From contig JBBRQY010000003.1 of the NCBI GenBank assembly GCA_038225655.1, forward strand, positions 265,323 to 329,322: DNA of 64,000 nucleotides, given 5' to 3'. Shown one piece after another: positions 1-64,000 of the stretch; within the stretch, counting starts at the first letter, position 1; each line of letters begins with the position of its first letter. A program made the position numbers and the translations under genes. The DNA comes from Phycisphaerales bacterium. GTDB lineage: Bacteria; Planctomycetota; Phycisphaerae; Phycisphaerales; UBA1924. A model generated the notes under the pieces. The model searched no databases. It was not told where the DNA came from and saw only the letters and a list, made by a program, of their open reading frames with translations.

Positions 1-449
1 GTGACACGCGCCACGCTGCTCGAAGGAACGTGCCCGGGCCACATCGGCTCGCGATTCGAGGCGAACTTTCCCTGCGACAGAAACATGATCTCATCCGCGC
101 GGCGCACCCGCGCCGATAGAACGTTCCGTTCGGCGGTCAGATACACGCCCTTCACCGCGTTGGGATTCGTCGGATCCTCGATGCGCTTCTCCCGGATCAC
201 CAGCGGCCCATCCCGCGTTGCCGCCGCAAGGTCCCGGCGAATCTGCCGCTCCAGCGACCCCGCCACCTCGCCGAAGTAGCTGATCTGCTTGCCGATCTTC
301 ACTGTCGCGCCCGTCGACGAGAACAGCTTGCCCAGCCCGACGGCGATCAGCGCCACCGCGCCCACGCAGATCAGCATTTCGATCAGCGTAAACGCCCGCA
401 TCAGCCGACCAGCGCTCACCATTCGACCTTGCACGTTTCTTGCGTTCAT
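1..449 (-). CDS. pseudopilin-like protein with prepilin-type N-terminal motif (3' end cut by window edge)
   Basis: Not in the ORF track because it runs off the window. Manual translation from ATG 449-447 gives MNARNVQGRMVSAGRLMRAFTLIEMLICVGAVALIAVGLGKLF... It has an 'FTLIEML' class-III signal plus a hydrophobic helix. ATGA start/stop overlap with the upstream gene at 446-449. Confidence 0.6.
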   Translation of the reverse strand, partial: MNARNVQGRMVSAGRLMRAFTLIEMLICVGAVALIAVGLGKLFSSTGATVKIGKQISYFGEVAGSLERQIRRDLAAATRDGPLVIREKRIEDPTNPNAVKGVYLTAERNVLSARVRRADEIMFLSQGKFASNREPMWPGHVPSSSVARV

Positions 450-1783
450 GGCTTGATCCCCTTGGCCACTTCCACCAGCGTGACCGACACCGGAATCTGC
501 GGCGTGAACGCCACCTGCCGGATCGCCCGTGTGGCGTATCCGCTGTTGTTCGAGTACACGTTGGTCTCACGACCGCCGGACGCCGCAGCGGAGCGTTCCT
601 GCGTCACGCTCTCCGGCACCGGCGGATCAATGCGGAGATAGTCCGCGCCCGCCACGCCGTCAAAGGTCTCGGAACCCGTCACGCCGGGCTCGTTTCCGTA
701 GCCCGTCACCGTGTACACGTTTCCCAGATTGTCCACGAGCTTCTGTCCCGGCTGCTTCATCTGCGCCCACATCAGGGCCAGCACATTCGCCGCGGGCTTC
801 TGCCCCGCCCACGCCGTGGAGACATACAAACGATCGCGCCGGCTCATCGCCGGGTTCGCGGGATTGAAGTAGAAGTCCACCTCGCAGGTTTTGATCCCGG
901 AATACCGCAGAGCGCCGAGGCCGTCCGTGCCATCAAGCGTCGGATTCCCGTTCATGTCCTCGCCCACGGGAAAGCGGCGGTCCGCCAAGATGACCGTACC
1001 GGAAACGTTCGTAATCGCATCAAGGATGGACGCGGCCGAACCCGCGGCGCGGAGCCGCTGATCGATCCGGCGCACAAACACCACCGCCCGAAGGTCATCC
1101 CAATCCGGCCGATGCGTGTGATCGAAGTCCGTCACGCGCTGCACCGCGAAGTCCCACACAAACTGCGGCTCCAACCCCCCGGTCGGAAACAGCCGCGCCG
1201 AGACCGGAAGGTCCACGCAGCCGAACACATCGACCGACGTGGGGTTCCCGTACTTCACCTTCGTCGCCGGTGAAACAGGCACCCCGTTGGTGATGTTCGG
1301 AAAGCCGATTTTCGCCGCCCCGGTCTGCAGATCGATCAGCGCGGTAAACCATTCACCCTGCCCGTATCGCTGGAAGCGATTGACGTTGCTCGAGTCGTAG
1401 CCGCGCCCCAATCCGTCCTGCGGCCGGATCGGCGGCACCAGCGTGTACCGCGAACCATCGCGCAGGACCGCCCACAACCATTCTGTTGGTGTCAACCCAT
1501 CAACCGTCACGGCCGATTGCAGCACCGGGTGCTTCGCCCCGCCGTTGCCCACCAGCCCGCTCCCCCACTCTGCTTCCGTCAGCATCGCCCGCGCGGAGTT
1601 GGATGCGGAGACGCCCGAAGTCGCATCCGCCCCCAGCCGCTGCTCACGGATGATCACCGGAAACAGCGCGCCCAGCCCCAGCACGCCGAGCGCAAGAATC
1701 AGAATGGAGATCAGGATCTCCACCAGCGTGAACGACGGAGCGGCCTTTGATCGTGGATTGATAGGAGCGGATTCCTGGCTCAT
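446..1783 (-). CDS. large pseudopilin-like protein (prepilin-type N-terminal cleavage/methylation domain)
   Basis: ORF track 445 aa. N-terminus '...SFTLVEILISILILALGVLGLGALF'. 4-nt overlaps with both neighbouring genes. Confidence 0.75.
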   Translation of the reverse strand: MSQESAPINPRSKAAPSFTLVEILISILILALGVLGLGALFPVIIREQRLGADATSGVSASNSARAMLTEAEWGSGLVGNGGAKHPVLQSAVTVDGLTPTEWLWAVLRDGSRYTLVPPIRPQDGLGRGYDSSNVNRFQRYGQGEWFTALIDLQTGAAKIGFPNITNGVPVSPATKVKYGNPTSVDVFGCVDLPVSARLFPTGGLEPQFVWDFAVQRVTDFDHTHRPDWDDLRAVVFVRRIDQRLRAAGSAASILDAITNVSGTVILADRRFPVGEDMNGNPTLDGTDGLGALRYSGIKTCEVDFYFNPANPAMSRRDRLYVSTAWAGQKPAANVLALMWAQMKQPGQKLVDNLGNVYTVTGYGNEPGVTGSETFDGVAGADYLRIDPPVPESVTQERSAAASGGRETNVYSNNSGYATRAIRQVAFTPQIPVSVTLVEVAKGIKP

Positions 1784-2967
1784 GGCTGCACCTCCATCGC
1801 GCGAAGCACGCCCGTCTGACGATCGATCGCGAACAGCTTCGCCTCCGGATGGTCCGGAGTGCCACCCGTGTCTGTCGCACTCCGCACTACCGAGTCGAGA
1901 TTCGTATCGCCCTCAATGTACCTATTGATGTTGAGCACAACCGTCTCCGCGGAAGACGGCGGCCCGACGTACGTCGGTGTGTAGCTTGTGTAGTCCGGCT
2001 GCCCCGCCCCGGTCAGCGGCGGCCCCTGATAGATGCTCCCAGTGTCGCGATCAATCGACATGCCCAAAACGCCCGCGAGCTTCTGCTCGTTGTACACCGC
2101 CAGTTGCATGACCGGCCGCGCCAGCACCATGTCCGAAGACAGCCGACCCAGAATCTTCCTCTTGTTGTCAGCGCCCCCGGTGGTCACCGGCTTGGAGAGC
2201 CACGTCCGCACGAACTTCACAGGATCTTCCATGCCGTCGCGGTTGGCCAGCGGTTCGATGTTGAACGGCGCAGAACCGCGCCCTTGTGCGCTGTTTCGTG
2301 GCGAGAGTACCAATGCGGGCTCCGTATTCGATCCCACCAGCGCACCCGTGCCCGCTTGGAATCGCACCATGAATGTCGAGCGCTGATACCCATCGTCGGC
2401 GGCATCCACACGGAAGAAACCAGTCTCAGGAAAGACCCAGTTTCGCTGCTGCACCGCCGTAGCGCTCGTATTTGTCGTATTGCCCAGCGAGTACCACACA
2501 TCGTTGAACGCATTCGCCGAGACATACGCCCGAACCATCCAGTTCCGCGGCAGCAGCACCGGCGAGTATCCCGGCGCGGCCGCGAAAATCTCCCGCCGAA
2601 CCGTGTCCGTCGTGCTTGCCGAAGTTGCCGCCCCGATATTCGCCCAATCCGTAATCTCCCCCACCTTCAAGCACGGCAGAATCGAAATCCGCCCGCCCGG
2701 TTCAAAGAAAAACACCGCCGCGCCATCCGCCCCGCCGTTGGAGCGCAGCGCCACATCCCGCGCCGCCCGCACCGCGTTCCGCACGTGCGTCTCGGCCATT
2801 CCCTCCTCGGAGGAGTAGATCATCGACTGAAAGCTCGGCACCGCGATCAGAACCAGAATCACGATCAGCGTGATCACCACCAGCAGTTCCGTCACCGTGA
2901 ACGCCGCCGCACGAGCCCACGCGTGATTCCTGACGCCACCCCGCGACAACACTTGGATGATGTTCAT
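1780..2967 (-). CDS. large pseudopilin-like protein (prepilin-type N-terminal domain)
   Basis: ORF track 395 aa. N-terminus '...AAAFTVTELLVVITLIVILVLIAVPSF'. ATGA overlap at 1780-1783. Confidence 0.75.
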   Translation of the reverse strand: MNIIQVLSRGGVRNHAWARAAAFTVTELLVVITLIVILVLIAVPSFQSMIYSSEEGMAETHVRNAVRAARDVALRSNGGADGAAVFFFEPGGRISILPCLKVGEITDWANIGAATSASTTDTVRREIFAAAPGYSPVLLPRNWMVRAYVSANAFNDVWYSLGNTTNTSATAVQQRNWVFPETGFFRVDAADDGYQRSTFMVRFQAGTGALVGSNTEPALVLSPRNSAQGRGSAPFNIEPLANRDGMEDPVKFVRTWLSKPVTTGGADNKRKILGRLSSDMVLARPVMQLAVYNEQKLAGVLGMSIDRDTGSIYQGPPLTGAGQPDYTSYTPTYVGPPSSAETVVLNINRYIEGDTNLDSVVRSATDTGGTPDHPEAKLFAIDRQTGVLRAMEVQP

Positions 2968-3797
2968 CGTCCCACCTCCATGATGTTGTCGTCAAGAGTC
3001 GAAAAGTTCTGATCCGGGCCGGGCGACACAATCGCATACTCCGCCGTCCGAAGCTCCGAGTTCAGCGGCGGGAGCGTGTTGTTTGCATTCCCGCCGATCT
3101 CTACGGGGATGTTCCAATAGTGAACCTGCCCCGCCTTCGGGTCGCCGACCGGGTAGTACTCCGGCTTCCACCGGTAATAGCGGATCGACACCGGATTTCC
3201 CAGGTCGCTCCACCGGTCCAGAATCACGCATTGCGTGCCCGGCGTGGTCGTGCCGAGCCCAGGAATAAGCAGGCGCGGCACACCGAGCCGCGTCTTTTGC
3301 TGAGTCAGATCCACCAGCGGATCAAACTTCCGCCCATGCTTCGTGAACTGCCCGCTGCGATCCGGCGCTGTGTACCCGAGCCCGTCGATCCCGTCGGACT
3401 TCTTGTCCAGCACACCGACAAGGTAGTACGTAAGCGACAACTCGCTCCATCGCAAACCGCCATGAACGGTCGACATGGAATCGGCGAGGTCCGTCGGGCT
3501 CCAGACTTGAATGAACCCTGTCGCGAGATCTACAGGTGCCCCCGGGCCATCAATCACCAGTGGCGGCAAAAACCCATTCTTCTGCTTGAAATCATCCACC
3601 GCTTTCTGCAGCGTCGTCACCAGTGCATGCTCGGCCGCAACATCCCCCTTTCGGCGAACCTTGCCGATCGCCAGCAGCAGAATCCCTGCGAGCAGCGCGA
3701 TGATCCCGATCACGATCGTCGCCTCGATGATCGTGAAGCCGCGTGCGATGCGACCCGGCTCTCCCGGCCGGGCACTGGTGGTTCTGGCTTTCCTCAC
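2964..3797 (-). CDS. pseudopilin-like protein (prepilin-type N-terminal domain), GTG start
   Basis: The track ORF 2964..4367 is over-extended into gspF. GTG at 3797-3795 overlaps the gspF TGA (GTGA) and gives VRKARTTSARPGEPGRIARGFTIIEATIVIGIIALLAGILLLAIG... Confidence 0.7.
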   Translation of the reverse strand: MRKARTTSARPGEPGRIARGFTIIEATIVIGIIALLAGILLLAIGKVRRKGDVAAEHALVTTLQKAVDDFKQKNGFLPPLVIDGPGAPVDLATGFIQVWSPTDLADSMSTVHGGLRWSELSLTYYLVGVLDKKSDGIDGLGYTAPDRSGQFTKHGRKFDPLVDLTQQKTRLGVPRLLIPGLGTTTPGTQCVILDRWSDLGNPVSIRYYRWKPEYYPVGDPKAGQVHYWNIPVEIGGNANNTLPPLNSELRTAEYAIVSPGPDQNFSTLDDNIMEVGR

Positions 3798-5089
3798 ACC
3801 GCACCTCCCTGCTGCAAGGACTCGATCATCGCCACCAGCGGCAGGAACATCGCCACAACGATCGTGCCGACCATGCCGCCCAGGAAGACGATCAGCAGCG
3901 GTTCGATCAGCTTGATCATCCCGCCGACGGCCACGTCCACCTCTTCGTCGTAGTTGTCCGCGATCTTCAGGAGCATCACGTCCATGTCGCCCGTCTCCTC
4001 GCCGACGTCGATCATGTTCACCACGATCGCGTCGCAGACCTTGCTCTCCCGCAACGGGCCGGCGAAACTTTCGCCCTCGCGGATGGAATCGTGCACCTTC
4101 GTCAGGGCCTTCTCGAAGACGTAGTTGCCCGCGGTGTCGCGGGTAATGAGGATCGCCTCCAGGATCGGCACGCCCGCCGAGATCAGCGTGCCCAGCGTGC
4201 GGCTGAACCGCGCCGTGATCGTCTTGCGCACCAACTGGCCGACGATCGGCATCCAGAAGATCAGCGTGTCCAGCGCGGCCCGGCCGGGAGGGGCCTTCCG
4301 CGCCAGCTTGAAGAATGCCCAGATAATCAGCGGCGAGAACACGATGAACACCCACCCGGGAATCCACTGCCCCACCTGGTTGCCCGCCACCCAGCGGCTG
4401 ACCGTGATCAGGAACCGTGTCAGCACCGGCAGCGCAACGCCGAAGTCCTTGAAGATTTCCTCAAACTTCGGAATGATGAACACCATGATGAACGTCAAGA
4501 TCGCCACCGCGATGATCACGACCGCCACGGGGTAGATCATCGCCGCGCGAATCTTCCGGCGCAGCGACTGCGCCTTCTCCATGAACTCGGCCAATCGCTG
4601 CAGGATGATGTCCAGCACGCCGCCGACCTCGCCCGCGGCCACCATCTTCGTGTACAACCGGTTGAACGCCTTGGGGTGCTTGGCCATCGCGTCGGACAAG
4701 CTCGTGCCGCCCTCCACGTCCTCGCAGACGCCCTGCAGCACCGTCTTCAACTTGCCCGGCTTGAGCTGCCCCTCGAGAATCTGCAGCGAGCGAAGCAGCG
4801 GCAGACCCGCGTCCTGCAGGGTCGAGAGCTGACGCGTGAACAGCGTCAGGTGCTTCGCCTTCACCCCGCCAATCGAGAAGCCGATTTCCTTCTTCTTCTT
4901 GGACTTCTTCTGGTCCTCGCCCGAAGTGGCCGCGGCCTTAGCCGCCTTGTTCTTCTGCTCGCGCACCGAAGTCGGGAAGTTTCCCTGGCTCTTGATGCGC
5001 TGGATCGCCTCTTCGGTGGACGCCGCCTCCACGGTCCCCTTCTGGGGCTTGCCCGCCGCGTTGAGCGCCTCGTACATGAACGTAGCCAT
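3794..5089 (-). CDS. gspF: type II secretion / type IV pilus platform protein GspF/PilC family
   Basis: 431 aa. Two T2SSF-like repeats and three TM segments. 'LSTLQDAGLPLLRSLQIL', 'FSRTLGTLISAGVPILEAI'. Confidence 0.9.
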   Translation of the reverse strand: MATFMYEALNAAGKPQKGTVEAASTEEAIQRIKSQGNFPTSVREQKNKAAKAAATSGEDQKKSKKKKEIGFSIGGVKAKHLTLFTRQLSTLQDAGLPLLRSLQILEGQLKPGKLKTVLQGVCEDVEGGTSLSDAMAKHPKAFNRLYTKMVAAGEVGGVLDIILQRLAEFMEKAQSLRRKIRAAMIYPVAVVIIAVAILTFIMVFIIPKFEEIFKDFGVALPVLTRFLITVSRWVAGNQVGQWIPGWVFIVFSPLIIWAFFKLARKAPPGRAALDTLIFWMPIVGQLVRKTITARFSRTLGTLISAGVPILEAILITRDTAGNYVFEKALTKVHDSIREGESFAGPLRESKVCDAIVVNMIDVGEETGDMDVMLLKIADNYDEEVDVAVGGMIKLIEPLLIVFLGGMVGTIVVAMFLPLVAMIESLQQGGAV

Positions 5090-5159
5090 CGTGCAATCTC
5101 CGCTAAGAGGAGCGTGTCAATCCAGTCATCCCCATCCGCCTCCCCACTCCGTCACCGCT

Positions 5160-6896
5160 TTATCCTTCTTCAGCAATCGTCTCGCGCACCACCTCGTCGA
5201 TGGTCGTCAACCCGTCGTAGATCGCCAGCAACCCGGACTCGCGCAGCGTCCGCATCCCGAACTTCCGCGACGTATCCCGCAGCACGTTCGTTGACGCCTT
5301 CTTCATGACTTGGTCACGCAGCGTGTCGTTCATCGGCATGATCTCGAAGATCGCCAGTCGACCCTTGTACCCCGACCCGTGGCAGTTCTCGCATCCCTTG
5401 CCGCGGAACAGTTTCCTCCCGCCGATGTCCTCGTGCGTCAGCCCAAGTTCCATCAACTCTTCTTCGCGCGGCTCGTACTGCTCCCGGCACTTCGGGCAGA
5501 TCGTCCGCACCAGCCGCTGCGCCACGATGCCCTCGATCGTCGCCGTCAGCAGGAAGCTCTCGAGCCCCAGGTCCAGCAATCGCAGGATCGAACTCGGCGC
5601 ATCGTTCGTGTGCAGCGTGCTCAGCACAAGGTGCCCCGTCAGCGATGCCTGCACCGCGATGTTCCCCGTCTCCAAGTCGCGGATCTCGCCCACCAGAATG
5701 ATGTCCGGGTCCTGACGCAGGAACGAGCGCAGCAGCCGCGCAAACGTCGTCTCCGTCTCCACATTCACCTGGCACTGGCAGAGCCCGTCGATGTCGTATT
5801 CAACCGGATCCTCCGCCGTGAGGATCTTGGTCTCCATGTCGTTCAGTTCGGCAAGCGCGGCGTACAACGTCGTGGTCTTGCCGCTACCCGTCGGCCCGGT
5901 CACGATCACGATCCCGTTGGGCCGGTTGATCAGCCGCCGGAAGTTCGCCAGCTCATCCTCGCGCAGACCGATCCGGTCCAGCTTCAACTGCACGTTCGAC
6001 CGGTCCAGCACACGCATCACCACGCTCTCGCCGTGCATCGTCGGCAGAACGCTCACACGCATGTCCACCGGAGACCCGCCCACGTTCAACTCGATGCGGC
6101 CGTCCTGCGGCAGGCGGCGCTCCGCAATGTCCAGATTCGCCATGACCTTCACGCGGCTTGTGATCGCCGGCCCCAGGTGCTTCGGCGGCGGCGTCATTTC
6201 GTACAGCACGCCGTCGATGCGATACCGCATCTTGAACTCGCGCTCGAACGGCTCGAAGTGGATATCCGATGCCCGGTCCTTGATCGCCTGCAGCAGCACC
6301 AGATTCAGCAGCTTGACAACCTTGTTGTCCTCCGCCGCCTCGCTCAGCGTGTCCAGATCGATCGATGCGTTGGACTTCCCGGCCAGCCCCTTGAACTTGT
6401 CGTCCGCCGCCAGGTCCTTCACCACGTCCTGAACGGACTCGCCCTTCGAGTAGTACTTCTTGATCAGGGCTTCAATCTGCCCCCCATCCGCCACCACCGC
6501 CTCAACCGTGAACCCCATCAGCAGCCGAAGGTCGTCCACCGCCCGGAAGTTGTCCGGAGACTTCATCGCGATCTTCAGCCGCTTCGAGCGCGGGTTGTAC
6601 TCAACCGGCACAACCTGGTACGACTGCGCCGTCTCCGCGGCGATCGAATCCCGAACCTCATCGGTCATGTTGAAGCCGGCCAGCTCGATGTACCCCATCC
6701 CCGCCTGACCAGCCAGCGCCTCGGAGACATCCCGCGCCGTGCAGTACCCCAGCTCGATCAGGATCTGCCCGATCTGCGCCTTGCGCGTCTTCTGTACGGC
6801 CAGCCCCTCGTGCACCTGCTCGCGCGTGGTCTTGCCAAGCTTCGTCAGCACGCGCCCAAGCTTCTTACCTTTAAGTTCAGCGGGATCGACTGCCAT
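5160..6896 (-). CDS. gspE: GspE/PilB-family secretion ATPase
   Basis: 578 aa. N-terminal MshEN/GspE_N-like domain, Walker A 'GPTGSGKTTTLYA', 'ILVGEIRD', and the C-terminal tetracysteine CPKC...CENC. Confidence 0.9.
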   Translation of the reverse strand: MAVDPAELKGKKLGRVLTKLGKTTREQVHEGLAVQKTRKAQIGQILIELGYCTARDVSEALAGQAGMGYIELAGFNMTDEVRDSIAAETAQSYQVVPVEYNPRSKRLKIAMKSPDNFRAVDDLRLLMGFTVEAVVADGGQIEALIKKYYSKGESVQDVVKDLAADDKFKGLAGKSNASIDLDTLSEAAEDNKVVKLLNLVLLQAIKDRASDIHFEPFEREFKMRYRIDGVLYEMTPPPKHLGPAITSRVKVMANLDIAERRLPQDGRIELNVGGSPVDMRVSVLPTMHGESVVMRVLDRSNVQLKLDRIGLREDELANFRRLINRPNGIVIVTGPTGSGKTTTLYAALAELNDMETKILTAEDPVEYDIDGLCQCQVNVETETTFARLLRSFLRQDPDIILVGEIRDLETGNIAVQASLTGHLVLSTLHTNDAPSSILRLLDLGLESFLLTATIEGIVAQRLVRTICPKCREQYEPREEELMELGLTHEDIGGRKLFRGKGCENCHGSGYKGRLAIFEIMPMNDTLRDQVMKKASTNVLRDTSRKFGMRTLRESGLLAIYDGLTTIDEVVRETIAEEG

Positions 6897-7008
6897 TCGT
6901 CCAAAGCCCTCCTACTGAACACTTCCGCAGCTCGCCCCACCCCATTCCAAACGCGCCCTATACCACGGTATACGAAGAGTTCGAGCGCAGCACAAGCACT
7001 GTTCCATG

Positions 7009-7031
7009 AAAACAGCCGCATAATGCGGCTG
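7009..7031 (-). terminator. rho-independent terminator candidate downstream of pilT
   Basis: Perfect 8-bp stem CAGCCGCA/TGCGGCTG (7013-7020 / 7024-7031) with a 3-nt loop, followed on the minus strand by TTTT (7012-7009). Confidence 0.5.
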
Positions 7032-7137
7032 TAGTCGTTTCGACATGTTGTTTTCGGAACATCTATCGGCCGGGGTCCCGACCTTTTTCTCGCCCGGGAG
7101 CGAGCCGATTCGGCTCAGTCTCCCTGGCCCATTCCAG

Positions 7138-8283
7138 TCAGGCCCCTGGCTTTGCCGGCTTGGTCTCCGCACCGTCGCTGTCATCGATGTCCCACTCCGC
7201 CCGCCCGATCGTTCGTCCCAGACGGTGGACCTTGTCCCGCAGGTCTCCCGGATTCTTGCTCTTGTCGATCATCTCCTCAGCAGCGATCATGCCGCGGGAG
7301 TAGAGCGACCAGAGGTGGTCGTCCAGCAACTGCATGCCGAACCGCTTGCCGGTCTGAATCGAAGAGTCAATTCGAAACGACTTATTGTCGCGGATCAGGT
7401 TGGCGATGGCAGGGGTAACCACGAGGAACTCATACCCGGCCACCATGCCAGGCTGATCGATCCTGGTGAGCAGCACCTGGGACAGAATGCAGATCAGGGC
7501 CGTGGACAACTGCACACGAATCTGGTTCTGCTGCTGTTGGGGGAAGGCGTCCACGATACGGTCAATGGTCTTAGCCGCACCCGTGGTGTGCAGCGTGCCG
7601 AAAACCAAGTGGCCGGTTTCGGCCGCACGAACCGCCGCCTCGATCGTCTCAAGGTCTCGCATTTCACCGACCAGGATCACGTCCGGGTCCGACCGGAGCA
7701 CACGCCGAAGGGCCTCGGCGAACGACGGCACGTCGCTCCCCACTTCACGCTGGTTCACGATCGACTTCTTGTGGAAGTGGTAATACTCGATCGGGTCTTC
7801 CATCGTCACGATGTGCCGCTCGAGATTCATGTTCACATAATCGATCATCGTCGCCAGCGAGGTCGTCTTGCCCGAGCCCGTGGGCCCGGTCACCAGGAAC
7901 ATCCCTCGGGGACGGCGGATCAGATCCTTGCACATGTCCGGCAGACCGATCTGCTCGAATGTCAGCAGCCGATTCGGAATCTGCCGGCACACAATCGCCA
8001 GATCACCACGCTGCCGGAAGACCGACACACGGAAGCGAGCCGCGTCCCCGTAAGCAAAGCCGAAGTCGCAGCCCCCCTCCTCCTGCAGCTCCTGTTGAGC
8101 TTTTTCGCTTGTGATCGCCTTCATCAGCGACACCATGTCGTCCGAGTCCAGCACCTTGGTCTGCAGATTGCGCAACCCGCCGTGCAATCGCAACGTCGGC
8201 GGCCGACCCACCGTCAGGTGCAAGTCCGAAGCGCCGAGCTTGATCACGGTGTCGAGCAGACGGTCGATCTGGATACTGGACAT
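7138..8283 (-). CDS. pilT: twitching-motility retraction ATPase PilT
   Basis: 381 aa. 'MSSIQIDRLLDTVIKLGASDLHL', Walker A 'GPTGSGKTTSLATMID', 'ILVGEMRD'. Confidence 0.9.
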   Translation of the reverse strand: MSSIQIDRLLDTVIKLGASDLHLTVGRPPTLRLHGGLRNLQTKVLDSDDMVSLMKAITSEKAQQELQEEGGCDFGFAYGDAARFRVSVFRQRGDLAIVCRQIPNRLLTFEQIGLPDMCKDLIRRPRGMFLVTGPTGSGKTTSLATMIDYVNMNLERHIVTMEDPIEYYHFHKKSIVNQREVGSDVPSFAEALRRVLRSDPDVILVGEMRDLETIEAAVRAAETGHLVFGTLHTTGAAKTIDRIVDAFPQQQQNQIRVQLSTALICILSQVLLTRIDQPGMVAGYEFLVVTPAIANLIRDNKSFRIDSSIQTGKRFGMQLLDDHLWSLYSRGMIAAEEMIDKSKNPGDLRDKVHRLGRTIGRAEWDIDDSDGAETKPAKPGA

Positions 8284-8340
8284 GTGTGCTTCCGAAAATC
8301 AGGGTCTGGTTCGTGTGGAATGTACTCGGTCGTGGAGCGG

Positions 8341-10143
8341 CTACTTGCCCTCGCCCTCCACCTGCGCCATGCGGGCGATCTCGCCGGGAGTCGTCGTGCC
8401 CTTCAGAATCTTCAACCTGCCGTCCGAAACCAGCGGGCGCATGCCGTTGGCCAGCGCCGCCTTGCGGATATGCTCGATCGGCGCCAGGTCGAACGCCATC
8501 TCGCGGATCTCGGAGTTCATTGACATCATCTCGAAGATCGCCTGCCGACCTCGATACCCCGTCCGCCCGCAGTTGGCGCACTCCTCGCCCCCCGCCTTCA
8601 CGCCCATCGCCTTGAGCACCTTGCCCCGCGACTCTTCCATCGTCATGCCGCAAAGCTGCAGGTACTTCGGGTCAGGCGCATCATCGATCGCCTTGCATTC
8701 TTTGCACAGCACGCGGATCAGCCGCTGCGCCATGATCGCCTGGATCGAGCTCGCCACGAGGAAGGGCTTGATCCCCATGTCGATCAAACGGGTGATCGCG
8801 CTGGGCGCGTCGTTCGTGTGGAGCGTCGAGAAAACCAGGTGCCCCGTCAGCGCGGCCTGAATGGCAATTTCGCCAACCTCACGGTCGCGGATTTCGCCCA
8901 CCAGAATCACATTCGGCGCCTGACGCAGCATCGTGCGAAGAACTATGCTGAACGTCAGGCCAATCTTCTCGTTGATCTGCACCTGGTTGATCCCCTCGAA
9001 GTTGTATTCGATGGGATCCTCGGCCGTAATGATCTTTTTATCCGGCCGATTCAGCACATCCAGCGCGGAATACAGCGTCGTCGTCTTCCCCGAACCGGTC
9101 GGCCCCGTCACCAGGAAAATCCCGTTTGGCCGCCGGATGATCCGGTTGAAGATCGCCAGATTGTCCTCTTCAAAGCCCAGATTCACCAGACCGATCTTCA
9201 CCGAGTCCGGCCGCAAAATACGCAGAACGACGCTCTCGCCGTGATACGCCGGACACGCCGATACGCGGAAGTCCACTTGCGTCTCGTCCACGCCGATCTT
9301 GATGCGTCCGTCCTGCGGCACGCGCTTCTCGGCAATGTTCATCCCCGCCATCAGCTTCATGCGGCTGAGAACGGAGTTCTGCATTCGTTTCGGCAGATTG
9401 TCGCGCTCGATGCATACACCGTCGATCCGGTACCGCAATCGCACGCGATCCGCCATCGGCTCGATATGAATGTCGCTCGCCCGCATCTTGCACGCCTCGA
9501 CCAGCATGCGCGAACACAGCTTCACGATCGGCGCATCATCCGCCGCCTGGTCGATCGACTTGTCCACCGACCGATCCACCGATCGGTCCACCGACCGATC
9601 GATGCTCCGATCGATCGATTCGCTCACCAGCGACTGCCCCGCGCCCACCATCTTGATGTCCGCCGTCAGACTCGCCTGCGGCTTGCCGTTGGCCCCCGCC
9701 GCCGGCTGCCCGTTCAGTCGATTCTCGATGTACCACTTGATCTGGCTCTTCGGCGCAAGCCGCGGCTCCAACTCCGTGTTCAGCCGAAACCGCAGCAGAT
9801 CCTGCGTCTCAATGTCCGTCGGATCGTGGATGACCAGTTGCAGCCGCCCCCCCACCTTCGACAGCGGCAGCACCAGATGCTTCTTGATTAACTCCTCGGG
9901 AATGAGCTTGGCGTCGACCTTTCCGGCCATGCTCGCCGCGGCCAGATCGACGTACTCCATCCCGTGCTGGTGCGCCAGCGCCTTGGCAATCTGATCATCC
10001 TTGGCAAAGCCAAGCTCTACGAGCGTCTCCCCCACCCGCTTCCCGCTCGCCTTGCTCTTACCCAATGCCTCATCAAGCTGCGCTTGCGTCACAAGCCCCC
10101 AGCCGACCAGTACTTCACCGATTTTCTTGCGAGATCGAGCCAT
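8341..10143 (-). CDS. second GspE/PilB-family ATPase with N-terminal GspE_N domain and (S-I/V-D-R) repeat linker
   Basis: Start moved to ATG 10143 (MARSRKKIGEVLVGWGLVTQAQLDEAL). Walker A 'GPTGSGKTTTLYS'. CKEC...CANC zinc motif. Confidence 0.85.
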   Translation of the reverse strand: MARSRKKIGEVLVGWGLVTQAQLDEALGKSKASGKRVGETLVELGFAKDDQIAKALAHQHGMEYVDLAAASMAGKVDAKLIPEELIKKHLVLPLSKVGGRLQLVIHDPTDIETQDLLRFRLNTELEPRLAPKSQIKWYIENRLNGQPAAGANGKPQASLTADIKMVGAGQSLVSESIDRSIDRSVDRSVDRSVDKSIDQAADDAPIVKLCSRMLVEACKMRASDIHIEPMADRVRLRYRIDGVCIERDNLPKRMQNSVLSRMKLMAGMNIAEKRVPQDGRIKIGVDETQVDFRVSACPAYHGESVVLRILRPDSVKIGLVNLGFEEDNLAIFNRIIRRPNGIFLVTGPTGSGKTTTLYSALDVLNRPDKKIITAEDPIEYNFEGINQVQINEKIGLTFSIVLRTMLRQAPNVILVGEIRDREVGEIAIQAALTGHLVFSTLHTNDAPSAITRLIDMGIKPFLVASSIQAIMAQRLIRVLCKECKAIDDAPDPKYLQLCGMTMEESRGKVLKAMGVKAGGEECANCGRTGYRGRQAIFEMMSMNSEIREMAFDLAPIEHIRKAALANGMRPLVSDGRLKILKGTTTPGEIARMAQVEGEGK

Positions 10144-10332
10144 ATTTGTGAGTGCGTTCCAACTGAAGCCGGAGTAAAGCCGGCGGCATCCTACCAAATG
10201 GTCCACACGCCCCCACGGACATGCTGGAACTCGATCCTAGCCCCCCACATTCCTTTCCCCAACCTCCGACCCCCGACCCCTCACTCCCGAGACCATACGA
10301 TCAGGCTTCTTGCACCTCTCGCCCGAAAAACT

Positions 10333-11052
10333 TTGCATCCACCAGAATCCATCTCCCGGCGCGAACCTATCCGACACCTTCTGATCACCGCAGGACCCAC
10401 GCACGAACCCATCGACGCAGTCCGGTTCATTGGGAACCGGTCTTCCGGGCGCCTTGGAGTCGCTTTGGCAGACAAGGCCGCGGCCCGCGACTGGCGGGTA
10501 ACGCTCCTGCTCGGGCCTACGTCCCTGACACCTTCCGATTCGCGGGTACAAGTCCTCCGGTTCCGAACGACAGCCGACCTTGAAGCCCTCCTCCGCGACC
10601 ACTTTCCCTCTGCCGACACCCTCATCATGGCCGCTGCCGTTGCTGATTATCGCCCCAAGCCCCTCCTCAATCGCCCCGACGCCCTCCAAGGCAAACTCAA
10701 ACGATCCGAAGGCGCCCTCACTCTCGAACTCGAACCCACCCCCGATCTCCTGGCCTGCTGCTCCAAGCTCCGCAGACCCGGTCAAACCCTCGTGGGCTTT
10801 GCCCTTGAGCCCCGCGACAGATTGATGGAATCCGCACAATCCAAGATCGTCCGAAAGGGGCTCGACCTCATCGTCGCCAACCCGCTGGAAACGATGGACG
10901 CGCCAACGATCGAGGCCACGCTGCTCGGTCCCTCGGGCATCGTCGCACAAACCGGCGGCTCCATGCCTAAGGACGCTTTCGCGGACTGGCTTCTGGATCG
11001 CATTGAGTCGGTTGGAAACAAAGTCCCCGCCCCGCCCGCTCGCTCTCCATGA
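10333..11052 (+). CDS. coaB: phosphopantothenate-cysteine ligase (CoaB / DFP domain only)
   Basis: 'LLITAGPTHEPIDAVRFIGNRSSGRLGVALA...IMAAAVADYRP' matches the DFP family. The track ORF from 9964 is over-extended. The TTG at 10333 is only the most plausible in-frame start, so the start is uncertain. Confidence 0.65.
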   Translation: MHPPESISRREPIRHLLITAGPTHEPIDAVRFIGNRSSGRLGVALADKAAARDWRVTLLLGPTSLTPSDSRVQVLRFRTTADLEALLRDHFPSADTLIMAAAVADYRPKPLLNRPDALQGKLKRSEGALTLELEPTPDLLACCSKLRRPGQTLVGFALEPRDRLMESAQSKIVRKGLDLIVANPLETMDAPTIEATLLGPSGIVAQTGGSMPKDAFADWLLDRIESVGNKVPAPPARSP

Positions 11053-12725
11053 AGCCACCTCCCAACCAACCCAAACCCGTCTTCATCGCCCGAAACGTCC
11101 GGCTCGTCTTTGAAGACGCCCATATCATCGTCGTGGACAAGCCCGCCGGGCTCGTCTCGGCCGACCCGGCCCGCGCCACCGGCTCCGAAGCCCGCACGGC
11201 CCGCCCGTCGGCACGAGAGGGCGAAACTCTCTTTGACTACGTCAAGTCCCACGTCCGCACCAGCGCGCCGGTCCGCCGCGTCCGGCGGAACGATGACTCC
11301 GGCCGCCGAAACGATCAACCCGGCAAGGCGTTCGTCATTCACCGCCTCGACAAGGAGGCATCCGGCCTGCTCGTCTTCGCCAAATCCCGTGAGGCCTTCG
11401 AGTCCCTCAAGCGTCAGTTCCAGGACAAACAAGCCGACCGCGTCTACTACGCACTCGCCGAGGGCGTCCTCGGCCCCCCCGGTTTCACCGGCACACGCGA
11501 GTCCTTCATCGCCGAAGACCGCGGCGGCACGCCCGCGCGCACCGGCCGCGGCCGCGATGGCGCCAAACAACTCGCCATCACTCACTACCGCGTCCTCGGC
11601 GCGGCCAACAACTTCTCCCTACTTCAGGTCAAACTCGAAACCGGCCGAAAAAACCAGATCCGCATCCACATGCAGGAACTCGGCCACTCTCTCGCGGGCG
11701 ATCGTCGTTTCGGCGCTACCACCGACCCCATCGAGCGTCTGGGCCTCCACGCCGCCGAACTCGGCTTCGCCCACCCCGCCACCGGCGCACACGTCCACTT
11801 CGACTCCACACCCCCGAAGCCGTTCTTCAGCGCCGTCGATATGAAATGGGCCCGCCCTGAGCTCGACATTTCCTCACCGCCCCCCCCCTCCGCCCCGTCC
11901 CCGGCATCCCCAAAACCTCCCGCCCCCAAGCCCCTCGCCGCCGAGACCAAGCCCCCTACCGATACGTCTTGGAACGACGTCGCCAACTGGTACGACACCC
12001 TTCTCGAAGACCGTGGCTCCGACCACTACGAGCAAGTCATCCTCCCCGGCGCGATCGACCTGCTCGCACCCAAGCCCAAGTCCAAAATCCTCGACGTCTG
12101 CTGTGGCCAAGGCATCCTCTGCCGCCGGCTCGCAGCGCTCGGCACATCCGTCACCGGCGTCGACGCCGCCCCCCGGCTGATCGAAGCCGCCCGCACCCGC
12201 TCCTCCGAAATCACCTACCACATCGCCGACGCCCGCGACCTCGGCGCACTCAAGCTCTCCGGCTTTGACAGCGCGTGCTGCATCATGGCCCTCTCCAACT
12301 TCGATCCTCTTGAGCCCGCCCTCGAAGCCATTGCCCATGCTCTTAAGCCCGGCGGCGCCTTCGTCGCGATCATTACACACCCCTGCTTCCGCGTCCCTGG
12401 CGAAAGCCATTGGGGCTGGGACGAAAGGTCCGCCCGCCAGTTCCGGCGCACGGACGCCTACCTCACGCCGTTCAAACGCGACATCCAGATGCACCCCGGC
12501 AAGGCCGCCCGGGGTAAACAAGGTGGCGATGTCTCCACGCCCACCTTCCACCGCCCCATCGGCGAATATGTCAGCGCCTGCTCCGCCGCCGGACTGCTGA
12601 TCACCGACCTGCGCGAGTGGCCCAGCCAGCGTGCCGCATCCTCCGGCCCCCGAGCCCCCGAAGAAAACCGGGCCCGCCTCGAAATCCCGCTCTTCCTCGG
12701 CCTCCGCGCCTTGCGCAGCAAATAG
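11049..12725 (+). CDS. RluA-family pseudouridine synthase fused to a class I SAM-dependent methyltransferase
   Basis: N-terminal half: 'IIVVDKPAGLVS', 'HRLDKEASGLLVFAK', 'GRKNQIRIHM'. Then a Pro-rich linker. C-terminal half: 'ILDVCCGQGILCRRLAALGTSVTGVDAAPRLIE'. ATGA overlap with the coaB stop. Confidence 0.8.
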   Translation: MKPPPNQPKPVFIARNVRLVFEDAHIIVVDKPAGLVSADPARATGSEARTARPSAREGETLFDYVKSHVRTSAPVRRVRRNDDSGRRNDQPGKAFVIHRLDKEASGLLVFAKSREAFESLKRQFQDKQADRVYYALAEGVLGPPGFTGTRESFIAEDRGGTPARTGRGRDGAKQLAITHYRVLGAANNFSLLQVKLETGRKNQIRIHMQELGHSLAGDRRFGATTDPIERLGLHAAELGFAHPATGAHVHFDSTPPKPFFSAVDMKWARPELDISSPPPPSAPSPASPKPPAPKPLAAETKPPTDTSWNDVANWYDTLLEDRGSDHYEQVILPGAIDLLAPKPKSKILDVCCGQGILCRRLAALGTSVTGVDAAPRLIEAARTRSSEITYHIADARDLGALKLSGFDSACCIMALSNFDPLEPALEAIAHALKPGGAFVAIITHPCFRVPGESHWGWDERSARQFRRTDAYLTPFKRDIQMHPGKAARGKQGGDVSTPTFHRPIGEYVSACSAAGLLITDLREWPSQRAASSGPRAPEENRARLEIPLFLGLRALRSK

Positions 12726-12744
12726 CGCAGACCCGGGATGAACG

Positions 12745-12769
12745 AGTCCGCGGGCGAATCCCGCGGACT
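12745..12769. terminator. bidirectional hairpin between convergent genes
   Basis: Perfect 10-bp inverted repeat AGTCCGCGGG / CCCGCGGACT with a 5-nt loop, between the stop codons at 12725 (+) and 12780 (-). Confidence 0.45.
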
Positions 12770-12779
12770 TCACCCGTGC

Positions 12780-14777
12780 TCAATACCCAGCGCAGTTGGC
12801 AAACCAGCACGTCAGGAAATCAAAGATGTCCTGCACCGTCGTCACGCCGTCGCCGTTGAAGTCCCCGTGCAGCGCGAACCAGTCCCCCAGGAAATCAAAG
12901 ATGTCCTGCACCTCCAGGTGCGTGTTGGCGTTCCAGTCGCACCGGCAGATCAGCGGAATCGTGGCATTGTCCATCGCCACCGGCTCGCTCCTGCCCCACA
13001 TCACCCACTGGTCGTAGGCCGTCTGCCCCTGTGTGGTGGTCGTATTCCCATCGCGCAGGAACTCCATGTATTCCTTGCTCGACGTCTGGTAGTACACCGT
13101 CACTTCCGCAGAGCGGGAGCCCGTCGGAATCGCAAACACGGTGTCATCCCAATACTGCCCGTCCGCGTACAGGTTCGCCGGCACGCTCCCGGCCTGCACA
13201 CTTGCGAACCCCGCGTTGGTGAACCCCATCGGCGGAATTCGATTGTCCTTGTAGAACAGGTTGCTGATCGCCAACCGGAACGCAGGCCCGGCAGATACGC
13301 CCAACTGCGCCCCCAGCGCGGCGTCCGGACCGATCGTCGCCTCGTATACCTTCGTGTCCCATTGCGACAGCGTCGCCGTCGCGCCGTCGTACGCCCCGCG
13401 CTGCGCGATCACCCCGCCGCCGGAGTCCTTGAACTTCACATTGATCCACATCCGCCGCCCCTCGTTGTACCCCGTCGGCAGCTTGTGTCCTGAATAGTTC
13501 ACAATCCGTACATTGATCCCGCTGTGTACCTGCGTCACCTGCACATCGCTTGCCTGCTGCAGCATCGTCGTCGCACGTCCGATCGACTCTTCGATCCCGT
13601 CTGGGTCCAAGTCCGTCGTTGTGTTCTGGTACAGGTCGTACACCGAGCGCAGCACCCACGTGTTGGCCCCGTTGAAGTTGTGCTGCGGCAGGCCCGTCCG
13701 CACCGGCGGCTCCAACGCGCACGCCTGCCCCGTCGTCGTCGGCATGTGGCAATCCTGGCAGCTCGAATACGATCCCGCCTGCCCGCCAAACCGTCCGCCC
13801 AGCGAAACCGGCCCGCTCGCGAACATGCTCTGCGACCACTCGCTGAACGTCCGCTGCTCCGGGAACTGGTCGTACTTGCTCGCCGCAGGCGATTGCCCCA
13901 CCGCGTTCAGCGTGTACGCCCCGTTCCCCTGCTTGGTAAAGTGCCCGCTCGAAACATCATGACATGTCGCGCACATCCGCGACGACAGATGAAACGGCGA
14001 CTGCAAGAACTGGTGATACCCCGGCCATCCCATCGTCGGCTGGTTCGCCCAATCCGCCGCCAGATCGAACGGCCCGCGTCGCCGATCCAACGGATCAATC
14101 ACCATCGCCGCGTTGTGCGCCGACGGCGGTACGCCAGTCGTCAGCCCGCTGAGCACCGACATGTCCACCCCCGGGCTCACGCCGGGCTGATAGATCGGGT
14201 CCACCATCCGGTGGCACACGTGGCACGCCACGCCAAGTTTCTGATCATCCGTCAGCGGCAGCAGTTTCCCATAGGTCGGCGACGCCGTGTTGTTGTCAAA
14301 CTTCACTTGGTTCTGCAGCCATGTCATCGGCGCGTGGCACCGCATGCAAGATTCAGCCACGTACGAGGCGTCCTGCTCTGCAATCGCCAGCGCGGCGTAA
14401 AACACCGGGTCCCGTGCGGCCTGCCCCATCATCGAGTGATTCCACTTGTAGTACGGCTCCGCCTCACGCTGGTCGTAGTTCGAGTGGCAGAATCCGCATT
14501 GCGTCGGCTCGATCAGCGGATCCGTGAGCGTGTTCGGCTGCGTCCCCGGAACAAAGAAGTTCTGCTTCACGCTCTGAATCGGAGGCACCGCCATCGCCAC
14601 GCCCACGATCGCGAGCGCAATCCCCCCCACCCATGCCCCCTCGATCCAACCAAAACGGCGGTTCCTTGGTCCGTGACCCACGCTCGCACTCCGTTCTTTT
14701 CCCGTGATCAGCCCACCCCCCCAAATCCACGCGGCGAACGCCGCCCACACAAATGTACCGCCCGATACGTTTCCCAC
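12780..14777 (-). CDS. multiheme (5x CXXCH) c-type cytochrome with C-terminal twin dockerin-like repeats
   Basis: 665 aa. CGFCH, CMRCH, CHVCH, CATCH and CQDCH motifs. N-terminal signal-anchor helix 'GAWVGGIALAIVGVAMAV'. C-terminus '...DFNGDGVTTVQDIFDFLTCWFANCAGY'. The start could be internal. Confidence 0.8.
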   Translation of the reverse strand: MGNVSGGTFVWAAFAAWIWGGGLITGKERSASVGHGPRNRRFGWIEGAWVGGIALAIVGVAMAVPPIQSVKQNFFVPGTQPNTLTDPLIEPTQCGFCHSNYDQREAEPYYKWNHSMMGQAARDPVFYAALAIAEQDASYVAESCMRCHAPMTWLQNQVKFDNNTASPTYGKLLPLTDDQKLGVACHVCHRMVDPIYQPGVSPGVDMSVLSGLTTGVPPSAHNAAMVIDPLDRRRGPFDLAADWANQPTMGWPGYHQFLQSPFHLSSRMCATCHDVSSGHFTKQGNGAYTLNAVGQSPAASKYDQFPEQRTFSEWSQSMFASGPVSLGGRFGGQAGSYSSCQDCHMPTTTGQACALEPPVRTGLPQHNFNGANTWVLRSVYDLYQNTTTDLDPDGIEESIGRATTMLQQASDVQVTQVHSGINVRIVNYSGHKLPTGYNEGRRMWINVKFKDSGGGVIAQRGAYDGATATLSQWDTKVYEATIGPDAALGAQLGVSAGPAFRLAISNLFYKDNRIPPMGFTNAGFASVQAGSVPANLYADGQYWDDTVFAIPTGSRSAEVTVYYQTSSKEYMEFLRDGNTTTTQGQTAYDQWVMWGRSEPVAMDNATIPLICRCDWNANTHLEVQDIFDFLGDWFALHGDFNGDGVTTVQDIFDFLTCWFANCAGY

Positions 14778-14912
14778 CTTCCATCGGATTCAACCGGGGG
14801 GCAGGTTTTGCGGATCGAATCATCCGCCAATCCAGACCCCTTTCCTGTTGAGGTCTACGACGCAATCCCACGCGAGGATCTGGCTTATCGGAGCCACTCT
14901 CATACCCCACCT

Positions 14913-15884
14913 TCACACCGGCCGCAGCATGTCCACCGCAACGCCAGCCGGGCACAACCCCAGGCGCGACCCCTCCTCCAGCAGTCGCTGCACCGCCCGC
15001 TCCCCCACTTCCCCCGCATCCACCGTCAAATCGTTCACATACATCTCGATGTACTTCTCCGCCTGCACCCGCGTGATCTCCGGCGCGAACGTCATGCAGT
15101 ACTCGATCGATCGCTCCCGCTCAGCCAGCGCATACCGAATCGACGCGTCCAGCAGCCGCGCCACCTCACGCGTCGTCCCCGCGCCAGATCGTTCATCGAG
15201 ATCCCGCCGCACCGCATTCCCCCCCAGCGGCAGGGGCAACCCCGTCTTCTGCAACCACCACGCCCCCACATCCGCCACCAGTTCCAAACCCATCTGCGCA
15301 AACGTCAACTGCGATTGATGGATCAGCAGTCCGTGCGTCACTCCATCCTTTCCAATCGTCTCCAGAATCCGGTCGAAGGGCATCTCGACAAACCGCACCC
15401 GATCCCGCGCCTCCCCCAGCATCATCGACAGCAGCAGGAACGCCGTCGTCTCCTTCCCCGGAATCGCGACCACCGAGCCCTCCGGAATCGCCAGTCGCTC
15501 TGCATAGCAGACCGGCGAAGCCACCCGCACCTCGCCGCTCGCCTTCGCCACCACTTTCGGCCCATAGCCAAACCCCATCGACGAACCGAAGCACGTCAGA
15601 CGGTACTTCCCCGCCACCCGCGCGTAGCAGTTCATGGAGATCGCCGTGATGTCCAGGTCTCCCCGCCCGATCGCCCGGCGATTCAGCGCAGCGATGTCCG
15701 CCGCGATCGGCACAAACTCAAACCGCCCGGTTTCCATCTCGGGCTCAGACATCCGCCGCGCCGGCGCACCCTGTTGCGCCTCTTCATGCGTCGGCGGCTC
15801 GATCATTCCCGTGATCGGCCACCACATGAAGACATCGTCCGGGTCGGGCGAGTGGGCGAGCGTTAACGCGAGTTCTTTCGCCAT
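14913..15884 (-). CDS. MqnA/MqnD-family (futalosine-pathway menaquinone biosynthesis / SBP-fold) protein
   Basis: 'LTLAHSPDPDDVFMWWPI' resembles the HSPD-x-DD-x-FMF signature of the VitK2-biosynthesis family. Start placed at ATG 15884. Confidence 0.55.
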   Translation of the reverse strand: MAKELALTLAHSPDPDDVFMWWPITGMIEPPTHEEAQQGAPARRMSEPEMETGRFEFVPIAADIAALNRRAIGRGDLDITAISMNCYARVAGKYRLTCFGSSMGFGYGPKVVAKASGEVRVASPVCYAERLAIPEGSVVAIPGKETTAFLLLSMMLGEARDRVRFVEMPFDRILETIGKDGVTHGLLIHQSQLTFAQMGLELVADVGAWWLQKTGLPLPLGGNAVRRDLDERSGAGTTREVARLLDASIRYALAERERSIEYCMTFAPEITRVQAEKYIEMYVNDLTVDAGEVGERAVQRLLEEGSRLGLCPAGVAVDMLRPV

Positions 15885-15940
15885 TCGTCGTCGCACTCGC
15901 GCAACACTGTGGCCTGTGCCCTGCGCGCTGTGCCCTCCCT

Positions 15941-17491
15941 CTAGAACATGCTCAACTGCCGCGTCGCCACCTCACTCGTCACCGGGTGCTCCGGATCCAG
16001 CCGGTACTCGCCCGTGTAGCACGCTGTACACCAGTGCTCCTTCCCCTGCTTCGTCACGCACGCCAGCATTCCCTCCAGCGTGAGGTAGTGCAGGGAATCA
16101 ACGCCAAGAAACACGCGGATTTCCTCCACGGTCTTCTGATGCGCGATCAACTGATCCCGACTCGCAAAGTCCACCCCGAAATAGCACGGATGCCGGATCG
16201 GCGGGCAACTGATCCGCAGGTGTATCTCCTTCGCTCCCGCCTCGCGAAGCTGATTCATCTTCACCTTCGTCGTCGTCCCGCGCACGATCGAATCATCCAC
16301 CACCACCAGTTTCTTCCCCGCCACGATCTCCTTGATCACATTCAGCTTCAGTTTCACCGCTCCCGTGCGCTCTGCCTGCGTCGGCTTGATGAACGTCCGC
16401 CCCACGTAGCGATTCGGAACGATCCCCTCGCGATACTGAATCCCGCTTGCCCGCGCGTACCCGCTCGCCGCGGATCGCCCCGAGTCCGGCATCGGCATCA
16501 CGTAATCTGCCGCCACCGGCGCTTCCATCGCCAGCTTTTCCCCCAATCGCTCTCGCACAATCTGCACATTTTCCCCGAAGACCACGCTCGACGGATTCGC
16601 AAAGTACACGTGCTCAAAGATGCAGTGCGCCCGCCTCGGCGCGGCGTCATCAAACCTTCGGCTCGACATCCCCGCATCCGACAACGTCACAATCTCCCCC
16701 GGCTCCACATCGCGCACGAACTCCGCCCCCACCACATCCAGCGCCACCGTCTCACTCGCCACCACATACCGCCCATCCGCCATCTTCCCGATCGATAGCG
16801 GCCGCCACCCCCACGGGTCCCGCGCCGCCTCAATCCGATCCGGAAACAGAAACACCAGCGAGTACGCCCCCTCCACATGCCGCAACGTCGCCGCCAGCGG
16901 ATCCACGGCCTTCTGTTGCTCCGGCGAAGCCAGCAGATGCACGATCACTTCCGTGTCGCTCGTCGTGTGGAACAGATGCCCCGCCTGCTCGAACCGCGCC
17001 CGCAGCGCATCAGCGTTGATCAGGTTCCCGTTGTGCGCCACCGCCACCTGCCCCCCGACATAACTCTCCAGCAGCGGCTGCGCGTTGCACACCAGCGAGC
17101 CGCCAGCAGTCGAATACCGATTGTGCCCGATCGCCCCGCAGCCGTGTGTGTACGCGCTCCCGTTCGTCCCCTTTCCCTCGCCCTTGGCATCCGCCGCGCC
17201 AGGCCGCGCCGCCCGTTCCAGTTTCTCCACCACCTCGCGCCCGAAAATCTCCGGCACCAGCCCCATCCCCGTCACCGCTTCCAACCGCTTCCCATTGCTC
17301 ACCGCAATCCCCGCCGATTCCTGCCCCCGATGCTGCTGCGCATACATCCCCAGATAACACGTCGTCGCGGACTCCGGCCCGCCCCAGATCCCGAACACCC
17401 CGCACTTCTCTTTCTTCTCGTACGACGCGTCCAACGCGCGCACACCATTCACAGTCGGAGTCAGCACGCGAAGCGGCAGGTGGATGGGCAT
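15941..17491 (-). CDS. purF: amidophosphoribosyltransferase
   Basis: 'CGVFGIWGG...QHRGQESAGIA', a PRPP-binding loop 'VVVDDSIVRGTT', and C-terminal cysteines. Start trimmed to ATG 17491. Confidence 0.9.
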   Translation of the reverse strand: MPIHLPLRVLTPTVNGVRALDASYEKKEKCGVFGIWGGPESATTCYLGMYAQQHRGQESAGIAVSNGKRLEAVTGMGLVPEIFGREVVEKLERAARPGAADAKGEGKGTNGSAYTHGCGAIGHNRYSTAGGSLVCNAQPLLESYVGGQVAVAHNGNLINADALRARFEQAGHLFHTTSDTEVIVHLLASPEQQKAVDPLAATLRHVEGAYSLVFLFPDRIEAARDPWGWRPLSIGKMADGRYVVASETVALDVVGAEFVRDVEPGEIVTLSDAGMSSRRFDDAAPRRAHCIFEHVYFANPSSVVFGENVQIVRERLGEKLAMEAPVAADYVMPMPDSGRSAASGYARASGIQYREGIVPNRYVGRTFIKPTQAERTGAVKLKLNVIKEIVAGKKLVVVDDSIVRGTTTKVKMNQLREAGAKEIHLRISCPPIRHPCYFGVDFASRDQLIAHQKTVEEIRVFLGVDSLHYLTLEGMLACVTKQGKEHWCTACYTGEYRLDPEHPVTSEVATRQLSMF

Positions 17492-17692
17492 TGCCCAAAC
17501 AATACGAGCCCACCACCCCCATCGCCCACCGATCCGACAACTTGACGCGAACAATGCGTGACGGCCTGCGCAACACACGCTGGCACGGGCGGCTCGTCCG
17601 CCAGTGGCAAGCACCGCCGATTCCAGCAACGTGATGGGCCCCTTCACTTCTCCCACCATTTTCCACTTAATGCAATTCATTTGCATCTACGC

Positions 17693-17721
17693 TTGACACC
17701 CCCATTTCCGCCGGGCATACT
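17693..17721 (+). promoter_or_regulatory. sigma-70-like promoter candidate (TTGACA-17 nt-CATACT) ending 6 nt before ATG 17728
   Basis: TTGACA at 17693-17698 and CATACT at 17716-17721. This would give an essentially leaderless mRNA. Confidence 0.3.
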
Positions 17722-17727
17722 CCCCAA

Positions 17728-18120
17728 ATGCGTTCCCGCGGCTTTCATTCCCATTCCGCCCCCCTCGCCGCCCTCCTTGCGCTCTTGGCCGCCATCCTTC
17801 TCCCGGGCCTCCACTCCCACAACCACTCCCACAACCACTCCCACCCCTCCCCCACGAACCCGTCCCACCATCACATCGCGGATTCCTGCTCTTCCTCCGC
17901 CGATCACGACCACCCCACCCCAACCGCCCCGCACGACGAGCACAACTGCCCAATCTGCGAGCTGATCCTCCTCGCACCCGCCCTACCCCGCCCCGATCCC
18001 GCCCCGTCACTGAATCTCATCGCCCCAGAGCAAATCGCGCACCTCCCCCTCGCCGCGCAACGCACCTGCGTGATCGCCCACCCACGATCCCTCCCCGCCC
18101 GCGGCCCGCCAGTCTCCTGA
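17728..18120 (+). CDS. small secreted histidine-rich protein (hypothetical)
   Basis: 130 aa. Signal-like 'APLAALLALLAAILLPGL', then HSHNHSHNHSH...SHHH...DHDH...HDEHNCPICE. Confidence 0.5.
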   Translation: MRSRGFHSHSAPLAALLALLAAILLPGLHSHNHSHNHSHPSPTNPSHHHIADSCSSSADHDHPTPTAPHDEHNCPICELILLAPALPRPDPAPSLNLIAPEQIAHLPLAAQRTCVIAHPRSLPARGPPVS

Positions 18121-18205
18121 ACGGCTTCACTCACCCTCAACCCGTTCCGTTGAACCACTCGCACGCCGCGCCGCGCACGTTCGCGATCGCCCTGAGACCA
18201 TTTCC

Positions 18206-18988
18206 ATGTCACCCAAGACCTTCCGCCCCTCCGGCCCGCGCCGGGGGTCCGTCATCGCGTTCACACTCATCGAACTCCTCGTCGTCATCGCCATCATCGC
18301 CCTCCTCGTCGGCCTCCTCCTCCCCGCGCTCGGGAAGGCACGCCTCGCCGGACGCCAAGCCGTCACCCTCGCACGCCTCCGCGACATGGGCATCGGTGCC
18401 GCCGCGTACGCACATGATTTCCGCGACCAGCTCCCCGCCCTCGAATCCCGCGAAGAAAAGGCCTTTATCGGTTTTGAGGTACTCGCCCAGAACAACAACA
18501 TCCCGTACCAGGCCTTCCTCAATCCCAACACCCGCGACACCCTCGCCACGCTCGAAACCGACGACCACCGGCCCGTCCTCGCCGACATATCCGGCACCGC
18601 CATCGAAAACGCTGTCACGGTCTCGCCCGCGGACGTCCCCAACATCGCCTGGCACTGCTCGTTCTCTTTCGACAACGACAAGCAACTCGACAAGGCCTGG
18701 AAGCCCGTCATCTACATGGGCGATCGCGCCGACTACACCACCGGAACCACCTTCTCCGCCAACTGGAACACCAAGGGCATGTGCGTTCTCTGGACCGATC
18801 AGCACGCCGCCTTCGCCAAGTCCCGCTCCATCAAAGATCAGAGCGACCCCAACATGTACCACCACAACGAGTTCAATGGCGAAGGCGCGGCCGAATCTCG
18901 CGACCTTATCAACGTTACCCAGAGCACTCTCGACACCCATCTCCGCTTCTTCAGCGAAGATGAGGACGACGCGCTCCTCCCCAACTGA
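18206..18988 (+). CDS. prepilin-type N-terminal cleavage/methylation domain protein (DUF1559-like)
   Basis: 'IAFTLIELLVVIAIIALLVGLLLPALGKAR' is the canonical planctomycete-type pseudopilin N-terminus. Confidence 0.8.
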   Translation: MSPKTFRPSGPRRGSVIAFTLIELLVVIAIIALLVGLLLPALGKARLAGRQAVTLARLRDMGIGAAAYAHDFRDQLPALESREEKAFIGFEVLAQNNNIPYQAFLNPNTRDTLATLETDDHRPVLADISGTAIENAVTVSPADVPNIAWHCSFSFDNDKQLDKAWKPVIYMGDRADYTTGTTFSANWNTKGMCVLWTDQHAAFAKSRSIKDQSDPNMYHHNEFNGEGAAESRDLINVTQSTLDTHLRFFSEDEDDALLPN

Positions 18989-19121
18989 ACCTGCAATCCC
19001 GAACAGCCTGGTCAAGCCACGCGTATATTAACTGGCAGCGTTGGAACCTCGGGAAGGGCGTTTCCACCGGCGCACCATCCCCCGAACCCGGTGTCCCCTT
19101 CATCACAGGAGCAAACAGTCC

Positions 19122-20240
19122 ATGGATCTGACTGTTTCATTTCGTGCGGCGCGTATGTTGATTGCGCCGGCTCTCCTCTTCGCCATTGCACTCCCCGCGC
19201 TCGCCCAATCCTGCGCCGACCATGGCGTACCGATCAACGGCTTCCCCAAATGGCAGGAGCGAGCTGCATTCGTTCTCACCAACGCCTGCCGCATCGCGCC
19301 CGTGCCCTATCGCACAACCTACCTCCCCTCCGCCTCCACGATTCTCCAGCCCACCGTGTACCCAGCTGTCGCGCCACTCCAGTGGTCCCTCGGCCTGAAC
19401 CAGTCTTCGCGTGCTCAATCGATCGATCTCGCCACCACTTCCCAATGCGGCTTTCAGCACGACTCCTGCAACGGCACCCCTTGGAACGTCCGCATCGCCT
19501 CGTATTATCCAGGCGCCGCCTCACTCGCGGAAAACATCGCCGCCGGGTACACCGATCCCCTTTCCACCATAAACGCCCTGCTCCTCGACTCCACCAACGG
19601 CGTTCCCGCTGCCGACGGCGCACCCTCCGACGGCCACCGACGCAACATCATGTCCTCCGCGCTCACCCAGCTTGGCTGCGGCTACGCAACCGGCCCCAAT
19701 GCCTACGTTCGCTACTGGACACAGGACTTTGCCCGCCCGCTCTCGGCCGCCCCCATCTGCTCTCCCGTCGCCGCCGGCTCGCACATTATCCAGAACGGCT
19801 CAGTCGTCTTCCTCGCCACCTTCTACGACGTCCAGAACACCGCACCCGCAAGCGCGAACATCATCATCAATACTGTGAGCTCTGCCCTCACTCTCCATCT
19901 CGGCACCCCCGCCCGCGGCACCTACCGCCTCACCTCCCCCTCCGGCCCCACTTGCCGCTCCTATCACTTCGAGTTCCGCGACGCCGCGGGGACGCTCTGG
20001 CGCTACCCCGCCCGCGGCGAACTCCGCACCTTCGGCGAAGGCCCCTGTGCCGAGGACTACCTCCCCGGCCCCACCTGCCCAGCGGATTTCGACGGGTCCG
20101 GAGCCCTCACCGTCAACGACATCTTCTCCTTCATCTCCGCCTGGTTCGCCGGCGACGCCCGCTCTGATTTCAACCACGCTGGCGGCATTAACACCGCCGA
20201 TGTGTTTGACTACCTTTCCGCGTGGTTCTCCGGCTGCTAG
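19122..20240 (+). CDS. CAP/SCP (PR-1-like) domain secreted protein with C-terminal twin dockerin-like repeats
   Basis: Start at ATG 19122 with signal peptide 'MLIAPALLFAIALPALAQS'. 'GHRRNIMSSALTQLGCGYA' is CAP-like. C-terminus 'DFDGSGALTVNDIFSFISAWFAGDARSDFNHAGGINTADVFDYLSAWFSGC'. Confidence 0.75.
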   Translation: MDLTVSFRAARMLIAPALLFAIALPALAQSCADHGVPINGFPKWQERAAFVLTNACRIAPVPYRTTYLPSASTILQPTVYPAVAPLQWSLGLNQSSRAQSIDLATTSQCGFQHDSCNGTPWNVRIASYYPGAASLAENIAAGYTDPLSTINALLLDSTNGVPAADGAPSDGHRRNIMSSALTQLGCGYATGPNAYVRYWTQDFARPLSAAPICSPVAAGSHIIQNGSVVFLATFYDVQNTAPASANIIINTVSSALTLHLGTPARGTYRLTSPSGPTCRSYHFEFRDAAGTLWRYPARGELRTFGEGPCAEDYLPGPTCPADFDGSGALTVNDIFSFISAWFAGDARSDFNHAGGINTADVFDYLSAWFSGC

Positions 20241-20468
20241 CCCCCAACAAACGCCTGAACCACCCCAGCCACCCCTTGACCCCGACCACTTCCCTGCCTT
20301 TACTCTCCCCCCTGTCATCTTGTTGATGCCCGGATCTCACCCAGCCGGACCGCAGCCGCGGCCCTCCGGCACAGATCGCTTGCCCCAATCCCCAATCGGC
20401 AAGCACGTCGGCCAGCCACGGACACGCCTGTCCCCCCGGCTCGGTCGAACGACGGAAGGATTCTCGCC

Positions 20469-21068
20469 ATGGCCCGTTACACAGGTCCCAAGCTCAAGTT
20501 GTCCCGACGCATCGGCACCCCGATCGAGGACATACCCAAGCACACGTCCAAGCGCTCCCTCACGCCCCCCGGCATGCACGGCTACCGCGGCCGCCGCCTG
20601 CGCGACTTCGGCGTCCGCCTGAACGAGAAGCAGAAGGTCCGCTTCCACTACCACGTCCTTGAGCGTCAGTTCCGTCGCTACATCGAAGAGGCCGGCCGTC
20701 TCCCCGGCAACACCGGCGAGATGCTCCTCCGCCTGCTCGAGCGCCGTCTTGATAACGTCGTCCGCCGCGCTGGCCTTGCCCGCACCATCTGGGCCGCCCG
20801 CCAGATCGTCGCCCACGGCCACATCCTGGTCAACGGCCACAAATGCGACCGCCCCAGCTATTCGGTGGACATCGGCGACTCGGTTACCGTCAAGACCAAG
20901 CTCCACAAGCTCGTTCGCGAGAACATGGAGTCCCTGTCCGGCCACGAGGTTCCCGGTTGGATCGACTTCAACCCCGGTGAGCTGACGATCAAGATCGTCT
21001 CCCTCCCCACCTCCGACCAGATCCCCTTCGACGTCAACCCCAACCTTATTATCGAATACTACCGGTAA
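20469..21068 (+). CDS. rpsD: 30S ribosomal protein S4
   Basis: 'MARYTGPKLKLSRRIG...', 199 aa, with an S4 RNA-binding domain. Confidence 0.95.
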   Translation: MARYTGPKLKLSRRIGTPIEDIPKHTSKRSLTPPGMHGYRGRRLRDFGVRLNEKQKVRFHYHVLERQFRRYIEEAGRLPGNTGEMLLRLLERRLDNVVRRAGLARTIWAARQIVAHGHILVNGHKCDRPSYSVDIGDSVTVKTKLHKLVRENMESLSGHEVPGWIDFNPGELTIKIVSLPTSDQIPFDVNPNLIIEYYR

Positions 21069-21090
21069 TCCGCAAAGTAACGGAGTACGA

Positions 21091-21151
21091 AGTGACGAAG
21101 TGACGGAGTACGAGAGTCCATCGACTCGCTCCCCCACTTCGTCACTTTTTT
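21091..21151 (+). terminator. rho-independent terminator candidate after rpsD
   Basis: 12-bp perfect stem AGTGACGAAGTG (21091-21102) / CACTTCGTCACT (21135-21146), followed directly by a T-run (21146-21151). Confidence 0.55.
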
Positions 21152-21185
21152 ACTTCGTGACTCCGTCACTTCTGGACCCCTCTCA

Positions 21186-23147
21186 ATGCTCAAGTTCCTT
21201 CGCAAGTACAACACCTACATTCTGGTCGTCGGCGGCTGCCTGCTCATGGTCGCCTTCCTCCTCCAGGGCGTCCTCAGCGATCTGTCCAAGCGCGGCCTCT
21301 TCGGCGGCACCGCTTTCAAGATCGGCTCCAAGAAGGTCACCCAGGAAGAGTTCGGTCTTTCCGCCCGTGAGTACGGCGCCGTCACGCTTGTCATTGATTC
21401 AGCTGGCATCTTCAGCGGCCGCGCCGGCGTCGCCGCGCTCGGTGGCGGCGAAAACGCCGAACACTGGTATCTCCTCACCCGCGAAGCCGAGCTTGCCGGC
21501 CTCGTCGGCGGCCCCCACGACGGCGACGACTATCTCGAAGAAATCTCCCGCGAGATGGCCCAACGCATCTCCCGCGACTCCACCCAGGTCGAAACCTATC
21601 GCGTCTTCATCCGCCTCCGGATGGATAGCGCTATGGATACCGCCATGGGTCAGGCCCACCTTACCCCCGACCAACTCAAAGGCGCGTTCGCCAAACTCCG
21701 CGGCGCAGTCCGCCTGCAGAACGCCTACATGGGCTCGGCCCGCTACTCCGCCCGCCGGCTCGCCTCCGTCGCCCGCTCCAAGGAAGACGCCGTCGCCATC
21801 GACTACTTCCTCGTCCCCGCCGACCGCGAACTCACCGGCATTCCCGATCCCGACGAGGCCGCGATCAAGGCCCACTACGAGAAGTTCAAGGAGACTCCCC
21901 GCGGCTCCGGCGACTTCGGCATCGGCTACAAGCTTCCCCCGCGCATTAAGCTCGAATGGCTCGAACTGAATCGTCAGCTCATCGCCGACGCCGTCACCGT
22001 TGACGGCGTCGAAGTCGAGAAGCGCTTCCTCGCCCTCTATCCCAACGGCCAGGTCCCCGACGGCAAAACCGTCGAGGGCGAACACTCCCGCATCGAGACC
22101 GATGTCCGCAAGGAACTCGCCGACAAGATCCTTAAAACCGCCGACCTCGTCATCCGCGGCGAGCTGGATCGCCCCTTGCGCAAACTCGACCGCGACGGCG
22201 ACTACGTCAAGCTCCCCGCCGACTGGGCGACCGTCAAGCCCGACTTCAATCGCATTCGCGACGCGGTTTCCGCCCGCCTCCTCGATCAGTACAAGATCGT
22301 GATCCCCGCTCCACGCGTCACCACGCGCGCCGCGAACTGGATCGAGCAGGGCGAAATCCGCAACCTCGAAGGCATCGGCGCTGCCTACGCCAAGCGCGGC
22401 CAATCCACCCGCATGGCGGACGCCATCTTCTTCGGCGTCCGCGAAATCGCCGATCCTGCCTCCGCCGAGCCCGGCTTCCAGGTCGGCGTGCCCTTCCCCG
22501 AAGCCATCGACAACGCCGCCGGCAACAAGTACTACTTCACCATCCTTGACGCCCGCAAGGAATCCCCCCCGGACTCCATGGAGGACGTCCGCCCCGAAAT
22601 CGTCAAGAACATCAAACGCCTCGCGGCCTACGAGAAGCTCAAGCTCGCTGAGCCGGGCCTCAAGAACCTTGCCGTCACGCAGGGATTGGATGCCATCGCC
22701 AAGGTCCCCGCCGGCTCCTCCGAAATTCCCCTCGGCGTCCGCCCGAACACCATCAGCCGCAGACAAGCCGCCGTCGGCATGGACGCCGGCTCGCAGGCCC
22801 TTGACACCCCTGTCTTCCGCGAGGGCGTCTTGGCCGCCACCGCTTCGCTGGATCCGATGGCCGATCTTACCAAGCTCGATCCCGCCCTTACCACCTTCTC
22901 CATGCCCTTGGACAAGGCCCTCTCCATCTGCGTCTACCGGGCCAAGAAAATTCTCCCCCTCACCGCTGAAAAGTTCCGCACCAACCAGAACTCGCTTGCA
23001 TTCCAGGCCTCCCGCGACGAGTTCGGCTCGGATCCGAACGATAACCCCTTCAGCTTCGAGGAAATGAAGCAACGCCTCGGCGTCACCGACCCCGATGGCC
23101 GCTCCCTAAAGAGCGACAAGGACAAGAAAGACGCGGCCAAGCAGTAA
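21186..23147 (+). CDS. membrane-anchored periplasmic protein, PpiD/SurA-N-like N-terminus (function uncertain)
   Basis: 653 aa. 'MLKFLRKYNTYILVVGGCLLMVAFLLQG' resembles the PpiD-type N-terminal anchor. No clear rotamase motif was recognised. Confidence 0.55.
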   Translation: MLKFLRKYNTYILVVGGCLLMVAFLLQGVLSDLSKRGLFGGTAFKIGSKKVTQEEFGLSAREYGAVTLVIDSAGIFSGRAGVAALGGGENAEHWYLLTREAELAGLVGGPHDGDDYLEEISREMAQRISRDSTQVETYRVFIRLRMDSAMDTAMGQAHLTPDQLKGAFAKLRGAVRLQNAYMGSARYSARRLASVARSKEDAVAIDYFLVPADRELTGIPDPDEAAIKAHYEKFKETPRGSGDFGIGYKLPPRIKLEWLELNRQLIADAVTVDGVEVEKRFLALYPNGQVPDGKTVEGEHSRIETDVRKELADKILKTADLVIRGELDRPLRKLDRDGDYVKLPADWATVKPDFNRIRDAVSARLLDQYKIVIPAPRVTTRAANWIEQGEIRNLEGIGAAYAKRGQSTRMADAIFFGVREIADPASAEPGFQVGVPFPEAIDNAAGNKYYFTILDARKESPPDSMEDVRPEIVKNIKRLAAYEKLKLAEPGLKNLAVTQGLDAIAKVPAGSSEIPLGVRPNTISRRQAAVGMDAGSQALDTPVFREGVLAATASLDPMADLTKLDPALTTFSMPLDKALSICVYRAKKILPLTAEKFRTNQNSLAFQASRDEFGSDPNDNPFSFEEMKQRLGVTDPDGRSLKSDKDKKDAAKQ

Positions 23148-23221
23148 CCGCATGACACGCCCGGGATGAGCGACGCCTTGGGAGCGAATCCCGCAGATGT
23201 TGCTCATTTCCCTCTTCCACG

Positions 23222-24220
23222 TCACTCCCCTTCATTCATCCCCTGCGTCATCGCTCCACCGATCGACCTCCGCGTCATTTGCGGCAGCGACGCCGGCAAG
23301 CCACCCGGCCAGAGCGATCGCACCCCTTCCCGCACAATCCGCAGCCCCCCCATCATCGCCAGCCCCAGCGACGGCCGCGGCTTCAACGCATTCCGCCGCA
23401 CCAGCAGCGCGGTTACATCATCGTTGAATACATCCCGCAGATCGTCCGCGGCCACATCCCCGCGCAACGCCGCGATCCGTGACAACAGTTCGCGCACGAA
23501 CGTCTCCGGCCGCGACGGGTCCCCCTCCGCGAGCACGCGCCGCAGCCCCTCGTGCCCCAGCAGCCGTCCATCCGCATCCGTCGCCTCGATCAGCGAATCC
23601 GTGTAGAACAACACCAGATCATCCGGCCGCAGATGCACGCTCGTCGCCGGATACATGGTCTCCTCGATAATCCCCAGCGGCAGATTCGTCGGCCCCGTAC
23701 CACCCTCCCCCGGCACGATCATCCCCCACTCTCCCCTCTTGGCATCAAAACGCATCGGCCGCGGATGCCCCGCGTTCGAGACCGCCAGTTCATCCGTCGG
23801 CGAGAAATACGTCGCCACCACCGCTGTGGCAAACAGCACCCCTGCGCCCGCGTTTTCCAGGCCCTCCTCCCCGATCACTCCAAACTCCCGGTTCACGCGC
23901 GCCACCAGATCGGCCTGATCGATCGAGTTCGTGTGCTTCCGCATGAGCCGCCGCAACGCATCGGCCGCCTTCGCCACCGGCGCGCCATGCCCCGAAACAT
24001 CCGCCACGATCAGCCGCGTGATCCGCCCCGTGGCGCAGTTCGTCACGTAATGGATGTCCCCCCCCGCTTCCCCCGAATCGTCCCCCGCCCGATACGGCAG
24101 CGAATACACCCAGGCATCCAGCCCCGGCATCACGACACCATTGTCAATGGCGCGATTGCCGCCCCATACCTCCATACAGGCCATGACGTGCTGCCCCGCC
24201 TCATTGCCTTGATGCCTCAT
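23222..24220 (-). CDS. PP2C/SpoIIE-family serine phosphatase
   Basis: 'GGDIHYV...LIVADVSGHGAPVAKAA...', 'LVLFYTDSLIEA' are typical SpoIIE/RsbU-type motifs. Confidence 0.8.
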   Translation of the reverse strand: MRHQGNEAGQHVMACMEVWGGNRAIDNGVVMPGLDAWVYSLPYRAGDDSGEAGGDIHYVTNCATGRITRLIVADVSGHGAPVAKAADALRRLMRKHTNSIDQADLVARVNREFGVIGEEGLENAGAGVLFATAVVATYFSPTDELAVSNAGHPRPMRFDAKRGEWGMIVPGEGGTGPTNLPLGIIEETMYPATSVHLRPDDLVLFYTDSLIEATDADGRLLGHEGLRRVLAEGDPSRPETFVRELLSRIAALRGDVAADDLRDVFNDDVTALLVRRNALKPRPSLGLAMMGGLRIVREGVRSLWPGGLPASLPQMTRRSIGGAMTQGMNEGE

Positions 24221-24236
24221 GCCTTGATGCCTTCCT

Positions 24237-24271
24237 CACATCCGACATACGACATCGCACATCCGACATTC
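24237..24271. repeat. degenerate heptamer array (SACATNN)x5, intergenic
   Basis: cacatcc gacatac gacatcg cacatcc gacattc. Near-copy of the array at 24631-24665. Confidence 0.8.
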
Positions 24272-24273
24272 CG

Positions 24274-25506
24274 CTACGCCAGCAGCACATCCAGCAACTC
24301 CGGCACCCCCTGCCCCCGCGTCGCCACAGTCTCGATCACCGGCCGCCGCCCCGCCACATCCCGCAGATCGCGCACCAACTCGTTCTCCCCCGGATGATCC
24401 GCCTTGTTGCAGACGAACACATCCGCGATCTCCAGAATCCCCGCCTTGTCCATCTGCACCGCATCGCCCATTCCCGGCGTCAGCACCACCGCCGTCCGAT
24501 CCACAAACGACCGAATCTTCGTCTCGTTCTGCCCCGCGCCAACGGTCTCAATAAACACAGTGTTGAACCCATGTGGGATGTGGGATGTGGGATGTGGGAC
24601 GTCCGCGCCAGATGTGCCTGACTTTGCCTTCACATCCGACATCCCACATCCGACATCCGACATTCCCCCTATCAGCTCCACAATCTCCGGCAGCGCGTGA
24701 TAATCCTCCCCGCTGATCGCGAGCGAGCGATAGAACACGCTCTGGTCCAGCGTGTTGAAGTCCACCCGCAGCCGATCCCCCAGCAGCGCGCCGCCTGTGA
24801 TCGGGCTCATGGGATCAAACGCCACAACGGCGCACCTTCCCATCTCGGGCTTCTCTTTCGCCCGCCGCGTGTACTCCCCCACCAACTGCGCCACCAGCGT
24901 GCTCTTGCCCGCCCCCGGCGATCCGGTAATTCCAATCACACGCGTCGGCCTCTTCCTCGCCGCACCATTCCGCATCGGCCGCCCCGCATGCATCAGCGAA
25001 ATGTCCCGCGCGAGCTGCGACTCGGCCGTCCCATTCTCCACCACCTGCCCGCGCGCCTTCGTCGCTCCGCGCACCGCCTCCACTATGTCAATCAGCCCCG
25101 TCGCCGTCGTGAAACACTTCGCCACGCCACCGGCGAGCAGCACCGCAATGTCCTCCTGCGGCAGAATCCCACCCATATACACCGGCATGTCCGGCCGACC
25201 CAACTCCCGCAGCGCCGTCACCAGCCGCGGCCCCAGCACCAAGTGCGAGTTGCTCATCATGCTCGCCGCGATCACATCGCAATCCTCATCCCGCGCCGAA
25301 ATCGCCAGCGACCGCGGCGTCTGCCACAGCCCCGAATAAATCACGTGCACCCCCGAATCCCGCAGAGCCCGCGCGATCACCTTTACACCCCGGTCATGCC
25401 CATCCAGCCCCATCTTCCCCAGCAACACCCGCGGCCGATGATCCAGATCCGCGCAGCGGTCCTTCTTCTCAAACTCGGTCGTCGCGGTGTGCAGTGTGGT
25501 GGTCAT
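24274..25506 (-). CDS. fusion of a methylmalonyl-CoA-mutase-type B12-binding domain with a MeaB/ArgK G-protein chaperone
   Basis: N-terminal: 'RVLLGKMGLDGHDRGVKVIARALRDSGVHVIYSG'. C-terminal: P-loop 'GITGSPGAGKSTLV', 'IETVGAGQ', 'NKAD'. Start placed at ATG 25506. Confidence 0.8.
   Translation of the reverse strand: MTTTLHTATTEFEKKDRCADLDHRPRVLLGKMGLDGHDRGVKVIARALRDSGVHVIYSGLWQTPRSLAISARDEDCDVIAASMMSNSHLVLGPRLVTALRELGRPDMPVYMGGILPQEDIAVLLAGGVAKCFTTATGLIDIVEAVRGATKARGQVVENGTAESQLARDISLMHAGRPMRNGAARKRPTRVIGITGSPGAGKSTLVAQLVGEYTRRAKEKPEMGRCAVVAFDPMSPITGGALLGDRLRVDFNTLDQSVFYRSLAISGEDYHALPEIVELIGGMSDVGCGMSDVKAKSGTSGADVPHPTSHIPHGFNTVFIETVGAGQNETKIRSFVDRTAVVLTPGMGDAVQMDKAGILEIADVFVCNKADHPGENELVRDLRDVAGRRPVIETVATRGQGVPELLDVLLA
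24571..24665. repeat. inverted heptamer-repeat element inside the MeaB coding region
   Basis: (ATGTGGG)x4 at 24571-24598, a 32-nt spacer, then (SACATCC)x5 at 24631-24665. Read in-frame as 'MSDVGCGMSDVKAKSGTSGADVPHPTSHIPH'. Confidence 0.85.
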
Positions 25507-25600
25507 GGGGTTCGTGCGGAGGGTATGCGCGCACCGGGGTGGCACGGGCGGCTTGCCCGCCCGTGGTGTGGCAGCCGAACCCCCGGCGAGTCAGGCCTGC

Positions 25601-26551
25601 TCACCGTACCCGAAACTCCCACTCCACCCCCGGCGTGTACCCGATCGCCTTGTACAACTGCTCTCGGGTCTGCATCTCCCCGAGCGACCCCTGAACGCTC
25701 CCGTCTTTCTTGAGCGTCTCCAGCGCTCGCCCCACCGCCCCCATCGCAACCCGCAGCATGCTCACTGGGTAGATCACGCACTGATACCCCATCGCCCCGA
25801 ACTTCGCCGCCGGAATCAGCGGCGTCTTCCCGAACTCCGTCATGTTGGCGAGCAGATAGAACCGCCGCGACGCTCCCGCCGACTGCCGAAGGTCCGACGC
25901 AAACCGCCCGAACTCCTCTTCGGTCGTCAGCCCCTCCGGAAAGATCATGTCCGCCCCAACTTCCAAATACGCCCTCGCCCGCGCCACCGCCGCATCAAAC
26001 CCCTCCACCCCCCGCGCATCCGTCCTTGCACAAATGATGAACCCCCGGGCATCCTCGGTCTTCCCACATCCCACATCCCACATCCCACATCCCACATCTC
26101 TTGCCGCATTCACCGCCGCTCGCACCTTCTCCACCGCATGCTCCAGCGGCACCAGTTTCTTCCCATCCAGATGCCCGCACCGCTTGGGAAACACCTGATC
26201 CTCGATGTGCAGCCCCGCCGCCCCCGCCCGGGCATACTCGATCACCGTCCGTCGCACCATCTCGCTCTCGCCGAACCCGGTATCCGCATCCGCGATGATC
26301 GGCAGCCCGCTCGCGTCGAACGCCTCCCGGATGCAGCGGCAGAAGTGCTCAAGCGTCAGGATTCCCACATCCGGCACCCCCGCCGCCACACTGGTAACCG
26401 CGCCCGACACATACGTCGCATTGAACCCGGCATCCGCGATCATCTTCGCGCACAGCGCATTGAACGCCCCCGGCATCATCACCGTTTTTTCGGGTCCGGG
26501 GGGGTTGTCCAGCAAGGCGCGAAGGCGGGCACCGGGAGTTGCGTTCGGCAT
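25601..26551 (-). CDS. isocitrate lyase/PEP mutase superfamily enzyme, methylisocitrate-lyase-like
   Basis: 'MMPGAFNALCAKMIADAGFNATYVSG', 'ADADTGFG', 'IEDQVFPKRCGHLDGK', 'ICARTDA'. Start trimmed to ATG 26551. Confidence 0.8.
   Translation of the reverse strand: MPNATPGARLRALLDNPPGPEKTVMMPGAFNALCAKMIADAGFNATYVSGAVTSVAAGVPDVGILTLEHFCRCIREAFDASGLPIIADADTGFGESEMVRRTVIEYARAGAAGLHIEDQVFPKRCGHLDGKKLVPLEHAVEKVRAAVNAARDVGCGMWDVGCGKTEDARGFIICARTDARGVEGFDAAVARARAYLEVGADMIFPEGLTTEEEFGRFASDLRQSAGASRRFYLLANMTEFGKTPLIPAAKFGAMGYQCVIYPVSMLRVAMGAVGRALETLKKDGSVQGSLGEMQTREQLYKAIGYTPGVEWEFRVR
26063..26097. repeat. perfect heptanucleotide tandem repeat (CCCACAT)x5 inside a coding region
   Basis: Read directly from the sequence. 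On the coding (minus) strand it is (ATGTGGG)x5, encoding 'DVGCGMWDVGCG'. Confidence 0.95.
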
Positions 26552-26753
26552 AGTCCATGGTACCAACCCCCATGCCCCGACCAATTCCGGCCCATCCAGA
26601 CACCCCCCGAATTCCGCCCGCATCCCCCCTCCCCGCCCCTCTGCACTCCATCCACGCCTTTGTTATGCTGGGCCCGCCCCGACCCAGTGGGCCGGTCGAT
26701 CCGTCCCGTGACCGTCGCTCGTTGCGCACCCCACCCTCTCAGGAGATCCCTTC

Positions 26754-27161
26754 ATGCACGCACTCCCGACGCTTCTCGCCCAGTCCTCCAACGCCGGCTC
26801 CGTCGGCGGAGCGATCGGCGGTCTCTTGTTCTGCGGCATCTACCTCCTCGTCACCGTCCTCGTCGTCGCGGGCTTCTGGAAAACCTTCGAGAAGGCCGGT
26901 CAGCCGGGATGGGCCGCAATCGTTCCGTTCTACAACCTCTGGGTCTTGTGCCAGGTCGCCGGACGTCCGGGCTGGTGGTTCATTCTGTTCTTCATTCCCA
27001 TCGTCGGCCTCGTCATCAGCATCATGGTCAGTCTGGACATGGCCAAGGCCTTCGGCAAGGGCGTCGGCTTTGCCATCGGCCTCATCTTGCTTGGGCCGAT
27101 CTTCTACTGCATTCTCGGCTTTGGCAGCGCGCAGTATCAGGGACCCGCCGCCGCGCGCTGA
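26754..27161 (+). CDS. small multi-pass membrane protein (DUF5684-like)
   Basis: 'FEKAGQPGWAAIVPFYNLWVLCQVAGRPGWWFILFFIPIVG' matches my recollection of the DUF5684 family signature. Confidence 0.65.
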   Translation: MHALPTLLAQSSNAGSVGGAIGGLLFCGIYLLVTVLVVAGFWKTFEKAGQPGWAAIVPFYNLWVLCQVAGRPGWWFILFFIPIVGLVISIMVSLDMAKAFGKGVGFAIGLILLGPIFYCILGFGSAQYQGPAAAR

Positions 27162-27194
27162 TCAGCGTCTGTCCGCCCCCCGGAGCCGCACCCC

Positions 27195-27884
27195 ATGCCG
27201 AGTCCGACACCGCTCCCCGATCCGCAATGGACCGAGGGACCGTTGGAATGCGTGGGGTGCGGCTATTCCCTCGACGGCCTCGCCATCCCCGGCCGCTGCC
27301 CCGAATGCGGCGCACCGTTCGATTCGCAGGTGATGGTGCTCCACGGCGTCGCCCGCTCCTCCTCGGGCACATCGCTCTGGCGCAGACTCGCGTGGATCGG
27401 GCTCGCCGTCGGCGCCATGATTGTCACCCAGGCGTGGCCCTTCCTGCTCATGTTCTCCTGGATGGTGCTCGTCGCCGCGCTCGTCGCGGTCCTCGCAGGC
27501 ATCATTTTCATGGTCGCCACCGGCCGGCGCGAACGCGCCGGCACCGAACGGTTCATGTTCACCAGCGCTGGCGTCGCACGCCTCCCCGCCAAGCGCGACG
27601 ACCGCGGCCCCGGCATGGACGCCGTCTTCATCCCCTATTCACCAACCGCCCGCTTGCGCGTCGATCCCATCAGCCCATTCTGGCGACGCGTCCGCATTGA
27701 GACCCCCGACACGCACGGCGTTCATCAGGTCGTCTTCGACGCGGGCTTCCGTTGCCCCTCACAACACGCCGACCGCGTCGAAGCGACCATCCGCGCGGCT
27801 ATGCAAGGCACTGCAATGCCCACCGATCACCCTACCGCGCCCCCCCTCCACCCGCCCGTCACGCCTCCTCCGCTCCCCCGCTGA
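27195..27884 (+). CDS. membrane protein with N-terminal zinc ribbon (C-x2-C-G-Y-x-L-x-G-L...C-P-E-C-G)
   Basis: 'CVGCGYSLDGLAIPGRCPECGAPF', followed by two TM helices. Confidence 0.6.
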   Translation: MPSPTPLPDPQWTEGPLECVGCGYSLDGLAIPGRCPECGAPFDSQVMVLHGVARSSSGTSLWRRLAWIGLAVGAMIVTQAWPFLLMFSWMVLVAALVAVLAGIIFMVATGRRERAGTERFMFTSAGVARLPAKRDDRGPGMDAVFIPYSPTARLRVDPISPFWRRVRIETPDTHGVHQVVFDAGFRCPSQHADRVEATIRAAMQGTAMPTDHPTAPPLHPPVTPPPLPR

Positions 27885-29114
27885 TCACCCATTCCACTTC
27901 CGCTCGGGCTCGCCCGTGTAGATACTCAGCGGCCGAATGATCCGGTTATCCGCGTGCTGCTCGATGATGTGGGCGCACCAGCCGGTGATGCGGGCGGCGA
28001 CGAAAATCGGCGTGTACTGCGGCACCGGAATCCCCATCACGAAGTACGTCATCCCGCACGGGAAATCCACGTTCGGGTGGATGTTCTTCTTCACGAGCAT
28101 GATCTTCTGCACCTGCTCGCCCAGCTCAAACCACTTCGGCGCAGGAATCCCGCCGAACGGCCCCTTGAGCGTCCCCGCCATCTTTTTCCCTAAACCGTGC
28201 AGAATCCCCGCGCGGTGATCCCCGTTCTTGTACACGCGATGCCCAAAGCCCATCAGTTTCCGCTTCGTGTCGAACGCCTTCTGCATCCAGTCGTCCACCG
28301 CCGGCGTTCCGATCCCCTTCTCTCCTACATCCTTCACGATCTCCTTCAGCATCTCCATCGCCATCTCGTTCGCCCCGCCATGCAGCGGCCCCTTGAGGGC
28401 AGCGATGCCGCCCGCCACCGCGCCGTGCATATCGCTGAACGTCCCTGCAATCACCCGCGTCGTGAACGTGCTCGCATTAAACTCATGCTCGGCGTACAGA
28501 ATCAGGGACACATCGATCACCTTCGCCTCATCCTGCGAAGGCCGCCGCCCAGTCATCATGTACAGCATGTTCGCCGCGTGGCCAAGCGTCGGATCGCCCC
28601 CCTCGCGCCGCCCGATGATGGCCCGCCCGTCGATGATGTTCTGCATGTGCCCGATCATTGTGGGAATCTTCGCTAGCAGCCGCTTGGCCTTGCGGAGGTT
28701 GGCATCCTTCGTCACCAACTGCGCATCCGGATCGGTGTGGGCAAGCAGACTCACAGCGCTCCGCAGCACGTCCATCGGCACCGCCCGTCCAGACGCAAGC
28801 CACCCAGCCGACGACTCAATGAACGACGTTACAAACGGATGGAGTGCCCGCTCCGCGATGATCTCCGCTTTGAACCGCGCCAACTCCTGCGCACTGGGCT
28901 TGTGCCCCTCGAGCAGCAAAAACGCAACCTCCTCAAACGTCGCGTGCTCCGCCAGATCATGGATCTCATACCCCCGATAGATCAGCTTGTCCTGCTCGAT
29001 CGAGCACACCGCCGTCTGCCCCCCGATCACCCCTTCCAATCCCTTCGCAAACGCGGCCTGTTTGTCGGACTTGGCAGTGGCAGCAGCATTCGCGGGAGCA
29101 GCAGCGGTCGACAT
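27885..29114 (-). CDS. citrate synthase / 2-methylcitrate synthase family
   Basis: 409 aa. 'GLEGVIGGQTAVCSIE...LIYRGYEIHDLA', 'GFGHRVYKNGDHRA'. The nearby methylisocitrate-lyase-like gene makes a PrpC role possible. Confidence 0.9.
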   Translation of the reverse strand: MSTAAAPANAAATAKSDKQAAFAKGLEGVIGGQTAVCSIEQDKLIYRGYEIHDLAEHATFEEVAFLLLEGHKPSAQELARFKAEIIAERALHPFVTSFIESSAGWLASGRAVPMDVLRSAVSLLAHTDPDAQLVTKDANLRKAKRLLAKIPTMIGHMQNIIDGRAIIGRREGGDPTLGHAANMLYMMTGRRPSQDEAKVIDVSLILYAEHEFNASTFTTRVIAGTFSDMHGAVAGGIAALKGPLHGGANEMAMEMLKEIVKDVGEKGIGTPAVDDWMQKAFDTKRKLMGFGHRVYKNGDHRAGILHGLGKKMAGTLKGPFGGIPAPKWFELGEQVQKIMLVKKNIHPNVDFPCGMTYFVMGIPVPQYTPIFVAARITGWCAHIIEQHADNRIIRPLSIYTGEPERKWNG

Positions 29115-29224
29115 GGTTCATCCTGTGCGGAGGGAAGTGCGGGAAACTCCACTCTAGGCGAGAAAACAAATCATCGCTCCCCGAGCATTCCATTCGGTCC
29201 GACCATTCTGCTAGAACGCCACGA

Positions 29225-29920
29225 TCAAGCCCCGCCGGCCCCCGGCCCTCGATGTCCACACTCTGGGCAGAACGCCCCAACCGGCAGCCCGCACAGGTCG
29301 TAACCGCAAATGTCGCACAGTCCATTCCGCCGCCTCATGTACTTTCGCAGCGCTCCCGGCCCTCGCACAATGCACACGCCCAAAAGTCCAAGTATGCCAA
29401 CATTCGCGGCGAAGCCGGGCCAGACAGGGCGCAGCGGCAATGAGATCATTCCTCCATCCAAGTCCGGAACCCCGATGGCTCCCTCCCAAAGACACTCCTT
29501 CCCGTCCTCCACAAGGGACATTCGAAGACTGCGCCAAGGCCTGCCGTACGAATAGATCCTCAGAACGCGCTCAAAACTCCTTGGGAAGTACCACCAGGCA
29601 CTGTCAGAATCTCGGAACCGCGTTTCCACATGCATCCAGCTTCCTGGCGGTGGTTCGTTCCGGGCCAACGACGCGAACGGCCAGGGCGTTTCCCGCCCGC
29701 TCGCACTGGTCTCAGGGCCAAGGCCTGGGTCCGCACCCCGGATCAACTCAGCCCACGTGAGCATGTAAGTCGCCCCCACCCCGATCATCATCCACAGGAT
29801 CATGGTCGCCGCACACGTCCGCCAACGATCTGGTCCACCGCAAGCAATTCGTCGACGACACGAGTGAAATTCGAGCCCGGACATGGGTGGTTTGACGCCC
29901 AGGTCTCTGCAATGTTCCAC
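29225..29920 (-). CDS. membrane protein with C-terminal zinc ribbon (family as 27195/54846/55325)
   Basis: C-terminus 'RRRNGLCDICGYDLCGLPVGAFCPECGH'. TM helices present. Confidence 0.55.
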   Translation of the reverse strand: MEHCRDLGVKPPMSGLEFHSCRRRIACGGPDRWRTCAATMILWMMIGVGATYMLTWAELIRGADPGLGPETSASGRETPWPFASLARNEPPPGSWMHVETRFRDSDSAWWYFPRSFERVLRIYSYGRPWRSLRMSLVEDGKECLWEGAIGVPDLDGGMISLPLRPVWPGFAANVGILGLLGVCIVRGPGALRKYMRRRNGLCDICGYDLCGLPVGAFCPECGHRGPGAGGA

Positions 29921-29953
29921 TGACCACGCGATCGGGTTGCCCTACCGTCGCCC

Positions 29954-30550
29954 ATGCCCCCTCCCCGCCCCCTCTCCCCCCTCTGCGTCTACTGCGGCGC
30001 ATCCTCCGGGGCACGCCCCGCCTACGCGCAGTCCGCCCGCGCCCTCGGTGCCGAAATGGTCCGCCGCAACATCTCCCTCGTCTACGGCGGCGGCCGCGCC
30101 GGGCTCATGGGCCACATCGCCGATTCCGTACTTGATTCCGGTGGCACAGTCACCGGCATTATCACCCAGCAGCTCATGGATAAGGAACTCGGCCACACCG
30201 GCATCCACGAACTCCGCGTTGTGGACACCATGCACGAACGCAAGAAGATGATGGCCGACATCGCTCGCGGCTACATCGCCCTCCCCGGCGGCGTGGGCAC
30301 GCTCGACGAGCTCTTCGAAATCCTCGCCTGGGCCCAGCTCTCCATCCACGACCACCCCATCGGCCTGCTCAACGTCGACAACTTCTACGACCCCCTCATC
30401 GCTCTCCTCCAGTACATGGAAAAAGAGCAGTTCCTCCGTATCTCACCCACCGACGCCCTCGTCATTGACGCCGACCCGGCCACACTCCTGGACCGCATGG
30501 CCGCACAACCCCCTCGCACGCCTCGAGCACACCTCGGCGAAACGCGCTAA
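29954..30550 (+). CDS. LOG-family cytokinin riboside 5'-monophosphate phosphoribohydrolase (TIGR00730-type)
   Basis: 'VYCGASSG', 'LVYGGGRAGLMG', 'MHERKKMM', 'ALPGGVGTLDELFE'. Confidence 0.85.
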   Translation: MPPPRPLSPLCVYCGASSGARPAYAQSARALGAEMVRRNISLVYGGGRAGLMGHIADSVLDSGGTVTGIITQQLMDKELGHTGIHELRVVDTMHERKKMMADIARGYIALPGGVGTLDELFEILAWAQLSIHDHPIGLLNVDNFYDPLIALLQYMEKEQFLRISPTDALVIDADPATLLDRMAAQPPRTPRAHLGETR

Positions 30551-30574
30551 GTCCAAATCAACGAGAACGCACAC

Positions 30575-30620
30575 ATTTCAAATCTGCAATTTCAGATTTG
30601 AAGTTTGCCCATTTAAACTT
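30575..30620. terminator. AT-rich double hairpin between convergent genes
   Basis: TTCAAATCTG (30577-30586) / CAGATTTGAA (30593-30602), perfect 10 bp. A second hairpin AAGTTT (30601-30606) / AAACTT (30615-30620). Confidence 0.5.
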
Positions 30621-30630
30621 TGAACTTCCC

Positions 30631-31656
30631 CTACCCCCGCGCCGGCCACGCCATCGCCTCCGGCCCCGGACCCGCCACCCCCAACCGCTTACACACGCTG
30701 CGCCCAAATCCGCGCAATCGCTCCCCAAACATTTCCGCCCGCACCGTGGCGTCCCAATAGGCCCTGCGCCCCCATCCCGCCGCTACGCGCACCGGCGTAT
30801 ACCCCGCTATACGCATCTCCCGACCTGCCATCCGCTGCACCGCATCGATCTGCCGATCCGTCAAACGCTCGCGATACCGCCCCACCGCGTGCGGCTCCAA
30901 CGCCTTGAGCGTCACCCCCGCCCACGCCGCCTCCGCCCGCTCCTGCCCTCCCCGTGCCTTCCGCGAAAAATCCAGCATCTCCGCGTGCATCTCTTCCCCT
31001 AGAAACCCACAGAGCCGCGTCAGCTCCTGCCCCGGATTCGTCACCAGCGACTCAAACGCCACAGACGTGTACCGATCAGCAGGGAGCACACGCTGCAACC
31101 GACGATGCTCCCGCGCAATCCCCGCCCAGCTCCGCGCACAAGCCGCAGCCGAACTCCGCGACCACGCCAACATCATTCGCGATGCCACCACATCCCGCGG
31201 ATCCCGCTGAATGTGTATGAACTTTGCCATCGGCAACTCGCGCGCGATCGCCTCCACATGCCGGCAATGGTGCGGGCTCTTCTCCTCCACCAGCGGCTTC
31301 TGCGCGACCCGCGCATGCTCGGCCATCATCGCCAGAAACACCGCCCCCCGCGTCCCCAATCTGCCGCTCGCCACGCCCTCCAGAAGCCGCCGTGTTCCGA
31401 TCTCCTGATTCTGAAACGGCACAGACCGCACATATCCCTCCACCTCTCGCAGCAACTCGATCCCCCGCACCGCCCGAACGCGCATGAAAAACTCCGACTC
31501 ATGCGGCACACAGATCTTCGGATGAGCACACAGCATCGTCCGCAGCAGCGTCGTCCCCGATCGCGGCGATCCCACGATAAAGAACACGCTCTGCGTAGTC
31601 GCCATTGGCTGTGTCGGAGGAGTGCTTCTGGGCTTCATATTCATCGGCCGCTCCAT
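30631..31656 (-). CDS. sulfotransferase family protein
   Basis: PAPS-binding 5'-PSB motif 'FFIVGSPRSGTTLLRTML'. 'HIQRDPRDVVAS'. Confidence 0.8.
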   Translation of the reverse strand: MERPMNMKPRSTPPTQPMATTQSVFFIVGSPRSGTTLLRTMLCAHPKICVPHESEFFMRVRAVRGIELLREVEGYVRSVPFQNQEIGTRRLLEGVASGRLGTRGAVFLAMMAEHARVAQKPLVEEKSPHHCRHVEAIARELPMAKFIHIQRDPRDVVASRMMLAWSRSSAAACARSWAGIAREHRRLQRVLPADRYTSVAFESLVTNPGQELTRLCGFLGEEMHAEMLDFSRKARGGQERAEAAWAGVTLKALEPHAVGRYRERLTDRQIDAVQRMAGREMRIAGYTPVRVAAGWGRRAYWDATVRAEMFGERLRGFGRSVCKRLGVAGPGPEAMAWPARG

Positions 31657-31895
31657 GACCTCCGAGACAGTTCAAACGCGGATGCCGCGTAGAGATTGCC
31701 CAGATCGAGCACGCATCTGAAAAACTCCCCTACTTGCCTACATCAATTGCCTTACTCTGGGTGAACGCGCAGTTGAGCCCCTCGCAATGCCGAGGGCTCA
31801 TCTCCGGCCCAGGCCGCATCTCCGGCGAGTCAAAAGCGAAAAACCCGGGCTCGTCCCCGGGGTTGGGTTATTTTTCACATTCAAAACACCTCACC

Positions 31896-32240
31896 TCACC
31901 ACCCGCCGCGCCCACCACCACCTCCGCCTCCCGAGTACCCACCTCCGCCCCCGCCCCCATACCCACCGCGCCCGCCACCCCCTCCACCACCACCGGCCTC
32001 ACGCGGCTTGGCTTCGTTCACCGTCAGGTTCCGCCCATCCATGTCCTTCTCATGCATCGCCTCAATCGCCTTCCTGGCCTCGGCTTCATTCGGCATCTCG
32101 ACGAACCCGAACCCGCGTGACCGACCCGTCTCTCGCTCCATCACCACCTGCGCGCTCGCCACTTGCCCGAACGGCGCAAACGCCGCACGCAGCGAGTCAT
32201 CCGTGGCCTTGAACGATAGATTTCCAACGTACAGCTTCAT
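31896..32240 (-). CDS. RRM-type RNA-binding protein with Gly-rich tail
   Basis: 'MKLYVGNLSF' (RNP2), 'RGFGFVEM' (RNP1), and a C-terminal GGGGRGGYGGG tail. The track ORF is over-extended. Confidence 0.9.
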   Translation of the reverse strand: MKLYVGNLSFKATDDSLRAAFAPFGQVASAQVVMERETGRSRGFGFVEMPNEAEARKAIEAMHEKDMDGRNLTVNEAKPREAGGGGGGGGRGGYGGGGGGGYSGGGGGGGRGGW

Positions 32241-32540
32241 GATCCAATGCACCCAATCTGCCCGAGAAATCCAATCGTGGTACCGCAGCCGCTGCCTCGG
32301 GCAAGTCCGCGCGTCGGTCGTGTGGGCAAGGCACGGAACCTCCGTGCCCTTGGAATGGGAGGGGGCGAACCCACATCTGCGCGAGTGTAGTCCCACACCA
32401 TGAAAATGGGCAAATCCGCCCCGCCCCCGGCAATTTGTCCGTGTGAAATCTCTCGAAGGCACAGGGAGTCGGGCGGAGGGCGTGTAGGTCGCGAAACAGA
32501 ACAACGTGTTGATGAAACCCCGTTGCCCTCTCTCACCGCC

Positions 32541-33614
32541 CTATCGCCCGGTTGACGGAATCGCATTCGTCCCAGTGGCGGCCGGCGCTCCCTCCCCTTG
32601 ATTCTCTTTCCGGATCGCATCCTCCACAATCTTTTCAAACACGCCCGCCAGCAGTCTCTGCCCCCGCGCATTCGCGTGCACATCATCCCCGGGCTCGAAC
32701 GGATCCCCCTTTCCGTCATCCATCGCACCCCGAAACGACGCCCCCGTATTCACCGACACTACCCCCGCACTCTTGATCCAACTCGAAATCACTCCGCACC
32801 CCGGCCGCGCCGTACCGGTCAGTTCCGCCTTCCGGAAGTACTGCACCACACGCACCTGCACGCCCTTCGATTTTGCCAGCTCCACCAACTCCATAAACGA
32901 AGCGCGGCACAACTCGATGTCCTGCTCGTGCGTCGCCGCGTGCCCCGGCGGGGGCGGTTCCGGCATTCGCCCGATCACCTTGCACAGCGCCTTCCATCCA
33001 TACACCCCGAGCAGTTCCTGCAATGCAAACGTCGGCTTGCTCTGCGGCCACGAACTCCCGATGTATTCCAGCCCGGGCGCATCATCAAAGTCGTCGCTGT
33101 TCAATACCAATATCAACATGTCCGCATCGAACAACCCGAACCGCTTCACATACGCCAGTTCATTCGGCGGCCCCCAACTCCCCGCGCTCATGTTCCCCAC
33201 CACCATCCGCTGCCGCGGCTCGCAGTCCTTCGGCAACCTCATCCCCGCCAAAATCGTCGTCGCAAGCTCGCTCTGATCGATCTTCGCCCCACCGTTCACG
33301 ATGCTGTCCCCAAGGACCATCACGCGATACTCCTCCGCCCCGGCCGCCCCTTCGGCCCGATGCTCGGAAATCTCTCCCGTCCGCATCGACCACTTGTTCA
33401 CCACATAGTCATGCCCGAATCTTCGGCACTTCTGGTTCGGCACGAGCAGATACTCAATCTCCGGATCCAGCTTGTACAAAGGCGGATCCCCCAATCCCAC
33501 GATGTACCGCGCCCCCAACTCCCCCGCCAACGCTCCCCCCACCAGCAGACACACACCCCATACCAGCGCCCGCTTGGCCGTCCATCGCCGCTTCCGTCTC
33601 ATTCCATATCCCAT
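32541..33614 (-). CDS. SGNH/GDSL-family hydrolase, membrane-anchored
   Basis: 'VMVLGDSIVNGG' (block I) and 'DDVHAN' (block V). N-terminal TM 'ALVWGVCLLVGGALAG'. The track ORF runs through the tRNA and was trimmed to ATG 33614. Confidence 0.65.
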   Translation of the reverse strand: MGYGMRRKRRWTAKRALVWGVCLLVGGALAGELGARYIVGLGDPPLYKLDPEIEYLLVPNQKCRRFGHDYVVNKWSMRTGEISEHRAEGAAGAEEYRVMVLGDSIVNGGAKIDQSELATTILAGMRLPKDCEPRQRMVVGNMSAGSWGPPNELAYVKRFGLFDADMLILVLNSDDFDDAPGLEYIGSSWPQSKPTFALQELLGVYGWKALCKVIGRMPEPPPPGHAATHEQDIELCRASFMELVELAKSKGVQVRVVQYFRKAELTGTARPGCGVISSWIKSAGVVSVNTGASFRGAMDDGKGDPFEPGDDVHANARGQRLLAGVFEKIVEDAIRKENQGEGAPAATGTNAIPSTGR

Positions 33615-33713
33615 CGGATTCGCCCTTCCTGCTTGAGTACCCAGACGCACCGCGGCGGGACTTTCAATCTGCGCTAGACCCGCCCCCACATCTCTGCGTA
33701 ACCTTCCGCTCCT

Positions 33714-33785
33714 GCGGGCGTAGCTCAATGGTAGAGCATCAGTTTTCCAAACTGAATGTTGCGCGTTCGAGTCGCGTCGCCCGCT
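33714..33785 (+). tRNA. trnW: tRNA-Trp (anticodon CCA)
   Basis: GCGGGCG...CGCCCGC acceptor stem, 'TAGCTCAATGGTAGAGC' D-arm, anticodon loop TTCCAAA, 'GTTCGAGTC' T-arm. No encoded CCA. Confidence 0.9.
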
Positions 33786-33787
33786 TT
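33744..33787 (+). repeat. attL (44-bp direct repeat, 3' part of tRNA-Trp)
   Basis: tttccaaactgaatgttgcgcgttcgagtcgcgtcgcccgcttt, identical to 49926-49969. Confidence 0.9.
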
Positions 33788-33894
33788 GGATAAGTTGCCG
33801 GATCGCAAGGATTTGCGAGGCCTCCCGAGTGTTCGGGAGTGCGGCCAAACCAGCGTCCGCCGTGGTTCATACCACGGCGTGCAGGAGCCGCACT

Positions 33895-35178
33895 ATGTCC
33901 GCGCCCACAACTCCATCGCCCCGCCTCCCTCAGATGCTCGTGTACGCCCCCGCCGGCCGCGTCACGAAAGACGGCCAACCCTACCGCCGATTCCGTGTAC
34001 GCGTGAAGGGGCAAGACATTCCTCTGGGTCCGTGGGGTCCGGACGACTCGCCCGAGCATCAGCGAGCCACGATGAAGTACCGCGGCATCTGCGCCGACCT
34101 TCTGCGCCACGGGAAGGTATGCAGCAAGCCGGATGTGCTCACCGTCGGATCGCTCATCGACTTGTACCTCAACGAACTCGCGAGGCGGGACGCGGCGATT
34201 GATCCGCCTGGACGCAGCGAACCGAACGGCCGATCGATTCTCAAGAAACTTCGTGCTGGTTTCGCGCCGGAACGAGCCGCGGACTTTTCCGTGCCCAAAC
34301 TTGTGCATTGGCGCCTCGCCCTCGCCGAGACGGTCGATGATCGCGGAGTCCGGCTCAGCCGCGGCTATCTCAACAGCAAGGTGATCCCGACAATCGTGCG
34401 CATGTTCCGGTGGGCTCAGGACAAAGGACTCATCGAAGGCGAGCGATGGAAGGGCAATCCGAAGGACGTGGTTACGCCGCTCGCGAAGGGCGAGACTTCA
34501 GCGCCGAACCTCGAAGCAAGGGAGATGGCGGAGGGGATTGTCGTCGATCAGGTGCTTCCGCACCTACTCCCCTATGTCCGCGACGTGGTACAACTCATCC
34601 GTTTGACCGGGGCTCGCCCATCGGAAATCTGCCGACTCACCTGTGCGATGATCGACACTTCGCGGGCCGACGTGTGGGTCGTGGATTTGAAGCAGAACAA
34701 GAACGCCCACAGAGGGAAGATGCGAGTGATCACGTTCGACGCATCGGCGCAGGAGATTCTTTGCCGCCACAGGGATCCCCACCGCCCCTATGCCTGCATC
34801 TTCACGGGCGGACGACTCAAAGAGGCCAGCGTTCGAGCGAAACACGCCGGCCGGAACAGCACGCCGACGCCGGCACAGCTTGCGGCGATGGCGAAGGCCA
34901 CTGAGGATCGACTTGCCGACGCCAAACCGCTCGACCCGTCCACCGTTCAGGACCACGTGCGCCTTGCGTGCGTGGAGCACGGAATCGCACCGTGGACGCT
35001 GTACCAGCTCCGACATGCGGCCATCACCGAGGCGGACGACTTGGTAGACGAAGGCGTAGCGCAGGACGTTGCCGGGCATTCCTCCGCGGCGATGACCAAA
35101 AAGTACAAGCACAATCAGATCAACCGGGCCGTGAAGGCACGCCGCGCCGTCACCGCTGCGAAGGCCGCGGCTCACTGA
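33895..35178 (+). CDS. int: tyrosine-type site-specific integrase
   Basis: 'GARPSEICRL', 'LYQLRHAAIT', 'GHSSAAMTKKYKH' (R...H-x-x-R...H...Y). Start placed at ATG 33895. Confidence 0.9.
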   Translation: MSAPTTPSPRLPQMLVYAPAGRVTKDGQPYRRFRVRVKGQDIPLGPWGPDDSPEHQRATMKYRGICADLLRHGKVCSKPDVLTVGSLIDLYLNELARRDAAIDPPGRSEPNGRSILKKLRAGFAPERAADFSVPKLVHWRLALAETVDDRGVRLSRGYLNSKVIPTIVRMFRWAQDKGLIEGERWKGNPKDVVTPLAKGETSAPNLEAREMAEGIVVDQVLPHLLPYVRDVVQLIRLTGARPSEICRLTCAMIDTSRADVWVVDLKQNKNAHRGKMRVITFDASAQEILCRHRDPHRPYACIFTGGRLKEASVRAKHAGRNSTPTPAQLAAMAKATEDRLADAKPLDPSTVQDHVRLACVEHGIAPWTLYQLRHAAITEADDLVDEGVAQDVAGHSSAAMTKKYKHNQINRAVKARRAVTAAKAAAH

Positions 35179-35333
35179 GACGCATTGCAAACCACAACTC
35201 TACACAATATAACATTGCGATTGGCCATCATGGACACTCAAGGACAGTCATTGACAATCACGGCCGAAAATGATGTGTTTTGGTGTGACTTGGTTGGGTT
35301 CGGTGTCGCGGATTGTCGCCATTTGACCCCATC

Positions 35334-35362
35334 TTGACTTATGTCTGGCATAGGGGCACAAT
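35334..35362 (+). promoter_or_regulatory. sigma-70-like promoter candidate TTGACT-17-CACAAT
   Basis: TTGACT at 35334-35339 and CACAAT at 35357-35362, within a visibly AT-richer intergenic stretch. Confidence 0.3.
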
Positions 35363-35402
35363 GGGACGTACTGGCGTCACCCAAAACACAAAGGAACCCA
35401 TT

Positions 35403-35714
35403 ATGCCGCTATCGCCAGCGTCCAAGCCCCCCGCAATCACACTCGAAACCCTCCGCGAAACGCGGCTCACGTTCAAGGCTGCCGCGAAACTCGCGGGCGT
35501 GGATCAGACATCCGTTTGGCGATGGGCCATGACCGGCCTCCGCGGCGTCAAGCTGCCGACCATCCACATCGGCAGGGGGCACTTCGTCACCGAGCCTGCC
35601 CTTCTCGACTTCCTCAACAAGATCAACGACAAGGGGCCCGCCGACGTGTCCCACCTTGTCGAAGCCCGTCAAGAAGCCCGTAAGCCCCGCCGATCGCGAC
35701 GCCGCGCGGCCTGA
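35403..35714 (+). CDS. small HTH DNA-binding protein (DUF1580-like)
   Basis: 'LTFKAAAKLAGVDQTSVWRWAMTGLRGVKLPTIHIGRGHFVTEPALLDFL'. Confidence 0.6.
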   Translation: MPLSPASKPPAITLETLRETRLTFKAAAKLAGVDQTSVWRWAMTGLRGVKLPTIHIGRGHFVTEPALLDFLNKINDKGPADVSHLVEARQEARKPRRSRRRAA

Positions 35715-35738
35715 TTCAGTTCGATCCCGATTTGATCT

Positions 35739-36188
35739 GTGAATGCTCGGGCTGCCGCATCACCAACGGCCCGGGCAGAAGTTGTCCCTCACATGAAACC
35801 TATCCGGTCGGACAAGGAACGTCCAGCCCCGGCCACGAATCCCTTGGCCCAGTGGCTCCGCGCCCAGGCCGCGGCGTTCGTCGCGCAGGCGGAAGCGATC
35901 GAGCGAGGCCATCAGAGCGAGACGATCACATGCCCCGGGCTGGATCGGATGGACGTGGCGATTCTTCGCGTGCTCGCCGCGCACCCTTTGCATCGTGTTC
36001 TCGCTGCCGATCTATCCGACGGTGGGCATCGCGACATCGGCCGTCCAAAGGCCGTGGGCATCCGCCTCCGTCAACTCCACAACAGCGGCTTTGTCGATTT
36101 CCCCGTCGGTAGCCATCGCGGCGCCCTCATCACCGGCCGGGGACTTGCTGCCGTGCGTGCAGATGACGTGCAAGTGACGCTCAAATGA
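35739..36188 (+). CDS. hypothetical winged-helix-like protein
   Basis: 'MDVAILRVLAAHPLHRVLAADL...GIRLRQLHNSGFVDF' is MarR/wHTH-like. The start may instead be at 35793 (MKPIRSD). Confidence 0.5.
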   Translation: MNARAAASPTARAEVVPHMKPIRSDKERPAPATNPLAQWLRAQAAAFVAQAEAIERGHQSETITCPGLDRMDVAILRVLAAHPLHRVLAADLSDGGHRDIGRPKAVGIRLRQLHNSGFVDFPVGSHRGALITGRGLAAVRADDVQVTLK

Positions 36189-36224
36189 CCGCTTCGCCAA
36201 AACCGCCCGGAGGATACTTCCCAC

Positions 36225-36776
36225 ATGTCCGAGCCACAACGACTTTTCAACGTCCGGCAACTCTCCCGACATCTCAGCGTGTCTCAAAAGTGGCTGCGAC
36301 TAGAGGTGGAGGAGAATCGACTCCCCTGCATTCGCATCCGCAAGAATGAAATGCTGTTCGACGCCGAGACAGTCGAAACGATTCTGGCTGAGCGAGCAAA
36401 GCTCGGCGATGGCCGTGTCGTCACGAACTACTTCACGCCAGCGGTTCCGGCGAGGCACGTTGGAGGCGTGCATCGGAAGGCGATTCAGCTCTTCGGGGAT
36501 CTGCTGGCTGTGACTTGGGATTGCAACCACCCCGCGCGAGCCGAGTCGGTGCGTGCCCTGCTCTCCGAAATCGGGATCGATGTGAACGTCACGATGTCTG
36601 GCGAGCTTTCCCAAAAGACGCTTGAATGGCTCGTTGCTCAGTGCCCCGCGTGGCCGGTCGATGCCCAATGGGCACCACCGTCGAGAACTCCGCGCCCCAC
36701 GCAGGAAGCGATAGACGCGGCCGCTCCCCTCAACGGAAAGGACTCCGATGCCCCGTCGTCCCCAATCGCATATTGA
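36225..36776 (+). CDS. HTH (excisionase/MerR-like) domain protein
   Basis: 'LFNVRQLSRHLSVSQKWLRLEVEENRLPCIRIRKNEMLFDAETVETIL'. Confidence 0.6.
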   Translation: MSEPQRLFNVRQLSRHLSVSQKWLRLEVEENRLPCIRIRKNEMLFDAETVETILAERAKLGDGRVVTNYFTPAVPARHVGGVHRKAIQLFGDLLAVTWDCNHPARAESVRALLSEIGIDVNVTMSGELSQKTLEWLVAQCPAWPVDAQWAPPSRTPRPTQEAIDAAAPLNGKDSDAPSSPIAY

Positions 36777-36999
36777 CCACCACGCCGCGGCCCGATGGCT
36801 GTGCGGCGGACCCGTGCGTGATATGCCGCTCGCGCAGCGGCTCATTCGTCACTTCGTGGCGACCGGCCACTGGCGCGAAGTCAGCCGGGATGGCGTCGTT
36901 GGCTTCGACCTCGCGGACCTGAATGCGTGGCTCGTGTGGTGGCACTCGCCATCGTCGGACCTGGCACAGCCGCCGTTCGCGTCTCGGAGGGCGGCATGA
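36748..36999 (+). CDS. hypothetical small protein
   Basis: ORF track 83 aa. Its TGA overlaps the next gene's ATG (ATGA at 36996-36999). Start uncertain. Confidence 0.4.
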   Translation: MPRRPQSHIDHHAAARWLCGGPVRDMPLAQRLIRHFVATGHWREVSRDGVVGFDLADLNAWLVWWHSPSSDLAQPPFASRRAA

Positions 37000-37916
37000 A
37001 GATCAACATTGCACTGATCCGGACCGATGGCCAGACGCAGCCGCGCGAGCGGTTGGATACGAATGTGGTCAGCGACTACGCCGAGATGCTCGACGCGCTC
37101 CCGCCGGTGACGGTCTTTCGCGAAGGGAACAATTACTGGCTGGCCGACGGCTTCCATCGACACGCCGCGCACGTCAAGGCAAAACTCGAACAGATAAGTG
37201 CCGACGTTCGGAACGGCACTGTTGACGATGCCCGTCTGTTCGCCGCTGGAGCCAATGCCGCCCACGGGCTTCGTCGAACGATCGCGGACAAGCGGCGCGC
37301 CGTGCGGATCGTCCTATGGCACCCGTTGGCCGAAGACTGGTCTGACCGCCAAATTGCGACTCACTGCGGGGTGTCTCACACGTTCGTTGCGCGGTCGCGG
37401 CTTGATCTCAATGGCGCAGTTGTGGCCCGCTCCGACACAAAGCCGAACCCGGAACCCGCGACCCTTCCCACCGATGCCGTGGCCGATCCGAGCTCGGGCC
37501 CGCCGGAGCGTCCAACCGCAAAGACCGAGTTGCCGAAAGGCCTGGACCCCGATGTAGCGATGAAGCTGCTTGCTGCGATCGCGCAGTCGGACGTGCTGCG
37601 ACGGCTCAAACTTGATCTGGACGCGATCGCGCGCCGAGTCGAACAGTGCAGAGAGAACACGGCAGCTCGCCAGTTTCCATTTCAGCAATTTGTGAGACCC
37701 TTCCGCGAGGTGACGCTCTATGTCTGGAACGCGGAGCCGTTCTGCACATGTCCTGAGCCCCACGCGGGCCAACCCGGATGCCGCCTTTGTGCTTCCACGG
37801 GTTGGCTCACTCGCGGCGCGTTCCACAACTCCGCAATTCCGAAAGACCACAAGCAAGCGTGCTGGTTCTTCCGCGACGGCGATTGGTTGACCGCTGAGCA
37901 AGCGGGAGAGCTGTGA
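36996..37916 (+). CDS. ParB-like N-terminal (ParB/Srx nuclease-like) domain protein with C-terminal Cys cluster
   Basis: 'MKINIALIRTDGQTQPRE...VTVFREGNNYWLADGFHRHAAH' is ParB N-terminal domain-like. C-terminus 'CTCPEPHAGQPGCRLCASTGW'. Confidence 0.7.
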   Translation: MKINIALIRTDGQTQPRERLDTNVVSDYAEMLDALPPVTVFREGNNYWLADGFHRHAAHVKAKLEQISADVRNGTVDDARLFAAGANAAHGLRRTIADKRRAVRIVLWHPLAEDWSDRQIATHCGVSHTFVARSRLDLNGAVVARSDTKPNPEPATLPTDAVADPSSGPPERPTAKTELPKGLDPDVAMKLLAAIAQSDVLRRLKLDLDAIARRVEQCRENTAARQFPFQQFVRPFREVTLYVWNAEPFCTCPEPHAGQPGCRLCASTGWLTRGAFHNSAIPKDHKQACWFFRDGDWLTAEQAGEL

Positions 37917-38527
37917 CGGCCGCCAAGCTCAACACGTCATGGCCGACGAATCTCCCCGCGGACGCTCAGGCGCTCTGGGAGAGTATCGTCGGCCTCGTGC
38001 TCGAGCAGCCCCAGCCGGACGAACGCTGGCGGCTGGTGGTCCTTGGCCTGGCTCGTGGAGTGAAGTTCTCACACTTCACCCGCGACTTCACGCAGCCCCA
38101 ACTAGACACGCTCGCCCGGTTCGCCTTTGACACGATCGACTATCTTCGCCGCGGACACGAGCGCGACGAGACGGTGGCGGCATTTCGCACGGCCCACGAA
38201 CGGGCAAAATTCCCGCTGCCGGGTTTCTTTGCGACCATCGCGTTTTCGCAGGCACGAACGGCGCCACTTCCTTCCGCCGCGAAGCGATACGAGGATGATT
38301 CGCTCCGCATGCTCGTGGCCGGGTGCCACGAGCTGCAGCGCATGGCCGGGGATAGCCCGTTCGTCCTCACGTGCCGGGATGCCGGCCGAGAGATCGGACG
38401 TCACCACGAGACCGCGCATGACTATCTCAAGATGCTGGTCCGCGACGGCGTTCTGGAGAAGGTTTTTGCGGGCAAAGCCGGATCAGGCTGGGGCTGCGCG
38501 GCTAAGTTTCGATTCGTCACTGTCTAA
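37913..38527 (+). CDS. hypothetical protein with C-terminal wHTH-like segment
   Basis: ORF track 204 aa, GTGA overlap with the previous gene. 'HETAHDYLKMLVRDGVLEKV'. Confidence 0.5.
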   Translation: MTAAKLNTSWPTNLPADAQALWESIVGLVLEQPQPDERWRLVVLGLARGVKFSHFTRDFTQPQLDTLARFAFDTIDYLRRGHERDETVAAFRTAHERAKFPLPGFFATIAFSQARTAPLPSAAKRYEDDSLRMLVAGCHELQRMAGDSPFVLTCRDAGREIGRHHETAHDYLKMLVRDGVLEKVFAGKAGSGWGCAAKFRFVTV

Positions 38528-38578
38528 CCTTCGCACCCCGCTCCGGAACATGCAACACCCACAGCAGAGGTATAGACC

Positions 38579-38899
38579 ATGAACGAGGAACAGCAGGCCA
38601 AGGTGAACGTGTGGCTCGCCAAGATGCAGGAAGTCGGCGGCACTGAATACCAGACCTATCGGCAGGCGATGGACTCTCTGTATGCAGAGCTCGATGAGGT
38701 AGTGTTGAACGAGGTGGTCCGCCTCAACGATCTGCAACTGCAGAAGGCGATTTTGACATGGAGCGGCCCACTGAGAGCATCGCTTTGCTCAAGCGGATTC
38801 AACAGGACGGGGACCATGCTCGACGAGTGGCGAGAGGTCGCGGCAAGCCGCCTTCTTCAACCTGACCGGCGCCAGCTCGGCACGTATTCGGGTGCGTGA
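38579..38899 (+). CDS. hypothetical protein (3' half doubtful)
   Basis: ORF track 106 aa. The first ~60 aa look protein-like. The tail overlaps the convergent gene 38857-39267. Confidence 0.35.
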   Translation: MNEEQQAKVNVWLAKMQEVGGTEYQTYRQAMDSLYAELDEVVLNEVVRLNDLQLQKAILTWSGPLRASLCSSGFNRTGTMLDEWREVAASRLLQPDRRQLGTYSGA

Positions 38900-39267
38900 A
38901 TGACGTGCTGATCGATGTACTGAAGCACGCTGGGCAACAGGAATAGCTTGGTGCCTCGTCGCACTCGGAAGCCGCAAAGTCCGTCGGCGCGGAGCTTGGC
39001 GATCTCGGTGCTGATCTGCGATTCGGCGCACTCGACCCGAAGAAACTCCAGCACTTCGCGGCTCGTCATCACGAACGGAGCGGGCCGACCGGACGGCATC
39101 CAATAGGCCTCGCGGACAGTGACGCCTCCCACGGGAACCTGGACGGGTTTGGTGGCGTCGCCGATGCGCTCGGCAAGTCTGGCCGGCTCGTTGCGTCCGC
39201 CGCCGGATCTGCGTTGGTACGGCACCTGTGGCGTAAGCGGTGACGGCTGGGGCTTGTCGTTCATCAT
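38857..39267 (-). CDS. HTH (excisionase-like) DNA-binding protein
   Basis: 'MTSREVLEFLRVECAESQISTEIAKLRADGLCGFRVRRGTKLFLLPSVLQYI'. Start at MMNDK. Confidence 0.5.
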   Translation of the reverse strand: MMNDKPQPSPLTPQVPYQRRSGGGRNEPARLAERIGDATKPVQVPVGGVTVREAYWMPSGRPAPFVMTSREVLEFLRVECAESQISTEIAKLRADGLCGFRVRRGTKLFLLPSVLQYIDQHVIHAPEYVPSWRRSG

Positions 39268-39374
39268 CCCAATATACACGCGCGTGTGTGTAGGTTTGTG
39301 CTGGTTTGTAAACGTCTGTCAATGACACGCTTGCAGTCCGGTCGTTCGCAAATGAGTCGCCGTAGACTGACCAC

Positions 39375-39500
39375 ATGAACCCCGCGCGCTGGATGATCGC
39401 GTATCGCGCCGTCGTCGTGGCCCTGCTCGCCGCCATCGCCCTGGGCGTATTGATGCTCGTGGCCAAAGTCTGCCACGGAACCCTTGACGTTTGGCGGTAG
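39375..39500 (+). CDS. 41-aa single-pass hydrophobic peptide (not in ORF track)
   Basis: Manual translation: MNPARWMIAYRAVVVALLAAIALGVLMLVAKVCHGTLDVWR*. Third codon positions are strongly G/C, as in the real genes here. Confidence 0.4.
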   Translation: MNPARWMIAYRAVVVALLAAIALGVLMLVAKVCHGTLDVWR

Positions 39501-39521
39501 CGAGGCCGACGGCGGAGGGGT

Positions 39522-39740
39522 CTATTTCGATCGTCGCCGGGTCTTCTTGTGGCCGCGGCCGACCGTGATGCCGGCCGCGAGCGCCGAGACCTCGGAAACG
39601 TCTACCAAAGTGGCCTGAAGGTTTCGCACCATCACCGTCTGCGATCGCTTCAGCCGATCCGTCGCGAGCCACCGCGCCACCGTCGCCCGGTCGATGCCCA
39701 CCTTTGACGCCGCATCCCGCATGGTCATCATGTCGCCCAT
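39522..39740 (-). CDS. small HTH repressor/Cro-like protein
   Basis: 'MRDAASKVGIDRATVARWLATDRLKRS'. Transcribed divergently from the 39893 gene. Confidence 0.7.
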   Translation of the reverse strand: MGDMMTMRDAASKVGIDRATVARWLATDRLKRSQTVMVRNLQATLVDVSEVSALAAGITVGRGHKKTRRRSK

Positions 39741-39747
39741 ATGGGGG

Positions 39748-39817
39748 ATTGTAGCACGTGCGATATTTGACGCAACTTGTCAAATCAGATTGACAGATAC
39801 AGCACGTGCGGTATTCT
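39748..39817. promoter_or_regulatory. divergent promoter/operator (genetic-switch-like) region
   Basis: AGCACGTGCG occurs twice (39753-39762, 39801-39810). Leftward -10 TACAAT (complement of 39748-39753). Rightward TTGACA (39790-39795)-16 nt-TATTCT (39812-39817). Inverted TTGAC/GTCAA at 39768-39783. Confidence 0.45.
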
Positions 39818-39892
39818 TTCCGATAGCAAGGGACCGCCGCGAGTGACGTTACCACTCGGACGGCCCCGCGAAACTGCATCGAAAGGAACTCC

Positions 39893-40123
39893 ATGAACTC
39901 TACCACCCCCAACAGCAGCCCAGCCCGCGAAGCCACATACCTCGCCCTGTTCTGTGCCGCCCTGTCCGGTGCCACCATCGCCGCGGGCCCCGATGCACAT
40001 GCCATCGACGTGGCCACCCGAGCCACTGACCTCGCCGACCTCGCCATGAGCGCCATCGACAAGGCCGGGTGCCCCGGTGTCGAGAAGCCGCAACGCTCCA
40101 GCCGACTCCGAATCGCAGTGTAA
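39893..40123 (+). CDS. hypothetical small protein
   Basis: ORF track 76 aa. AAGGAA-type RBS a few nt upstream of the ATG. Confidence 0.45.
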   Translation: MNSTTPNSSPAREATYLALFCAALSGATIAAGPDAHAIDVATRATDLADLAMSAIDKAGCPGVEKPQRSSRLRIAV

Positions 40124-40223
40124 ACCGGTCCCAAAGCTACTCGAAACTCTTGGAAGACGACCGCCCCTGGCACATGCTGGGGGCGTTGTCGTTCCATGCC
40201 TAGTCTCAGGACAGGCCCATACC

Positions 40224-40307
40224 GACAGAGAGACAGAGACACAGAGAATTTACACGACCCTTCCGTGTATCTCTGTCGCCCAAATCGGTACAAGTCTCTG
40301 TCGCCCA
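40224..40307. repeat. iteron-like repeat cluster
   Basis: Three tandem 8-mers ACAGAGAG/ACAGAGAC/ACAGAGAA (40225-40248). Two copies of CTCTGTCGCCCA (40271-40282, 40296-40307) in the inverse orientation. Confidence 0.7.
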
Positions 40308-40745
40308 TTCCACCCGGCAACGTTGCCACTCCGGCCGGTCCGCCGGCGTCTACGTCGGTGCGCGTGCGCGCTTCTGAAACATTTTGGTCCCACCTCCCCA
40401 CGCCGTTCCCGCCCTCGCCGTGGCACGTTGCCACCCATCGAGAACGCCGCCGGACGCTGTACCACGCACCTACACCACGATGCCCCGCCCTCGCTCGGCG
40501 GGCTTGGACCGTGTTTCAAGGTGGTTTCAACACGCCTTCAACGGCGCACGCTCAGCCAGTTCAGATGACACTCCACCCAACGAGGGGCGAATCGAGTGCC
40601 GCCCGCAGGCCGATGGGGTGGCACGGGGGAGCTGGGCGCGTAGAGATGGGTCGATCGACTCGCGCAGAACTCTGAGAAAAAATCTTCCAAGGGTCCAAAA
40701 CTTCTGAGCCGATACATAGATGGCGGTATATATTTACCGCGATCA

Positions 40746-41405
40746 ATGCAGTCGTCACGGCTGATGCCCGAGGGCAACCCGCGAACGAGTGCGAGGACCG
40801 ACCACGTGCACCACTTGCTTTCTGCTGACCAGCATCGCTTCTTGAGCCGCAACCGCTTGGTGATGCGGCATCGCTCTGTTGCCCCGACCGACGTGAGTGT
40901 CGATGTCCTGGGAAACATGAGCCACTCGCCGGCGCTCATCGAGCTCGACATCATCGACGATCACGATGCAGTGCTGGTCTGCGAGCGCGGCGACAGCGAA
41001 CCCGAGTTGATCGCGAAGCTCTTTTCTGAGGCCAATCGCGTTTTGCCGGTGTTCGCGGAGAGTCGCGCGAACGACCGTGAAGCTGCGATGGCGAAGCAGG
41101 CGAAGGAACATCGCCTGTGGCAGATACTCAACAACATCGTCGATCTTCGGCCGAACGAATCTTGGCCGCCAAACTGGGTCTCCACGCTCGACGATTTCTC
41201 CCGGCCGGGCGGCTTCCCCAACACTGTGGGGTGTCTGGCGCACAAAGAGATTCTTGCCGCCGTCGCGGTGCTTCGGCATTGGGTGTCTCTCCACCGACAG
41301 CTCGTCAATGCTGCTTCGGTCGAGCACGCCGACGTGCCGGCAGAGATCGTCAAGATCGAGGCATCGCTCCCCTGGCTCTTTAGTCTCGCGCGGGAGGCCC
41401 CATGA
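40746..41405 (+). CDS. hypothetical protein (start uncertain, possibly about 40917)
   Basis: ORF track 219 aa. The C-terminal two thirds look protein-like. No motif recognised. Confidence 0.45.
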   Translation: MQSSRLMPEGNPRTSARTDHVHHLLSADQHRFLSRNRLVMRHRSVAPTDVSVDVLGNMSHSPALIELDIIDDHDAVLVCERGDSEPELIAKLFSEANRVLPVFAESRANDREAAMAKQAKEHRLWQILNNIVDLRPNESWPPNWVSTLDDFSRPGGFPNTVGCLAHKEILAAVAVLRHWVSLHRQLVNAASVEHADVPAEIVKIEASLPWLFSLAREAP

Positions 41406-41427
41406 CTCATATTGGAGCTAAAGCATC

Positions 41428-41799
41428 ATGAGCGACACAGCCACCGCAAAAGTACCAGAAGGTTCGATTCCCGACGAACTCGCCACGCGGTCCGCCCTGC
41501 GGATCGTCGGCGGCCAGGACCAACTCGACGCCCTCAAACGCGACGCGGCGACGTTCATCCCGCCCGCTGAACTCGCCCAATACAACGAGTGGTTGAAAAA
41601 TCCGAACACGCGGGCCGACACCGTGAAGTTGCTGATGCAGGAGCGTGACAATCACGCCCGCGTCAAGGCCGTTGAAGCACCCACGAACGTCCGCGACTAC
41701 AAGACGCTCGAACGCCGCGCCATGAACGGCGACGCCAAGGCCCAGCAACTCATCGCCAACCTCGACGTGTCCACCATCACCGTCCACCCAAGCCGCTGA
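41428..41799 (+). CDS. hypothetical protein
   Basis: ORF track 123 aa, with a GGAG-like RBS upstream (attggagc). Confidence 0.55.
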   Translation: MSDTATAKVPEGSIPDELATRSALRIVGGQDQLDALKRDAATFIPPAELAQYNEWLKNPNTRADTVKLLMQERDNHARVKAVEAPTNVRDYKTLERRAMNGDAKAQQLIANLDVSTITVHPSR

Positions 41800-41808
41800 G
41801 AACCCCCC

Positions 41809-42384
41809 ATGTCCGTCGTTCGCTCCATCGTCGCAGATGCTCAACATCAAGCCCGTGTCGCACTTCTTGTCCGCACACGCGAGATCATCGCGTGCCTTTG
41901 TCGCGTGGCCCGCCTGAGTGCGGACCAGAAACCGGCTGCACAAGACGCCACGATGCTCGGCGAACTTATGCGGCCGGGCGCGTTGCCCGAGGATCTGCAA
42001 TATGTTCACGTGCAGGGAGCCCCCAATCCGAGCAAGCAGCGGAACTGCTGGACCGCCGAAGAACTGGAGGCGATCGTTGATCAGTTGTCGAACTGCGTGG
42101 GCAAACTCAATGACTTGGAGGCCGCCGAAGCGAAGCTGAAAGCCGGCGGCGACCTTGCCGCCGCCGATGCCGCGTACCGGGCCGTCGGCGATCGCAACCG
42201 TCCACTCATCAAGAAACTTAAGGACGAGATCAAGAAGCTGGAGGAGGAAATCAGTGTCGCCGGAGAAGACGGCAGCTATATCAGGAGACTTCAGGAAGAC
42301 GTGGAGAAGGTGAAGAAACTTCCGCGGCAGTCGTTGGAGCTGAACGCCCAGTATTTCGCCGAAGCGTTGGGAGTGCCGGAGTAG
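41809..42384 (+). CDS. hypothetical coiled-coil protein
   Basis: ORF track 191 aa. 'LKDEIKKLEEEISVAGEDGSYIRRLQEDVEKVKKL'. Confidence 0.55.
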   Translation: MSVVRSIVADAQHQARVALLVRTREIIACLCRVARLSADQKPAAQDATMLGELMRPGALPEDLQYVHVQGAPNPSKQRNCWTAEELEAIVDQLSNCVGKLNDLEAAEAKLKAGGDLAAADAAYRAVGDRNRPLIKKLKDEIKKLEEEISVAGEDGSYIRRLQEDVEKVKKLPRQSLELNAQYFAEALGVPE

Positions 42385-42397
42385 GAACCGATTGCGA

Positions 42398-42814
42398 ATG
42401 ACCGAAGCACCGCCACAGACCAGTTCCCAGGTGCCGCCAGCGCCAGCCCGCAAGGTGTCCGTGCCGCTCGGTCAGCGAGAACTACTGCGAGCGAGTGAAG
42501 TGATGGCGATTTTCGGGTGGAAGCGTTCGAAGTTCTACGAGCACCTTCGCGAGTACAGGATTCCGCAGCCCGTCGAAGTGGGAGAAACGAAATTCTGGCG
42601 AAGACGCGAGCTTGCGGATTGGGTGGACGCAGGAGCACCGAACGTCGGCATGCGGGGTGACCATTGGAAGTGGGAGCCGGGCGTTCGGATGAAGCTCTCG
42701 ATCGTGCATGCGCAAATGGCCAGGCAACTCTCCGAGATGCGCACCGAGTGGAACCTGTTGGATGAACTGCTGAAAAAGGGCGATCGGATCATCAACCTAC
42801 GGAGCACCCAATGA
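42398..42814 (+). CDS. AlpA/excisionase-like HTH protein
   Basis: 'LLRASEVMAIFGWKRSKFYEHLREYRIPQPVEVGETKFWRRRELADWV'. Confidence 0.6.
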   Translation: MTEAPPQTSSQVPPAPARKVSVPLGQRELLRASEVMAIFGWKRSKFYEHLREYRIPQPVEVGETKFWRRRELADWVDAGAPNVGMRGDHWKWEPGVRMKLSIVHAQMARQLSEMRTEWNLLDELLKKGDRIINLRSTQ

Positions 42815-43056
42815 ACACCTACACCCCCGACCATCTCGTCCTCATCGCCGCGGCCGATCGCCGTCGCGTCCGGTGCTCGCCCGATCGTTTCCGTGACATG
42901 CTCTCCATCATCCACACGCCGCGCAGGATCGGATTCGGAGACACACTCAGGCGCGTTAACGGCACTGCGCGGTATGTCTTCACGCCGCTCACGATCGCCA
43001 TCGCCCTCGCCTTCACTCACCACGCGCCGCGGCGTCGGAATTCTCAACATGTCTGA
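42811..43056 (+). CDS. hypothetical small protein
   Basis: ORF track 81 aa. ATGA overlap upstream, and an 8-nt overlap with the next gene. Confidence 0.4.
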   Translation: MNTYTPDHLVLIAAADRRRVRCSPDRFRDMLSIIHTPRRIGFGDTLRRVNGTARYVFTPLTIAIALAFTHHAPRRRNSQHV

Positions 43057-45301
43057 CGACTATTCCGCCCTCGAAAATGGCTCGCCCAACGGGCCGCGCC
43101 GCATCCCACGCATCGGCTCCACGCCAAACCTCCCGCAGAACGTCGGGCCGACGAGTCTCGAACTGCCTTTTACCCCAGCCTATCCCTCCAATGGCGAGCG
43201 GATGGCGGATCAGTTGAGCCAGGCACTTGGACTCGCGGGGCAGGCCGGTAACGAACTCAATCACATCGCCCGCCAGCAACTGGAGCGCGACGCCGCCTTT
43301 GTCACGCGGAACGCCACCGAGCAACGGCATATGGATGAGTTGCGGAAGGGTGCAGGTGCCAACGCGTTTGCCATCGATCATCCTCAGGTCGCGTCCGATT
43401 TTGCCAACGGCAAACTTCCCGTTCCCATCGATGATCCGACCGACACCGTGAAGACCCTCGTCGAGGGGAGGATTCAGAAGTTGGAGTTGGACTCGGTAGC
43501 GGCGGACGAATTTCGCCGGCACGCCTACCCCGCCTACACCGGTCTCGCCGTCGCCGCCCGCGACAAGAATCGCGAGACCGCGAAGGCAGATTCATTCTCC
43601 CTGTTCGGCGACCGCGCCGTGCAGGCATCATCGGCGGACGAACTCGCTGCACTCTCGGCCAAGGCGAAGGAGATGTTTCCTTCCGCCACCGCCGATGAAA
43701 TCGCCGTCGCGATCCCCCTTCGTGCGATGGCAGACGCCGCGCACGTGGGCGACCCGGAGAAGTTTGCTGCCGCTCAGCAGGAACTCGGCACACGATTCGG
43801 TGACAAACAAGACATTGCCAAAGTGCTCCTCAACGACTCCGTTCGACGCAACCAATCGGCCGTGGACATGCAGTTTGAGGATGCCGTGTCGTCGAAGTAC
43901 GGCCAGCCCGCCGCCATCATCCGGCAGACCATCAACAGTTGGCAGGGCAAGGCCAGCCCTGAACGCATCCGCACCGAACTCCGGTCGGTCGATTCCGAGG
44001 AACGTGCTGCAAACGCCAAGGCGTACAGCGAGGCCAAGGCCATAGATCTGGAAAACCAGAAGGCCGATTTGGTCGCGAGCACGATCGAACTGATGCGAAG
44101 CGCCCGCGCCACTGGGGGCGCATCGCAGATTCCCGATCGCGTGCCGATCCAAGACCTCGACGGAGCCACGCATTACGTCCCTCGATCCGAAATGGTCGGA
44201 CCGGCCACGGATGCGGAGATGTTCCGGCTTGCGAAGATGCCGCCCGAACGCGCACTACCCGCACAGGTGGAGTTTTTGTCGAACAACGGGGAAACCTACG
44301 ACGGATGGAAACGAGTGATGGAAGCGGGGCCGATGGTGAGCAGCATCGACATCGACAAGGCCGGCCCGAAGGACATCCCCTCGAATCTGAGCAAGGGCTA
44401 CGCGTTGTACAAGAGCATCGGGGCCATCAATCCCCGCACACGCGACCGGCACATTCCCGACGCCTCCACGGGCCGATTTTACGAATTGGCAGAGCTCGCC
44501 GAGAAATACGTCACGCCGGGCGATCCCAACGCCGCACTGCTGTATGCAATGCGAGCCGCCAAGCGAGAGCCGTTCGGCGACAACCCCGCGCTGCAGGTGC
44601 GATCACAGCTCATCAATGACGAGATTGATCGCCGCGCGAGCAGCGGCTTGCTGTGGTGGAAGCAAACCGTCAACAACCCCAACGAAGTTGGAGCCGAGAC
44701 CGCTCGCGTCGCGGACCTCTATGTTCACTCGCTGGGCATTAGCCCCCAGTTGGCCGTCGATGAAGCTTCCAAACGCATCGACGCCAACTGGACCGTCGTA
44801 AACGATTGGGCGGTGCCAACCCGCGGACGCAACGTCCCCAGCGTGCTCCCCGCGGCCGCGAAGGTCATCGCCGACGAATACGCGAGGGTGCATGGAGCCG
44901 ACGAGGGGCTCACCGCCCGCGACCTGGTACTCCAGCCCGCCGACGTGCCGGGCTTGTGGGTGCTGACGAACAAGGCCACGCTCTCGCCCGTGAAATACTG
45001 GGCGACCGAAGGCCGCTTTACCGACTCCGACTTCGGCAAGCTACTCACCGACCTGCAGCGCGGCAAGGAAGATGCCGCCGCCGCGGAGGTTTCCCACGGG
45101 ATGAATCTGCCCGGCGCGTTCAAGAACGATCGCGACATGTTCAATGAGGCCGTGCGTTCTCGCATCACCGGTGATCCCATGCTGGCCGACCTACTGCCCG
45201 CCCCGCGCGTCGATCCCAAGCCCACACCGAAGCCGGTGCCTCGACCAGCTCCCTCTTCCTTCATGCCTGACATCCCCGGATCCGCACTCTCTCTCCCCTG
45301 A
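43049..45301 (+). CDS. large ORFan protein (750 aa)
   Basis: Start at ATG 43049 (MSDDYSALENGS...). Long alpha-helical-looking sequence with a Pro-rich C-terminus. No motif recognised. Confidence 0.75.
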   Translation: MSDDYSALENGSPNGPRRIPRIGSTPNLPQNVGPTSLELPFTPAYPSNGERMADQLSQALGLAGQAGNELNHIARQQLERDAAFVTRNATEQRHMDELRKGAGANAFAIDHPQVASDFANGKLPVPIDDPTDTVKTLVEGRIQKLELDSVAADEFRRHAYPAYTGLAVAARDKNRETAKADSFSLFGDRAVQASSADELAALSAKAKEMFPSATADEIAVAIPLRAMADAAHVGDPEKFAAAQQELGTRFGDKQDIAKVLLNDSVRRNQSAVDMQFEDAVSSKYGQPAAIIRQTINSWQGKASPERIRTELRSVDSEERAANAKAYSEAKAIDLENQKADLVASTIELMRSARATGGASQIPDRVPIQDLDGATHYVPRSEMVGPATDAEMFRLAKMPPERALPAQVEFLSNNGETYDGWKRVMEAGPMVSSIDIDKAGPKDIPSNLSKGYALYKSIGAINPRTRDRHIPDASTGRFYELAELAEKYVTPGDPNAALLYAMRAAKREPFGDNPALQVRSQLINDEIDRRASSGLLWWKQTVNNPNEVGAETARVADLYVHSLGISPQLAVDEASKRIDANWTVVNDWAVPTRGRNVPSVLPAAAKVIADEYARVHGADEGLTARDLVLQPADVPGLWVLTNKATLSPVKYWATEGRFTDSDFGKLLTDLQRGKEDAAAAEVSHGMNLPGAFKNDRDMFNEAVRSRITGDPMLADLLPAPRVDPKPTPKPVPRPAPSSFMPDIPGSALSLP

Positions 45302-45307
45302 CCGCCC

Positions 45308-48300
45308 ATGCCTGACATCGCCGACCTTGTACCCTCGACCGACTTTGCGCCACCCGCTTCCTCGCCATCGTCCGCGCCGGTTCCGCCACCCGGACTGTGG
45401 CAGATCGGCAAGGATGCCGCGTCCTCGGAGTGGGTGTCATCGTGGGCCATCCGGCAGTTTGATCGCGCGGCCTACACCTACGACCCGTACTTCTCGCTGG
45501 ATGCCGACAAGGTGAAGTCGCTCGGCGATGGGCTCCCGGTGGAGTATTGGTCGAGATTCGGCGAAGCACAGAGTGACACAGAAGCGCAGGCCATCCGCCG
45601 GCAACTGCTGGACGTGTACGGTGCTCGCCAGCGGCTCGGACAAGCAGGGTGGACCGGCCGGGCGGCTCAGATCGGTGCGAGCATCATCGACCCCGCCGCG
45701 ATCGCCGTGACGCTCGGCACGGCCGGGCTCGGCGGGGAGGTTGCGTACGGGGGCAAGGCCGCCCGTCTGGGGATGTTGCTCCGTTCCGGTCTCGCCGTGG
45801 GTGGAGTCAATGCCGGATTGGAGGGATACCGCGCTACACAGGATCCAGAAGTAGGGACCGCCCAGGTACTCGGCGCAGGACTTGGCGGGTTCGGGTTCGG
45901 CGTCGGCTCCGCTGCGACTCGCGGGCTGGGCCGTGGTGCTCGCGTGCTGGGTGCAGGGCTGGGGCAAAGCATCCCGACCATGGCCGTTGACACCATCGAC
46001 GCCCTGACGGACGATCAGAAGACCGCCCGCGACGTGGTGTACGCCGGGGCGTTCTCGTTTGCGATGGGTGGTATCCTCAACGGGCTCCATCGCACCGACC
46101 CTGGCGAGCGCGACGCGGCCATCCGGGCTCGCAAGGCCATCGAACTCGAGGACGTGAAGACTTCCGGGGCGACAGTGACCCCGAAGGGCGAGGCTTACTT
46201 TCGCGACGTGAGTCCCGACGCCGAGGCCCAGACCGTCGCCCGGCTCACGGACAAGACTGAAGCCGCCCCAGGTGCCGTGGTGTCTCCGCTACCCGCCGAG
46301 GCCACTGCGCGACCGCTCACTGAACTTGAACGCATCGACGCCGAAGTCTCTGCCACGCTCAAGGGCCAACAACCCAAGGTACGGGCTGAAGCGTTCGCCC
46401 GCGAGATCATCACGTCGGGCTGGTTCGACCCGGCAACCCAGAAGGCCACGCTACGCGAGGAACTCGTAAACCGCTTCGGCGTTGGCGCCGGGGTGGCCGA
46501 CCGGATGATCACACGCATCAGCCCCGAGGCCCCCCCCACCCCCACCGCCGCCGGCGAGAAGCTCCGACAGCCCGCCCTATCCCTCGCCGAGCATGCTGAA
46601 CTTGATCGTCGCCTCGCCGAAGTGCCCACCGCGCCCGCCGATGACACCGGCATGCGAATCGGTGGGAACAAACTGGGCCAGGGCGTGCGTCCTGCCATTG
46701 CTGATCAGATTGCCGCCGACGCCGCGCCGGTTTTTGGCGAACGGCTCCAGATTCCCACCGGTGCCGTCCCCGAGTCTCTGCGCCCATCAACCCCGGGCGA
46801 GAAACTGCACCTCCCGGCCATGCTCAATGCCGAAGAGGCCGCCGCCCGCCGCTACGACTACTCAGAACTCGGTGGCCAGTCCGTCACGTTCTCCGACGCC
46901 TTCGCCCTGGCCAAGGCCCTCAACGAAGCCACGCCTGGCCGCGACTACGCCGTCGTGGAGACCGGCGACGGCTTCACCGTGGCGAGCCGCAAGGTGTCCG
47001 AACCCGTCGCCCCCAAGGGCAGGCCCCGCGACGTGGCGACGTATGTGCCGCCAGAGCCGATGAAGATGCCCAAGCTCGTGCGGGCGACTCCGGCCGAGAT
47101 CGCTCTCCGCTCCGAAATGCTGCGAACCGCCGTGCCGACGATGGACCGGGCCGACGCCGTGGACATCGCCGGGCGGGAGATCGCCCGCGAGCGTGCACAG
47201 CAAGTCGTCGAGCAGCTCCACCCTGCCCCTCGCGATCCCGACTCACCTGGTCCCCAGTTTGCCATCGGGGCCGCGTCTCAGTCCGCGATGGAGGCCGGGC
47301 TGTACGAACAGGCCACCCAGCGGGGCGAAAAACTCCCCGGCGACTTGAACCTCTCGAACACCACCGACGCGGGGGCGTACAACCCAAGCGTCGTGGGCGT
47401 CAATGTTCGCCAGAGCATTGCGGGGCTCAACGGGGTCAGCGAGTCCGGGGCCGTTCGCCGCCTCACTGCGATGCTCGTGGAAGACCCCACCGCCAAGGCC
47501 GACAACTCCCCCAGCCGCCAGTCTGCGAGCGAGTGGGGCCGCCTCAAGTTTGAGACAGATGTCAACCGCTTCCTCCGCTCGCACTTTGACGACTTCGTGG
47601 ACTGGGCGAACCGCAACGGCAAGCCCGTGTCGATGCTCCGCCCTTTCGCCCGTGCCAAGGCGTTTGCTGAGTTTTCCGAGATGGTGGGCCGGGCTGTGCG
47701 CCGCGAAGAGGGCGCATTCAGCGACGATCCCGCCGTCAACCGTGCCGCGAATAATGTCCGCGACGGTCTCGACAAACTCTGGATGCTCCAGAATCGGTAT
47801 CAGGTGCCCGGCTTCGACCAGGTGACGCCGGCGCACAACTACTTGACCAGAATCTGGAACCTCACGAAGCTGAACGCCCTGACCGAACGATTCGGGGCCG
47901 CCACCATCGAGAAGCTCGTCGCCCAGGCCATCGAGAACCGCACGCCGAATGTCGGCACGGAGCGGGCGACAATCTTCGCCAAGGGGATGCTCCGCACGAT
48001 TCGCGAGGCCAAGATGGGGTCGGAACTCGACCGGGGCCGCATCCTCGAGTTGCCCGACGTTGAAGTGCTCCGCAAGGCCATCCGCGACGCCGTGCCGGGC
48101 ATCAGCGATGCCACCGTCAATGACGTGCTCTATCACGTCGCCCCCGGCGAGGGCGACAACCTCCCGCCCCGGGCCCGCCGCCGCGTCATTCTAGACGAGA
48201 CCGCCAGCATCAACGCCATCGACCAGCGCACCGGCCAGCCCGCCCAACTGTCGATTGAAGACTTGCTGGAGAACAACGCCGCGAAGGTGTACGCCCGGTA

Positions 48301-49765
48301 CAGCCGTGATGCCTACGGCCGCTCCGCCGTCGCCGAAGTCATCCGGGCGAGCCGCACGAGCGACACCGACCCGCTCGACTCCGTGCAGGCCCTTCTCGAC
48401 CGGACCAGCCGCCAGGCGATGAGCGACTACGGCGTCACAAACCGCGATGCTGCAAAGAGTGTGGATGCCCAAATCGCTCGCCTCGAAGTCGCTTTCAAGT
48501 CCGTGCTTGGCCATCGACTTGGGGGGGACAGCCGACTTGCCGAAGGCGCTCGGTTGCTTCGCGCCTTCAACTACATGGCCGTCGGCGGTCGCGTCGGGCT
48601 CCACCACGCCCAGGACCTCGCCAGTGCCGTCGGGGAGGCGGGATTCGGCACCGTGCTCCGCTCCATCCCCTCTCTCGCCCGGCTCATCGCGTCGGCCGTG
48701 TCGGGCGAGATGAAGGATGAGACGATCCGCGAAGTCGAAGCCCTGTGGGCCGCGGGCACCGATCACTTCCGGGGCTCCATAGGGCACTACCTCGACCACG
48801 ACAGCCGTGTTCACTTCATGGGCGAGACCGCCGACGAGATGATCCGCGCCGGCGCCCGCACGATGAACGTCGTGAACTTCCTCGCACCCGTCGCCTCGTT
48901 CAACCAGCGGGCCGCCGCCATCTTCGCCGAACAGAAATGGCTCGACATTGCCAGGGCACGCAAGTCCATGAGCGTGGGCCGCCTCGCCGACATGGGGCTT
49001 ACTGTCCGCGAGGCCGACGACATCTCCGAGCAGATGCGACAGCACGCGACCACGCAGGCGGGGTTGTTCGGCCGCAAGATCGTCGCTGCCAACGTGAACC
49101 TCTGGGACGCTGACACCGCCGCCCGGTACATCGGGGCCGTGGATCGGTGGAGCCGCTCGGCCGTCGTTCGTGGGGACATCGGGCAACAGGCCAAATGGAT
49201 GACCAGCGACGCGGGCCAAATTTTGAGCCAGTTTCGGAACTTCACCATCGCCGCGCACGAGAAGAACCTCGTCCGCAACGGCCGCCGAATGGACGCCACC
49301 ACATTCAACAACTGGGCGATGACCACGCTCGCCGGTGCCATGGCCTACACCGTCAACGAGTACGTCAACTCTCTCGGCCGCAAGGATGCCGATAAGTACC
49401 GCCGCGAGAAACTCGACACGAAGGAAATCGCGAAGGCCGCATTTCAGCGCTCGTCCTGGTCGGCGTTCCTTCCCACCGCCATTGACACCGTGGCCACCGA
49501 CATCGGATACGACCCGCTGTTCGCGGGCGGACGATTCTCTGGGCTCTCGACCAACCTCGTCACCGGCAATCCGTCGTATTCGACGCTCGACTCGCTGTAT
49601 CACGCGCCGCACGCCCTCACCGCCCCGATGCACCGAGACTACCGCTTCTCACAGACCGATTTCCGCGTGCTCCGCAACCTGATCCCGTATCAGAACGCGT
49701 TCGGGATCAAGAACCTGCTGGACAGATTCGCCGAGGACTTGCCGCGGCGATCGAAGAACAATTGA
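45308..49765 (+). CDS. giant ORFan protein (1485 aa) with glycine-zipper hydrophobic region
   Basis: Starts 6 nt after the previous stop. Residues about 125-260 include 'IGASIIDPAAIAVTLGTAGLGG', 'AQVLGAGLGGFGFGVGSAA' and 'VVYAGAFSFAMGGILNGL'. Confidence 0.8.
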   Translation: MPDIADLVPSTDFAPPASSPSSAPVPPPGLWQIGKDAASSEWVSSWAIRQFDRAAYTYDPYFSLDADKVKSLGDGLPVEYWSRFGEAQSDTEAQAIRRQLLDVYGARQRLGQAGWTGRAAQIGASIIDPAAIAVTLGTAGLGGEVAYGGKAARLGMLLRSGLAVGGVNAGLEGYRATQDPEVGTAQVLGAGLGGFGFGVGSAATRGLGRGARVLGAGLGQSIPTMAVDTIDALTDDQKTARDVVYAGAFSFAMGGILNGLHRTDPGERDAAIRARKAIELEDVKTSGATVTPKGEAYFRDVSPDAEAQTVARLTDKTEAAPGAVVSPLPAEATARPLTELERIDAEVSATLKGQQPKVRAEAFAREIITSGWFDPATQKATLREELVNRFGVGAGVADRMITRISPEAPPTPTAAGEKLRQPALSLAEHAELDRRLAEVPTAPADDTGMRIGGNKLGQGVRPAIADQIAADAAPVFGERLQIPTGAVPESLRPSTPGEKLHLPAMLNAEEAAARRYDYSELGGQSVTFSDAFALAKALNEATPGRDYAVVETGDGFTVASRKVSEPVAPKGRPRDVATYVPPEPMKMPKLVRATPAEIALRSEMLRTAVPTMDRADAVDIAGREIARERAQQVVEQLHPAPRDPDSPGPQFAIGAASQSAMEAGLYEQATQRGEKLPGDLNLSNTTDAGAYNPSVVGVNVRQSIAGLNGVSESGAVRRLTAMLVEDPTAKADNSPSRQSASEWGRLKFETDVNRFLRSHFDDFVDWANRNGKPVSMLRPFARAKAFAEFSEMVGRAVRREEGAFSDDPAVNRAANNVRDGLDKLWMLQNRYQVPGFDQVTPAHNYLTRIWNLTKLNALTERFGAATIEKLVAQAIENRTPNVGTERATIFAKGMLRTIREAKMGSELDRGRILELPDVEVLRKAIRDAVPGISDATVNDVLYHVAPGEGDNLPPRARRRVILDETASINAIDQRTGQPAQLSIEDLLENNAAKVYARYSRDAYGRSAVAEVIRASRTSDTDPLDSVQALLDRTSRQAMSDYGVTNRDAAKSVDAQIARLEVAFKSVLGHRLGGDSRLAEGARLLRAFNYMAVGGRVGLHHAQDLASAVGEAGFGTVLRSIPSLARLIASAVSGEMKDETIREVEALWAAGTDHFRGSIGHYLDHDSRVHFMGETADEMIRAGARTMNVVNFLAPVASFNQRAAAIFAEQKWLDIARARKSMSVGRLADMGLTVREADDISEQMRQHATTQAGLFGRKIVAANVNLWDADTAARYIGAVDRWSRSAVVRGDIGQQAKWMTSDAGQILSQFRNFTIAAHEKNLVRNGRRMDATTFNNWAMTTLAGAMAYTVNEYVNSLGRKDADKYRREKLDTKEIAKAAFQRSSWSAFLPTAIDTVATDIGYDPLFAGGRFSGLSTNLVTGNPSYSTLDSLYHAPHALTAPMHRDYRFSQTDFRVLRNLIPYQNAFGIKNLLDRFAEDLPRRSKNN

Positions 49766-49925
49766 CGGCGTTCATCGCTGGTTCCGCACGTCTTGCCTCG
49801 TGGTATTCGTACCACAAGCCAACGCAATCACGTGAGATTTGCCTCGTTTTTGCACAGACTTGCACCAAGTGGCGATTAGTGCTATTCTTGCTGTGAATCC
49901 GCTGTTTTTGGCATCGGCACCCGTC

Positions 49926-49969
49926 TTTCCAAACTGAATGTTGCGCGTTCGAGTCGCGTCGCCCGCTTT
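49926..49969 (+). repeat. attR (44-bp direct repeat, tRNA-Trp 3' fragment)
   Basis: Identical to 33744-33787. Confidence 0.9.
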
Positions 49970-50020
49970 TCCTGTTCATTGGCACCCCACGCCGCACCAT
50001 CGAATCCACGGAGATTCCCC

Positions 50021-50560
50021 ATGAACGCCGCTACACGCACTGTTCTTTCCATGACGGCCTGCATCGCCCTCGGATTCTCCGCCGCCGTCATGCTCGGCTT
50101 CGGCGGTGCGCCCGGCGCAGAGCCCCACGAAGGCCAGCCCGTGTCTCTCGACGCCATTCCCGCCGCCGTCAAAGCCGCCGTCGAGGCACACGCGCCCGGC
50201 GCCACCCACGAGAAGGCCTGGAAGGTCGTTGAGAACGACACGACTTTCTACTCCCTCCGCGGCAAGGCGAAGGACGGCGACAAGGTCGAGTTCAAGGCCC
50301 TCGAAAGCGGGCGCCTCGTCGAAGTCATCCACGACATGACCCCCGACAAAGTCCCCGCCGACGTCGCCGATCAGATTAAGAAACTTCTCCCCACCGCCAC
50401 AATCACCGGTGGCGAACGCCACATGGGCATCCGCTGGCGCATCGAAGTGAAGGACGGCAGCAAGATGAAGGAAGTCATCCTCCGCGCCGACGGCAAGCAC
50501 GTTATCCGCGACGCCGAAGCCCCCGCCAAGCCCCTTGACGCCAAGCCGCCTACGAAGTAA
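50021..50560 (+). CDS. secreted hypothetical protein (PepSY-like repeats?)
   Basis: Signal peptide 'MNAATRTVLSMTACIALGFSAAVMLG'. Two 'K...E.....G....V' beta-hairpin-like modules. Confidence 0.55.
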   Translation: MNAATRTVLSMTACIALGFSAAVMLGFGGAPGAEPHEGQPVSLDAIPAAVKAAVEAHAPGATHEKAWKVVENDTTFYSLRGKAKDGDKVEFKALESGRLVEVIHDMTPDKVPADVADQIKKLLPTATITGGERHMGIRWRIEVKDGSKMKEVILRADGKHVIRDAEAPAKPLDAKPPTK

Positions 50561-50721
50561 TCATCGAGCCCTTCGCACGAACTTTGTACCCGTTTTCATC
50601 CCGATTCATGGGGTGGATTCGGGTGTTTCATGGCACATGTAAAAAGTTCGCTTGACACAACGCCCCACACAGGCGATTGTATAGCTGGGCGTGCATCTCG
50701 TGGCTCGCCGGGAGACCTCCC

Positions 50722-52257
50722 ATGAAACCGATCGCCGTGTCAAAAGTCGCCCTCTCCCACGCTGTCCCAGTGCTCAGCGTGCTTACTCTTTGCGCCGCCG
50801 CCGGCAGCGTACTCGCCCAAGCAACTCTGCAAACCGTCGGCGCTGCGGGCGCACAGGCCTCCGCCGTCAGCGGTGACGGATCCACCATTGTCGGCTACGC
50901 GCTCTCCGGATCCAACACCCGCCCCACCCGCTGGCTCGCGGCGACTCCCTCCATCGGCACCGACCTCGGCACCCTCAGCCCCGACGCATTGGGGAATGCC
51001 CACGCCGTCAGCGCCGATGGTTCGATCATCGTCGGCGAGAGCGGCGTCAGTTGGCTCGGCCCGCGTGCCTTCCGCCGCACCGACGCCGAAGGCATGATCC
51101 AGCTCACCGGAACCTTCTCCGCCCAGACCCTCGGCATCAGCCGCGATGGTGTCGTCTCTGTGGGAGCCCGCGGCAACCACGGCGCGATCTGGACTGGCTC
51201 CGGCCCCACCGGCACGCTCCAGGAGTTCAACGCTCAATCCGGCTACGACCTCGCCATCGCCCTGGGCATCTCCGACGACTACTCGACCGTCGTCGGCTAC
51301 AGCACCCTTTCCGGCGGTGACGGCTTCTCCCGCGCCTTCCTCTGGCACAGCAATACCGGCCTGCAGCCCCTTTCCTATCTCCCCTCCACAACTACTTCCT
51401 ACGCCCATGCCATCTCCGCCGACGGTTCCATCATCATCGGCTTTAGCGGCGTCTCCGATTTCGAGGGGGGCCAGGGCAACGCCGTCCGATGGACGAGCGG
51501 CGGCGCAGTTGTGCAATCCCTCGGCCACCTCTCCGGCACAATCGGCGCCTCCGCCAACGCCCTCTCCGCGAACGGTTCCATCATCGTGGGCCAGAGCTAC
51601 ACCGCCAGTTGGCGCACCGGCGGCAGCGCGTTTATCTGGACCGCACAAACCGGCATGATCAGTCTCGCCGCCTATCTCCAATCCATCGGCGTGACTCCCG
51701 CCATCGGGCTTACCTCCGCGACTGGCATCAGCGACGACGGCCGCGTCATTGTCGGCACCGGCACCGCAAGCCCGACCAGCGGTTCCGCCATCAGTTGGGT
51801 CGCCAAGATCCCCGCCCCCGGCTCCTTCTCCCTCTCCTCCCCCGACGACAACACCCTCGCCCTGCCCCTCCAGCCGACCCTCTCCTGGACCCCTTCCGCG
51901 GCCGCCGCCTCCTACTCCGTCACCATCACCCCCCAAGCCGGCGCGCCGACAACTCTTACGACCCCCAGCACGAGCATCCAGCTCCCCCCCGGCACTCTCC
52001 AATCCTGCCAAACCTACACCTGGTCCGTCCAGGCCAGCAACATCGTTGCCTCCACCACCGCCTCCTCCGCCCCGCGCTCTTTCCAAACCCTCCGCCCGGG
52101 CGATTTCAACCACGACGGCGCAGTCAGCGTCCCCGACATCTTCGCCTTCCTCACCGCGTGGTTCGCCAGCGACCCCGCCGCCGACATCAACGGCAACGGC
52201 CTCGGAGTTTCAGACATCTTCGACTTCCTAGCAGCCTGGTTCGCCGGCTGCCCTTGA
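50722..52257 (+). CDS. HAF-repeat extracellular protein with C-terminal twin dockerin-like repeats
   Basis: Signal peptide, then repeated 'A.A.S.DGS.IVG.S' units (AHAVSADGSIIVGES, AHAISADGSIIIGFS, ANALSANGSIIVGQS, ATGISDDGRVIVGTG). C-terminus 'GDFNHDGAVSVPDIFAFLTAWFASDPAADINGNGLGVSDIFDFLAAWFAGCP'. Confidence 0.8.
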   Translation: MKPIAVSKVALSHAVPVLSVLTLCAAAGSVLAQATLQTVGAAGAQASAVSGDGSTIVGYALSGSNTRPTRWLAATPSIGTDLGTLSPDALGNAHAVSADGSIIVGESGVSWLGPRAFRRTDAEGMIQLTGTFSAQTLGISRDGVVSVGARGNHGAIWTGSGPTGTLQEFNAQSGYDLAIALGISDDYSTVVGYSTLSGGDGFSRAFLWHSNTGLQPLSYLPSTTTSYAHAISADGSIIIGFSGVSDFEGGQGNAVRWTSGGAVVQSLGHLSGTIGASANALSANGSIIVGQSYTASWRTGGSAFIWTAQTGMISLAAYLQSIGVTPAIGLTSATGISDDGRVIVGTGTASPTSGSAISWVAKIPAPGSFSLSSPDDNTLALPLQPTLSWTPSAAAASYSVTITPQAGAPTTLTTPSTSIQLPPGTLQSCQTYTWSVQASNIVASTTASSAPRSFQTLRPGDFNHDGAVSVPDIFAFLTAWFASDPAADINGNGLGVSDIFDFLAAWFAGCP

Positions 52258-52396
52258 GCACCTGCAGGTTCCCTCTGAAGTCCGAACTTTCAGATTGCCG
52301 CTGCCTTCTCCGCCCCTGCGTATCACCCGTCGCGCGCTCCGCGGCCGACCTTGGCTGTTCGTCTTGGCCATGTGCCACGGAGCGACGTGCTCGGTG

Positions 52397-53707
52397 CTAT
52401 ATGGCTTTCCCCAGCAACCGCACCACTTCATCCACATCCTTATCTCCGCGGCCCGACAGATTCACCACCACGTTCTGATCCGCCCGCATCCCCGCCGCCA
52501 CCCGCACCGCCTCCGCGATCGCGTGCGAACTCTCCAACGCTGGGATGATTCCCTCCGTCCGCGCCAGCAACTGGAACGCCTCCAGCGCATCGGCGTCCGT
52601 TGCGGCCGTGTACAGCACGCGCCCCGCGTCCTTCCAGTACGAGTGCTCCGGCCCCACGCCCGGATAGTCCAGCCCCGCCGAGCATGAGTGCACATCCGCC
52701 GTCTGCCCATCCGCGCTCTGCAAGACGTAGCTCAGCGATCCATGCAGCACCCCCGGCGACCCGAACGACAACGGCGCGGCATGCTCGCCCGCCGTATTGG
52801 ACCGTCCCCCGGCCTCCACCCCAACCAACTTCACCGAAGAATCTTCCACGAACGGATAAAAAATACCCGCCGCGTTCGATCCCCCACCCACGCAGGCCAC
52901 CACCACATCCGGCAACTTCCCCATCCCCCAGCTCTCCGCGCCAGTCGCCAGACACTGCGCCCGGCACTCTCTGCCGATTACTGATTGAAAATCCCGCACG
53001 ATCATCGGAAACGGATGAGGCCCGACCACGCTCCCGATGATGTAGTGCGTCCCCTCCACGCTTCCCATCCAATCCCGCATCGCCTCGTTCGTCGCGTCTT
53101 TCAGCGTCCGCGACCCCGAATCCACCTCCACCACCCGCGCCCCCATCATCCGCATCCGCACCACGTTCAGCCGCTGCCGCCGCACATCCTCCGAGCCCAT
53201 GTACACATCGCACGCCAGCCCGAAGTGCGCCGCGGCCGTCGCGCTCGCCACCCCATGCTGCCCCGCCCCCGTTTCCGCGATGATCCGCTTCTTCCCCATC
53301 CGCACCGCCAGCAGCGCCTGCCCCAGAGTGTTGTTGATCTTGTGCGCCCCCGTGTGCGCCAGATCCTCGCGCTTCAGCCAGATCGTCGGCCCCAGACCTG
53401 TGCCACGGGTTCGTCCGCTGCTCTGAGCGGGCAACCCGTGCGGTCCACCCGCAATCTCCGTTCCCCCACTCCTCACCCACTCCGTCAACCGCTCCGCCCG
53501 AAACAGCGGCGTCGGCCTCCCTACATACGTCCGCTGCAACCCCTCAAGCTCCGCCCAGAACGATCGATCCTTCCGCACCGAGTCATACATCGCGCTCAAC
53601 TGATGCAACGCAGGCACCAGCGTCTCCGGAACATACGACCCCCCAAACGCCCCGAACCGCCCCGCCGCCGTGGGAACACCCGAGAGATTCGTCGTCGTCG
53701 TGCTCAT
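52397..53707 (-). CDS. trpB: tryptophan synthase beta chain
   Basis: '[15 protein letters not shown]', '[16 protein letters not shown]', '[13 protein letters not shown]'. Start placed at ATG 53707. Confidence 0.9.
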
Positions 53708-53811
53708 TGTGCCCAAGCGTAGAACGCCGGAATCCGATCGGCGTACCACTTCTGGTAGACTCCCAACACGTCACGGCCATTCGGCACGCACACGTCGCCC
53801 GGAGATTGCGC

Positions 53812-54834
53812 ATGCTCCTCCCCGTCCTCGCTTCCCTCCTTCTCAGCGCATCATCTCTCCGCGCCGATCCACCCGGCTCTCCTCCTCCGCCTCCCGCTCC
53901 TCTCCCCGACCCCTCGTCCCGCATCCAAACCCTCATCGCCAACCTTAAATCCGGCACGCCCGATCCTGCCCCGCGTGAAGCCATCCACCAACTCTGCGGC
54001 TTGGCCCCCCTCTCCATCAAGCCCCTATACGCCGCGCTGAACTCCCCCGACGAGCGCACGCGCCAACTCGCCGCCGAAACCCTCCGCCGCATCGACAACA
54101 TTGGCCGCGACAGCGACGAAACCCCCACCCCCCCGCTTCCTCCCAGCATCCGTCCCATCAAGATCGACCCCACTGAGCCCCTTCTCCGCGTCTGCATCGA
54201 AGGCCTCAAGAACGACAACCTCCCCGGCTCTCTCTTCACCGAGCGCGAATACGGCGAGAAGCCCATCGTCTTCAACGCCGCCAACGGCACCCGTTTCCTC
54301 ATCAAGCACGCTGCGGCCGCCGAGCCCCTCCTCGCCTAAGCCCTCAAATCCCCCGATCTTCAGCAGCGTTTCTGCGCCGCCGTCGCTCTCGGCTTCGGCG
54401 CACGCTCGCGCCACGCCGAGGCCGTCTGCAAGGTCCTCATCCCCCACCTCCGCGACAACTCCATCCCCGACGACGCCTTCTGGGCCGCCGCCGCCCTCTA
54501 CCGCCTCGGCCCCGCCGCCGATGTCCACCTCCAAGCCGCAGCCACCACCCCCGTCGACAAACAACAGCGCGAACTCCTCGCCCTCATCCTCCTGGACCTC
54601 CGCCACCCCCTCAAATCCATCGACGACTACGGCCCCCGCGCCGCCGGCAAGCTCACCACCCTCGACCTCGACGGCGCGTACGACCCCATCGTCGGCTACA
54701 CCCAGGACTCCCTCCTCATGGGCTGGGCCGACGCCATGACCGAAAAAAACCGCGACACCCCGCGCCCGCCAAAGCCCGCGCCGACGCCCCCCGCCAAGAG
54801 CAACATCTTCCTGAACCCGAAGAAGGCCGAGTAG
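53812..54834 (+). pseudogene. secreted HEAT-repeat-like protein interrupted by a single in-frame TAA (54337-54339)
   Basis: Signal peptide 'MLLPVLASLLLSASSLRA'. The frame stays codon-biased and HEAT-like ('LKSPDLQQRFCAAVALG') for 165 codons after the TAA, and the first 84 of those codons contain no ATG/GTG/TTG/CTG. Confidence 0.55.
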
Positions 54835-54845
54835 CCGTCGCCACT

Positions 54846-55328
54846 TCACGGACCAGCGCGAAGACGACCGCTCGCAATCGCCGCCCCGCACTCCGGACAC
54901 ACCACCCCCGCCACAAGCCCGGCCCGGTCGTAGTTGCACTTTGGGCACATGTTCAGCCGAGCGCGGCGAGCGAGCCTGTCGAGACGCCACGCCCCGGCGG
55001 TTCCAAACAGTGCGATCAGGGCGACCGGCCAAAGAGGGGCTCTGAGGTACCAGCCGCCAAAGGGCGAAGGCAGATTGCGGAACCAGAGATCAAACCAAAA
55101 CACCTTCGGCTTGAAATGCCACCCCGTCGTGCATAAACGAGGACTGTAGATACGTGTGTCATGGCATACAGAGACTCCACCAGAGCCCAGGTTGTAACAC
55201 ATGCTTGAGCCGGCCGATATCCATCCGAAGTCTGCCCATCCACTCCCAACCCACACCAACACCAGCAACACCGTCACCGCGGCCCCGCCCCATTTCACGG
55301 TCTTCCTGATTTTCGAGTGTGGCTTCAC
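54846..55328 (-). CDS. two-TM protein with C-terminal zinc ribbon (paralog of 55325-55801), GTG start
   Basis: 'VKPHSKIRKTVKWGGAAVTVLLVLVWV...RRARLNMCPKCNYDRAGLVAGVVCPECGA'. GTGA overlap with the upstream paralog's stop. Confidence 0.6.
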   Translation of the reverse strand: MKPHSKIRKTVKWGGAAVTVLLVLVWVGSGWADFGWISAGSSMCYNLGSGGVSVCHDTRIYSPRLCTTGWHFKPKVFWFDLWFRNLPSPFGGWYLRAPLWPVALIALFGTAGAWRLDRLARRARLNMCPKCNYDRAGLVAGVVCPECGAAIASGRLRAGP

Positions 55329-55801
55329 GGCGGCACCCCCCCACCTCCACCTCCACCCCCACCGCCCCCGCTCCCGCACTCCGGACACACCGCCCCGGGG
55401 GCGAGACCAGTGCGGTTGTAGTTGCACTTCGGGCAGCGGCCCGCGCGACCGCGGCGACGGTCTCTCGCATCGAGGAGCCACGCCACGGCCGCGGTCAACC
55501 CGACCACCAGCACGGCGAGAGCCCAGAGTGGAATGGAGGTACGTCCGAAGGTCGAGTTCCACTGAAACCCGAAGTCCCACGTCGGCCCGGGTGGCCGCCG
55601 GTGCCATTCCACGCCCTTGGGCCCGCCCATGATCGGCAAATGCTCCCAAAGCACCTGCCCGCGATCAATTCCGATCCGCCAACCAGAACCAAGCCACCAG
55701 ACTGCCCACCACCACCCGCTTGCCGCCCACGCCAAGAGGATGACGAGCACCGCCGCGCCGCCCAACTTCATCGTCTTGCGGATTCTCGGGGGCGGCTTCA
55801 C
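55325..55801 (-). CDS. two-TM protein with C-terminal zinc ribbon and poly-Gly tail
   Basis: 'MKPPPRIRKTMKLGGAAVLVILLAWA...RRRGRAGRCPKCNYNRTGLAPGAVCPECGSGGGGGGGGGGG'. Confidence 0.6.
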   Translation of the reverse strand: MKPPPRIRKTMKLGGAAVLVILLAWAASGWWWAVWWLGSGWRIGIDRGQVLWEHLPIMGGPKGVEWHRRPPGPTWDFGFQWNSTFGRTSIPLWALAVLVVGLTAAVAWLLDARDRRRGRAGRCPKCNYNRTGLAPGAVCPECGSGGGGGGGGGGGVPP

Positions 55802-56005
55802 GTCAACAGTCTACCGCGCCGCGATGAGCCGGTTCCTTCTGTATTCTTTCTGGGTGGATGGGTGCGGGAAGGCGGGCGGGCCGCCTTCCTGCATCCGCGA
55901 ACCAACCCCATCGCGCTCGCGGCCCCATTCCCCTCCGCGAACCCCTGCGTAGCCCCCCGCGCACCTCTGCGTGCCCTCCTCCGCCTTCACCTCCCACATC
56001 CCACA

Positions 56006-58036
56006 TCACCCCCGCCCAAACCGCTTCTCCAACTCCCTGATCGTCAACCGAATGCTCGTCGGCCTCCCATGCGGGCAACTCGCCGACCGCTCCACCATCT
56101 CGCGCAGCTTCAGCAAATCCCCCAGTTCCGTGTCGCTCATCCGATCCCCCGCTTTCACCGCGGCTTTGCACGCCATCATGTCGAGCACCTCGGAGAGAGT
56201 CTGCTCGCTCGCCGGCGCGAACCCCTCCGCTTCCGCCCGCTCGAAGAGTTCCGCGATGAACTCCCCGGGATCGACGCCGCGCTCGAAGAGAAACGACGGG
56301 AACGCCTGCACCCCCACCGCCTCCGGCGAGAGCAACTCCGCCTGAATCCCGATCTTCTCCAGAATCGGCCGCAGTTCTTCCAGCTTCATCGCCGCCGAGC
56401 GCGGCACGCGCACCTGCGCTGGCACCAGCATCGCCTGCGACTCCAAGGGCCGCCCCTCGGCCCCCTCACTCCCCACGATCCTCGCCATCAACACCTCAAA
56501 CATCACCCGCTCGTGCAGCGCATGCTGATCCACGATCAACAACCCCTGCTCATCCTGCGTCACCACGAACGAGTTGTGGACCTGTAGCAGACGGTCTTTG
56601 GGTTCGGGAAGGGGGATTCGGGTTTCGGGTGAATGCAGTGATGCATCGGATGTCGAACCAATCGCCTCACCCCCGGCCACGCCACCCGCACTCGCTTCCC
56701 CTCCAGAATCCGAAACCCGATCCCCGAGACCTGATTCCATGAACCCCGGCGCGACGCGCTCGATTGCTTCCCGCACCTGCTGGTACTCAAACCGATTCTG
56801 CACCCGCTCAGGAATCGCCCGCTTGAAGAAATCAACGAACGACCGCGAGCCACCGCGATCTCCCGCCGATGGCTCGGTTCCCCCGCTCCCAGCCCCAAAC
56901 ATCTCTCCCCCCCAACGTCCTTGCTCCTGCACACGCGGCGTCAAATCCGCTCCCTGCAAGGCCCCCTTTACCGCCCGCAGCACCGTCTGGTGCACCATCG
57001 ACTGATCCCGGAACCGCACCTCCGTCTTCGCCGGGTGCACGTTCACATCCACCGCGCCAGGATCCATCTCGATCATCAGCACCGCCGTCGGATACCGCCC
57101 CGGCTCGATCAGCCCGCGATACGCCTCGCGCAGCGCGTGCTGGATCGTCTTATCCCGGATCGGCCTTCCGTTCAGGAACACATGCTGTGCCTTCGCCGTC
57201 GCCCGCGCGATCCCCGGCATCCCGATGAGGCCCCACAGCGTCATCCCGCGCGCATCATCAAACCGATCCGCGCTCACTTCCAGCATCTCGTCGGCCAGCT
57301 CCGTCCCCAGCACCGCCAGCGCGCGATCCCTGGGTCCCTGCCCCGGCGGCACATCCAGAACCCGCTTCCCATCGGTCGCCACCACAAACCCCACGCTCGG
57401 GTGCGCGATCGCCAGCGTACACGCCGCATCCACGCAGTGCCCCTGCTCGGTCGTCGCCGTCCGCAAGAACTTCCGCCGCGCCGGCGTATTCCAAAACAGA
57501 TTCCGCACCGTCACACACGTCCCAACCGGCCCCGCCGCCGGCCGCACCGGCCGCACCTCGTCCCCCTCCACCTCAATCACAAACGCCCCTTCGCTTCCCG
57601 CCTTCTCCTTCCCACCGCCCACTCCCGACTGCCCACTCCCTCTTTCCCGACTTCGTATCCCCAACCTCGACACACTCGCAATCGAAGCGATCGCCTCCCC
57701 TCGAAATCCCATCGTCCCGATCCGGTCCAGATCCTCAGGCGTGCTGATCTTGCTCGTCGCATGCGGCGAGATCGCCAGTCCCAACTCCCCCTCCGGTATC
57801 CCCCCTCCATCATCCGTCACCCGCACGAGTTCAATTCCCCCCTGCTCGATCTCCACCGAAATCGCCGTGGCCCCTGCATCAAGCGCGTTTTCCACCAATT
57901 CCTTCACCACGCTCGCCGGCCGCTCCACCACCTCCCCCGCCGCAATCTGGTTCACCAGCAGCGGCGGCAGTTTCTTGATTGGCTTGCGGGAATTGACAAC
58001 AACTTCGGCCATGTCGCTCATTCTAGGAAACCGCAC
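56006..58036 (-). CDS. mutL: DNA mismatch repair protein MutL
   Basis: 'LVNQIAAGEVVERPASVVKELVENALDAGA' (GHKL ATPase). C-terminus 'CPHGRPT'. The start may be a few codons internal. Confidence 0.9.
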   Translation of the reverse strand: MRFPRMSDMAEVVVNSRKPIKKLPPLLVNQIAAGEVVERPASVVKELVENALDAGATAISVEIEQGGIELVRVTDDGGGIPEGELGLAISPHATSKISTPEDLDRIGTMGFRGEAIASIASVSRLGIRSRERGSGQSGVGGGKEKAGSEGAFVIEVEGDEVRPVRPAAGPVGTCVTVRNLFWNTPARRKFLRTATTEQGHCVDAACTLAIAHPSVGFVVATDGKRVLDVPPGQGPRDRALAVLGTELADEMLEVSADRFDDARGMTLWGLIGMPGIARATAKAQHVFLNGRPIRDKTIQHALREAYRGLIEPGRYPTAVLMIEMDPGAVDVNVHPAKTEVRFRDQSMVHQTVLRAVKGALQGADLTPRVQEQGRWGGEMFGAGSGGTEPSAGDRGGSRSFVDFFKRAIPERVQNRFEYQQVREAIERVAPGFMESGLGDRVSDSGGEASAGGVAGGEAIGSTSDASLHSPETRIPLPEPKDRLLQVHNSFVVTQDEQGLLIVDQHALHERVMFEVLMARIVGSEGAEGRPLESQAMLVPAQVRVPRSAAMKLEELRPILEKIGIQAELLSPEAVGVQAFPSFLFERGVDPGEFIAELFERAEAEGFAPASEQTLSEVLDMMACKAAVKAGDRMSDTELGDLLKLREMVERSASCPHGRPTSIRLTIRELEKRFGRG

Positions 58037-58201
58037 GCAGAGGTTCGCGAAGGCCGCGCAGAGGTCCGCAGAGAAAAAGCGAGAATCTGGTGCCGAAACA
58101 GGCCTGTCGGTTGCCTGCCATCCCTTCCCCCCATTCCTACTCAGCGCACCTCCGCGCGCCCGCAGCGCACCTCTGCCTGCTGCCTTTCATACGATGCCGA
58201 C

Positions 58202-58618
58202 ATGCCCACCCACACGATCTTCGACAAAATCCTCTCCGGCCAGATCCCCTGCCACAAGGTCTACGAGGACGCCCACATCCTCGCCTTCCTCGACATCAAC
58301 CCCCTTAGCCCCGGTCACACGCTTGTCATCCCAAAGGAAGCGAAGCCGACGCTCGACCAACTCTCCGACGAGTCGGCCGCCGCCATCGGGCGCGTGCTCC
58401 CACGCCTCTGCCGAGCCGTGATGAAGACCACAGGCGCGGCCGAGTACAATGTGCTTCAGAACAACGGGCCGAGCGCCAACCAGGTCGTGATGCACGTCCA
58501 CTTCCACATCATCCCCAAACTCCCCGACGGCCGCGGCTTAAACATCGGCTGGAAATCCCAACCCTTCGATCATGCTGCCGGCGCCACCCTCGCCAAATCA
58601 ATCGCCACTTGCCTCTGA
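58202..58618 (+). CDS. HIT-family (HinT-like) nucleotide hydrolase
   Basis: 'IFDKILSGQIPCHKVYEDAHILAFLDINP', histidine triad 'HVHFHIIP'. The track ORF from 56921 is over-extended. Confidence 0.85.
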   Translation: MPTHTIFDKILSGQIPCHKVYEDAHILAFLDINPLSPGHTLVIPKEAKPTLDQLSDESAAAIGRVLPRLCRAVMKTTGAAEYNVLQNNGPSANQVVMHVHFHIIPKLPDGRGLNIGWKSQPFDHAAGATLAKSIATCL

Positions 58619-59692
58619 CGACTCCTCAACCCGCTCCGGCGGCAGCGTGTTCTGTACATCCATCGAAAAGTCGAGGGACACCGCGTGGTGCGTCAGCCCC
58701 CCAACGCTGATTCGCTCCACACCCGTCTCTGCAATCCCCCGAATCGTCTCCAGCGTCACGCCCCCCGACGCCTCCAGCAGCACGCTGGATTTGTGCCGCG
58801 CCCGCATCGCTACGGCCTTCCGCAAATCCGCGACGCTCATGTTGTCCAGCAGCACGATGTCCACGCCCCCCTGCGTCCCCGGCGCACACACTCCCGCGGC
58901 CAGCAACAAATCCAGTTGCTCCAGCGACGTCACCTCCAACTCTACAAACCGCAACTCCTCCCCGGATATCTCCGCAGTCCGCCGCGCCTTGTCCACCGCC
59001 GCCGTCACCCATGCCGGCAACTCGCGCACCGTTACTCCAAAGATGTGATTGTCCTTGAACAACACCGCATCATGCAGCCCCACGCGATTGCAGTATCCGC
59101 CGCCGCACCGCACCGCATACTTTTCCAGCGCCCGCCACCCCGGCGTCGTCTTCCGCGTATCCAGCAGCCGCGCCCCCGTCCCCTCGATCGCCTTCACGAA
59201 CGCCGCCGTCCGAGTGGCGATCCCCGACATCCGGCCCAGGAGGTTCAGCATCGTTCGCTCGGCCCGCAGCACCTGATACATCGGTCCCGACAGCACCGCA
59301 ACCGTCTGCCCCGCGCGAATCCGATCCCCATCCTGCGCCCGGTACGCCACCTGGCACTCGTGCCCGAACACCATCATCGTCTGCGCCAGCGTGGCAACTC
59401 CGCTGAGCACCCCGGCCTCCCGCGCCACCATTAATCCATCCGCCCATCGCGTCGGCGGAATACAGCACTGCGTCGTCACATCTCCCGGCCGCGCCCCGGG
59501 CCCCAAGTCCTCCTCCCCCGCAATCGCCAATAGCTTGGTGAACGAATCGTTCACCTGCAGGGTGCGGAAGAGTTCCTCCAACGGCAATTGATTGATGTCT
59601 TGCACGGGCAATGCTATCTGGTAACCACATGGCACATGGCTACAGAGCACTTTCAAGCCAGGAGAGATTGCGTTGATGTGCCTTGTCGCCAT
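58598..59692 (-). CDS. nadC: nicotinate-nucleotide pyrophosphorylase (quinolinate phosphoribosyltransferase)
   Basis: 'LLDTRKTTPGWRALEKYAVRCGGG.NRVGL.DAVLFKDNHI', 'VLLDNM', 'LEASGGVT'. The N-terminus is probably shorter than the ORF. The 3' end overlaps the convergent HIT gene by 21 nt. Confidence 0.85.
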   Translation of the reverse strand: MATRHINAISPGLKVLCSHVPCGYQIALPVQDINQLPLEELFRTLQVNDSFTKLLAIAGEEDLGPGARPGDVTTQCCIPPTRWADGLMVAREAGVLSGVATLAQTMMVFGHECQVAYRAQDGDRIRAGQTVAVLSGPMYQVLRAERTMLNLLGRMSGIATRTAAFVKAIEGTGARLLDTRKTTPGWRALEKYAVRCGGGYCNRVGLHDAVLFKDNHIFGVTVRELPAWVTAAVDKARRTAEISGEELRFVELEVTSLEQLDLLLAAGVCAPGTQGGVDIVLLDNMSVADLRKAVAMRARHKSSVLLEASGGVTLETIRGIAETGVERISVGGLTHHAVSLDFSMDVQNTLPPERVEESSEASGD

Positions 59693-59752
59693 CTGCCATG
59701 TGCCATCTCTTACCTCCCCCCTACCCTTCCCTTCCCCTCAGGAGTTTCCCCC

Positions 59753-60541
59753 ATGGGCCTTCTCTCCAACCGCATCGGACTCATCGTCGGAATCGCCAAC
59801 GAGCGTTCCTACGCATTCCACATCGCCAAAGCCATCATCGAGCACGGCGGCCGCTGCGCCTTCACGCACCTGCCCGGCGAGAAGAACGAACGCCGCACGC
59901 GGCGGGCGATCGAGGAGCTCGGCGTCAAGGACCCTTGGGTCATGCCCTTCGACGCCGGCTCCGACGCCGACACCGACGCGGTCTTCGCCAAGTACGCCGA
60001 GTCCTTCGACCGCATGGATTATCTCGTCCACTCCATCGCCTTCGCCGAGCGCGAGTGGCTCGCCGAGGGAAAGTTCACCGCTACCCCCCGCGCCGCCTTC
60101 CTTCAGGCCATCGACATCTCCGCCTACACCCTCGTCGCCATGGCCCACCGCGCCCGCCCCATCATGGTCCGCTCCGGTCACGGTGGATGCATCATGGGCA
60201 TGTCCTACTACGGCGGCGAGAAAGTCGTCCCCGGCTACAACGTGATGGGCGTCGCTAAAGCCGCCCTTGAGTCTTCCGCCCGCTACCTCGCCAGCGAGCT
60301 CGGCCAGGACAAGATCCGCGTCAACATCATTTCCGGCGGCTTCCTCCGCACCCTCGCCAGTTCCGCCGTCGGCGGAACGGACAAGATGGGCGAAGAAGTC
60401 GAGAAACGCGCCCCCCTCCGCCGCAACGTCGAAGGCGCTGATGTTGGCAACACCGCCGTCTTCCTCGCCAGCGACCTCGGTGCCGGAGTCACCGGCGAAA
60501 CCATCTACGTCGACTGCGGCGTGAACATCCTGGGGGCCTAG
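59753..60541 (+). CDS. fabI: enoyl-ACP reductase (NADH), FabI
   Basis: 'GLIVGIANERSYAFHIAKA', 'SYYGGEKVVPGYNVMGVAKAALE'. AGGAG RBS at 59741-59745. Confidence 0.9.
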   Translation: MGLLSNRIGLIVGIANERSYAFHIAKAIIEHGGRCAFTHLPGEKNERRTRRAIEELGVKDPWVMPFDAGSDADTDAVFAKYAESFDRMDYLVHSIAFAEREWLAEGKFTATPRAAFLQAIDISAYTLVAMAHRARPIMVRSGHGGCIMGMSYYGGEKVVPGYNVMGVAKAALESSARYLASELGQDKIRVNIISGGFLRTLASSAVGGTDKMGEEVEKRAPLRRNVEGADVGNTAVFLASDLGAGVTGETIYVDCGVNILGA

Positions 60542-60726
60542 GGCGAAAGCAACCGGAAGTCACATAGATCGCAAAGCGGACATTGAGGTACGGATGAGGT
60601 CGCAAATGTGTCTTTGGTTCGATCCAAAGGCATCCCCTGAGTGCCCTCCGGGGTGCATGGCTGTTCCGAACCACCGCGATACCAGCCGAATTGCGGCCCA
60701 GCAGGGCTAGACGCCGATACCCCAAC

Positions 60727-61047
60727 ATGAGCACCTTCGGCTCATCCCCGATCTCCCCCATCCCACCCTCCGCCGCCCAGTCCCTAGCCGGACTGAATCA
60801 GGCCGAGCGTGCCAACAAATCCAACGCCGACGCTAAAAAAACCGTCAAGGCCGAAGGCCGCCGCCGCCAGGCGGACGCCGTCGAACTCGACGTCCAAAAC
60901 GCCCAGGCCGCCGACGCCATCCGCAACCTCAAATCCAACGGCGACGAAGAAACCACCGACGACCGCAAGGGCGAGCAAAAATACGAGCAAGAGGAAGACG
61001 AGCTCCCCACTCCGAAGCCGCGCCCCAAGCTCGACATTCAGGGGTAG
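60727..61047 (+). CDS. small highly charged, probably disordered hypothetical protein
   Basis: 106 aa starting MSTFGSSPISPIPPSAAQSLAGLNQ. No motif recognised. Confidence 0.45.
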   Translation: MSTFGSSPISPIPPSAAQSLAGLNQAERANKSNADAKKTVKAEGRRRQADAVELDVQNAQAADAIRNLKSNGDEETTDDRKGEQKYEQEEDELPTPKPRPKLDIQG

Positions 61048-61127
61048 CGCATCGGGTGTCATGGTGGACGCGTTTCAGACTCCACCACGCCGGAGGATGT
61101 TGCGCCCGAGCAGTCGAGTCGCCGACT

Positions 61128-62453
61128 TTAACTCTGCATTTTCATATTTGAAATCTCAGAGTGCTCCCGGCACATCGCCCCCAGCGCCCCACACGCAAAC
61201 TCCACATCCGCCCCCGTCAGGAACGGCCCTAGCGACAGCCGCACCGCGCCGCTCGCTCCAGCATTGCTCGAGGGGCTTGTGCCAAGCATTTCATGCACCA
61301 GCGGCGCACAGTGCAGCCCCGCCCGCGTCAATATCCCAAACGACGCCTCCAGCACCGCGGCCATCTCCTGCGACGACAGCGACTCGTGCGTGAACGAGAA
61401 GACCCCGACACGCTTCGCAAGATCGAGCGGCCCCAACATCCGCAGCCCCGACGCATTCGCGCACGCCCCGCTCGCCTCCACTCCCAGCAGCTCCAGCATG
61501 AGCCGCATGAGTTCCAGTTCGTGCTCGCGCACCCCACCCACTTTCTCTACTCCCCGCTCCAACAACCACGCCACCCCCTCCGACAGCCCGACAATTCCCA
61601 CCGTGTTGTGCGAACCCGGCTCGTACTTCTCCGGCATCATCTGCGGCTGCGACGGCAGCTCCGAAGTGCTCCCCGTCCCTCCCTCACGAATCGTCTCCAT
61701 CCGCAGCTCCACCCCAGGCCGAATGCACAACCCGCCAGTCCCCGTCGGCCCCATCAATCCTTTGTGCCCCGGAAATGCCAGCAGATCCACACGCATCGCC
61801 CGCATGTCCACGGCGCAATGCCCAAGTGACTGCGCCGCATCCAGCAAAAGCAAAGCCCCATCCGGATCATCGCTCCCCGCCCCAAACTCCGCGCACACGG
61901 CCCCAATCCGCTCCATATCCTGCACCGTCCCCATCACGTTGCTGGCATGATTGATGCACACCAGCACCGTCTCCCCGCGTCGTATCGCCCGCCGTACATC
62001 CTCGGCGTCCACGAGCCCGCTCTTCGGTTCCGCCGCAACAATCGTCCACTCGATCTGCGCATCGCGCTCCTTCATCGCATGCAGCGGCCGCAAAATCGAG
62101 TTGTGCTCCATCATCGTCGTCACCACATGCAGCACCTTGCCCGCTCCCCAGCGTCGCCGCGCTGCCCCCAGCACCCCCTTCACCCCCAGGTTCAACGCAT
62201 CAGTCGTGTTGTACCCAAACACCACCTGATTCCCCGCCGCATTCCCCCGCGAGTCCATCAGATTCACCAGCTTCGCTATCCGCGCCCGACACTGATTGAC
62301 CAGCCGCGCCGACTCCCTCGCCCCCGCATACGTCCCCCGAGCCGGGGCCCCGCTCTCCAGCAAATGCCGACGCATCGCCTCCGCCACCGCCGCCGGCTTG
62401 GGAAAGCTCGTTGCGGCGTTGTCGAAGTATCGAGTTTGAATCTGACCTGTCAT
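61128..62453 (-). CDS. class V aminotransferase / cysteine desulfurase-like protein
   Basis: 'YFDNAATSFPKP', 'HASNVMGTV', 'LLAFPGHKGLMGPTGTGGL' (PLP-lysine region). Start at ATG 62453. Confidence 0.8.
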   Translation of the reverse strand: MTGQIQTRYFDNAATSFPKPAAVAEAMRRHLLESGAPARGTYAGARESARLVNQCRARIAKLVNLMDSRGNAAGNQVVFGYNTTDALNLGVKGVLGAARRRWGAGKVLHVVTTMMEHNSILRPLHAMKERDAQIEWTIVAAEPKSGLVDAEDVRRAIRRGETVLVCINHASNVMGTVQDMERIGAVCAEFGAGSDDPDGALLLLDAAQSLGHCAVDMRAMRVDLLAFPGHKGLMGPTGTGGLCIRPGVELRMETIREGGTGSTSELPSQPQMMPEKYEPGSHNTVGIVGLSEGVAWLLERGVEKVGGVREHELELMRLMLELLGVEASGACANASGLRMLGPLDLAKRVGVFSFTHESLSSQEMAAVLEASFGILTRAGLHCAPLVHEMLGTSPSSNAGASGAVRLSLGPFLTGADVEFACGALGAMCREHSEISNMKMQS

Positions 62454-62805
62454 CAACGAATCGTAGGGGGAGATGGCCCGCAGGAGCCGCTTCACCTTCT
62501 CCAACCGCACCACCGCCAACCTCGCCGCCTGCACCCTCATACTCGGGCAATACATCGATACCGCCAACAACTGCCTGCTCGGCCACAGCCACTGCGACAA
62601 TCACGCCCCAAAAAAACGAGAAACCCCAACCCCCCGCCCTCAAGGCATGCAGATTCATCCAATACATCCACAGGTACAGCACCCTGCTGCCCGCGCGGGT
62701 GACAGGGGCAGCGCGCCTGCCCAACGGGCTCGCCGCGCCCTTCTCCTGTCTTCAAATCCTGAGCAGGCCGCCCCACGCGCGCAACCCCAACCCTCCCAGC
62801 ATCTT

Positions 62806-63741
62806 TCATGCCACCGCAGAAAGTTGCCGGTGGCGGCGAACGCTGATCACTAGATCCGGCGCTGCCGCCGGCGCCGGTGCCGCCGCACGCCCATCCGTGA
62901 ACTTCGCGTTCAGCTTCAACAGCGCACCATCCGCGATCTGCCGGACGCGCTCCCGCGAAACCCCCACCTCCGCGGCAATCTGCTTCAGCGTTAGCGGCTG
63001 CTGTCCCTCCAGCCCGAACCGCAGCCGCAATATCCGCGCTTCGCGCTGGTCAATGGTGTCCAGCAGCCGGTGGATGATTCGAATCTGCTCCGCGTGCAGC
63101 ATCGCATCTTCCGGTGCAACCGTCCGATTATCCGGCAGTAGTTCGCTGAAGTTCATCACCTCGCCATGCTTATCCAGCGGAGCCTGAGACGGTGCAACGA
63201 ACGCATGAACGGCCTTCTTGATGAACCGGGCCTTACGAACGGGAAAACCCATCTCATAAGCAAGCTCATGGATGTGCGGCTCGCGTCCCAGCTCTTTTTC
63301 AAGCTCACGATGCACAAGCTTCCATCGCGTCACGAGGGCCATCATGTACGGCGGAACGTGGATCGGCTGCACCGCATTCACCAGCGCGCGAGAGATCGAC
63401 TGCTTGATCCACCACGAGGCATAGGTCGAGAACCGTGTTCCCTGCGCAGGATCAAACCGATCCACCGCGCGAAGCAGCCCGATGTTCCCTTCCTCCACCA
63501 GGTCCTGAAGCACCAGCCCGCGTCCGCTGTAATGCTTCGCAATCGAGATCACCAGGCGCAGATTCGCCCGAATCATCTGCTCCCGAGCCGCCGCGCAGCG
63601 TTCGTTCACGATCGCCCAACCCAGCGACTGCTCCTCCTCGGCAGTCCGCAGCGGCGCGCCGCGGGTCTGCTTGAAGTACAACTCCAAATCGGAGCACACA
63701 CGCTCTCGCGCGGGTATCCGCTTTATGCGACATTCGATCAT
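62806..63741 (-). CDS. sigma-70 family RNA polymerase sigma factor (RpoD/RpoS-like regions 2-4)
   Basis: '[12 protein letters not shown]', '[18 protein letters not shown]', '[17 protein letters not shown]', '[20 protein letters not shown]'. Start at ATG 63741. Confidence 0.85.
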
Positions 63742-63863
63742 GATCGGAAATCCTCCAGGCGGACAGGCAAGGTGTGGTCTGGCGGGCTGAGCGCGAAAGA
63801 CACCGGCCCGACGCGCGTGCAAAGCGCCGGGCCGATGCGGTTAGAAATGGTGAGAAATGGGAA

Positions 63864-64000
63864 TCAATCAAGACGCCGAGTGGTAAGGATGGTTCCGTCT
63901 GAATCGGCGACGACCCGGTAGAAATGGCCGTTCTTCATGACCTTGCAGGAGTACGCCTGCTTCCCATCCCACACGGTGCGGCCGACTTCGGCCAGAGGCG
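63864..64000 (-). CDS. C-terminal fragment of a hypothetical (PepSY-like?) protein, 5' end outside the window
   Basis: Manual translation: ...PLAEVGRTVWDGKQAYSCKVMKNGHFYRVVADSDGTILTTRRLD*. Stop codon at 63866-63864. Confidence 0.4.
   Translation of the reverse strand, partial: PLAEVGRTVWDGKQAYSCKVMKNGHFYRVVADSDGTILTTRRLD

What the first reader, a model, noticed from the sequence alone, without database searches (positions are those of the whole stretch)
43049..49765. Adjacent giant ORFans (750 and 1485 aa) at the distal end of the island; candidate ejection/membrane-penetration or effector proteins
The two ORFs are separated by 6 nt and end about 160 nt before attR. Residues about 125-260 of the 1485-aa protein contain 4-5 Gly/Ala-rich hydrophobic segments of glycine-zipper type (GAGLGGFGFGVGSAA, AFSFAMGGILNGL). 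The rest looks long-helical. Neither protein has an N-terminal signal peptide or a catalytic motif that I recognise. From memory, T7 internal-core/ejection proteins gp15 and gp16 are about 747 and 1318 aa, so a large protein pair of this size recalls podovirus ejectosome proteins. That is a size and architecture analogy only, not homology.
Basis: inference. Interest (0 to 1): 0.7.

Follow-up and report, generated by a model that had tools for sequence, protein, structure and literature searches.

The report
Podovirus DNA-ejection genes on mini-island
The two huge genes are not orphans: they are relatives of the proteins that T7-type phages inject to build their DNA-entry channel, and here they sit, with no capsid or tail genes, at the end of a 16-kb integrated mobile element that may be a new kind of phage satellite.

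Summary
The ORFs exist as described: 43049-45301 (750 aa) and 45308-49765 (1485 aa), 6 nt apart, ending 160 nt before attR. They are not ORFans. The 1485-aa protein is a clear homologue of T7 gp16 (phrog_342 E=7.5e-119; hhalign to T7 gp16 Prob 99.3%). It lacks the N-terminal lytic domain. The 750-aa protein is homologous to the proteins at the gp15 position of T7-like structural modules (E=5e-47), but shows no detectable similarity to T7 gp15 itself.

The context is the unusual part. The pair closes a 16,182-bp element integrated in tRNA-Gly between perfect 44-nt repeats. The element has an integrase, HTH regulators, a ParB-like gene and an AlpA-like gene. No portal, capsid, tail, terminase, polymerase or lysis gene was found. 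The same reduced layout, an AlpA-like gene followed by internal-core genes with no nozzle upstream, recurs on three other metagenomic contig sets. About 20 other relatives sit in ordinary T7-like modules.

My best reading is a satellite-like derivative of temperate T7-like phages that supplies its own ejectosome subunits. That step is inferred, not shown. The main rival is a decaying prophage remnant.

The parts
33714..33785 (+). tRNA-Gly(tcc), the integration target
   Evidence: ARAGORN; Rfam tRNA, 71.8 bits
33744..33787 (.). attL: 44-nt perfect direct repeat covering the 3' part of the tRNA
   Evidence: the repeat finder family D2, 100% identity, spacing 16182
33829..35178 (+). Tyrosine integrase
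   Evidence: Pfam Phage_integrase E=6.5e-13; phrog_1 E=4.7e-22
35313..35714 (+). Small HTH protein (weak DUF1580 / HTH_17 matches)
   Evidence: all matches are below the Pfam cut-offs
36225..36776 (+). HTH protein (weak excisionase/regulator-type match)
36927..37916 (+). ParB-like protein. It is 45% identical to a gene on a temperate T7-like phage contig (L050).
   Evidence: phrog_1033 E=9.1e-15; tblastn to L050 E=1e-33
39522..40123 (.). Putative immunity switch. Divergent small HTH genes (39522-39740 on the minus strand, 39893-40123 on the plus strand), repeated operator-like palindromes and a promoter-like site.
40746..41405 (+). First gene of the tightly packed eight-kb operon that ends with the giant gene; function unknown
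   Evidence: GC3 0.76; no family match
41428..41799 (+). 123-aa protein conserved in the related element L041
   Evidence: BLASTP E=1e-10 to L041:1398-1835. The scaffold lead was rejected.
41809..42384 (+). 191-aa protein conserved in L041
   Evidence: BLASTP E=4e-7 to L041:2098-2649
42392..42814 (+). AlpA-like HTH regulator/excisionase with the motif WRRxELxDWxxAGxP..WKWxP. It is the hallmark shared by all four island-type loci.
   Evidence: phrog_66 E=3.9e-7; homologues in L041 (6e-13), L047 (1e-12) and L051 (1e-11); absent from the fetched phage-type loci
42811..43056 (+). 81-aa ORF overlapping both neighbours (translational coupling); function unknown
43049..45301 (+). gp15-position internal virion protein homologue (750 aa). 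Inferred role: periplasmic tunnel subunit.
   Evidence: BLASTP E=5e-47 to L042 815-aa; tblastn E=4.5e-50 to L046 over aa 36-691; E=2e-10 to Rhizobium phage TRX32-1; E=8e-13 to L047 846-aa. No signal to T7 gp15 itself.
45308..49765 (+). gp16-type internal virion / ejection protein homologue (1485 aa), lacking the lytic N-terminal domain
   Evidence: phrog_342 E=7.5e-119; 345 phage records; T7 gp16 by PDB profile E=3e-5 and hhalign Prob 99.3%, E=1e-20
45401..45652 (+). aa 32-115: conserved N-terminal segment. It sits where T7 gp16 has its gp15-binding 'tape'; that equivalence is inferred.
   Evidence: Aligned to TRX32-1 aa 224-283 onward and to pelagiphage Bylgja aa 340 onward; conserved columns in A4; T7 domain map from PMC8954989
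45653..46090 (+). aa 116-261: Gly/Ala-rich, weakly hydrophobic 'glycine-zipper' segments. Candidate counterpart of T7 gp16 TMH I (inferred).
46091..47377 (+). aa 262-690: poorly conserved, Pro/Ala-rich variable spacer
   Evidence: Alignments A2 and A4; no Pfam domain
47378..49762 (+). aa 691-1485: conserved gp16 C-terminal core. It aligns to T7 gp16 523-1280.
49926..49969 (.). attR: second copy of the 44-nt repeat

Best explanation
The two ORFs encode the two large internal-core / DNA-ejection proteins of a T7-type podovirus.

- The 1485-aa protein is a gp16-type protein without the N-terminal murein-hydrolase domain. In T7, gp16 is packed in the capsid on the portal, unfolds and is ejected, inserts into the inner membrane and controls DNA entry.
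- The 750-aa protein is the gp15-position partner. In T7, gp15 forms the periplasmic tunnel, held together by the N-terminal part of gp16.

The genes are not in a phage. They are the last two genes of one tightly packed operon in a 16.2-kb element integrated in tRNA-Gly. That element carries an integrase, a repressor-type switch, a ParB-like gene and an AlpA-like regulator. No capsid, portal, tail, terminase, polymerase or lysis gene was detected.

I think the element is most likely a satellite-like descendant of temperate T7-like phages. On this model it is induced during growth of a T7-like helper and is packaged in the helper's capsid. It contributes its own gp15/gp16 subunits to the core, so particles carrying it deliver DNA through an ejectosome of its own make.

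Shown: homology, gene order, the boundaries of the element, and the recurrence of the reduced layout elsewhere.

Inferred: mobility today, dependence on a helper, packaging, and why a satellite would want its own ejectosome.
For: Identity of the proteins:
- gp16-type: phrog_342 E=7.5e-119 over aa 13-1483, matching profile positions 208-1230 of 1235. tblastn finds 345 Autographiviridae-type phage records annotated as internal virion protein. A profile hit to T7 gp16 chains 7eyb_I, 7k5c and 6yt5 gives E=3e-5. hhalign to T7 gp16 gives Prob 99.3%, E=1e-20 over 678 columns.
- gp15-position: the partner matches proteins lying between Pfam T7_gp14 and gp16 homologues (L042 E=5e-47, L046 E=4.5e-50).

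The element:
- A perfect 44-nt att repeat at the tRNA-Gly 3' end with an adjacent integrase.
- GC skew near 0 inside the element, against -0.2 to -0.3 in both flanks.
- No virion, packaging or replication-enzyme family found in any other ORF.

Recurrence of the reduced layout:
- L041 has three syntenic small genes, an AlpA-like gene and a giant gene at 52% identity, followed by host-type genes.
- L047/L048 have a TerS-like gene, an AlpA-like gene, an 846-aa gp15-like gene and a 1107-aa gp16-like gene, then an integrase at tRNA-Thr. They come from two different samples.
- L051 has an AlpA-like gene, a GNAT-like gene, T7_gp14, a 697-aa gene and an 1131-aa gene.
- All giant ORFs are intact and align to the last residues.
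- The two integration sites seen are different tRNAs (Gly in the window, Thr in L047), with integrases that do not match each other.
- 19 fetched loci, plus L053, show the ordinary portal-capsid-tube-nozzle-gp14-gp15-gp16-terminase context.

Links to known systems:
- AlpA is the hallmark regulator of Gram-negative PICI and P4-like satellites (my own knowledge).
- The ParB-like gene is 45% identical to one on a temperate T7-like phage contig, L050.
Against: - No helper phage is known, and no T7-like hallmark occurs elsewhere in the 64-kb window.
- No small terminase, pac/cos site, primase/replicase or capsid-size-redirection gene was recognised in the window element. The scaffold lead failed.
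- L041 and L051 are short contigs, and the left boundary of the L047 element is not determined. 'No capsid genes' is therefore strictly proven only for the window.
- L041 lacks the gp15-like gene, so the pair as such is not universal.
- Island-borne gp16 genes are polyphyletic among phage-borne ones. P0009 is 59% identical to the phage protein P0005 but only 35% to the window protein. This fits exchange with helpers, but it equally fits repeated independent reduction of prophages.
- No expression, excision or packaging data exist.
- Similarity of the 750-aa protein to T7 gp15 itself is undetectable.
Confidence: 0.55

Rival explanations
1. Inert remnant. The element is what is left of a temperate T7-like prophage after internal deletions. 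On this reading gp15 and gp16 are leftover cargo with no present function, and they happen still to be intact.
For: - Temperate T7-like phages with an integrase exist among the closest relatives, with the order gp15-gp16-TerS-TerL then integrase (L050 and L008).
- The ParB-like gene is shared with L050.
- About 1.4 kb (39300-40700) lacks a convincing ORF.
- The polyphyly of the island-borne gp16 genes would fit independent decay events.
Against: - Producing this layout needs at least two deletions: one removing RNAP through nozzle/gp14, and one removing the tail fibre and terminase. Both att sites and the integrase must survive.
- The att copies are identical over 44 nt, and the island has not drifted toward the host's GC skew. 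Both point to a recent arrival.
- ORFs of 4.5 kb, 5.1 kb, 3.3 kb and 3.4 kb are all intact in four divergent elements.
- All four share an AlpA-like gene just upstream that is absent from the fetched phage loci.
- The window and L047 elements sit at different tRNAs and have unrelated integrases.
Confidence: 0.27
2. Resident-cell function. The pair is expressed from the integrated element and acts in the host envelope. One possibility is dominant-negative or decoy ejectosome subunits that block DNA entry by superinfecting T7-like phages (superinfection exclusion or defence cargo).
For: - The genes lie at the att-distal end, where prophages and satellites often carry accessory or defence cargo (my own knowledge).
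- Ejection proteins are known targets and determinants of exclusion systems such as P22 SieA and the HXS system (titles and abstracts listed).
- The gp16-type protein has membrane-active regions (PMC8954989).
Against: - No PADLOC family matches any of 10 island proteins.
- The two genes are translationally coupled to, and co-oriented with, a long operon that contains the AlpA-like regulator. That looks like a late, induced operon rather than a lysogenically expressed moron.
- 6.7 kb is 41% of the element, which is costly for an exclusion function.
- No precedent is known to me, and none turned up in the literature searches.
Confidence: 0.1
3. Lineage-specific ORFan effectors or adhesins, unrelated to phage virion proteins and resembling gp15/gp16 only in size.
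For: - No Pfam domain in either protein.
- The word-indexed search found no close relatives.
Against: - Overwhelming profile and pairwise homology to gp16-type proteins.
- Homology of the partner to syntenic gp15-position proteins.
Confidence: 0.01

Closest known systems
T7 gp16 (internal virion protein D; PHROG 342 'internal virion protein with endolysin domain'; PDB 7EYB, 7K5C, 6YT5)
   Same: - Homologous over the C-terminal ~800 residues; T7 523-1280 aligns at Prob 99.3%.
- It is the last and largest gene of the internal-core set, immediately after the gp15-position gene.
- A conserved N-terminal segment is followed by a glycine-rich, weakly hydrophobic region. In T7 the corresponding positions hold the gp15-binding 'tape' (157-228) and TMH I (243-410) (PMC8954989). 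This equivalence is inferred.
   Different: - There is no lytic transglycosylase domain: profile positions 1-207 are unmatched and there is no SLT Pfam hit. The domain is also absent from several phage-borne relatives such as P0005, P0016 and P0020.
- It has a longer variable spacer (aa 262-690).
- It is encoded outside any virion gene module.
T7 gp15 (internal virion protein C, 747 aa)
   Same: - Same genomic position, between the gp14 slot and gp16.
- Same size class: 750 aa here, against 431-982 aa across homologues (PMC8954989).
- No hydrophobic segment and mostly helical in a low-confidence model.
- Homologous to gp15-position proteins of bona fide T7-like modules.
   Different: - There is no detectable sequence similarity to T7 gp15 itself. 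hhalign gives Prob 0.65% and there is no PDB hit.
- The review reports only 7-9% identity among gp15 groups, so this failure is expected. It still leaves structural equivalence untested.
Temperate Autographiviridae-type phages with integrases (Rhizobium phage vB_RleA_TRX32-1 / Paadamvirus; integrase-bearing contigs L050 and L008)
   Same: - tRNA-type integration and a tyrosine integrase.
- The same gp15-gp16 pair.
- A shared ParB-like gene with L050.
   Different: - Those are 35-45-kb genomes with portal, capsid, tube, nozzle, gp13/gp14, tail fibre and terminase.
- The window element is 16.2 kb and has none of these.
Gram-negative PICIs and P4-like satellites (int + alpA + replication + packaging or capsid-redirection genes)
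   Same: - Size of 12-16 kb.
- Integration at a tRNA 3' end and an adjacent integrase.
- A repressor-type switch.
- An AlpA-like regulator placed ahead of the late operon.
- Absence of capsid, tail and lysis genes.
   Different: - No pri-rep/alpha primase was found.
- No sid/psu/delta, cpm/ppi/rpp or clear TerS was found in the window element.
- No described satellite family that I know of, or that turned up in the literature searches, carries ejection-protein genes or has a T7-like helper.
- Helper dependence is untested.

Membership tests
gp16-type internal virion / ejection protein (T7 gp16, PHROG 342) | Significant sequence or profile similarity to the family and to T7 gp16 itself | tested here: met
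   phrog_342 E=7.5e-119; PDB profile hit to T7 gp16 E=3e-5; hhalign Prob 99.3%, E=1e-20, 678 columns; 1953 representative relatives
gp16-type internal virion / ejection protein (T7 gp16, PHROG 342) | N-terminal peptidoglycan hydrolase (lytic transglycosylase or endolysin) domain | tested here: not met
   PHROG profile positions 1-207 are unmatched and there is no Pfam SLT or other domain. The feature is not universal: several phage-borne relatives also start directly with the conserved segment, and P22/Sf6 homologues lack it (PMC8954989).
gp16-type internal virion / ejection protein (T7 gp16, PHROG 342) | Membrane-inserting (putative TM) regions | tested here: inconclusive
   The glycine-rich segments at aa 116-261 are conserved across the family. 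Hydropathy is weak, with a maximum of 1.39. No dedicated TM predictor was available.
gp16-type internal virion / ejection protein (T7 gp16, PHROG 342) | Encoded within a podovirus virion module (portal-capsid-tube-nozzle-gp14-gp15-gp16) | tested here: not met
   Only the gp15-position gene is adjacent. No portal, capsid, tube, nozzle, gp14 or TerL was found in the island or the window.
gp16-type internal virion / ejection protein (T7 gp16, PHROG 342) | Packaged in virions and ejected into the cell envelope | not testable with these tools
   Needs particle proteomics or cryo-EM.
gp15-type internal virion protein (T7 gp15) | Sequence or structure similarity to T7 gp15 | tested here: not met
   hhalign of an 11-sequence profile against T7 gp15 gives Prob 0.65%. 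The PDB profile search found no gp15. The single-sequence AF2 model has pLDDT 42 and is unusable for a fold search.
gp15-type internal virion protein (T7 gp15) | Homology to proteins encoded between gp14 and gp16 in T7-like modules | tested here: met
   L042 815-aa E=5e-47; L046 716-aa E=4.5e-50 over aa 36-691. Both lie between a Pfam T7_gp14 gene and a gp16 homologue. TRX32-1 gives E=2e-10.
gp15-type internal virion protein (T7 gp15) | Alpha-helical, no TM helices, 431-982 aa | tested here: met
   The protein is 750 aa with no hydrophobic window >=1.0. DSSP on the model is almost all helix, but the model has low confidence.
Phage satellite (PICI / P4-like sense) | Small integrative element with integrase and att sites | tested here: met
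   16,182 bp between perfect 44-nt repeats at tRNA-Gly, with an adjacent integrase
Phage satellite (PICI / P4-like sense) | AlpA-type regulator | tested here: met
   phrog_66 E=3.9e-7; precomputed Pfam Phage_AlpA match, weak; conserved in L041, L047 and L051
Phage satellite (PICI / P4-like sense) | Lacks the genes needed to build a virion on its own | tested here: met
   No capsid, portal, tail, TerL or lysis family was found in any island ORF
Phage satellite (PICI / P4-like sense) | Own replication module (pri-rep / alpha primase) and packaging or capsid-redirection genes (terS, sid/psu, cpm, ppi) | tested here: not met
   None was recognised in the window element. There is a weak TerS-like gene only in L047 (phrog_891 4.3e-5), with a homologue in L041. 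The scaffold lead was rejected.
Phage satellite (PICI / P4-like sense) | Induction by, and packaging in particles of, a helper phage | not testable with these tools
   Needs experiments or read-level data.
Complete temperate T7-like (Autographiviridae-type) prophage | RNA polymerase, DNA polymerase/primase, portal, capsid, tail tube/nozzle and terminase | tested here: not met
   All are absent from the 16.2-kb element.

The most novel reading that the evidence does not exclude
The window element and its relatives (L041, L047/L048, L051) form a previously undescribed family of phage satellites that parasitise T7-like podoviruses. On this reading they keep only an AlpA-controlled internal-core (gp14/gp15/gp16) module as structural genes. 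They borrow the capsid, tail and packaging motor, but equip the particles that carry them with their own DNA-ejection machinery. These core genes are repeatedly exchanged with helper phages.
Probability: 0.4. Interest if true: 0.8.

Novelty: new variant of a known kind. Interest (0 to 1): 0.6.

Why it matters
The proteins themselves are ordinary, if divergent, members of the podovirus ejection-protein families.

The new point is where they sit. They are the sole virion-related genes of a small, apparently recently integrated tRNA element, and that layout recurs in unrelated samples.

If these elements are satellites, three things follow:
- They would be the first satellites that I know of with T7-like helpers.
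- They would be the first whose contribution to the particle is the DNA-delivery machine rather than capsid size or packaging specificity.
- The ejectosome would then be a point of conflict, or of specialisation, between helper and parasite.

They would also give a natural system in which gp15/gp16 function is genetically separated from the rest of the virion. If instead they are remnants, they show which parts of T7-like prophages survive longest.

Tried and rejected
Searches that found no close relatives:
- The word-indexed homologue searches for both proteins, and for a 3-sequence profile, found only self plus one weak hit.
- The search for related loci found nothing in genome contigs on either scan.
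- The single-protein scans of viral and metagenome contigs also found nothing.
- The profile scan of metagenome and viral contigs gave only relatives at 23-29% identity.

Family and structure tests that failed:
- Pfam gave nothing for either protein.
- phmmer against PDB sequences gave nothing useful.
- Linking the gp15-like protein to T7 gp15 failed by PDB profile, by PHROG and Pfam scans of six family members, and by hhalign.
The single-sequence model had pLDDT 42, so no fold search was run.

Leads followed and dropped:
- The 123-aa protein as a scaffold-like capsid-size factor (phrog_1018 E~1e-3) was rejected by hhalign, Prob 0.2%.
- The 191-aa, 140-aa and 81-aa upstream genes are not gp13/gp14. 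The 140-aa protein is AlpA-like, and the others have no match.
- The gp18-like small terminase family found downstream of gp16 in phage-type loci has no homologue in the island-type loci.
- The conserved non-coding block upstream of the operon is not a repeated, phage-promoter-like motif. It occurs once in the window and has no match in phage loci.
- No Rfam family occurs in the island other than the tRNA.
- No PADLOC defence family matched.
- Literature searches for satellites carrying ejection or internal virion proteins found nothing relevant.
- A dN/dS test was considered and dropped. At 52% amino-acid identity, synonymous sites are saturated.
Full report
**1. The observation**

The window has an ORF at 45308-49765 (1485 aa, ATG). 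A second ORF ends at 45301. Its mechanical start is a GTG at 42893 (802 aa), but its ATG at 43049 gives the 750-aa product that a public gene call also uses. The two ORFs are 6 nt apart. Both have the third-position GC excess of real genes in this 64% GC sequence, 0.75 and 0.81.

A perfect 44-nt direct repeat lies at 33744-33787 and 49926-49969. The first copy covers the 3' part of tRNA-Gly(tcc), 33714-33785. A tyrosine integrase gene follows at 33829-35178.

GC skew is near 0 inside the element and -0.2 to -0.3 in both flanks. This suggests a recent arrival.

The quoted glycine-rich strings are present, but the segments are only weakly hydrophobic: the 19-residue Kyte-Doolittle maximum is 1.39.

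**2. The proteins are not ORFans**

*The 1485-aa protein.* It matches PHROG 342, 'internal virion protein with endolysin domain', at E=7.5e-119. The match covers residues 13-1483 against profile positions 208-1230 of 1235, so everything matches except the N-terminal lytic domain.

- tblastn finds 345 phage records. All are T7-like podoviruses (Pelagibacter, Rhizobium, Klebsiella, Pseudomonas and others) at 21-27% identity, under genes annotated as internal virion protein or DNA ejectosome component.
- An exhaustive HMMER search with residues 286-1485 finds 1953 representative clusters at E<=1e-3.
- A three-sequence profile hits the T7 gp16 chains of PDB 7EYB, 7K5C and 6YT5 at E=3e-5.
- A 23-sequence profile aligns to T7 gp16 residues 523-1280 with hhalign probability 99.3%, E=1e-20.

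The N-terminal conserved segment (aa 32-115) and the glycine-rich region (aa 116-261) are also conserved in phage homologues. There they follow an extra N-terminal domain: TRX32-1 aligns from residue 224, and the pelagiphage 'pesticin domain protein' aligns from residue 340. The T7 map in PMC8954989 gives a transglycosylase at 1-156, a gp15-binding 'tape' at 157-228 and TMH I at 243-410. By that map the window protein looks like gp16 minus the hydrolase domain. This equivalence is an inference.

*The 750-aa protein.* It has no Pfam, PHROG or PDB match. It is, however, clearly homologous to the proteins encoded immediately upstream of gp16 homologues in T7-like modules:

- L042 815 aa, E=5e-47.
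- L046 716 aa, E=4.5e-50 over residues 36-691.
- Rhizobium phage TRX32-1 674 aa, E=2e-10.

In L042 and L046 that gene lies between a Pfam T7_gp14 gene and the gp16 homologue.

Direct similarity to T7 gp15 is undetectable. The review notes that gp15 groups share only 7-9% identity, so the failure is expected. Membership in 'gp15' still rests on synteny, size and composition, not on a fold comparison. The single-sequence model was too poor to use, at pLDDT 42.

**3. The surroundings**

Apart from the pair, the element holds:

- an integrase;
- several small HTH proteins;
- a ParB-like protein (phrog_1033 E=9e-15);
- a probable divergent repressor/cro-type switch with repeated palindromic operators;
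- a tight operon from about 40746 to 49765, in which an AlpA-like regulator (phrog_66 E=3.9e-7) lies two genes upstream of the pair.

No portal, capsid, scaffold, tube, nozzle, gp13/gp14, fibre, terminase, polymerase or lysis family was found in the element. No T7-like hallmark was found anywhere in the 64-kb window either. No known defence family was found.

**4. Related loci**

I fetched the contexts of the nearest relatives.

*Phage-type.* These loci show the normal order tube-nozzle-gp14-gp15-gp16-(small protein)-terminase. Some also carry an integrase further on.

- P0005 (40% identity) gives L042.
- P0016 gives L046.
- P0008 gives L050.
- P0040 gives L053.
- P0002 gives L004.
- 14 further loci are also phage-type: the phage records L002 and L003, and metagenomic or viral contigs.

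*Island-type.* These have an AlpA-like gene ahead of the core genes, no nozzle upstream and no terminase downstream.

- P0004 (52% identity, 1684 aa) gives L041. It has three small genes syntenic and homologous with the window operon, plus the AlpA-like gene, then the giant gene, then a transposase, a tRNA and YajQ. It has no gp15-like gene.
- P0009 (36% identity, 1107 aa) gives L047 and L048, from two different samples. The order is a TerS-like gene, an AlpA-like gene, a second HTH gene, an 84-aa gene, an 846-aa gp15-like gene and the gp16-like gene. After these come a 54-aa gene, two minus-strand genes and an HTH gene, then an integrase abutting tRNA-Thr, then host genes. The Logan contig L048 stops inside that tRNA. 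The left boundary is undetermined.
- P0010 gives L051: an AlpA-like gene, a GNAT-like gene, T7_gp14, a 697-aa gene and an 1131-aa gene.

The AlpA-like protein has a shared signature, WRRxELxDWxxAGxP..WKWxP. It was found in none of the phage-type loci fetched.

In a neighbour-joining tree of the conserved C-terminal core, the window and P0004 are sisters. P0009, which is island-borne, is sister to P0005, which is phage-borne, at 59% identity. The island-borne genes are therefore interleaved with phage genes.

**5. How it most likely works**

*Established.* The products belong to the protein set that T7-like phages store on the portal inside the capsid and eject to form the trans-envelope DNA conduit. 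gp15 forms the periplasmic tube. gp16 provides the N-terminal tape, the inner-membrane insertion and the cytoplasmic DNA-handling domain (PMC8954989).

*Inferred from anatomy.* A 16-kb element with these features resembles a phage satellite much more than a prophage:

- intact att sites and an integrase;
- a switch;
- an AlpA-type activator embedded in a long, coupled operon;
- no virion genes other than the core proteins.

I therefore propose a helper-dependent element derived from temperate T7-like phages. The ParB-like gene shared with L050 is a trace of that ancestry. On this model the element loads its own gp15/gp16 into helper-built capsids.

Why it would do so is open. Possibilities include matching DNA entry to its own genome, since T7 gp16 gates transcription-coupled entry. 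Others are evasion of entry-blocking defences, or interference with the helper.

I put about 0.55 on this overall reading. The identity of the two proteins is near certain, and the satellite step is at about 0.4-0.45.

**6. Rivals**

- *Passive prophage remnant (about 0.27).* It needs several precise deletions, and it does not easily explain four intact 3.3-5.1-kb ORFs in divergent elements that share an island-specific AlpA-like gene, with two different tRNA sites seen. Truncated contigs and the interleaved phylogeny keep this rival alive.
- *Resident-cell exclusion or defence role (about 0.1).* It is conceivable but has no positive evidence.
- *The 'unrelated ORFan effector' reading.* It is refuted.

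**7. Comparison and novelty**

As proteins, these are new and divergent members of known families. As a genetic arrangement, an integrative mini-element whose only structural genes are the ejectosome genes is, as far as I know, undescribed. Five full-text searches aimed at satellites, helper phages or islands with ejection or internal virion proteins found nothing comparable.

I rate it a new variant of a known kind: satellite-like, or a reduced T7-like element. My interest score is about 0.6. That is limited by the absence of any evidence for mobility, a helper or packaging, and by the small number of island-type loci (four), two of which are short contigs.

Noticed in passing
window 39522-40190: Divergent small HTH genes (39522-39740 on the minus strand, 39893-40123 on the plus strand) flank two copies of AGCACGTGCG[A/G]TATT at 39753 and 39801, with a palindromic core GCACGTGC. 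A promoter-like TTGACA-16-TATTCT lies at 39790-39817, and a strong terminator-like hairpin at 40162-40185. Together this looks like a repressor/cro-type immunity switch.
   Followed up: partly
window 40223-40307: TCTCTGTCGCCCA occurs twice (40270, 40295), with inverted partners at 40223-40248. The repeats lie inside a ~0.6-kb stretch without a convincing ORF. They could be iterons or operators; function unknown.
   Followed up: no
window 40648-40745 and L041 648-745: A ~100-nt non-coding block just upstream of the long operon is conserved between the window element and L041, although their proteins are only 30-52% identical. It contains AAAAATCTTC...CTGAG...ATAC..GTATA. It occurs once in the window and is absent from the phage loci. 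It may be a regulatory or packaging site.
   Followed up: partly
L041 3537-8591 (P0004 aa 710-792); L051 1215-1631: A GNAT-like acetyltransferase segment is inserted in the variable spacer of the giant protein of L041 (Pfam Acetyltransf_1, 20.6 bits against a cut-off of 20.7). A separate GNAT-like gene lies between the AlpA-like gene and gp14 in L051. This may be an ejected enzymatic passenger.
   Followed up: partly
window 36927-37916; L050 15828-16271: The island's ParB-like protein is 45% identical (E=1e-33) to a gene at the end of a temperate T7-like phage contig. This links the island's early region to such phages.
   Followed up: partly
window 1-33700 and 50000-64000 versus 34000-50000: Both host flanks have an unusually strong negative GC skew (-0.13 to -0.34), while the island is near zero. 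Host taxon is probably Planctomycetota. That guess rests on a sub-threshold Pfam DUF1580 hit for 35313-35714 and on flank proteins with Gly-rich RNA-binding and dockerin-like C-terminal repeats. It was not verified.
   Followed up: no
L001 (Logan SRR19962015 contig, 16,198 bp) = window 33758-49955: The public short-read assembly breaks exactly 30 nt into each att copy. This is the expected k=31 graph break at a 44-nt repeat, so it says nothing about excision. Read-level data in that run could show attP/attB junctions.
   Followed up: partly
L047 221-432: Two pairs of imperfect direct repeats (43 nt at 81% identity, 30 nt at 83%) lie in the non-coding left end of the L047/L048 element. Two independent assemblies break within 73 nt of each other here. 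This may be an origin or packaging region, or the undetermined att end.
   Followed up: no
L042 12012-12269, L050 6365-6643, L046 9223-9531, L049 4474-4839, L053 11338-11589: A family of 83-121-aa proteins with a conserved acidic C-terminus (..DD.AT.) always lies between gp16 and the large terminase in the phage-type relatives. It is presumably the gp18-type small terminase. It is not recognised by PHROGs and is absent from the island-type loci.
   Followed up: partly
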